From: Mesotaenium endlicherianum
Taxonomy: Eukaryota
Assembly (NCBI GenBank): GCA_009602735.1
Contig: WELA01003517.1
Span: 705,473 to 769,472 of the forward strand
DNA: 64,000 nucleotides
Direction of reading: 5' to 3'
The notes beneath the pieces are model-generated. The model searched no databases and had not been told where the DNA came from. It was given only the letters and a program-made list of their open reading frames with translations. Each line of letters opens with the position of its first letter. The stretch's first letter is position 1. Position numbers and translations under genes: made by a program. Below are positions 1 to 64,000 of the stretch, in pieces.

Positions 1-475
1 GGCATGCAGGCTAACTTTGTACAGACAACTGTCTGCATGCTACACTCATATGCGGTTCAGCAGAATGGCAAATTTTTACATTAAATGTGCTACTTCGCAT
101 CTTACGGAGGCCTTTTCCAAGCTTTAATGATCACAACCTGTGTACTCCCCACTCACGGTACTCCTCTTGCAGTCAGTCCAATCTCTGCTGGTTCATCATT
201 TCGTAGTCTCAGACACTAATTTGCAGGCTTTCACACTTGTGTACCATTCAGAGCATGTGTTATCAACATTTACACTCCAACTAATCTGCAGTTTTGTGCA
301 ATAATTGTGATGATTGGACCGCCTCATATTGTCTATGGCACCTACCTGTACATAGGAAACTCGTGCATGTACCATGTTAATCTACCATTGGGACTCTCAT
401 ACACTACACAAACCTCACGCGATTATTCCCACATGTGTGATATAGGACACTAATCCGCGTCTCTGCAAGCTGCGC

Positions 476-3387
476 CTACCACCTATTGGGATACGCCTCC
501 CGGTACTGACGGTCTTCGTCCCTGTTGATCTGGGCAACAGTCGCGTCCTTCACCTTCACATTCAGCAGCTTCTTGGCAACCCTGTCTTTTGCGGTCGGCT
601 TCTTCTTCAGCATGGCCGACAAGCTGGTGCCCTGCTGGCCCCGCCGGCTCCTTCGCCCCCCCGCAGCTGCAGCTGCCTCGCCCCCTTCCCCGCCGTCGAT
701 GCCGAGCATCTCCTCAAAGCCCTGGGCCGTGCCCGCAAGCGCGGAGCCTCTCAGGACGGCATCATTGTGCTCCCTCACTTCGCGCGCTCTCTGCCGCGAG
801 GCCCCCCCGCCGCGCTGCCTCTTTCTCCGGGCCGCCTCCTCGTCCTCCCCCGCCCTCCGCCGCACGTTTGCCACTGCCTGCTTGGCAGCGCGTGCAAGCA
901 CTTCCTCCACGCTCTCCCCCTCGCAGCCAGTACCACGCGCCTCGCCCACGGCGCTCTTCTCGTGCTCGGTGTGCACTATGCCGCTGCCGCCTGGCCTGCT
1001 GGGAGCAGCCCCCCTTGCTGTTGCTGCAGCCCTGCGAGTGCTTGAGCTTGGCTGAGCTTCTACAGGCTGGCCCTTGGCGTCCCTGGGGACTATGGGGCCG
1101 TGCATGGGGCACTTGCGCAAGTCTCGGCGCTGGCAGAAGCCTCCGCTCTTGAGGGGAGCCCCGCAGGGCTGCCCCGGGTGCGTGCTGAGGGGCTGGTAGT
1201 AGCTGGCCTGCATGTGCATGTCGCGCACCATGTCAGCCGGCATGCACGCGTCGTGGTCCACCCTCCCCCAGTGGTTGTCCACCAGCAGCCCGCGTGCGTT
1301 GACTGGCACATGCTCTTCTGCGCCCCAGTGGTCCAGGTGGGCTCCCCACGCGACAGCTGGCGCCTCCTGCATCAGCTTCTGCTTGAGCGCATCCGCCTCG
1401 GAGGCTTGCCCGCTGCTACGGCCAGGACCGCTTTCCCCTCCGCTGCCAGCTGGCGCAGCGCCTTGCCCTCGCTCCTCTCTCCCCCTGCCGCCGCCGTCCG
1501 CAGGCGTCGCATCTTCCAATGCCACATTAGCTCCGCCTGCTTCCACATCCAGCTCCCAAGCCTCTGCCAGGTCAGCACCGCCGCCAACGCCACCTGACTC
1601 GCCCAGAAGCGGTCCGCTTTCCCACTCGACATCCTCCATGGCGGCGTCGAGCTCGTCCTCCCCTCTGGAGCCACCCCCCCCAGGTCCCTCCTCCTCCGAA
1701 AGTGGGGGGAGGAGGCCCAGATCCTGGCACCTGGCGCACATGCGCTGCATCTCGTTCCGCAGGTCAATCACCTCCTTGAGCAGCGTGTCGCGCTCGGCCC
1801 TCTCGCTTTGCGGCGGCTCTGCGCGCGCGAGCACGTGCAGCCACTCCAGGACCGCAGGCAGGTGGCGCAGCACCAGCGGCCGGTGCAGCTCGCGCAGGCT
1901 CTCCAGCACCGCCGGATTTTCCGCCACTTCCCGCCCGGCCGCCTCCGCCGCCTCCGCCTGCCTCTCCGCCTCCCTCAGGCCCCTCAGCCCATACTCCTCC
2001 TCCTCCTCCTCCTCCTCATCTCCCTCACCCCCAAACATGTCTTGTGAGCTTGGGCAAGCGCCAACACCCGAGCTGGGTGCACCCATGGACACCTGGTGCT
2101 GACCTAGCTGCTCGTCTCGCTCTCCACACACGCCACCGCCACCGGCAGCCGCCTCCGGCACTGCTCCGGCGCCACCTGGCGCCTCCCCAGCAGCCCCCGC
2201 GTCCCCCCCCGCCAGGGTGGGCCGCAGGATGTCGAAGCACTGCCGCATCTGCTCCAGGGAGGACAGCAGCTCCGCGCGTGCGTCGGGGTAGCTGGCGCGC
2301 AGCTTCTCGTACTTGGCGCGGTACAGGGCCTGCACGCGCGCCTGCCTCTCGCGGCGCCGCCGCTCCTCCTCCGCAGCCCTCTCCCTCAGCCCGGGGAACT
2401 GCAGGTGGAGCACGTGCCGCAGGTAGCGGTAGCCCAGGCGGACCTGCCGGTAGTGCTCCCCGAACGCGTCGTTCCACCGCTCCAGCGTCTCGATGGCCGT
2501 CTTGCGCAGGAGCTTCGCGCGGGCGGCGGGCGGCGGCAGCGGGAGGTCGGTGCGGTAGCCCACCGTGAGCTGCAGGAAGCTCTCCAGGGAGGGCGCAAGG
2601 AGCGCGCGGAAGGCGCGCGAGCGCATGAACAGCACGTCGGCCGTCAGCAGCGCCATGTACCGCACCTGGCAGCATGCCCCCCCCCCNGGAAGCGGTCGAT
2701 GCGCTCGCGGCTCTTCGTGCTCCTGGCCTGGCCTCGCCCCCGGCCCACCCGCAGCACACCGCCACATGAACGAGCCCTTGCGTGTGAGGGAGAGGTGAAG
2801 GCAAAGGAGAAAGAGGGAGGGAACGAGACAGATAGAAATACAGCGCCTGTGCTACCCAGAGAGAGCCACAGATGTACCGTCACTACACTGCCCCTCTCCC
2901 CCCCACCCCTTCCCCATCCTCGACCCCGCAACTTGCCCGCCCGCAAGGCTTGTTCAGGTCAAACCAGCTACTGCTCAGCTCAAGTGCTGGTCCTCACCTG
3001 GGAATCGAAGCATGCCAGTGGTGCCCTAGGAGGCTGGGGCAAGAGCTGCAACGGCACCTGCGTGTGTGAACACCCTTCGTCTGACTGCATGACTCTGGTT
3101 ATGCTTCATGCAAAGATCCGTACCGTGCAAATCCGAATGTGCAAGTGTGGACCCCCGCCAACGACCTGCGTGTAACCAGACTTGTTGCAAGGGGGATATG
3201 GTTGTACCTGAGCATGATTCTTCACGAACTTCCCTTGCAGAAACTCGAATATGCTGCGGATGTTGTCGTCGGACTGACGACCAAAACTCTTGAGAGCCTT
3301 GAGCTTCCCTGCGTCAAGCTCCAACCCCGTGTTGCTCGTGATGGCATCTATGAGCTCGCTGACCTTCTCTCTGTCCCTAAAATCCAT
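476..3387 (-). CDS. UVSSA: UV-stimulated scaffold protein A homolog (transcription-coupled NER); exons 3387-3208, 2665-476
   Basis: GT-AG phase-0 intron joins MDFRDREKVSELID...KNHAQ to VRYMALLTADVLFMRSRAFR (VHS-like N-terminus). The C-terminal region has the UVSSA motifs NHWG and CGAPLKSGGFCQRRDLRKCPMHGPIVPRD. Confidence 0.9.
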
Positions 3388-3923
3388 ACTGTGGTTGAGG
3401 ACATGAATTACAACAGGAGAATTGCTCAGGGCGCAAATTCAGAGCATAACAACCGAGTCAACCCACTGCTATACCAGAGAACGAGTCTATAACTTTGAAC
3501 AATTTTAGCTTGTATAAGATTTACCACTGAGGGAAGCAGTGGGTACAGCGGTACTGAGTGGGTGAAGTGGGATTAATTTATGAACTTTCGGGGCACTCTC
3601 TCAGGAAGTCCTCAGAGCTGACAGCAACGGTAGCATTTGTGCATGGAGGAAAGGAGAGACCAAGTCGTGAGTTAGGACGCGACAACTGGCAATATAACCG
3701 ACTTCGTATTCTGTACGCCTTCCTTCGGAGTTGAAACCACTTGAAAGCTTTCGAACGAACTCGTTCTGACATGCATGCACTCTCACCCAATAAAGCGGGA
3801 TAAAGAAGCTGCACAGGCACATGGTTACCGCCTGCATGACAGCGGACAGTATTTTCATGCACTTGTCTTTAAGATGCAATCAGTTTGAAAAATCACCTCC
3901 TTCGAGAGTAACGGTGGTCAGCA

Positions 3924-6900
3924 ATGAAGGCCCTTTTCTGCGAACCTGATGGAACTCGGCAGACCTTCTTCATGCCTGCAAGAAAAGAGGATCCCGTATA
4001 CGAAGACGAGAGAGACCGCTTGAAGAGGTTGATAGAGGTGTATGGTGGTATATGGAGTAATTTTAGATGTGCGGACGGAAAGACCGTGTATGAGCTGGTT
4101 GAGGATGTTCATGATGTCAGCCATGACGCAGCTCTGCGAGGCCAGGTGAAGCATCTCCCTTGTTCTCCAGAAGTTTCTCACATTGCACAACTTTGACTTG
4201 ATGAAGGCCCCTCCTCCTAGACACACTCCACACGTGAAAGATACCCAGTCTACAAAATATGGAGGACGAGCCCCTGGCTGGTGATACGGGGTGTGACAAT
4301 GGAACCCCTCCTGAAGGTACACATTAAAGGCTACAACCTTAAACAGCCCACAGAAAGCTGGGATGAGTTTTGGGCCTCGCTTGGCGACTTTTTTTTTTTG
4401 TAAGTGCTTGCAGTCTCAGGCATGTTACGTATATCAGAGGGTTTGGCCATCTCCTGCTAGCATATACTCGTTCAAGTCTATGCAGCTGACAAACTGGTGT
4501 TGACATACGTATGGCGCCTCTCGCCTCTCGTTTGGAAGAGGTCTTGTCGCAGCGAAAGGCCGAAACAGTGGCACGTCGGTTCTTCCTGTGGGTTGACGCA
4601 GGTGTTCCTGCTCTCGAAGTACGTGGACAAGTGCGTGGAGTACAGCCGGCCGCTATCGAAGGACACCTACGTTGTGAAGAAGAAGCGGCCGTACCACAGG
4701 TTCACGCTCGAGCACGACGGGGAGATCGAGCGCCACGTGGCCGCCGCTCTGGAGCAAGACCCCGAGGTCTCCCTGAAGGGCAACACCTTCTGGCAGGAGG
4801 CGGAAGTGTCGCTCGGCATCGGGCACCCCTGGTCGTCCATCAAGGACCGCTACATGAAGCATCTGAGGCCGGAGATCGAAGCGCGCGCAGAACAAAACAG
4901 GGGGGAGCCAGCGGGTGCTGTCAGGCGCGGGGCGGCGCCAGGCAGCGGCGGCGGCGGCAGGCAGCTTCCAGCAGCTATGCGACCGCCAGCTGGGCAGCTC
5001 CGAGAAGAGGCTGGGGAGGGCGGCACCAGCAGCAGCGGAGAAGGGCAAGCTTCAGAGGGAGCGCCGCAGGATGACAGCTGGCAGCCAGCGAGGGCGGCAG
5101 AGGTAGGCGGGGACAGGAGGGGCTCCGATGGGCTCTCAGGCGGAGAGGCTGCTGCTGCTGCTGCCAGCCGGGATCCGCGCGCACGAAAGAGGCAGGCAGC
5201 GCGCTCGCCAGCCTTGGAGACTCAGCCTCAGTTCGACACGCGGCCCCGATATAGAGCAGCAGATGCGGAGCAAGCGGGGCCGCCCGCAGGGAGGCGCAGG
5301 GATGTGGCCAGAGGCGCGGGTGGCCAGAGGGGCGGCAGCCGTGAACTTGCGGGGGCGGCTGGTGGCGCCGGGCCATCGCCCCGCGGCCGGCAGAAGCAGG
5401 CCTTGCATGTCGACCTCCACTTTGACGGTGACGTGCGCGTGTCCGTGCGGGGTGATGGCGCACCTGGAGTGGACAGCGAAGAAGGAGGAGGAGGGGTTGT
5501 GGATGCGATGCAGGAGGCAGCAGCAGCAGGAGTGGCAGCAGCAGGGGGAATTGTCAGGGCTGCTCTTGCTCACCAGGGCTCTGATGGCACAGGCGAGGGG
5601 CGAGAGGGGGCAGTGCAGGGAGGAGCTGCTGGGGGAGGTGGCGCGCATGCTTCTGAGACGCGCGGGGGAAGTGGGGGTGCTGGGGGTGGGGACCGCGTGG
5701 AGCCCTCAAGGAGGCAGCGGGCAGAGGTGCCGGCCAGGTCAGCGCTAGGTGGCGGCAGTGACCACGGCGATGGTGTGCCGGAGCATGCCGGGGACGAGAG
5801 AGGCGGCCATTCTTCTGGAGAGGAGGGTGGGCGGGAGCAGGGGCCGTCGCCTTTGCCGCGTAGAGAGGGGGGGCACGTTACGAGGAGGAGGCGCAAGGTG
5901 CGCACATGTGGCGCCTTTGCCATCGTCGAGGAGCGACCTGGGTCGGAGGGCGAGGACGGGCTCGAGAATCCGAGGGAGGCGAAAAGAAGCCGTAGCGGGC
6001 CTGGGGAGGTGCCTGCTGGCAGCGACGCAGAGGCTGAGCAGGAGAGGGCCGGGCCCCGAGGCCAGGAGCACAGTCCTGCGGGAGCAGAGCTTGCGGGGCT
6101 GCAGCCGCGGCAGCTGCAGCGCCTGCAGGAAGTGGTCACGGCTGTGGCCCTGCTGATGGATATGGTGAGGCCTGCTCTTCTTAGCCTGCTTGTATCACTG
6201 TCAGCCCTGCACCTGGCACTCCCCCACCTTGCGGCTCAGGGTGGTTATACTGTGCGTATTAAGGTAAGACTTTCTCCTGCTGTGTGTCTGCAGGTGCCTG
6301 TTTAGAAGCCTCTCTGAGTGGGCATGCTCTCTTGTTGCAGTTGTGTGCGGCAGTGATGCTGCAAGGTAACAGCGGAATCAGCACTGGGAGAGGGGTAGGC
6401 TGACAAGGTGTTGGTCCTGACTTGTGGTTGACAAGACGGGGGCCTCCTGGGAGGAAGTGATGAAAGCTCTGGAAGACACATCGTCGGACTACCCAGCTAC
6501 TGTGGCCCTTCTTCGAGCATCTAAGAGCACAGGTATTGCTTCTGCTCGTGGGGTGGGTCTGCTGTGCCTCTTCAGCAACTGTTGCCCTAGGGCCTCAACA
6601 ATCGATTGCTGTCCCTGCTGCTGCTACTGCTGCTGCTGCTGCTACTGCCGATGCTGATGCCGATGCTTAGCTTGACAAGAAGTTTGCTAGATTTGATGAG
6701 GGTCAAGGCGTCGTGTAGGGTCGAAATAGTGGCGAGAGCAGTCTCAAGGGCTTGCTCGCTGACTGGCGGTGGCAATGGTGGTGGTGGTGGTGATGCTCCC
6801 TGCGAGGCAGCTGGGGTGAGGGCGGATGCGCTGAGGCCGTGGAGCCTCAGGGAGGACCGCGTTTTGCTGGCGCACTTCAGAGGCGACCGCGGCGGCAATC

Positions 6901-7001
6901 TGCGATTGCCCACTGACAAGATCGTGGCCGTCCGTGGTCAGCGGAGTGTGGACCTCCGCCTCCAGTTCTTGACAACTGGCATCCGAGAGCCCAGCTTGTG
7001 A
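3924..7001 (+). CDS. RAP1: RAP1/TERF2IP-like telomeric protein (BRCT - Myb - long linker - RCT), ~690 aa; exons 3924-4145, 4602-6164, 6436-6532, 6811-7001
   Basis: All introns are GT-AG with consistent phases (2073 nt including stop); the last two acceptors were chosen by phase and homology. BRCT-like LFCEPDGTRQTFFM...RLKRLIEVYGG...FLLSKYVDKCVE; Rap1-type Myb FTLEHD...KGNTFWQEAE...HPWSSIKDRYMKHLR; RCT-like EEVMKALEDTSSDYPATVALL...GVRADALRPWSLRED...RGQRSVDLRLQFL. Confidence 0.85.
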
Positions 7002-8638
7002 GGGACGGGGTGCAGTTGGGAGGAGGCTGGGGCAGCCATCTATTCCTATGTAGGGAGTTGTGCACATTGAGGAATGGACGGTCGTGCTTAGATGATTGTA
7101 CATACTTTGAAAGTAGAGCGGCTCTGTACAGAAATGACCTGCAGTTGGCATGTTGATTCCTTCAGATGTGTAGTGTCTTAGAAGGAGGTGAATGAGGGTG
7201 TAGCCTTTATGGGGCATGCAACGTGCCGAACGGGTGTAGTTGTGAATTTGCTGATATCGATCTGTACAAGCTAGATGCAGGAGATCATCAAATAAAAATA
7301 CCCCCCTCTCCGTCATTTGGGTTGGCACCCCTATTTACCTCGTTTGATAAGGAGGGGAACGAGATAAACGGTGATGTAAGACAATTGTTTAAACAATTGC
7401 CTTGACCATGTTACCCAGGAGTAGTCACTCCTCCAGTCCTATGTTTTGTCTGCCGCAAGAATCATTCTCAGTTGTGCAGCGTGATTGTAACTATGAGAGG
7501 TTGAGACATGCGCCTCAGCAGTGGACCTCCATGGGAACCATTTCCTGAGGCATTCACGCTACAATACCCACAACTATATCCGTGCAAAGTGCTTCTTAGA
7601 CTATGAACAGATGTGCAGGTGTGGTCACCTGTAATCAGTGTATGTAAATAAACGAGTTTGCTTCTTGACTGCAATGGCAAACAGTTCGAATAATAACACC
7701 TATATCTTGTGAGGTTGTGGTGGATACCAAGTGGGTGCGCAGTATGGAGTCTTCTTTTTTCCTGCTCTTGCACGTAAATACACATTGGGATCAAGTGGTA
7801 GCATGGTGACGTCTTCAAGTGTCAACACGTGAAGGAATGCATTGATTGGCCCTCTCACATCCATGTGAAGGTAATCTTGATATAAACTGATGGCTGCTAG
7901 TAAATAGGAAAATGAACTCAAATAAACACCATAGACCCGACTCATGTCACTGATTAAGCGATTCATCTATTCCCTCTGCTTCTTTCATATATAAAGTGAT
8001 GAGCTGCTTAATTTGTGTTGAGCCCCCACAGTCGCGTAAGTTCTGACATGTACTGGTTGCTGCTTATATCACTGAGACAAGATGCCGAGCATGCACGTAC
8101 CTCCTGATGCACGTACCGTCGAACACTCTTCCTACGGCTCTGCATGCCTTGCAGATGGACTGCCTTCCTGCAAGGGCTAACAGATACTGCACTTGGCCGA
8201 GTGTCTGGAGGAGCAGCGCAGCGGTATGAAGGAGGCTGCGACCATGTCTGACAACCAAGGCATTGAGGTACTGTTCATGCAACGAGGATGCCAAGAATGC
8301 CGGGCACGTCAATCCCTCGAGTGTTCACACTTGGTCCTGCTCCTGTGGCTATGCATTTCGGGTTTGGAGGGCAGAGCTGATGCGAAAGATCTCGCAGCTG
8401 AAAGCATGTACGTGTGCACGGTGAAAGTGGGCTTCTCTTTCACAATAAGGGTCGCGAGTCAAGTCCACCAAGGCTGCACAATGCACAAGGAGCAGCCCCT
8501 TCACTTAGCTGGCTTGCAGTAGCCTAACTTTTTTTTTGGGAAAATGAGTGCAAGCTATAGCTGATGCAACTGCCGTCCCATGTAAGAAAAGCAACTGGAG
8601 CACTCGCCAGAGTTTATGTGTCAAGGACAGAGTCTTTC

Positions 8639-10892
8639 TTACGATGGATGCTCGCGATCATCTGACTCTGATGATCTTATAGGCACCCCATTTCCATTGA
8701 CATCTGTCTCTAGCTCTAAGCGCACGCCGGCGGAGTGAGGTTTTAGTCGCTCTCCGAACAAGTCCTCAGAGATCTGCCCATCCTGGGCTTGCTCCTCCCC
8801 ACCACCTAGCTCTACTCGTTGTCGTCCAGCAGCTCGTGACGCATTGCTGTCCCTGACAGACGTTGCTGCTGCCAATGCGCTAGGAGCAGAGGCAGCAGAG
8901 CCCTCGCGAGCCTCAGAGGAGGAGGACGCTGCCTCCTTCACACCGGCCCTGGCGGCTTCGCTGCTCTCTCCGCTCGGCTGGGCCCCCGCATCCATTGCTG
9001 CTCCTGCTGCTGGCTTCGAGCCCGACCACGAGCCTCCGGCGAAGCCTGACCCGGCAGGCTGTGAGTCGCCCAGCAGGCCGCCATACAGGCCGGGGGACCT
9101 CACGCTGCTGAGGTACTGCTTCAGCTTGTCAGTCACTGCAGGCGAGGACGAGGACGCGGCGGAGGCGTCCTTTCCCTGCTGCGGCCCTCCCTTGTCCTGC
9201 TGGCCCTGGCCCTTGCTTTTGGGGATGATGGTGGTCTGCACCAGCGAGTCAAACTTGCCCACCAGGCTGCTGCCCTCCCGCACCCCGATTGGGCCGGGCT
9301 CCGTGCTCACGTCAGCGCCATCCGAGACGCCGACCACGACTGCCAGCTCGCCACCGTACTGGTCCGAGAACGACACGCGCGCCGTCTTGGCCCTCTTGCT
9401 CGGCCGCTGGCCCCCCTCCCCCTCGCTGCTGTCCTCGCTCTTGGCGCTACTTCTGCCCCTGGCCTCCTGGGAGGAGGCCAGCCCGGGGGTGGCCGGGCTC
9501 GGCACCCCCAGACGGTTCAGTATAGTGTTGTACGCCAGGACCGCCGCCGGATCTGCAGGGTCGGGCGGCGCAGGAAGCTCGGCGGGGGGCGTCGCGGCGG
9601 CGGGCGCTGACGAGTGCGCCGCGGCGGGAGGAGCCTTGCGGAGCACATAGGTGCGCGTGGAGGCTGCGAAGCGCAGCGATTGGCCGGCTTCCAGCTCCAC
9701 GGGGACGTCCTTCTTGAGGCGCTCGTTGGACACGAAGGTGCCGTGCACGGACCCCATGTCGATGACGAAGACGCTGCTCCCTCCGCTCGCACGCACGCAC
9801 GCACGCACCACATGGGGAGCCGGCAACCCTGTCAGTGACTCATGCTTGTCTGTCCCGCTGCCCGCCCAGGCCCATGTGCCTGTGGCATATGATGGCACCT
9901 AGTTGATGTTTGACAGAATGCTGCTGGGTCAAGTGAAACACTCCTCCCTCCCACTACCTCCCTCCTCCCTCCGCCCTCCTCAGCAGAACCAGATGTTCTG
10001 AGTTGCAGCGGGACAATGACTGCCTGTCACCTCGCAGTGTTGCATGCAGCGCACTGATATGCCCACACGCGACATGCCTCTGGCGCAATCTGACAGGGGC
10101 ATGCTGTCCCAATCACGACGAATCAGCAAGCACGAATATCGGCGTCCCCGTACCTCCCATTCTTGTGGTGCACGACTGCAGCGTGTTGCCGCGAGACGGA
10201 GGGATGGTCGAGCACAAAGTCGCAAGTTGCCGCTTGGCGCCCAAAGACAGCTCGCTTCCGCTCAATGGGGACGCTGTCCACTGCTACCCCGTCCTGATGG
10301 CACACAGCGGACAGGTGTCGCAGAATGCTGTGAGTAATTGTGGATCAAAGGTGACCCTTCTCCAAACCCAATGGATGCTTTGCGACAACCAGCTTTCCTC
10401 TTTATGGGGGGGGGGGAAAGACAGCCACAAGGTACACGAGACTTTGACCGGCATGTCTGCTAAGAGGATATGAAAGCACATAGCAGCTCACAAGAGGAAT
10501 CATAATCTCAGAGTACGAACCAGAAGTGACATGCATATAGTGCCTGTAAGTGATGTTTGCAGCAGTAGCCTTAAGCAACCATCGCATGAAGAGGCCACCA
10601 ACATGACTTTAACAGTCTTAGGTACCTTGATGACTTCCAGGACGTAAGCGCCAGGCCTCGGATCTGTCGCCCATTCTGGTGGTTGCCAAGTAGATGCACC
10701 GCCACCAGCACTGGCAGACTGTCCAGTTGGGATGCTACCATTAGCAGCTGCCCCTGAGGATGGTGCAGTGCCACGAGGCTGTGGAGGTGCCGGCTGAGGG
10801 GGAGGACGAATGGATGAAGATGAGGCCGTGACATTGAATGGCTCAGCAGATTCTGCTTTTTTGAAGCGATCGAGCGATAATCTATTCAACAT
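8639..10892 (-). CDS. FHA-domain PP1 regulatory protein, NIPP1/PPP1R8-like; exons 10892-10626, 10293-10154, 9773-8639
   Basis: Plant-type N-terminus LDRFKKAESAEPF and WQPPEWA. FHA motifs FGRQ...DHPSVSRQHAAVVHH...IDMGSVHGTF. PP1-docking RVxF motif (RVSF, ~9368-9379) followed by GGELAVVVGVSDGADVSTEPGP. Confidence 0.85.
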
Positions 10893-11587
10893 TTTGGTCG
10901 CATTAAATTGTGAGCGCTACATGCATGCCACAGACTACCTATGAAGCGGATAGTGGATGACAATCATGACTAAGCGGACCTCACGGTATCCCACCACTAC
11001 AAACAATAAGCATGAAAGTTGTGCTCAGGTCTTGTGACTACTGTCTCTTACTCCTTACTTAACGAAACTACAGCGTGGGGAAGACAGCTTTGACATAACC
11101 TCTGACATTCGATTAAGTTATCAATGTGCTATTTTAGTGGTGTCAGAGGGGCACAGCCATGACATGGTTCAGTGCAATTCAGTGAGCATAAAATACAACA
11201 TATTATACATGCATGATGAGAAGATGTGACGATGAAGGCCATTTTGTTACCTTGCTGACATTCTGCGTTTGCCGTGACTGCGCGCGTGCGACACCCGTGC
11301 GACATTTATCCGGATATTACAAGAAATGCGAAGGGCTTGCCCTCCGTGTCACACACTCCCCCCCCTTCTCACCCAACATTAGTTTCTTATATCCTCCCCC
11401 ACTTCAGTCTAACTGCTAAGTGACTTACCAATTTCCGTAGTACATTCTCGTCATTTGGACTCCCTACAGCAGACGAGCATTTGCGTTTCTCCTGCAGGTG
11501 TATAGTCCAAGTCAATTGAGTAGCAGAAGGGGTGCTGGGAGCTCCTCTCCAATTTGCCGTGCAGCTGCATAACACGTTTGCATAGTG

Positions 11588-14500
11588 ATGGCGAAGCTTG
11601 AAGCCTCATATGCATGCCTGCCAGCCACTCAGCGTGGAAGAGGAATTCTCATTGGTGGTGACCCGGACAAGTCCTGGATTTCGTACTGCAGTGGTAAATC
11701 TGTCATCTTGAGGAGCTTAGAAGACCCACGCCTCTGCGACGTCTATACAGAACACTCGTACAATACTACAGTAGCAAGGTTCTCCCCCAATGGAGAGTGG
11801 GTCGCGTCAGGAGACGTGTCGGGCCAGGTTAGAGTGTGGGGCCGAGGAGGCGAACATAAATTGCGGTTTGAGATGAGGGCTCTGGCCGGCAGTATAGACG
11901 ACATGCAGTGGTCTGCTGACGGGCAGCGCATTGTGGTATCTGGAGACGGGAAGGGCTCCCAGCTGGTCCGAGCCTTCATGTAAACATATCTCCCGCTTCT
12001 TCTCACGTGCAAAGCCTACTCATTCTTTTTCAGAAAATGATACAGATGTGCACAGCGATGGCATCTGAACAACTTGTGACTCGAGAGATGCACAATCATG
12101 GCCTCTAAATTTTCAGCTTTTCGCGTTCCTCAATCTCTACCTGGATGTTGTTGCCCTTGAGATATCACCTGGTTGCCCGAAGCCACCCACCTCCATTTCT
12201 CAGCTACATAGGATGACTCTCCATGACGATAGTAATTAGAGATCGATGGAGGATGAGAATTCTGTGGGCCACATGGCAGGCCTCCGGCTTCTATGCGACA
12301 TGCCGTGACTGCGGCCGCCCCCAGACATATGTGCCTCTCTGCATCACGAGCACCCCCACTGTTGCTGTGAGGGGAGGGGGAGGGAGAGGGGGCGAGGGAG
12401 AGAGTTGTAAGAGACCTGGTAACGGCAGGATTGGAGGGACATGCAAATAGTCATTAATGGGCGTCGGTGCCGCCGCAGTGTGCGTGCATGACGAGCTGCC
12501 ACGGGCTGCCACGTGTCATGCGTGCGCTTGCATGCAGGTGGGACTCGGGGTCCAACGTGGGCGAGTTTGAGGGCCACTCCAAGCGGGTGCTCAGCTGCTC
12601 CTTCCGCCCCACCCGGCCCTTCCGCATCGCCAGCTGCGGAGAGGACTTTGGCGTGAACTACTACGAGGGGCCCCCCTTCCGTTTCAAGACCTCCCACAGG
12701 TGAGGTGTGCCCTCCATCCATCGCAGCTCCCGCTGGGCTGCCCTCTGTGCCGCTCATGGTTAAACTATACACCTGGCTGTGCTGCTGGCATGCTTCTGTG
12801 TGGTGTGTGTGTGTGCGTGTTAGCGCGTGTGCACGCGTGCCCGCACATGACCAACCTCCTGCCTGCCTGCCTGCCTGCCATGGGCTCGTCCTCTCGTTTC
12901 CGTTGACAACCTGCTCTCCCACTCCACTCCACCTCCCGCACTCGCCGCCCCTTGCAGCTGGTGCTATTTGTCTGCCTGCCTGTGTGGCGACTGCCTGCGT
13001 CTGGCTTAGAGTGGTCTTGAAGGGGGGGCAGGGAGAGGGTGTGATGTGGTGGCTCATGGCTGGCTCCTTCCTCCTTCTATCTGTTTGATTTTTTTTCCCC
13101 GGGAGGAGGGCGTGTCAGAGAGCACACCAACTTTGTGAACTGCGTGCGCTACTCGCCTGATGGCACGCGCTTCATCACCGTCGGATCGGACAAGAAGGGC
13201 ATCCTGTTTGACGGGCAGACGGGGGAGAAGCTGAGCGAGCTGGCGCAGGAGAACGGCCACACAGGCAGCATCTATGCCGCCAGCTGGAGCCCCGACGGTC
13301 AACAGGTGGCATTTGTTCAACAGCACCCCCTGCCCAGCTCCAAGCCTCCCTCCCTCCTCCCGTACTTGCGGCATGATTGTCTCTGTGAAGCGCTTGACTC
13401 GTGTTTCTAAGGTAGACACCCGTGTTGTTGATTTTTAGTGCATGTCGAGGTGTGTGGCTGTGCTTGTTGCGCCCGCCATCTCGATGGTCAATGCAGCGAA
13501 GGGGGTGCACCCATTGTTGGATGGCCACGCCACACAAGTGTATACCTCGGGTGGTTGCCACAGCTGAAGCGGTGTGCATGCAATTGATGGCATTGCGCTG
13601 GTGGTGGTGCTGGGGTGGGAGTGGGTTGGGCCGGGGGGGGCGGGGGGCGGGCAGGTGCTGACTGTGTCGGCAGATAAGACTGCAAAGATCTGGGACATGG
13701 CTGCTGACGGTTCGTCGGGGAAAGTGAGCACCACCTTCTCGTTCGCCGAGCGGCCCTCCGTGGACGACATGCAGGTGCGCCCGCATGCCCGCCTGCCACT
13801 TGGCTGCTCGTGTAGCCTTCCTTGGGAGCTGGCTGGTTGCATGACCCCCCCTTCCTCCTCCTGCCCTTCCTCCTGCCCTTGCCCGCCACACCCTGAAGGA
13901 AGCTGAGCATGCAGCACCTCCTGCTTCTGCTCCTCCGGGTGCTTACGGCTGCGCGTCCTCCCGCTCCTGCTCCTTCCCTCTCCTGGCTGCTCGCAGCAGC
14001 TTGGCTCAGCCCCTTTCCGCTTGAGTGACCCCCCCGTTGACCTCAAATGACGTCAGTTGCCCTCCGTGGTGAGGGAGCCAGCGCATAGCCCCTTCGCCCG
14101 CGAGGAGCTCATGCTCATATCTCCTCCAGCTGGCGCCACTGTGACGGGGTGCTGCCCTTTCCCTCCTCTTTCAGTTGCCAGTCTATTTCTCGGAGGGCCC
14201 CCCCAATTCTAGCCGCCAGCATGTGGCCTTCTCTTGCCCCCTGTCGCCACTGAATCAAGCCAGCTCTGCGTCGCTTTGGGGCGTTGGGCCGCTCTCGCAG
14301 GTGGGCTGCCTGTGGCTGCCCGGCCACATCATCACCGTGTCTCTCAGCGGCAGCATCAACTACCTCTCCTCCTCCTCCCCCGCGCTCCCCCCCAGAGTCC
14401 TGGTAGGCCACAGCCGGAACATCACAGCCCTGACTCTGGCCCAATCTGATGGTGCCAGCGAGCTCTACACAAGCAGCTACGACGGCGTGGTGGTGAGGTG

Positions 14501-15988
14501 GCGCATGGGCGAGGGAGCCCTGGGAAATATGGGCGGCAAGGGCCACAGCGGCGCCGTGAAGGCCATGGCTGTCGGAGGAGGGCACCTTGTCACCTGCGCT
14601 CTCGACGACACCGTACGGCACCCCCCCTCTTTCCTCCCATCCCATCCCCTCCCCTGTCCTCCCTCCCCTGCCCTCCCTTGCTTGCTCCCTCCCTTCCACC
14701 AACTTCCCTTTTCCCTCTACCCCTTCCGCCACTTCTGGGTCCGCTCTCTCCAGTCATGCCACATTTCTGAAACATCGGCTGCACTTGCTGGTGGGATGAA
14801 TGAGAGGTGCCAGATGGTACACTTCCATGGGAGTATCAGCGACATGGCATAGGGAGGGACTTGGGGCAGTGACAAATCTAGCAACGAGAGGATCTGCCGC
14901 TGTGCTGACACGCTCAAGTGCGTGCGCCTCTATGGCTCTAATCTTTGGGGTCTTGTTTGAGAGTGGGTGCCAATCATGCCCCCCAGAGTCCTGAGGGGGT
15001 TTCTGCTGACGTGTCACATTGGTCTTCAGGTTGGGGGGGGGGAGAGGGGGCATAATGTGCAGGCAATGAGGATTACAGGGGATCTAACACCCAAACGAGC
15101 GCACCCGCCCCCTGCGCCACTCTGTGTTGTGACAGGTCCGACGGAGCAAGCTGCCAGCGGAGCAGTACAGCGACACGGAGCCCACTGCGCTTGGAGCGCA
15201 ACCGCACGACCTCTGCGTGGCCGCATCCGCGCCTGAGCTTGCCATCGTTGCAACCGCGAAGGGCCTGGTCCTCATGCGAGGCTCCGAGAAGCTGTCGAGT
15301 ACCGCTCTTGGCTACGACGCCACGTCGGCAGCCTTGTCGCCAGATGGCGCCGAGGCGGCTGTTGGCGGCTCGGACGGCAAGCTGAGGATATACAGGGTCA
15401 ACGGCGACAGCCTCGAGGAGGAAGCGGTGCTGGAGAAGCACCGAGCAGCCGTTGTGATCGTGCGCTACTCTCCCGATGGCTCCATGATTGCCTCCGGAGA
15501 CCAGAAGCCCGAAGCTGTTCTGTGGGACAGGAGCTCGAGAGAGGTACAAACCACCCCATGCCCTTTAAGCCACTTCTTCTTTATATCGCTTTCAGAGTAA
15601 GGGCATCATGAGCTGATATCTTGCAAAGAACCATATTCTACGCTTGTTTCGTCTAATTTTTACTACATATTCATCTTTCAACGCCCCTCTTTCAGCACTG
15701 TAGTTTGTGGTGGCGCTTGCTGGGTGTTCTCAGGTGAAGGTGAAGAACATGCTGTACCACACGGCCCGCATCACGTGCTTGGCGTGGGCACCGGACAGCC
15801 AACATTTTGCAACAGGCTCAGTGGACACCAGTGTAATCGTGTGGGACGTCAACAAGCTGGCCTCATCTCGGCTGACTATTAAGGGCGCCCACCCAGGAGG
15901 CGTCAGTGCGCTAACATTCATAGACAACAGCACCATATTGACGGGCGGGGATGACGCGTGTCTACGCACATGGGCACTCCCAGTATGA
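11588..15988 (+). CDS. AIP1: Actin-interacting protein 1 (WDR1), WD40; exons 11588-11979, 12538-12699, 13119-13305, 13655-13774, 14301-14612, 15136-15543, 15734-15988
   Basis: [81 protein letters not shown] and [17 protein letters not shown]. Splice phases are consistent. Confidence 0.93.
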
Positions 15989-16392
15989 GGTATCTTTTAA
16001 AGATCTACACACACCAGAGCTTCTAAGGTGAGGTGCTTTAGAAGGCAAGAATCAGATTTTGTAAATTTTGCGCGTAGGAAAAGTTCTCAGGAAGCATTTA
16101 CGCAAAAGATCAAGCTTCTGACGGCTTCCTCATCCCTAAAGCTCCAGCTCTCTTTTACCTAGCTTCTTGCAGGAGCTGCGGGTGACACAAAAAGGCTGCG
16201 CACCACTTCCATTACTGCTTGGAAAGCGTAGGGAGAAAGTGCCCAGGTGTTAAGCTTGCTGGCAGTCATGAAGGCTTGCTATGAGCAAGAGAATACTAGT
16301 TCCAAAGCAATGTGCTGGAGCAAGTAACAGCCATATCAGATAGTAACGAAGTTTTTTTCCATGATTGGCACCAATGATGGTGGACTGTCCAG

Positions 16393-18112
16393 TTAAGGTG
16401 GTGGAGATTCTCTAAGGATGTCGTAGACAATATCATCTATGGTAAAGCCTAACACCTTCATCATGTCTTTGACTCGAGCATCAGGGTTGGGATGCTTCTG
16501 CGCTCTCAGCCATTCGTAAACAGTGAAGTACTTCTTCATTCCAAACAGCTCCATCGCCTCAGGGTTGTAGACGATCCCCATCTTTCTGCTCATCTGTAAA
16601 CGAAACGAGTTCAAGATTCAGTTCTACGGACTGCAACCCCCCAGGACAGTGACAGGGACTTGCCTGCAAAGAATGTCTTAGAAGTGATCTTCATCAATAT
16701 ACCCAAACGGTTCAATTGGTCCACTCTCTTTTGTACTTAAACACAACACGAACGGGCATACACATTAGAAACGAGGACAGCAAGAGCCGCTTGCAACTGC
16801 TGCAGCTGCAGCATAAAGTGATGATAAATGCCTCCCGTGATCCATGACAATGCAGCAGCGTAGGAATGAATGAAGAAAGAGGATGCACCTGATGGGGAAC
16901 CAGCATGGCAGCGTAGCGCGCCAGCTCGCCAGCTCGCCAATCAAGTACAGCTGGCAACCACGGATATGCTGTGTCCAGCCTCACGAACCAGACACGCACA
17001 TCTGGTAGCTCGGAGAGCTCTCTGGGATCTAGTGGGTCGTCTCTCGTGTAATTGATTGTGAATCCTACGGTGCTGTCTAGGAGGTCCCTTATGTTTCCCT
17101 CCGGCTCTGACACGTTATCACCTGCTCTGCACCCAGCCCCAAACCATCCCGTAGAGTTCTGAACTATACTCTCAATGAGATCAGAACTGTCACCTCCAGG
17201 TAAGCTCGTGCCAGACGAATTGATTCCATGTGTCGATGCATCCTTGAACCAGAAGTTGAAGTCATACAGCAAGACTTCGTTCAAACAACGGTTCCAAGTG
17301 TTGCAAGTAGCAAGTGCACAGAAAGTAGCAAAGTTCTTTATCTGCTTCACACGTCTGTATATGTATGTTATGCACTCGAGCCATCAGCCACCATCAACCT
17401 TCGCATCACGCATGTGTGGCACAAATTGTCAGAACAAAACCCGTCTAGTAGGATATGCAGCACGCACGTACAAAACTCACACTCACCTACTCGTGCGACA
17501 AAGGACCGCAAGACTTCATGTGCAGCTGTCAAGTCGATGTCCCGGATCATCTTGTTGTCAATGGTAATCTCAAAGCGACCACTTGTAGGAGGAGGGCTTG
17601 GCGATATATCCTCACTTACTTCATGCCACATGCAGTAGAATAAATATGTTAGGGAACCATAGATACTTCTCTTCTGTAGTTCAAAAGCACAATCTTCAGC
17701 AGCCAAAGCTGTAACTGCTGTGGCTAACTTCCTCATCAGAAGTACTCAAGCTCACAAATTTACAGTTTAGAAGAAACATATAGACGCAGACATCACTACC
17801 TTCGTCATCCAAGCTGAAGTCGAAGTTGCCCTGTGCAGCTCTGAGCTGCCGATGAGTGGGGTCAGCACGAGTTAACAGTGCTGCAACTTGACAAGGCCTA
17901 CTTGCAAATACCCTGTGAGATTGCTTACAACTCCTTGGGCACTGCTGACCAGCGCTGCAGATTAAGTTTTGAGATACTACGTGTTTAAAGACCTGGCCAG
18001 GGTATACAAGAGTCATAGAATTTTGGTTTGCGAATGACAGGCATTTATGACTCTTAGAAAGATCAAGCGAAGCAAGAGAACACAGTCGCTGGGGTGCACA
18101 AATAGTGGCCAT
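16393..18112 (-). CDS. CRR6: Chlororespiratory reduction 6 (chloroplast NDH assembly factor); exons 18112-17800, ~17618-17487, 17121-16889, 16593-16393
   Basis: DPRELSELPDVRVWFVRLDTAYPWLPAVLDWRAGELARYAAMLVPHQ and GIVYNPEAMELF match the CRR6 family. The N-terminus is Ser/Arg-rich and transit-peptide-like. The exon 2 acceptor is uncertain. Confidence 0.88.
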
Positions 18113-18688
18113 TGTGGGAGGTACTTTGTCGTAAATAGAGCCAAGATCAACCTTGCTGCTTATTTCAGATACTGAGAGGATCCATCGCGTGAACGAACGA
18201 GGGCTCTCCACACTTGAATGCTCATGGTGAGTGGCTTAATACGTTTCACGAGTTCTAAAGAGTGTACGTATCTCAATGTTACCTAGTGTTCTCTGTACGT
18301 TTGGAGCGCCTTCGTTCTAGTGTCCATGTTTCTACGAGTTTAAATTCCTGTCATCACTCAGAATCGTCTCGTCCACACGATTTAGCCGCTACTAAATAAT
18401 TTACACAACCTGTAAAAGCTTACAGCAATTTCCACCAATTTAGAGATGTTATTAAAGTTGTCTCAGCCTGTCTCAGCCGACCCCAATCAACCCCAACAGT
18501 CCCCGAGGTTCCAGAATGGCAACAAGGTGCAAGAGAGTCAACGGTCCACGGCACATAGGTCAAGCAAGAGAAGCGGACAGGTAAAAGGTACAAACCATCA
18601 CAAAACCCGTTCGCTCGTACAATATGGTGATTTTTCGCACAAGTTCGTGACTTCTTTGTGACAAAATGATTATTGACTCGCTTCCTTG

Positions 18689-18736
18689 TTCAAACCAGTT
18701 CAAACCTGGTTCAAACACATTCAAACCAATTCAAAC
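18689..18736. repeat. Five copies of TTCAAAC at 10-11 bp period in the CRR6/URT1 divergent intergenic region
   Basis: TTCAAAC starts at 18689, 18699, 18710, 18720 and 18730. Confidence 0.85.
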
Positions 18737-19216
18737 AATACTACATTGAATGCATGCAGCTAGGCTTTCACACGTGACTACTTTGATCATCGGATGTGCC
18801 GCTGATTTAGCTCTCTTGGCCCAGCAATATAAACGTACGTTTTAGACATTCGCTTCGCAGCCTAAAAGTATCAGGACTGCTCGACATCCCCTCGTGAGCA
18901 TATGAAGGAGCTGCACGGACATGTTAGCAGTCTTTCGAGCTTTGAGACAAAATCGAGGGCGATATCTTACCATGTGCATGCTTGAAGGTCTACTCAGTGG
19001 TAGAAGGCTTGCGCAGGCATCCTTCCGGAGTTGGGAGTTTCGTGACCATAGGCTTCAGCCTCAAGGTTATGACAAATATCACCAGCGTAATGTTGCTGAA
19101 GCGCTATAGCGAGCACGCGTTTAACAGGTAGAGTTAGTAAGTCTATGATCCGTTTGTACGCTTCCTTATTTATTAGCGTGGGCTCATAGACGAGATCAGG
19201 GATTTTACTTCCGGAC

Positions 19217-22200
19217 ATGAGTCATCCACCCTTCAATTTGCAGCAGGTTCCTCGTCAGTATCCCGCTTATGACCCCCCTTCTTACTTTGACGACCCTTCT
19301 GCCCGTAATCCTCATCAAGCACGTCTCGGACTTGGTGAAGAGCCAGCACCTCGCTATGTCCCCAGCCCCGTTCAACTACATGGAGCCGGCTTGAAAGTTC
19401 CAAGCTCAGAGGATGGTTCTGCTTTGTTGCAACTCCTGCAACATAAGAACTTATCTCGGGGAGATGTCAACCTGCTGGCTCGCAGCAACATTGACAATAT
19501 AGCTCCTCAGGGTAGACTTTCACCATTGGGGTTGATGTCAAGCGGAGGCGCTGCTCATGAGGGAGGCCTGTGGCATCTTCCAGACCCTGCTGTTGCAGCA
19601 GTAGGTCCTAGCTATCCGACACAGCTGGCTACTCCGGGGCCTCTCCCAGCTGCCTTGCCTCCTTATGGGCTACCTGGTCATGCTCCAAGTATAGGTGGCG
19701 CCTTGGCATCTTATTTGGCAACTCAAGGGACAGGGCAAATTTCTGCATGGGATATGCATCCTGTACCCACTGGTTTTGGTGGACTACCTTCTTATGGGGG
19801 GCCTTTGCATCCGCCGCATTTTCCTGGTAGTAATTTCAGACAGGCTGGAGCACTTGCGGGTGAGTACTTACCAAATGCAGCAGTTCTTGCCAAAAGGCAG
19901 CAGTACGAAGCTGCACTCAATCACAGGCAGCAGCTTGAAGAGCAGCAGCAGCAGCAGTTGTTCATAAAGCAGCAAAAGGAACTGTTATTCTTTCAGATGC
20001 AGCAGCAGCAGCAGCAACAACAACAGGTTCAGCAGCAGCAGCAGCTGCTGCTCCTGCAGCAGCAACAACAAGCTCAGCAGCAGTTGCAGCAGCAAGAGGT
20101 TCAGCAGGAGCAGCAGCAGATGCAGCAAGAACAACATTGGCAGGGTTCTTCAGAGGTGCATGCAGATGGCCAGCATGTGGTGTCAGAACAGGGGAGTGCG
20201 AGGCCTTCCCTGAGCGGGTCTGAGCTCCTGAGCCTTCTGCAGGGCTCCAGGTCTCGCTCCATGCCAAGGCCCCAATCCTCCTCAGACACTCAGACGCATG
20301 CCAAGCCAGCAGATGCAACAAGCCTTGAAAACCACAACTCTGAGCAGGACAGCCAATATGGAGCATTCGCATTCGGTACAGGTCAACCTCTCGAGGCCGG
20401 CAAGGAGGGTGCGGGGAGAGGAGCAGTTGCTCATGGACCCATCGGGCCCCCCAGTAAGCAGCCCCAGACCCAAGCAGCAGCAGCAGCGGCAGCATCTTGG
20501 CTGGGCGATTCCCCCTCCGCGCACTCCTTTGGGCCTCTCTTTGGGGTTCCCCAGCAGCTGCATGCTGGCCATCCACCAGGGTTTCCAGACGCCAGAGATC
20601 GTATCTTCAACCCAGGAACTGCCCCTCTTCCTCCCGGGCCGCTTGCTGCTTCCTCCTCTAGCCCTGGCCCTGGCCCTGGCCCTGCTGGCCTTCTTGGGCT
20701 CGGCGCCGTTGGGGGGCTGAGCCAGGACCCGGACACTGATCAGGGTGGTGCTCTGAGCTCGTCTGTCAACGGCAGTGCAAGCCGTGCGTCCGCCACCGGC
20801 GCTAATCAGAGAGGCTTGCAGGATGCCATCATGGCAAGGCAGCTGGACCCCCCACCCTTGGAGCCGCCGCCGCCTGCTTTTGCCAGCAGCTCGGATCAGA
20901 TCTTCAGCGGGAGGCCCAAGGGGGGGAGGGGGGGGAACGCCAGCAGTCTGGGCCCACCCGGCCCTGCTGCTCATCACCTTCAGGAGCAGCAGAGTCCTGT
21001 AAGCGGCAGGGCTGTGGGGCGGCCTGCCCGCGCTTCCTCCTCCTCCGGCGCCCCTCCTGGGCCAGCTGTCGCACCTGCGGCATCCGATGGGAGGCCTCTG
21101 GCAGGCGCACCGAGGAGGAACTCGGGCGGCACAGACCCACTTCTCATGAAGAGGCAGGGGGGAGCGACGGCAGCCAAGCCAGCATCTGGTGATCAGAGGG
21201 CCCCCGCGAGTGACAGATCAGCAGCAGTGCCTGGGGAGGGCGGCCACAGCGGCCCCGCCAGCCTTGCTGAGCTGGCAGAGCCACGGGGAGCTGGCATGTG
21301 GGCACCTGGAGGCCCTCTGGCGCCTAATTGGGGGGAGGAGGGGCTGCCAACGGACCAGGCGGGCGGTACGATGGGGGGGCAGAATGGAGGAGGCCCCCTC
21401 CTGAGAGACGAGGGCAAGGGCCATGGCAATGGCAGCGCCAGCCAAGGGCATGAGGGCAGCAGCAAGTGGACACCGAGACCCATGGAGGTGCCAGCATGGC
21501 TGCTGACTCAACCTGAGGCTGCCGGCCAGCATGACAGTGAGCACGGCCAGCACAATGCCGGCGCTGGCCTTGTGCTAGCCCAGAATGGCCAGCCTCATGC
21601 TCGTGCTCAGGCTTCAGGTGAGGGGAGGAGCCTAGAGGTCTCCTTGGCGGAGGAGCTGCAGGTGCCGCCGCTGGCATCGCAGATTGACCGGCCGGTGACC
21701 GTGGATGCCCTCAGCTCGGAACCGGGCGACGCCATCCTGCAGGCCAAGCGCCAGGTGGCTGCGCTGCAGGAGCAGCAGGAGCTCCTGAGTGCAGCTGAGC
21801 TGGGCGAGTTGAGCCTTGGTGGCGAGAGAGGGGAGCAGCAGCAACAGCAGCAGCATGGGGCTGGCAATGGCGGCACCTCCATCTGGGACCCTGTGGATCA
21901 CGCAGCTGCGGGCAAGAGAAGCAGCGGCGGGGACTCATGGCCCCAGCGGGGCGGCCTGTCGCGCGCTGTCAATGGCTTCATGGGTGGACAGGTGGCGGTT
22001 GCGCAGCAGCTGGAGGAGCGCAGGCCTGAGGCAGGTGGGCCATCTGATCGAGCTGAGAACGCGAGAGAAGCAGCGGAGAGCCAGTTGGTAGTCCAGCCAG
22101 GTGGCATTCAGGTGCGGCTCTCTCCCTTTGAGTGAACACCAGGGCGCAGAGAGCACTTTTGCCGGCGAGCTACTGGGCACACTCCCTTCATGCTGCATGT

Positions 22201-25200
22201 CCCTCTCGCGTCGTTGTGTGATTCAGCCCCCTTCGACAGCCTCTGCCAGGTACCCGCACCTGTATGGAGGCTGTCAGCAGGGCGTGCGTAGGGGATGCAG
22301 CCCATCTTCATTCTAGGCCCACTTCTTGCCAGCTGTGAGAGTAGGACTAGGATGGTGCCCCACAAAGTGTCACTATGTAACATTTGTAAGGGGCACTGGA
22401 GCTTATTCCTGTGCAGGCAGTCCTTGTATGCATCGAACACATGGTACTGGGAGTAGGAGTCGAAGGAGTTGAAAAAGCAGGAGTGAGGGAGGCAGAAGTG
22501 CTCAGGCCTACAGATGCGAGTGTGTTGCTCCCTCTCAGCATCGTGTGCACCTAAGCAAAAGGGAGCGTGTGTATGACTGTGTGTGTGTGTGTGTGTGTGT
22601 TTGTGTGTGTGTGCGTGCTCGCATGCGCTCTCGCGTGCATGTGCAGATCCCCGGCGCCCAGAAGGACAGCAGGAGCCGGCTGATCAGCAGCGAGTCCCCC
22701 GTGGGCTCCAGCTCCCCCGCCGCATTCTCGTACCCGTCGACGTCGCCCACCATGATGCGCATGGGCAGCTTCCAGGGCCGCCAGAGCCTGGACGGGGGGG
22801 GGCGCGCCCGCGGCGAGATGGAGCTCATCACGCGCAGCCTGGTGGCGCTCTGCGACTCGCTGATCCCCACGGCGGGCGAGGAGATGCGGCGGCGGCTGTT
22901 CCTGGCGCGGCTGGACCAGCTGGTCGCGCGCAGTTGGGCGCACGCGAAGCTGTTCTTGTTCGGGTCGTGCGCCAACGCGTTTGGCGTGCGCGACAGCGAC
23001 ATCGACGTGTGCTTGTCGGTGGACGACCCGCAGGCCTCCAAGGCCAACCTCATCGCGCGCATGGCCAACATCCTGCGCTCCGACGGCATGCAGAACGTGC
23101 AGGTGTGTGCGGGCATGGGGTGGGCTTTCTGCTACCTGAATGAGCTGCGCTGCTGCTGCTGTGTGTGTTGTGTGTGTTGTGTGTGGTTTCTGTAGTGTGT
23201 GCGCGCATGGAGAGAGGGGGGGGAGGGAGGGGGGAGGGATGCCTTTGGTGCTGGTGCTACTGGATGACCTCAAGGCCTGATCCTCGGGGGAGGGAGAGAG
23301 TGCTGGCCCCGGTCCACGCCCGCTTTACCCACGCTGGCTCTCTGATGCGCTTCACTCATTCGCATTGGACGGCAGTGCGGAGCTTCGGAAAGGCCTTCCC
23401 CAGGTTCTTCATGTGCTGCTGCTGCTGTTGCTCAGGGGCAGTCCTCGGAGCTCCTGCACTCGCGGGCTTGCGTGGCGTAGCTTGCTTAGCTGGCACCTAT
23501 GCCTGCTGCCTGCTCCGTCCTTGCTGCTGGTGGACTGACGAACTCCTGGGGCGCCACAGCAGGTGCCGACAGTGCGACTGCGGCACTCGTGAACCCTCCT
23601 TATGTGCTGTGTCGCCTTTCTCCTTCCGCAGGCGCTGACGCACGCGCGCGTGCCGGTGGTGAAGTTCATGGACGCGGGCACTGGCATCTCGTGCGACATC
23701 TGCGTGAACAACATGCTGGCCGTGGCCAACACCAAGCTGCTGCACGACTACGCGCAAGTTGACCGGCGGCTGCGCCAGCTGGCGTACCTGGTCAAGCACT
23801 GGGCCAAGCAGCGCCAGATCAACGAGACATACCGCGGCACTCTCTCCTCCTATGCGTAAACTCACAAGCATATAGCCCTTCCCCCCCCCCNNNNNNNNNN
23901 NNNNNNNNNNNNNNNNNNNNNNNNNNNNNNNNNNNNNNNNNNNNNNNNNNNNNNNNNNNNNNNNNNNNNNNNNNNNNNNNNNNNNNNNNNNNNNNNNNNN
24001 NNNNNNNNNNNNNNNNNNNNNNNNNNNNNNNNNNNNNNNNNNNNNNNNNNNNNNNNNNNNNNNNNNNNNNNNNNNNNNNNNNNNNNNNNNNNNNNNNNNN
24101 NNNNNNNNNNNNNNNNNNNNNNNNNNNNNNNNNNNNNNNNNNNNNNNNNNNNNNNNNNNNNNNNNNNNNNNNNNNNNNNNNNNNNNNNNNNNNNNNNNNN
24201 NNNNNNCCCCCCCTCCTATCTATCTGTCTATCTGTTGCTGTCCCCTGCATACATGCACACACATACTCGCACACGCGCTCGAATGTGCAGCTGCCTGCGC
24301 CTAGTCCCACGCCGCCAGCGGCTTTCTTGCTGCAGGCAGGATCTGCACAGGGCTGAGCGGATCTCTTACTGATCCAGGCTCGTTGTATCAGACAACAATG
24401 CTGATGTTAGGGTGCTCGGGGAACCTGTTGCTTGTCCTGGTGCTCGTGCTAATGCTGATCCTAGTCGCACGGTGCGGGGCTTTCTGGTGAGCAGGTACGT
24501 GCTCATGTGCATCTTCTTCCTGCAGCAGCGCAGGCCTCCCATTCTTCCAGTCCTGCAGGTTGGTTCCCCTCTGCCCCTGCTCATTGCATGCGCGAGCACC
24601 CATGTGTACTTAGTGTGTTTGTGTGTATGCGTCCATCTGGTCTCCTCTGCTCCTTTAACGAAGTGGTGGCGGTGCGCGCGCGCGTGATGAATGCATGGAA
24701 TGCCAGGAGATGGACCCCACGTGCGTGAAGCAGGTGGGGGACACAGTGTGCGCGCACTACGACCGCGTGGACCAGCTGCAGGAGTTTGGAGCGCGCAACA
24801 CGGAGACTGTGGGCGAGCTGCTGGGGGCCTTCTTTGAGTACTGGGCCTTCCGTCACGACTACAATCGCGCCGTCATCAGCGTCCGCCTCGGCGCATATCT
24901 CAGGTGGACCCCAACTTCCCAATGCCACCTCCCTCTCTATCTTGTCACGCTCTCCTGTTCTTGCCCTCTTCTTCACTCTCTTGTGTGGAGTCATTCAAGT
25001 TTTTGTTTTACTGCAAGGCTGAACAACAATATGGACCAATTTCAGTTTAAAAAAAATGCCAATCCTTAGCATTCGGCTTTTCAGCCTTCTCAACCAATTC
25101 TATGTGTTTTGTGTATATGGGGCGGGGGGGTGTGTGAGGACAGCAAGGACCAAAAGGACTGGACGCGGCGTGTGGGCAACGAGCGCCACCTCATTTGTAT

Positions 25201-37873: not shown

Positions 37874-39503
37874 TTATGGCTTCTTCTCCTCCTTCTCTGC
37901 CTCTGCAGCCTTCTTGTTACGCCTACCCAACATCCTCTTGTTCATGCGCTCCAAGCGAAGCTTGTAATAGGCCTTGTTCGCCTTCATCTCATCAGTGATC
38001 TCAACAATCTCAGACACTGCCTTGTCCTGAGGGATTGCCAGGATAGGGCCTGTCAACTGTGTTACACTTGCAAGCTCCTCCGCCGTGGCATCACCAGCCT
38101 GGTAGCACAACAGATCACAATGATTAGCTAGCACACTCCCAAACTAAACACCGCCTACATAAGACACAGGACTTTCTGAGGTACTTCAGGTGCACCCAAA
38201 TGCCCGACCTCCCAAAAGCGTGCCCTACCCAGAGCCTGACCTCCAAGTCAACAACAGGACTCGTGCAAAGACATTCAGTACCAGCACCTGACTACATGGA
38301 CGCGTCCAACTTTACATGAATATGAACAAGTGCCAATTAAGTGAAAAATGACAAACCCCTGAACACTATTCAAGCCCTCCTATATGCAGCACATGGCCAT
38401 GAACTTCAGACCAGTGACAACGAGGAAAGGAGCTCATAGAAGGATTGGTCAAACCCTACAAACCCACCACAATATCCAGGTTATTCCCCACACGTACGGT
38501 CGGACTACTTCAATTGTGTTTAGTCTTAACTTGAGACTTCCACATATAGGTACGTACCTTTGTCTTCTTGGATCGGCGGGGGAAAACAATGAGCTTGGCT
38601 TTGTATGCCTTGAGCCTGTTGGCATTCTCCTGCAGACTCTCTAGGCACTTGTTCCTACGCCTGTGGTCAACAGCAATACCCACCGTAGGGGCAAGCTTGA
38701 CCGGAATACCAGCCTCCTGTTACCCCACCCACGCGTATTGACAAAAAGGTTGAGAAGTAGTATTCAAGCCAGTACCTATGCATCTGCACATGTTGGTTGG
38801 AATAGACTGCATGATAGTCACCAACTCGACGTCCTCCAACTTCCACTATAGTCTTCCACAAATTGCCCTCATCCACGACCGGCCGAAAATACATCCGGAA
38901 TCTCTGTCTTGACTTCATCTAGATGCCAAAGCTCAGTACAATACATCCCCCGTATCTGAGCCTGGCCTCAAAAAGCCACCCAAGAAGATGTCAAGACTAT
39001 GTGCGCCCTAAGGCTGATAAACCCCTCCAAGCACAGAATATTGCTGGAAAGAACGCACCTTCAGTTCCGCCAGAGTGAAACCACGACCAGCACGCAGCTT
39101 CATGTTGTATTTAACGGTCTGAGAGTGCACGACAGGCCTCAGTGGTCCTGCAGTGGGCCTTGGGAAGACACGGACAGCCTTGGTCTCACGGGCTGCTCAT
39201 CCATCCCAACTCCGCCGATAGATTAGCCTAACCCAGTCTCATGAGCAGGCTGTCGTTTGTACCTCGCATGTTTTCCCCTTTTAACTTCATTGATTCACAA
39301 CCTCCACAGGCATCTTATGTCCTCAGAAGCACACGTTAACATCTTTTCGTGAAAACTCTATGCCAGGCATATTGAACAGGTTTAACAAACCCACCAGCGC
39401 GTCTACGCTTCTTGCGAGCTGGCTGGTTAAACCATGTCCTCACGTAGGACTGCCAGTCCTTCTTGAAATGCTGGTGCGGTACTTCATTGTTATGCCTCAC
39501 CAT
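37874..39503 (-). CDS. RPL13: 60S ribosomal protein eL13; exons 39503-39395, 39192-39059, 38716-38558, 38098-37874; 5'UTR intron donor ~39689
   Basis: [77 protein letters not shown] and [13 protein letters not shown]. Confidence 0.96.
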
Positions 39504-39689
39504 CTTGGCAGCCCCTCAATTGCTGCAACCCCAGACAAATCAGGAGCTAAGTTATAACTCTCAGCTGATCGTGGAACTATACGACTTACCCCCTGCACAG
39601 AAGGGCTTCTTATTGTCTATCAAGCTGAACTAGATACATTGGGAACGAACATGCTTGAGCAAGAAAAAGCTTCGCCGCCCTGACTCACC

Positions 39690-39935
39690 TCTGGAGTAGC
39701 AGCCAAAGAGGAGATATCGAAAGGAAGACCAATCCTTATGGTAACAAAATGTTCGCTAGGGTTCCCTGAGGGCATGGCATACGATCATCGAACGGCAGAG
39801 GGTGATCGACATTGTCGCAATTGGGAAACAAGCACGCATCTCGCCGTCAAGAATGGTCGACAAGCATTACGGGCGCAAGAGAAACGAAGGAGAAGGTATG
39901 AATCGACCCCGCCGAATGTCATCGATCTCTTTCAG
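39690..39935. promoter_or_regulatory. Bidirectional RPL13/RPS16 promoter with TOP-like pyrimidine tracts and a telo-box-like element
   Basis: Minus strand CTTCCTTTC (~39720-39728) and plus strand CTCTTTC (~39927-39933) face outward. CTAGGGTTC (~39756-39764) resembles a telo-box. Confidence 0.5.
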
Positions 39936-39987
39936 CTGCTGGTCTCTGCTCACCCATCTCCTGGTCCGCTAAGTGAATAGAGCAGCC

Positions 39988-41826
<1,839 letters not shown>

Positions 41827-42995
41827 ACTATGTACATTCTTGTTTGCAATTTACCTGGAGGCGTCCTGAGCTTGGATGTTACTTCTTGTCAGGGCAGATT
41901 TGTCATGCATCTGGTGAGGTGCTCCTAGGCAGGAATGATCAGAGCAGGAAAATAACTACATCACGAGACAGGCTTGCATTGCAGGGCCTACTACAAATGT
42001 ATCACCCATATTCATCCTATCTTTTGGAAGGTTTTCTACCACAAAGGCTCCCATGCTTATACTACACTGTGTTCGTTGCACGTAATGTCTCACTGCCATT
42101 AGGGTTCTGATATGCGGCGTGTGTGCTCTTTAATTAAATGGTCTGTAAATGTGTTGGGAGTTGCTCATTACTCGAGCCTGTATAGAAGAAAGTGGGTTGC
42201 TCTTGAAATGGCATCCAGTATGCTCGTCGAATGCATATGCCATGTTCTGAGCAGTCTTTCCAGCTGACTATTCAAGTAACTTGTTACCGCTGTCAAAGAA
42301 CGAAGTATATGCTGTAGTGAATATTATTTGAAATAACTTTTGTGTTTGTACCTACAACAGGTAGCAGTGCACTGTGATTTCACATTGAGTGACATGTCTC
42401 GTCTGTGCCTGTCACCCATGTCGCAAATGCATCACCTTTGCAGCAAATGAATGATATAGAAATTTTGACAACAGAGTAAGTTGAAATGAAGAGGGGGCAT
42501 TGCAATGCAGACATGTGCATCCAAGGATAAACTCACTAGGTACTGAAACAACTATCCAAACAAAGTGGAAAGGAAAATGTCTGCGGTATTCACAAGGCTC
42601 AGGACAGAACTGGAGAACTGAGCCATAATAAAAGGAGCTGAGCTGCACTTGCTGCCTTATGTAGGCTTTGCATGCCTTCATTTTGCTAACATGAAGCCAT
42701 GTAAAGCATGAACATTCTACAGTAGTGTCGACTATGAGAAGTGACACTGCTAAAGAACGTTGGTGTACTTTCAGCTGGTGAACATGTTGCCATATTATGA
42801 TCAGCCAGGCCCTCTCGTATCTCAGCATGTGAAAGGCTCAGCATGTGAAGGCTTAGCCTAGGTGCACAAGGACCTACTACATTCTGTCTGCGCCTGCCTG
42901 GAGGACGATCATTACTATACAAATGTACATGAATCTAGCATGCCGCGCGCACAGATAATGCTATGGGCTGAAAGAGCCAATAGGGCACTGCAAAT

Positions 42996-45256
42996 CTAAG
43001 CTGCAAAGCATCCCAGCCTTGGGAGCCTGCGCCTGAAGACCTGGCGCAGCAGTAGTCTCCTCTTAGGCTTGGTCGCAGCAGCAGCATCAGACTCATTCAC
43101 ACCCTTCCCATCCTCGTGAGCGTTTTCTACCAGCTGCTCATGGAGTACCACAGCCTTGTCCTGCCCTTGAGGACTCTCCACCATCGGTTCCTCCCATAGA
43201 GGAGTGCCTGCTTCATCTTTCTGGAGACCGTCAGTCTCCTGCTGACCCTCGTGTCTCTCGCTCTCATCACTCTTATTTACCAGCTGCTCAGACAACTCTT
43301 TCCTCTTCGTCTGTCCTTCCGAAATTTCAAGAGACACAGCTCCATCTCCCGAGTTCGACGTCTGATTGGCAGCCTCGCTGTCTGCCGTAGGAAGGCCTGG
43401 CTGGGTGTTCCCTTGAGCGTCTGAGGCTTCTCCGCCTGCGCCTCCACCTCCGCTGCCTTCGTCTGCACTTACCTCCTCCTTGTCATTGTCATTGTCATTG
43501 TTGGACGAATGTAAGCCCTCCACCCCCAAGAGCGGGCCTTCGAGCTTCACCACCCGCTCCACTATTGGCTCTTTTTCTCCTTCTCCTTCTCCTTCAGGGT
43601 TGGAGCTAGGGGCTGTTGGGTCAATCACTGGTTCTGCAGCAATCGCAGTCACTAATCCTGCTGCTTCCAGAGCCTCTTCTCCTTCCGCCTCTCCCCCCTC
43701 TTTTCCCTCCCCCACCGCATCTGCACGCTCGCATCTGACCTCATCCTCTCCCCGGTCACTAGCAGCTTCTACCGCGGGGAAGGTATCAACATGATGTGAA
43801 GCAGCTACAGCTTCTTCGCTGCCAAACTTCAGCACCTGAACAGCAGTGCTGACGCCCTCGCCTTCGTGCACCCCCTCCTCCCGCTTACTCTGTGCAGCGC
43901 TGGCAGGAGTGCTCTCGCCAGCTCCTCTGGCAGCGTCACCGTCCTCCTCGGAGTCGTCGGGAAAGTCCTCTGCAGAGAAGCTGGGCCACTCGGCGGAGGC
44001 GGCGGTGTCGGGCTGGATCCACCCCGGGAGCCAGGGGCGGCAGCCCTTGCGCCACATGATGAGCATGGCCAGACGCTGCTCCTCCAGGCGGAGATTTTCG
44101 GCGCGCAGGTGCTCCACCTCCCTGCGCAGCTTGGCCAGCTGCGCCACGCTGTCGTCGTGTTGGCGCTGCTTGAGCACGTTGATGCCGTACTGCATGCGGA
44201 TGACCTTGGTCATCACACCGTACTTGAGCGTCTTCTCGGAGACGCGCAGGTTGAGCGGGTCGATACAAAACACCATGGACGCAAACGCGTTGCTGGCGGC
44301 GCCACCCAGGCACGGCTGCAACACGCGCGTCAGCGCCGAGCGCCGGTATGGCGGCTGCTCGCTCAGGTTCTTGCTCATGTGCGACAGCACCTCTGTCAGC
44401 GCCAGGAGGCCCTTGTTGATGTTCTCCGCCTCCCGCTTTCGCGCGCCTGTCGCCCCCGACTCCTTGGTGCTCTCGCTACCTGCCAGGTCCACGATGTACA
44501 AGCACCCCGAGGTGACCTCCTGGCTCTGTGCCTCCAGCTCCTCCTCCTCCTCTTCCCCCTCCTCCTGCCCCTCCATATACTCCCCCTCCTCCCGCTCCTG
44601 CCCCCCCCCCACATCCTGTTGCTGCTTCTGCTGCGACTCCCGCTGGCGCTGCCGGCGAGTGGCGACGGGGAGCGTGACATTGATTTTGAAGATGGTGTGC
44701 GAGCGGCTGCTGCGCGAGTTCTTAAGCGTGGCCGCGTAGTGCCGGCGGAGCTCGGCGATGCGGAACGTGTCCAGTGCCTCCTGCACGGAGCCCAGGCTCT
44801 TCTCCGTGGCCGGCTGTCGGTACCGGTTGCGCAGCATGCCGGGGCCCACCACGAGGAGCGGCTCCGGCGTGCCCGCGTGCAGCATGTCGAGCGCGCGCTC
44901 GTTATGGATGGCCACCACCGACAGTGTGCAAGCAAAGCCCTCCGCGCGGCGGCCCTGCGCCGCCTTGAAGATGTCGCGTATGGCGTGCGCAAACATGCCC
45001 GCTTCCTGGCGCGACCCGCTGATGCTGTGCGTCTTGCCGGAGCCCGTCTGCCCGTACAACAGCAGTGTGGCCTTGCACCCCTCCACGGCCTTCTGAACTG
45101 ACGCGCGCCCGAAATTCTCGTACACCTGCGAGCGACCGTGCGGGAGGCAACAAATGTGCGCCAATCCATGAGGCCACGGCGATCTGGTTGTTCGCTCCGA
45201 AAATAGGGAGGCCAAGTTGAGTGTGCAGCAAAAGACACACACTCACACACACGCAG

Positions 45257-45314
<58 letters not shown>

Positions 45315-45617
45315 NNNNNNNNNNNNNNNNNNNNNNNNNNNNNNNNNNNNNNNNNNNNNNNNNNNNNNNNNNNNNNNNNNNNNNNNNNNNNNNNNNNNNN
45401 NNNNNNNNNNNNNNNNNNNNNNNNNNNNNNNNNNNNNNNNNNNNNNNNNNNNNNNNNNNNNNNNNNNNNNNNNNNNNNNNNNNNNNNNNNNNNNNNNNNN
45501 NNNNNNNNNNNNNNNNNNNNNNNNNNNNNNNNNNNNNNNNNNNNNNNNNNNNNNNNNNNNNNNNNNNNNNNNNNNNNNNNNNNNNNNNNNNNNNNNNNNN
45601 NNNNNNNNNNNNNNNNN

Positions 45618-45689
<72 letters not shown>

Positions 45690-47080
45690 GCGTGTGCCAT
45701 TCCAAGAGGGAGTAACAGTCTGCTTGTTCGCTCGAAGGAGGGTGGCCAGCAGTCCGTCTGTGGAGGCATGTGACATTGCTGTCAGCTCCAGAGGGCTGAG
45801 TGCTTGTAATTCCCCTCCCTGGCAAGAGCTTTCGTCCAGCTGGATTGTTAATAACTATCTGCTCTCTTGCTCACGCTCCCAGGCTCTCTCTCCTACACAC
45901 ACCCCTCTCCTGGCAGGAGCAAGAAAGACCCCCGTGGTAAAATACTGTGGCAAAGACAAGGTCATAGGCTAGATACGCTTTTTCCCGTTACAGCTACTGC
46001 TTTAGCGCCCCCCCCTGCCATCAAGCAGTTGCGGGTATCCATCCTGTCGTTCCATGCACCGCTCAATAAACATGCACCGTGGATGCACAGCTGAAGTTAT
46101 GCTTGCTTGCTGGCTGAACTTCCCTTAGGAGCCCTAAATGGTGGTGCTCGGGTGCTACAACGGACCACGTTCAGCTGACTGTAAGCCAGGCAGAAAGAGG
46201 AGGGGCTGCTGAGCGAGCTGCTTACATCGAGGTTGACAGCGTCTTCCCCAAAGACTTGCTCAAAGGTGAAGCTGGGCAGGTCCGACTGCTTCTTTGGGGG
46301 CGTGGTGCGCGTCTCGATGCCGTACCCGGGCTGCACAACTGTCGCCTGGATCACCTGCTTCCGCCAGGTGGCATTGGCAGGGGAATGCATGAGCCTCTAG
46401 AGCCACTGAAAATATGAGCCGTTTCGAGAAGCTGGACACAGGGTGAGCAGGGCGAGAAAATGGGGGCTAACACTAGGACCACATTGGCAGGGGTGGGTAA
46501 AAAAATAGCCAGGCCTCAGGTCCACCCGCGTGAGACATATGACTTGAAAAGCAAGCACCTTTGACAACCCAATGCTTCAGGTCAGGTACAGAGCAACCAA
46601 AAATTCAAACTAATCTGGTGAGCGAAAGGTTTTATTTCAGCACAAAGCACATCGCTTCAGTTGCTTTAGCTGGTATATACATGGGGATACTTGATATACT
46701 TATTGTTCATTAGTGGTACTTGATACACTACGTGACCATTTGCTACTCATTTCAAAAATGTGATGGGCTTCATGAGGTGGAAAAAATAGCGTTTGTAGCA
46801 TCCTTCATCACTATTCGAAGGTGCGATAGGGGCCACAATGGCTTCCAATTAGTAATCTCCAAATCTTGTCCAATCAGAGGCTGCCACTACACTAAATTTG
46901 GCACATAAGTCTCTTCTTCCCACGGCAAGTTGCAATAAGTTATCAAGACAGTACCTTTCCGTGGGTGACCCACATTCGTGGGTAGTCATGCTCTGCTGGC
47001 CTTACACGACAAGCTACCCGGATGTACTCAGGCTTCACCGCCTGCTTACGATTCATGGTTTCCTCACTCTTCAGGTACAT
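42996..47080 (-). CDS. N-terminal-motor kinesin (divergent; kinesin-7-like or orphan); exons 47080-46955, 46354-46226, 45125-42996
   Basis: EYIRVACRVRP, FTFEQVF, P-loop YGQTGSGKT, switch I NSRSSRSH, switch II VDLAGSE, INKGLLAL and PYRRSALTRVLQ, then a short coiled coil and acidic tail. The start could be 47080 or 47056. Confidence 0.9.
45260..45689. repeat. (CT)n/(CA)n microsatellite spanning assembly gap 45315-45617 in a kinesin intron
   Basis: Direct read. Confidence 0.95.
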
Positions 47081-49564
47081 GCCGAATTTTCGAGCATGGA
47101 AGAGAAGCAGAACCACCACAGTATCTTACGTGTAAGTCAAGTGAAGTAGCTACCGTTATAGTATCGCTTACAAGACTGGGATGCCAAATATCAGACGGCT
47201 TTAGCACCCAACGCTGCCTCTGTAAGGTGACAGAAGCAACACCGGTCTGCCTTCTTCATTAACGACCTATACTACTCAAGAAATAATCTACTGCAATCTT
47301 ATGATCAGGCATAAGGAGTTGCTCGTGACTGCATCTTGTAGGAAAAAGTAGGATTTTCAGATTATTCAACAGGACGTCAGAGTTGCACGTCCAGCTGCAT
47401 CCAGCTGCCGAGGTTTGGCCGGGAATCACTCGCCTTGAGCCTCGTTTTGTATCGCAAGATGTCAGGTCGTGCGACGCGAAATTGGTCTTCCGTGGAACTA
47501 CCAACGCCGTCTTGCATTGGTGGACCGTGGGACAGAGCTCCGGGCAGTAGGAAGCCGGTAGGACTGGGTAGGACAGAGGTATGTCCTACTAATTAATGGA
47601 TCAGCTGCATGCCGCAGCCGAGGTGGCCGGAAATAGCTCTATAGGGCCCCCTGGGGGCCAGCTATTTCAACAGCGAAATTCCAGGACTGCCCAAAGTATT
47701 GTTCTGTGTTTACTAACACGTCGGGCGCACAACGTCAAGGCCTGCACCAGCCTCCACCAGCCTGCACACCCTAGCCTGCAGTCGCTGGCCGACCTTCACA
47801 TACTCTAGGTGCCGACAAAACCGACGTTTGATGTTCATTGGCTATGAAGGCCAATGAACACTCGCTGCAAATTGCCTGTCATTTGCAGATCACTGCTAGC
47901 CAGTCGGGAATCGGGAATACGAAATTTTGGACGTGCCATGACTGGCCATGACCTGCAACTTCGTGCTTCTTTACAATCGACGCCACATGCGTCCTTGACC
48001 AACTCGTTAACTAAAATGCGGTCAAACCCGGGTCAATGTTTTTGCTGGGGATTAAGTTCGTATATGCCAGCAAAAGCAGTCCACGTCGGCTCGCTTCGGC
48101 TACGTCACACGCCATGTTTAAGCTTTTTAGTTTCAGGAATTTAGAGAAAACGCCGTCTTGAGCAAGCTATAGGTCAACAAAGAATCTCTCCAACCTCATA
48201 TATTCTGGGGAAATAGCACAAAATGTGTAGCCGTAAAAGGTGTCACGATACGTGTGGAGATGGTAGGAATACATGAAACGGCATGAGCAGGTTGAAGACG
48301 GAACTTGAATCTGAAAAATGCCACGAGAAAGAAAGACAGCAAGGAAAAATACTTACTTTTTCAAGCTGATGGCATAGAGTAAAAGCAACGGCATAATAGT
48401 GAATTTCAGTTGATACAATGTGTATTTGCATGTTAAGCGAGACGAACAGCGAGGAGACGATTAACCAATTAGGGTTGAGGCTGCCGAACTGACCGGGCCA
48501 TCTGGGTTTGTTTAAATCGGTTTGCGAGGCGACGAACGGGCGTCAACCAATTGGGGTTGATGCTGCCCGTTGTGACCGGGTCCGATGGGGTCGTTTAGTT
48601 TGGTATAATGTTTGAGTGTGTGCATCTCCATTGCGGATTAACTTTTTGATATATGGTACGTTATTGAGCAATTGGATCCGTCCGCCGCCTTGCACACCTT
48701 GACGTTGCCGATGCCTTTCCTTGATATTGATTACTATTCGATTCCAGTTGGATCAATTTCAATATTTTTTAATTCTTTGCATATACATAGTAAAATCCCG
48801 CCCCTTGAAACGGGGGTTGGAGTTAGGGTCGATACCGGTTGAATAAATGGAGCTATATTTTGGCCATTGCGCTTGGGTCGTTTTCCCAGCCCTTGACGCG
48901 TGAATGTCATGACGTGTTTGTTTGTCACATTAATGTTTTACGGGACGTTTGGTACAAACCCCTGGATTCATAACTTTTTGGATGTTATTCGTCATTTTGG
49001 ATGTTATAAAACTCGATCAAAAGAAAAAGGATGTCAAATAAAATCCAATATTTTGAAAGCGGATGTCACATAAAACTCGGAAATTCTTGATTTGGATGCC
49101 AAAAAAATCAAGTCATTACATTTCGGGTGTTTTTTACCAATAGGTTACGGGCCCCAGAAGCTAGGCCTTAGGGGCCACAGCTTACGAAATGTGATTGCAC
49201 CGTTACTGGTCATTTACCAGTGACCATTGGCCCATCACTCATGAGCACTCATGAGTCACGACTCATGACTCACGGTCCACGTATCACAGACGACTCACAA
49301 GAAATGACGTGAAATATGAATATTAGATTACCATACACTTGCATCCCATCATCCTCGTCGATGTTAGGAGGTACCTGTACAAACTGCAAATTCCTACTTA
49401 AATTGTCAAAGGCAAAATATTTTTCCTGATTAGATTTCAATCGAGGCTGAAACTTAGCGTGACATTGAGACTTAAATTGAGATTGATAGTGACGAACAAG
49501 GAGGAAGCCTCTAGGACTCTGATTGTGCTCTATTATTTCTTCTTCAGTGAATGTTAATACTTTG

Positions 49565-49931
49565 CAAATTACTAAGTTTGTGGGGTAATCTTCTAAGCGT
49601 CTGAACCTTCTCAAAGAGACACAAAAAGAGATGAAGGTTTCCTGTTGATTCGATCCAAGGCGTTTCTTCTCCGTCCGTTGGTTGTTAAGACGGGCTGTGG
49701 TGGAACGACAAAGAAGAGTGTTGCTTGCCATTCTTATAGCAATGATGACTTCAAAAAAGGACAAGTTGTATGCAAGGGTGTGCAACTGGGAGCTGTTATG
49801 CTTCTGAACTTCTTGCGAGATGGTCTTTCAAAGGTTGACGTCTTGAACGAGATTTTCGAAGATCAAAAAGTCAATCTTGTTGAGATAGGGGCATCAATTG
49901 AGCAGCTCATTGACTTCATCAAAGTCCGCTA
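49565..49931 (+). pseudogene. Degenerate hAT (ZNF862-like) transposase fragment, continuing after the LTR element at 56099
   Basis: KFVG*SSKRLNLLKETQKEM...SVRWLLRRAVVERQRRVLLAIL, then frameshifted LLNFLRDGLSKVDVLNEIFEDQKVNLVEIGASIEQLIDFIKVRY, rejoining as LIKEKNG across the CGCTA TSD. Contains stops and a frameshift. Confidence 0.7.
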
Positions 49932-50672
49932 TGAAGGGGGCAAAATGCCCTAGTGGAAGTGTAGTGACTTACGAGGAAAGGAACTAGTTGCAATCATACT
50001 AAAGAGTGCAGCGGCATGTCACTAAGAAAGCTTAGGAAAATTACTTGACATTTTGAGTGGCAAGAAATTGCTCACAAATGATGTAGGATGAAAGGCCTTG
50101 TCATTACAAACCCGTAGAAATTTACAGAAGTGAAAACTGATAAGAAACAAAGAATTTCTGCCTATTTACAATTTTCTGCCTAAGTGCTCCTCTCAAGGAG
50201 GAAGCTACGGATTGTTTTTGTTCGTCAAATCGTCCCTTCCAGAATATTCGTGAGTAAGCCAGATCAGTCTAATCTGACGTGTAGGGCCGAATTGACGTCC
50301 ACATACATGCATCGTCATTACTAGAATATTCTATCTTAGACGCGCTAGGCTAAACCGAAACTTCTAGGTAAATCGACCTAGTCGGCACTCCGCGTCAGCC
50401 GAACTTACGTGAAGGTTCGAGTTCATTCTAACGGGCCGGATCGCTCGACGCTGTCGGTCAATCCGACGGTCGCGCTCACCGCGAATTAAGGACAGTCGTC
50501 AACCGACCTCAAAAATGATTAAACTTCGGAAATCCATAACTCTCTCAATACTTGACCAAATTCGATGAACTTTTTATCAAAATGACCACAAAAATGCACT
50601 CTATACTACTACACAATCAAAACATACTTTCATGAAACTCAAAAATGCACTTTATAAACCTATAACCTTACA
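49932..50672 (-). repeat. 3' LTR
   Basis: About 96% identical by manual count to 55334-56093; adjacent to the PPT. Confidence 0.95.
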
Positions 50673-53600
50673 TCATCCCCCTCCTCAAGATGCGACGTCC
50701 TCGACGCATTCTGCAAATAACGTCTCAACTTACTCTTACAATGAGTCAAGTTGGCCTCTGGCTCCCAAGTGTTGTCGTCTGCAGGGTAGCCTTTCCACTT
50801 GACCAAATACTCTTGGACAAATCGTTGACCTCGCTTGACTCGTCGATCGTCGACAATCGCCTCCACTTCATACTCCAATACGTCATCGGTCTCGACCGGT
50901 GGGGGCGGTGTGGGTAGTCGTCCTGGATGTCCTTCATCCGGGTCAACGTATTGCCGCAGACAACTGACATAGAACACATCATGGATATGCCAACTTGAAG
51001 GAAGTTCCAACTTGTAGGCCACTGGATTCACCTGCTTGAGCACTACAAAGGGACCTGTAAAGCGTGCCCGCAGTTTCCTCTTGCCTGTGAAAGGTAGGTT
51101 CTCTGTTGACAAGAGTACTTTGTCGCCCACATGGAAGGTCACTTCCCTCCGATGCTTGTTGGCATGCTTGACCTGCTGTTCTTGTGCCTTTCGTATAGAT
51201 GTCTTAGCCATGTCCCAAGTCTTGGCCATCTGCTCCATGAACGCTTGTGTAGTAGGAACCTGAGTCTCCTTGGCCTTTTCCAACAAGATGTTCCCTGGAT
51301 GATATACTTCTCTCCCATAAACCATGGTGAATGGTGACTGCTTGGTCGATCCCTGCATGCTGTTGTTGTAGGCAAACTCCAACCATGGTAGCTTCTTGTT
51401 CCACTCTGAAGGATCCTCCATAGTGAAACTTCTGAGCACCTCTTGCAGAGTTCTGTTGAGCCTCTCACTCTGCCCGTCTGTCTGAGGATGATAGGAAGTG
51501 CTCATACTCAGCTTGGTTCCCATCAAAGTAAACAATGACCGCCAAAAGTTGCTAGTAAACCTTGGATCCCGATCTGAAACAATCACCTTCGGCAACCCAT
51601 GTACCCTGGAAATATGATCAAAGAATAGCCGTGCCACATCCGCTGCCGTAGAAGTTTCCTTCATGGGAATGAAGTGAGCCATCTTGCTAAGTCTATCAGA
51701 TACAACCCAAACTGCATCGTGCCCTTGACCACTCATTGGTAAAGATGTGATGAAGTCCATAGCAATCTGCTCCCAAGGATACTCTGGAATAGGCAGGGTC
51801 TGCAATGTACCTCCCTTCTTTTGATTTGGTGTCTTGTTTCTCTGGCACGCATCGCAACTCCTGATCCACTCCTCGATGTCCTTGTCCATATTTTTCCAAT
51901 AGTATTCCCGTTTCAGCACGCTTGCCGTCTTCTTGCTTCCAAAGTGTCCAGCATATAAATAATCATGATGCTCTGCAAGTTGTAAGTCTCGTAGCTCCTT
52001 GATGTCAGGTACCACCACTCTCTTGGAATCACCATAATACCATATGCCGTCCTTCTGCTGCATACTCGCGTTGAACTCAGCTGCTTCACCATCAGCTAAA
52101 TCTGGGTCCTCCTCATAACCTCTTCGAAGCTTCTCCTTGAAGTCCATATTCTCCTTGATGACTGAGACAGCTGCAAGGTCACACCTCCTGGATAAAGCGT
52201 CTGCAGGGTTGATCTTCCCAAGTAAGTACTCAATCTTGTGGTCGAACTGTTGCAGAAACTCCATCCACCTTGCCTGTCTTGGTGTCAACGTTGGCTGCGT
52301 CATAAACTTCTCCAAGCTCTTGTGGTCGGTCTTGATGAACACCTTCCGGCCGTCCACATAACATCGCCAAATCCTCAAAGCCTGGATAATAGCCAACATC
52401 TCCCGCTCGTGTGCTGCATAGTTCTGCTCCGCAGGACTCAACTTCCTGCTCTCGTATGCCACAGGCTGCAATCCCTTGTCCTGGTCCTGGAGAAGAATGG
52501 CTCCCACTGCAAAGTTTGATGCGTCCGTGATGATGGTGAAAAAGCTCTGGACTGGCAATTGCCAACACAGGTGCCTGTGTCAACAGCTCCTTAATCTTCT
52601 CAAAGGCTTGCTGCTCCTTGTCACCCCATAGCCACTTCTCCTGCTTCTTCAACATGTCCGTCAGCGGTGCACACACCTTGGCAAATCCTTCAATGAAACG
52701 TCGATAATAATTCGCCATGCCGAGGAAACTCCTGAGTTGATGAATATCAGCAGGTACCGGCCAATCTCTGACTGCTTGCACCTTCTTCTGCTCCACCTTG
52801 ACTCCTTCAGCTCCCACTATGTGTCCAAGAAACTCGACCTCCTTGAGACAGAAGTCGCACTTGCTCATCTTCCCATACAGCTTTTGATCTCTCAAGACCT
52901 CCAACACCTTCCTCAGATGCTCCACATGCTCTTCCAAGGTCTTCGAATAGATCAGGATGTCGTCCAAAAATACCACCACAAACTGGTCCAAGTAGGGTCT
53001 GAAGATACTATTCATGAGTCCCATGAATGTAGCAGGTGCATTAGTCAATCCAAAAGGCATGACTGTGAACTCGAACAAACCATAGCGAATTCTGAAAGCA
53101 GTCTTTTGAACGTCTCCTTCCGCAATCCGTACCTGGTGATAGCCACTCCTCAAATCGATCTTTGAGAAATACTTCGCCTCGACAAGCCTGTCAATTAACT
53201 CGTCCACTCGTGGAAGTGGGTGCCTGTTCTTGATAGTGACCTTGTTGAGTGCCCGGTAGTCGACACACATCCTCATAGTCCCATCCTTCTTCTTCACAAA
53301 TAAGACTGGCGCTGCAAATGGAGACTTGCTGGGTCGGATGAATCCCTTCTCCAACAACTCTGTCAGCTGCTTCTTCAACTCATCCAACTCCGCAAACGAT
53401 TGTCGATAGGCGGGTCTCATTGGTGGCTTGCTCCCTGGTTCCAACTCGATCTTGTGCTCCATAGCTCTTTGTGGAGGTAATCCTGCAGGTAGCTCCTCAG
53501 GAAANCTCAAGAAAAACGCACTTGAACTCCTCCAACAGCGCCTTAATGTGGGCAGGCATCTCAGCAGGCTTCTTCTCTTTAGCTGTTCGGCTCTGCTCCT

Positions 53601-54290
53601 TCTGAGCAAGAGGATCAGACACCACTACTTGCTCCTCCGGCGATGTACATTCGCCCAGGCTGTTAGGATTCACGCTTGCTCCATCTGATGACCTGGCCAG
53701 GGCCACCGAAATAAGGTATATCTCCTTCACCTGATTTGCCCTGCATAGCTTCTTAACTTGCAGGCTCGACAGAAGACAGTTACTTGTGGTCGTATCTACC
53801 TCCACCTGTTTCGCTGTCTCCATTCGACCATCACGCCCTTGGACTTTCACTTGTCCTGTGCTCCAGTGCACTTGGGGGTTGGCTTTTCTTAGCCATGGTC
53901 GGCCCAATATCACCTCATGGTGACCTAACTCCGCCTGCTCCATAACTTCAGTACTCTGGTGCCCCGCTACTTCCACATGAATAGCTTCCGTAGGTGCACC
54001 ACACTTGAGTCTCTGCCCATTCGCCAAAATTGCCTCCTTAGGCTCATAATGCTTTTGGACAGGGATTCGCCACTCTTTCACCAGCTCCTTGTGCACAAAA
54101 TTTGCACTTGCGCCACTGTCAACCATACACTTCGCCTTGTTGCCGTCGACCACTCCTTCCACGATGATAGGCTTGTCAACGTCTCGCCCTTTGCTTCTCG
54201 GCAGGCTCCTGGGGATAACCTCCTTGTGAGTTCTTGTCTTCACGCCAGTAGACACCCTAGAACGACTTACTGGCGTCCTCCTTTTTCCTG
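50660..54290 (-). pseudogene. pol polyprotein (protease, RT, RNase H, integrase, chromodomain) with frameshifts near 53505 and 52545
   Basis: PR MVDSGAS...[65 protein letters not shown]...GHFG...[24 protein letters not shown]; chromodomain YEVEAIV...YLVKWKGY...TWEP. Confidence 0.93.
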
Positions 54291-55219
54291 CTGTTGAGGT
54301 TGCTTGGCCTTCACATGACAGTCTCGAGCCAGATGTCCAAGCTTGCCCATTTATAGCAGGGTCCTCTCGGCTTGAAATTTTGCTGCCTGCGCTGGTACTG
54401 CACAAGTCCCAACTCCATAGGTACTGGTCCTTGTCCACTCGTGCTTGGCGCTTGAGGTCCAAAATGTCGATATCCTCCAAAGTTGTGGCTGCCCCACTGC
54501 CTTTGACTATACTCCACAGCGTCGACCCTTGTTGCCAATGCCATCATTTCTCCAAGACTGGTAGGGTCCTTGAGCGCCACTTCCTTGGCCACAGTTGGCT
54601 TGAGTCCCCTCTTGAACTTGTCCATCATCTCCGACTCGTGCATGGATGGACATTGAAGCACCAGCTCGTTGAAGCGCGATACATACTCCTGAACGCTTCC
54701 TCGCTGACGAAGGCGCACCAATAGATCTCGAGCGGTAGCCTCGGGTGCAATAGGTTGAAATTGCCTCTTCAAGCCTTCAAATAGCTGATCAACAGTAGCA
54801 GGAACTCCAGACAGCTGCTCTTCTCGCTCATACCAAGCTCCAGCACTCTTTTGCAGCAAAGTTATGACAAAGGCGACTTGCCTGTCGGGTGTGAGCGCAG
54901 AATACTCCATAAACTTCTTCACTCCAAAAATCCACTGATGAACAGGCGGCGATCCACGCTCTCCAGTATAAACTTCAGGCTTAGGCGCACGCACTCCTGA
55001 TGCGGGTGGAATAATTGGTTGCACCACTGGGTTAACATGAATTGGTGGCACAACAGGTGCAGTTGCCGAACTCGTCAAAGCGGCGTTCCCAACAACAACT
55101 CGCACCATCTTCTCCACCTCCGCGCGCATATTTTGTTGAAACTGGGCGTAGACTTCTCCTCCAATTGCATTTGCCATTTGCCTTAGCATCGCCTGCATCT
55201 CTTGTTGCTCTCTCGTCAT
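54268..55219 (-). pseudogene. gag with a CCHC zinc knuckle broken by a 1-nt deletion near 54348
   Basis: PKPEVYTG...LRQRGSVQEYVSRF...FKRGLKP...PVPMELG. Restoring one base gives CYKCGKLGHLARDCH...QEKGGRQ*. Confidence 0.88.
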
Positions 55220-55333
55220 CGTTGGTGCTGCCTGCTGTCCCGCGCGCTCAACATGCTCGACATGTTCGCCTCCTCCAGCTGCCGTTGCGACTCCATAATA
55301 TAATATGCAAACTAGCCCAGCTCCGATACCAGA

Positions 55334-56093
55334 TGAAAGGGGCAAAGTGCCCTAGTGGAAGCGTAGTGACTCACGAGGAAAGGAACTAGTTGCAATCATA
55401 CTAAAGAGTGCAGCGGCATGTCACTAAGAAAGCTTAGNAGAAAATTACTTGACATTTTGAGTGGCAAGAAATTGCTCACAAATGATGTAGGATGAAAGGC
55501 CTTGTCATTACAAACCCGTAGATATTTACAGAAGTGAAAACTGATAAGAAACAAAGAAGTTATGCCTATTTATAATTTTCTGCCTAAGTGCTCCTCTCTA
55601 GGAGGAAGCTACGGANATGAAGCTACGGATTTTCCCAAGTGTTCGTCAAATCGTCCCTTCCAGAATATTTGTGAGTAAGCCAGATCAGTCTCATCTGATG
55701 TGTCGGGCCGAATTGACGTCCATATACATGCATCGACATTACTAGAATATTCTATCTTAGACGCGCTAGGCTAAACCGAAACTTCTAGGTAAATTGACCT
55801 AGTCGGCACTCCGCGTCAGCCGAACTTACATGAAGGTTCGAGTTCATTCTGACAGGCCAGATCGCTCGATGCTGTCGGTCAATCCGACGGTCACGCTCAC
55901 CGCGAATTAAGGACAGTCGTCAACCGACCTCAAAAATGATTAAACTTCGGAAATCCATAACTCTCTCAATACTTGACCAAATTCGATGAACTTTATATCA
56001 AAATGACCACAAAAATGCACTCTACACTACTATACAATCAAAACATACTTTCATGAAACTCAAAAATGCACTTTATAAACCTATGATTTTACA
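55334..56093 (-). repeat. 5' LTR
   Basis: Adjacent to the PBS; matches 49932-50672; contains two single Ns and a short local duplication. Confidence 0.95.
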
Positions 56094-57240
56094 CGCTATC
56101 TCATAAAGGAGAAGAATGGACTGAGGTGAGTACAGGGCAATTCTACTGGATACGGTCTATAGTGACAAACCCGTGCTTGTGTTCTAAAACTCCAAGAGTG
56201 TTTGCGTAGAGCATCAGCTGAGCATGCAGTGAGCAACAAACCCTAGGGCTAGCTAGCTTAGCCTCAGTTTAGGGTGTTATTGCTCTCTTATGCGAGAACT
56301 TGGTGGATTCCTTTTATGCACGATACGGGGATGTTGGATTCTTCAATAGTGCATGGCTTGCACTGATATTACGTTGAGTACAATAGTTTTATCATTGAGA
56401 TAATGTGCATTATTCGTCACATGTGGTGACTGTGACTTTGTGGACATTTATTTTTGCAAGCTATTCATGCATTCTTTCTTCACTGCTCTTTGTTGATGTA
56501 CATGGATGGCAGCACCATGCACTTGATTTTTATTGTTTGTGTCTCATTTACCATCTTATTGTTCGTAATCATTATCTAATAGATTATTGCAAATCATAGA
56601 ATATGCCGTCAAACTGAATATTATAAGATTTAAATTACACTACGAGAGCAAAAAAAGACCTTCAAACATTTGACACCCATGAGCTTGAAAATTTAAGCCC
56701 ATGTTATCACAAAAGTATATCAAAGACCTTTGCCGCCCTCTGCAACTTCAATTTTTTTCCGTGATATGATCTATTTTGGATGTTTTTGACCGGCAGGAGG
56801 ATGCCTCTTAAAACTCTTCATCTTGAGTTGGGTGTTTATTGAAATCCAAAAATTCACCGCCAGGGTGTTGCCGAAATCGGAGGAATTTGACGAATCCTGG
56901 GGCCTGGTTTGGTAGCGGATGTAGTTGAGCCTTGACGAAGTTTTTTGAAAAGCATATACGTATCCCTGAGGCCCGTCCAACAGGGCCACGTGGCTATCAG
57001 ATATTACATTTATGGAATATGATTAAACCATGCCCACAAACTCATAGTGATGTTGTCTAATGACCAGGTTAGAGGTATGCCTTTATTGACATAAGGCTAT
57101 GAATGAATATGGTGATAATCCAAAATTGAATAACACTATAATAAGACATGGATTAGGATAACGAATGACTGGATACGGTATGAGCTGGGTTAAATGGTAA
57201 TGCGAGGAGGTGCAAGCAAGAAAGAAGGCAACGAAAAACA

Positions 57241-57981
57241 TTGACTTTTTCGAGCTGATGGCATAGATTAACGTGCAAAGCACTGCCAAATTATTAAATC
57301 ACAAGTTGGGAATCCATTATGGTCAATAGTGAGCGAGTATGTGCACTAGTTTGTTGTCGTAAGGCGCCCCTAACAAACCTTGTGAGGGGGAAATCAGTAA
57401 GGGCTTTACATAAGAAGAGGCGCTGCATCCAACTCCAACTTGCTGGTTTTCACATCAGGATGCGACTTATTTGACTTCCGACACCGGATTTGACGTGAAT
57501 TGACGCGCTATAAGCTTGTGGTCAACATGATTGCGCAAAGTTCGTCGGCACTTCGCGGCACTTCCAGGCTGCTTCCATACAGCCAAAGAGAGCAGGTAGA
57601 GAGCATTTCAGAGTCAAGCTAGCGTGGCGTCACGACGAATCATCCTTCGTCGCCGAACGATCAAGCACGATTGTCGTAAATCTCACGTGTTCATTTTGAG
57701 CTATAAAGTCCAACACTAGCGGTCGTCGGTCAATGGTAGTAAATTTGCCGCAAACTTGTTGCCGCAAGTCGCTACTTGGGTGATATTGAGGGTTATTTTC
57801 ATAGCTTGTTTGACCACAAGCAGTACTTTCTGGCGGTCTATTTTACGTCTTCTGTCTTTGGTGTGAAGGCTGTCAGCTTGTCATAGTATGTCGAACATTA
57901 AGATTGGAGAGCGGAACTAATGTCCAACCACTTACAGTAGGCTCTTTCTCTGCTCAGACCTTTGTCCAGATTAATAGTCAA
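57241..57981. promoter_or_regulatory. W-box cluster upstream of the WRKY gene
   Basis: TTGACY on either strand at 57241, 57321, 57471, 57520, 57612, 57728, 57810 and 57976, plus TTGACG at 57490 and 57500. Confidence 0.6.
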
Positions 57982-57984
57982 ACC

Positions 57985-60584
57985 ATGCAGTCACAGAATG
58001 AATTGGTGCCACCAGCTTCTGGTGGTAATTCATCAGGGGGTGGATTTGGTGCGAAACTCGCTGCTAGGAGTAACCCCAATGATTCGAGTGGAGTACCTCC
58101 ATATAGGCCGTCAGCACGGTTTAAAGCTATGGCTCCTTCCCGTTTAGCCACACCACAGGCAAGGAATGGGAGTTACGTGTTCATCCCTCAGGGCGTTAGT
58201 CCCGCAGCTTTTGTTGACTCGCCAGTGCTGCTGTCAACCAACCAGGTGACCTTACCCTCTTTCTGCCTGTTTGGTTGCCACTCAGTATCAGCAAGATCAG
58301 GTCGACTTAGTACCTGTTTTTCATCAGCCGTCTTGAAGCTCTCGCAGTGAGGTGAGTGTTGTTTCGCGTAGTGCTTACATATCTTTACAACGTTTTTCTA
58401 CATGCAGGCAGAACCCTCTCCTACGACTGGCACGTTTACCCTCCCTCCGTTTTTTAATGGCGGTGGACCCAGGTCATATGTTGGTTCTGATTCTTACAAA
58501 GACAAGACTGGTGACCAAAGTGGGACACCGGGATTTGTGTTTAAGCCTTTCGCCAAAGTGCCAACTAGAAATGAAAGTGGGCGTCTTTCACCCCTTTCAG
58601 CCATGGTATGGGCACTGTTGATGGATTTCCTTTTCTGAAGTCGTGTCAGCTTGAAGTCAAGTGTTAGGTTTTCTCTAAAGTTTGTTCAATGTGAGCATTT
58701 TTGAAGTGAAGACTTCCATCATCCCATGTGGTTTAAGAGTTAACTGTCTAACAGAATGCGTGCGTTGCTATATTCTGCAGCCAAATGTGTACTTCTCTCA
58801 ACCAGCTGCAGGCTTACATCCGCTGCAAGAGAGGTCATCTGATAGTCATTCTCAAGACGATGATGGTCGAACTACACCTCCTGTGGTGGAGAAGCCTGCC
58901 GAAGATGGGTATCATTGGCGTAAATATGGGCAGAAGCTGGTGAAGGGAAGTGAATATCCTCGTAGTTATTACAAATGTACACACCCTGGTTGCCCAGTCA
59001 AGAAAAAGGTTGAGACATCTCAAGATGGGAATGTGACTGAGCGGGTATACAAGGGTACTCACACTCATGAGCAGCCAACACCTTTGCGCAAGGTATCGGT
59101 TGTTGTATCAGGAGCAGGACCGTCAGAAGGAGAGAGGGTGGCATGTCCGGAGAAGCAGAGCTTAAGTGCTGGGGGAGAAGAAAAAAGTGTAACCAGAGCC
59201 ACTGGACACTTTTTAGCAAGTCTAAATGGGGACGCTGATGACGCACCTGCAGGTCAGGTGGAGTCCGCAGCAGCTCATGAAGGTTCTGCTGACAGTAGTG
59301 AAGATGGTAAAGAAGATGGTGCTTTAGGTGAAAAAAGAGTGCTTGGGGACGAAGGAGGGGACGCTATGGATCTTAAGCGCAGGTATAGCCCGTAAAAGCC
59401 GAGGTTGCACTGCTTGAAAACAGGAATATTGCAGGCTTGCAGCAAAATAGCAAGACATGCAGTGGTTTGGGAAGATTTTTGTCTTACTTCTGCTGTATTT
59501 CTGCAGCATATTTGGTAGTGATGCACATGTGCATTCAGCAGTTTCTTGGCTCGCAGATTGTTGAGGTCATCCTAGCTGACAGAAAGTATGGTTTGGCATA
59601 AGTGGGATATGAGTTGAAACCTGCTCGGCAATGAGAGTTTGTCTGCTGATCGTACTGTTTGTGAATATTGCTCTTGGGTATGTACAGGAAACTGGAGTTG
59701 AAGGAGTGCCCGTCTTCAGGAAATCTCAATGGGCAGAAGCTGATTCGAGAGCCAAGGTTGGTTGTCCAAGCTACAAGTGATGTAGAAATATTGGATGATG
59801 GATACAGGTGGAGAAAATATGGTCAGAAAGTTGTCAAGGGCAATCCACATCCCAGGTATGGATCAAAACTTGTGTCTTTCTGTTATTTTCTCACCCTGCA
59901 TTGGTCTTTGGCTTTCGAATGATTAGGACCTCGGTCTTGGGTCAAAGTGTCAGCATCCTTGTCTTGAAGTTTTGGCATACAGCTGTTGATGGCGGATATG
60001 AAGATTTGACATCGAGATCCATTTGCCCATGCAGGAGCTACTACAAATGCACTCAGGCAAAATGTCCAGTCCGGAAGCACGTTGAACGATCGTCCGCTGA
60101 TCCGAAAGAAGTCATCACTACGTATGAGGGCAAACATAATCACGAGGTTCCTGTCGCTCGAACAGGCAAGGAAGAACCTAGTGCATCACAAGCAACACTG
60201 ACTGTTGCCAGTGGTGGGAGTGCACCAACTCCAACAAGTGAAGCACCGAGCCCTGTATCTATGTCTGCTGAGCAGACTCAACATGAGGAGGAGGAGTCAC
60301 TGCAATATGCTGGAGAGTCTTTGTACACAGGCAATGCCAGTGCACAAGCATCTCCACTTCTTGGTCCTGATGATGGGCTGGACATACCAAACCGGGGAGT
60401 AGCTAGTGGAGGGACTGCAGCACCATCATCCTTTGCGGGCTTTTCAACCATTGGCGAGAACAGTGTGCAAGGATCAGTAGTACGTGAGCTGCTTCCTGAG
60501 TCCAGTCAAAGCATGTCATCAAACGGGCATATTCCTTTTAATCTCCATTCGAGGGTTGTCATTGCTTCAACACCTTCAAGATAA
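57985..60584 (+). CDS. Group I WRKY transcription factor (two WRKY domains); exons 57985-58245, 58408-58605, 58781-59382, 59688-59855, 60035-60584
   Basis: Two WRKYGQK + C-X4-C...H-X-H domains and the conserved R-type intron after NPHPR. N-terminal [10 protein letters not shown] docking site and SP cluster [17 protein letters not shown]...[10 protein letters not shown]. Confidence 0.95.
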
Positions 60585-61654
60585 CGTAGGTATATAATGG
60601 AAGCAGTTATGGTGGGAGGGTTGCCCTCGCATGGTGCATGGTGCAGGAGAGGGAAGCCTATGTATAGATGTGGTTGTTAGGTATGGCTTGTGACCTGTTA
60701 GCGTGCACCAGTGCTGAGTTGTAGTGTGGGGTACAGAGGTAGGCTTTATGTGAAGGTCAATCAGTGAGGAGTTTCACATGTTTTCTACATGGACTGAAAC
60801 CTATGCTCTTAGTTTGTGATCATATTTACAAGCACTTCCATTTCATTCGGTAGGGAATTGGTCGTCTGCTAGAACCTCAACATGTTGGCATGTGTAAAAA
60901 GTTTTCCTATCACATGTAGACCGTTGTTACATGAACTAAATGGTAGTTATGAGCAGGCCTCTATTTTGTTCTGCCACTACCTTACTCATGAGCTGTGTCT
61001 CGCTTTGATATCTGTCATAATCTGGTAGCTTATTGCACTAATGCATTACTACAAGCTAAAGTTTTTCACTATGATATACCCTTGTATGAAGTGCTGCGGC
61101 TTCCTAAAAACCAACAGACCTATGCATTGAAGTTATTGGCCATTGATTAACCATCCAAGTGGAGGCTTACATTCTTTGACAGCCCGCCTTGGTGTTTCTC
61201 CAAAGGGCTAAAAAATGCCTGAAGTTTTCCAGAATACTTCCTCTGAAAAGGCAACTCACAATTTTCCACCCTCCACAAAATTCTGCACGCATAATAATAA
61301 CCAGCATATTGAGTCCTTACATTCAACTTGATCTGTACACTGACTACGAACGAAACACAACCTGGTCTACAAGATACTTCAATGCAGGAGTAAACAAAAG
61401 GTCCAGCATCAACGGGCGCCTTTAAATGATCAACATGGCCTCAATTGAAGGAACAACGTTCCTTTTTAGCAGAAAGTTTAAAATGTGGCCAAATAATTAG
61501 TGGCAGGGATTTTCACAATATACTGATACAGTTAGTGCCAATGATGTGACAATAGGTCATATTGTGTGAAAAGATTTTTGGCACACAGCAAACCTTGATC
61601 TACATAGAAATACATGGTCATTTGTGCAGAGTTCAAGCAAAGGGTTAAAAATAC

Positions 61655-63305
61655 CTGATGTGCTCTTCTGGCACACTCCACAAAGGCTTGCACACTGGCT
61701 GAACATTCCATTGGGTCCTGCAAGAGAAGTGGTTCACGTTGCTCTAAACTAGCTGACACTTGCAATCAATGTAGTTACTGCAAAATGCAGGCTGCAATCA
61801 AAGAAGTATATGGTATTGGTGTATCGACTGGCTTTCTGGCAGCACACCTACTCGGGTCAATGGGATCCCCACGACTTATGGTTACTACTTGTGTTTTAGT
61901 GCAGCACAGAAACATTTAACAACAGCATATGCCATGTTCATCAGCTGGGATAAGATTTTCATATATTTCTACGAATTTCATGCTCGTAGAGCACGCAAGG
62001 ATAAGGAGAGGAGTAAGAACATGAGACAATTAGATGTACCTTGCTTGCCTTGTAGCAGTCTATGCAAGCCTGCCTCTCAGGCACACACTGGGGTGGCCGC
62101 TGTGGAGCTCTGCCACAAGAGGCCACAACTACGGCAGCATAAATTGCAGCACTTCAATCAGGGGACAGCTCTGGTTACCCCTCAAAGACATTCTACGTAA
62201 TTAAATAGACAAAGCTGGAATGCAACTTCGGCAAATCACTTAGCCAACGGTATAACCACAATCAGCATGAGTCTTAGATAGTAGATTGCTGCTTCACAAG
62301 CCTGCCGTGGTGAATGCACGTTGAAGATGGTGTCGCCTCTGAAGTAGCCAAGGAGACCTACTTGTACTCTTTAGAATGAAGCTCCTTGGCGAGGTTCTTT
62401 ATTTTGTCGACTTGTTGTTCCTCGTCCCTGGCGATTTCCTCTTTCAACTTTGCCTGCTCATGTAAAAAGTCAGGTGGCAAAAGGTCGTCTATATGCTGTA
62501 AACCACTCATCAACTACCTTGAGCATGGCTTCCAACGACCATGGAAGAAAACTAATATCTCGATCTGAAACAGGTGCCTGCATTAATACAAATACTCAAT
62601 CAAAATGGATATGACATCTATCAGTCCAGCAACTGGGCCCCTCTTCAAGCTATTAAAACACATAGAAGTCATTAGGTGCTACTGACCTACTGAGATGACC
62701 AGAGGTATTTCTCATTGCGACCTTATACGTAGTTCAGTAATTCTCGACCTGGTCATCAAGCAGCTGAAAATACTCACAGCTTGTTCAAGAACAACACGAA
62801 TAGGTGCCAGATTCTTCTCGCACTGCTCTGCTCTCAACTGCTCCTCTGCCGATACCTCCTGTGGAAGCCCCGGGAAGAGACCTGAGTGGAATCCTAAGGG
62901 AAGCTGAGAATGACGTGCTCCAGATGAAGGTGAGGGCTTCTGTGGGTGGTGGCCCCCAACAGCTACCTCTGGTGGATTTTCATATCGTCTCTTCTGAACT
63001 TCGTTGCGACCACTCAACCTTTTTAGTAAGCCCTTAGTAAACTGCAAAATTAAAAAAAACTTCAGTGCGTTATCATCAAGCCCTTTCAAGACTGGTCTTG
63101 CCCGGCATTGCACAAAATCAGGCAGCATTTATAAGAACAGGCTCTTTTCCTGCGTTTATGCAAACACGGGATGATGACCCGTGAGTCAGCCGTAGCCAGA
63201 TGCTAAATAATCAGTATCAGTAGAAGCGGCAGGTACTGAGAAACATACTCGGACAGCAGGTGGTGGCCTCTCTTCCTGCTGTTCTCTTGGTGTAGGCCTC
63301 GCCAT
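61655..63305 (-). CDS. Coiled-coil plus twin-CX9C (CHCH) protein, MIC19/CHCHD3-like; exons 63305-63249, 63041-62778, 62495-62362, 62109-62040, 61717-61655; last exon not located
   Basis: A phase-consistent assembly gives ...LAKELHSKEYKAPQRPPQ C-VPERQACID-C YKASKDPME C-SASVQAFVE-C ARRAHQ. Confidence 0.7.
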
Positions 63306-63506
63306 ATGGCTTTGCAGTTATGGAGTAGGCCTCATGCAGAGTCTCTCTAGTCCGTTTTCGCTAAAGGAAATACTAAGCAAGTTCCGTCACAGTCGTACAA
63401 ACAAGATTCTTGAAGATTCTTAAAGCATGACGCATCAGGAAAGCGACTTAATCAAACGAACCCTTCTGACGCGCCCTTCTTCAAACAATGTCAGCGAAGA
63501 ACTACA

Positions 63507-64000
63507 ATGGAAGAAGAACCGGAGTGCAGCGTGTGTTCGGCGCCATTCGGTAATTCTATACACGTTCCTCTCGTTTTATCATGCGGCCACTCGCTATGTC
63601 GGGACTGCATACAGCAATTGAGCATTAGCGTTGGAAACTTGCCACCTTTGGTCGGAAGTGACTCTACTCTAGCCACTTCACAACTCTCCCCTTATTCAAC
63701 TCAGGCTCACAATAGTGGGACACTGAGAAACGATGAGGCTGTGTCTGGGGCAAAGAAGTCAGGCGTTGACCTTGTCCGCTGTCCAGAATGTAATGTGCGA
63801 TCAAAGGCGCCATCAGGAGGCTTAGGAGAATTCCCAAAGAACATAGAGCTGCTGCGCTGCATTGATTTACTGAGGCGAAGGACAAATGGACTGGAGGCCA
63901 TCAATGCGCCTGCGAATGGCCTTCGGAACGCTCATGGTAGAGGAGATATATGCACAGGAGCCAGGGTGGAGACGCATGTGTCAGATGGGGTGCAACATTG
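63507..64000 (+). CDS. 5' part of a C3HC4 RING-finger protein (runs off the window); resembles plant RING/WD40 proteins
   Basis: Open frame MEEEPECSVC...VPLVLSCGHSLCRDC...VRCPECNVRSKAPSGGLGEFPKNIELLR. It is absent from the ORF track because no stop occurs within the window. Confidence 0.82.
   Translation, partial: MEEEPECSVCSAPFGNSIHVPLVLSCGHSLCRDCIQQLSISVGNLPPLVGSDSTLATSQLSPYSTQAHNSGTLRNDEAVSGAKKSGVDLVRCPECNVRSKAPSGGLGEFPKNIELLRCIDLLRRRTNGLEAINAPANGLRNAHGRGDICTGARVETHVSDGVQH

Follow-up and report, generated by a model that had tools for sequence, protein, structure and literature searches.

Human RAP1 (TERF2IP) carries a BRCT domain, a single Myb domain, a linker and a C-terminal RCT domain, in that order, within 399 aa. 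It is recruited by TRF2 through helices 1 and 2 of the RCT (PMC8653790). A patch on its BRCT domain (K39/R40/R55) binds Ku70 and R133 of the Myb arm reaches the minor groove, two sets of contacts that together block ligase 4, and the protein is without positive surface charge (PMC12221994). Outside animals and fungi the family is also represented by Trypanosoma brucei RAP1, a long and divergent protein with basic patches that differs in having Myb plus Myb-like domains (PMC8402208), and with which the comparison made here is by description only. The trypanosome protein binds TRF through its Myb domain, and the RAP1-binding site of TRF2 is described as absent in invertebrates and most fish (PMC8653790). 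For plants, a 2013 table enters RAP1 in Arabidopsis as 'no identified orthologue reported' (PMC3797388). Plant telomere biology has no RAP1 on record, and it is a question whether plants ever possessed a complex of the shelterin type.

The gene reported here makes that question directly testable. It lies in a window of 64,000 nucleotides, the whole stretch that was analysed, from the contig WELA01003517.1 of Mesotaenium endlicherianum, an alga placed in the Zygnematophyceae (PMC10419180). Four exons on the plus strand between 3924 and 7001 join into a single open frame of 690 aa (Table 1), and the spliced product is identical to the public gene model jgi/Mesen1/2694/ME000167S01841 (stored protein P0001), which already carries a precomputed Myb_Rap1 label. 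The encoded protein is almost certainly a member of the RAP1 family, and the first-pass annotation, which had proposed a complete BRCT-Myb-RCT homologue in a host of the green-plant lineage, is borne out, including its four phase-consistent exons and a product of about 690 aa.

Table 1. Features of the gene and its encoded protein, in positions of the window.
Feature	Position	Strand	Description
Approximate 5' UTR	3789..3923	+	contig from 3789 spanning intron 1; first-mate strand flip near 3740 in X12
Exon 1	3924..4145	+	aa 1-74, ATG at 3924; first three quarters of BRCT
Intron 1	4146..4601	+	456 nt, GT..AG, phase 0; joint in 6 reads (2 of 3 raw-read runs) and 1 contig
Exon 2	4602..6164	+	aa 75-595; BRCT end, Myb, long low-complexity linker, first RCT helix
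Intron 2	6165..6435	+	271 nt, GT..AG, phase 0; joint in 19 reads, 3 of 3 raw-read runs
Exon 3	6436..6532	+	aa 596-628; RCT helices 2-3
Intron 3	6533..6810	+	278 nt, GT..AG, phase 1; contains CTG and GGT repeats; 68 reads, 4 of 4 runs
Exon 4, coding part	6811..7001	+	aa 628-690 and stop; RCT helices 4-6
Approximate 3' UTR	7002..7400	+	read depth fading at ~7300-7400
BRCT domain	3924..4688	+	aa 1-103, spans intron 1; basis is predicted fold, without Pfam match
Single Rap1-type Myb	4701..4874	+	aa 108-165, net charge -5; basic run aa 100-103 just before
Gly/Ala/Arg-rich linker	4905..6089	+	aa 176-570, predicted disordered
Hydrophobic two-strand island in linker	5403..5447	+	aa 342-356; low-confidence model
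RCT domain	6105..6977	+	aa 576-683, exons 2-4; two predicted three-helix lobes

The gene is real, spliced and expressed. Reads of three raw-read RNA runs bearing the species label (X6, X9 and X12) and one contig set (X1) were mapped over it, and each of the three introns is backed by reads, as the splice model of the first-pass annotation had required. The joint of intron 1 is crossed by one read in X6, five in X9, none in X12 and by one X1 contig, and that of intron 2 by 3, 15 and 1 reads in the same three runs and by no contig. The first mapping skipped the repeats beside intron 3, which was checked by mapping four runs on 6790-7400, and here the end of exon 3 appears as a loose end before 6808 in 12, 20, 32 and 4 reads. 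Alternative AG acceptors are present and the reads favour the chosen ones. In X6, X7 and X12 most first mates fall on the minus strand, the orientation that a stranded library would give for RNA from the plus strand. Within exon 2, a GC-rich stretch (5652-5798) has zero depth and no joint in the three raw-read runs; X1 contigs span 5263-5599 and 5690-6164, and the continuity of the exon at the uncovered stretch thus rests on contigs and the open frame. The mapped reads also show T5533C/G5534A next to a GCA repeat with loose read ends; these differences probably stem from mis-mapped reads of other genes.

Of the three domains the Myb is the most directly recognised. Pfam Myb_Rap1 (PF08914) matches aa 108-165 at 36.9 bits against a cut-off of 27.1, and the significant PDB sequence matches here are to human RAP1 alone (1fex and 8rd4), by which membership of the Rap1-type Myb family is shown. 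The net charge of the domain is -5, or -1 when the basic arm is included. There is one Myb stretch only, and Pfam gives no Rap1-DNA-bind match; the tandem Myb/Myb-like arrangement of budding-yeast Rap1 is therefore lacking, and the protein is not a two-Myb direct DNA binder of that type. The acidic Myb core, as read from the sequence, would suit an adaptor better than a DNA binder of the yeast type.

With the BRCT domain the assignment comes from structure prediction, since a Pfam search of the 690-aa protein returned no BRCT match (PF16589 or other). The predicted model, made from a four-sequence alignment, has pLDDT mostly 70-90 over aa 1-170; P0020 was left out of the folding alignment because its ARID region was misaligned. 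The best Foldseek match of the whole model is human RAP1 in the DNA-PK complex (8rd4_D, E 4.8e-5). With VIA, aa 1-103 of the model align to the XRCC1 BRCT (Z 12.3, rmsd 2.0 over 90 residues) and to the human RAP1 BRCT 7oz0 (Z 11.2, rmsd 2.8 over 88). The four-sequence profile places the N-terminal domain on human RAP1 residues 18-101, and the three best ESM Atlas clusters for aa 1-170 are each annotated with Myb_Rap1 and BRCT_2, at scores of 0.90-0.91. The predicted N-terminal fold is thus that of a BRCT domain such as RAP1/TERF2IP possesses.

The C-terminus was modelled alone because fold searches with the whole model returned almost only BRCT folds. Pfam Rap1_C (PF11626) covers profile positions 3-83 of 84 and scores 14.6 bits, which is under its cut-off of 24.2. 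The separate model (pLDDT 75.9, pTM 0.41) has six main helices in two lobes, and its best Foldseek matches are human RAP1 RCT-TRF2 3k6g, weak at E 0.035 and 0.066 with an rmsd of ~10.5; fission-yeast Rap1-Taz1 ranks sixth, and none of the 120 matches reaches E 0.001. In VIA the first lobe retrieves UBA-like domains, with 3k6g at rank 14 (Z 5.4, rmsd 1.6 over 48) and tied with many UBA domains, and the sole listed match of the second lobe is the yeast Rap1 RCT 4bj5 (Z 4.8, rmsd 2.2 over 43), both lobe matches being at background Z only. An ESM Atlas search with aa 572-690 gave no Rap1_C cluster. The predicted RCT fold is consistent with RAP1 and weak evidence by itself. Of the profile and structure checks that the first-pass annotation had proposed, those for the Rap1-type Myb in Pfam and for the BRCT fold thus came out in its favour; BRCT and Rap1_C went without a passing Pfam match, and the RCT fold match stayed weak.

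It is through relatives of the protein, and not directly, that an RCT can be assigned from sequence. A HMMER search with a 99-aa query (the BRCT end and the Myb) found 37 proteins at E up to 0.001, and, P0001 aside, 35 of 36 carry Myb_Rap1. Three of them align with the window protein from end to end in the same single-Myb layout: P0017 (380 aa, a EukProt transcript model), P0023 (527 aa) and P0025 (682 aa), the last two both from Logan. Rap1_C is passed by P0017 (29.2 bits) and P0023 (37.2 bits), and BRCT_2 by P0023 (34.7 bits). Identity to these look-alikes runs from 20 to 35% across the BRCT and from 38 to 44% across the Myb, and the RCT is kept in all four proteins at 20-48%. Profiles built from the three relatives alone recover aa 1-170 of the window protein at 105 bits and aa 571-690 at 41.4 bits, where the best of 1000 shuffles gave 6.8 and 7.2 bits, and the best single domain among the other proteins compared gave 58.7 and 8.0 bits, respectively. 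Against human RAP1 the four-sequence profile reaches E 2.1e-23, with BRCT-Myb followed collinearly by the RCT: positions 3-167 fall on residues 18-189 of 8rd4 chain D at 72 bits and positions 570-660 on residues 318-396 at 10.2 bits. The three blocks that the first-pass annotation had aligned with human RAP1 do therefore follow in that order. Human and yeast RCT chains are among the eight matches of the C-terminal profile, with the UBA domain of USP25 among the weak ones. With the junctions present in RNA and the blocks collinear with human RAP1, the order BRCT-Myb-RCT is found in one chain.

How far does the family extend? When 30 of the 37 clusters were looked up, eight were named: ME000167S01841 itself, the P0017 transcript, one fish, four arthropods and one fungus. 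Word-indexed homologue searches returned query members only (one of 168, one of 438 and one of 7995 candidates) and are uninformative on range; the search with 7995 candidates was swamped and missed its own other rows, so its blanks say nothing about range. Two metagenome pattern scans, with nearly the same patterns, yielded 136 matches, none of which was confirmed.

Set beside the known systems, the algal protein is most like human RAP1 (8rd4 chain D, 7oz0, 1fex, 3k6g), which is the best structural match for both predicted models and has the same domain order, a Myb likewise without net positive charge and a basic residue at the K39 position. It differs in its length, in the 395-aa Gly/Ala/Arg linker and the short BRCT insert, and in the lack of a basic residue at the R40, R55 and R133 positions. 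The likeness to fission yeast Rap1 (2l3n) and budding yeast Rap1 (3cz6, 3owt, 4bj5) is a weak one of C-terminal sequence and fold. The closest relatives by profile are P0017, P0023 and P0025, which also share its BRCT features.

What might such a protein do? By extrapolation from human and fission-yeast RAP1, it would be a non-DNA-binding adaptor that a Myb-type telomere-repeat binder brings to telomeric chromatin, its own acidic Myb being unable to bind DNA by itself. Its C-terminal helices would grip a helical motif on a TRF-like partner, for which a TRFL7-type protein would be the best candidate, while the BRCT and Myb would contact Ku/DNA-PK at the chromosome terminus and keep ligase 4 from acting. 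The adaptor would in this way restrain end joining at telomeres. Candidate partners and targets are reported from the right lineages: TRF2-like TRFL7 homologues in the green algae Klebsormidium and Chloropicon (preprint, bioRxiv 10.64898/2026.01.29.702503), TRB genes in Zygnematophyceae (PMC12616469), and DNA-PKcs in M. endlicherianum and all non-flowering groups, with absence in angiosperms (PMC10419180). A role as a telomere-associated adaptor is, on balance, the reading that we would favour; a specific block of Ku/DNA-PK is a more doubtful proposition. By profile and alignment mapping, human K39 corresponds to R30, which is an Arg in all four proteins, and R40, R55 and R133 to D31, N46 and Y105, such that one of the four contact residues (K39) has a basic counterpart. 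A fish row in the alignment is also without a basic residue at the R40 position. A Lys-Arg pair at aa 102-103, two to three residues further up the Myb arm and kept in all four proteins, might serve as the arm instead.

That the single Myb and the RCT imply a partner with a RAP1-binding motif, as the first-pass annotation argued, does not follow, because the TRF2 site is missing from invertebrates and most fish and the trypanosome protein uses its Myb. Mammalian RAP1 also has non-telomeric roles (PMC4924339), and family membership thus does not fix the site of action. The protein could be a true RAP1 orthologue that acts mainly off telomeres, as an adaptor in chromatin or transcription, or one that binds DNA through basic runs after the manner of trypanosome RAP1. 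In favour stand the displacement of three of the four Ku/DNA-contact residues, the lack of the TRF2 site outside most vertebrates, and the basic runs at aa 100-103 and 502-506, trypanosome RAP1 binding DNA by such a patch (PMC8402208). We nevertheless regard both as rather unlikely: RAP1 is telomere-associated in every system listed in PMC8402208, the RCT is kept in all four proteins, and the basic runs of the linker are not common to them. Much less probable still is an unrelated BRCT-Myb-UBA protein whose C-terminus is merely RCT-like. The first C-terminal lobe does fit UBA domains at least as well as it fits 3k6g, and the USP25 match points the same way, but the second lobe finds only the yeast Rap1 RCT, two close look-alikes pass Rap1_C, and human and yeast RCT chains are among the matches of the profile.

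The origin of the gene raises two further alternatives to that of a RAP1 family member native to the alga. Plant assemblies often carry fungal or animal sequence, as was seen for DNA-PKcs (PMC10419180), and the stretch uncovered by raw reads leaves room for a mis-join; yet contamination or a mis-joined model is scarcely credible, in view of the plant-type neighbours of the locus and its transcripts. UVSSA lies upstream, head to head and transcribed the opposite way, and within ~10 kb downstream come one FHA and one WD40 protein and CRR6, a plastid factor (105.7 bits); with the first N gap at 23891, the stretch from UVSSA through the gene to CRR6 is gap-free. Spliced reads occur in all six raw-read RNA runs, species-labelled and from three studies, and 90-93% of sampled words in four runs of one study, the kind of run being unrecorded. 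The first-pass annotation rightly judged the gene not to be a contaminant and invoked CRR6 and a WRKY gene to that end; CRR6 serves the argument, but the WRKY gene, though real (58.7-60.6 kb), is ~52 kb away and past several N gaps. That a fungus or an animal long ago passed the gene horizontally into the algal lineage, with host-type introns gained later, is improbable without being negligible. Trees were made leaving out P0012 (without Myb) and the near-duplicates P0029, P0038-42 and P0044-46, and 19 chosen proteins entered the BRCT+Myb tree. This tree splits the window protein, its three look-alikes and a single fungal row from all others (92/83), with the four-protein group itself at 70/26 only. 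AU tests reject neither a grouping of the window protein with fish-type rows (p 0.079 and 0.072) nor one with the lone fungal row (p 0.39), a Myb-only tree puts the four look-alikes beside a fungal Myb pair (98/89), and no plant relative is among the eight named clusters. Against transfer, the best trees set the protein outside the animal rows. An insertion behind strand 1 of the BRCT and a Trp that follows the GG motif are common to it and three equally deep look-alikes and absent from the animal rows, and RAP1 in trypanosomes (PMC8402208) already speaks for an origin close to the root of the eukaryotes. The proposed phylogeny therefore answers in part, excluding the protein from the animal rows in the best trees while leaving fish-type and fungal groupings unrejected. 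Vertical descent is the simplest reading, and inheritance from early eukaryotes is likely.

The finding is of a RAP1-family gene in a green alga close to land plants, in a family known from animals and fungi. What is new is a member in a lineage for which no earlier report was found, and what was known is the family and the public gene model. In the literature searched (main texts, mostly from outside the subscription journals, and including PMC9498494, PMC7857110, PMC3767043, PMC4748036 and PMC13685816) no plant or algal RAP1 was found, and the supposition that such a gene had not been described stands within that scope. The surprise is limited, because trypanosome RAP1 had implied an early origin and the gene model was already labelled Myb_Rap1. 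The algal RAP1 provides a bait with which to look through TRFL and TRB proteins for the partner of plant RAP1. Together with TRFL7 (preprint) and the DNA-PKcs pattern, it also gives a co-loss hypothesis testable by one proteome survey. We put forward tentatively that a module of the animal type, TRF2(TRFL7)-RAP1-DNA-PK, persists in streptophyte algae and perhaps across the non-flowering plants as a whole, where it prevents end joining at telomeres, and that flowering plants lost both RAP1 and DNA-PKcs. If this were true, the co-loss would explain both the absence of plant RAP1 finds and why Arabidopsis protects blunt chromosome ends differently.

The linker has features of its own. Its basic runs, at aa 267, 305, 444, 502 and 535, are possible nuclear localisation signals. 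A stretch patterned similarly to the hydrophobic island occurs in P0025, the pattern having been composed after both sequences were seen.

Within the window, the RAP1 gene is arranged head to head with the gene for UVSSA, and RNA reads and contigs place the transcript starts of the two genes about 100 bases apart or less, near 3740-3790. The closeness of these starts, together with the head-to-head arrangement, suggests that a single two-way promoter is shared by two genes of genome maintenance.

The RAP1 protein encoded in the window has a single Myb, whereas the named arthropod RAP1 matches (P0005, P0014, P0029/P0043 and P0037) each contain at least two Myb stretches; a Pfam search of these arthropod proteins returned no Rap1_C match. 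In the fish RAP1 model P0003 the BRCT-Myb unit is present twice, and Rap1_C was likewise not found with Pfam; this gene model is probably the product of a fusion or a duplication.

Embedded in the disordered linker of the window protein is a predicted two-strand island of alternating hydrophobic residues, the pattern of which, among the 51 proteins scanned, is matched only in P0025, a 682-aa protein of the same BRCT-Myb-RCT layout, and in its variant P0041. As the pattern was composed with the sequences of both the window protein and P0025 already in view, this match serves as a lead and not as an independent test. The island is a candidate motif, specific to the lineage, for binding or dimer formation.

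Features of the window, with positions and strand
Feature	Position	Strand	Content
UVSSA gene	476-3400	minus	UVSSA_N (84 bits), DUF2043 (90 bits)
Island in RAP1 linker	5403-5447		aa 342-356
FHA protein exons	8642-9898	minus	
WD40 protein exons	11573-15985	plus	
CRR6 exons	16715-17383	minus	
Putative terminal nucleotidyltransferase	19190-25100	plus	Gln/Gly/Pro-rich ORF (981 codons), then palm and PAP-associated domains
Initiation factor IF3 exons	35403-35852	plus	
Kinesin motor exons	42999-45242	minus	
Ty3/gypsy retrotransposon	50663-55351	minus	gag, protease, RT, RNase H, integrase, chromodomain
WRKY gene	58679-60581	plus	two WRKY domains
RING protein exons	63414-63998	plus	

Elsewhere in the window, the nucleotidyltransferase locus probably encodes a Cid1-type enzyme bearing a long disordered head. 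The domains of the retrotransposon are spread over several frames, with single Ns close by, and in the WRKY gene an intron interrupts the second WRKY domain.
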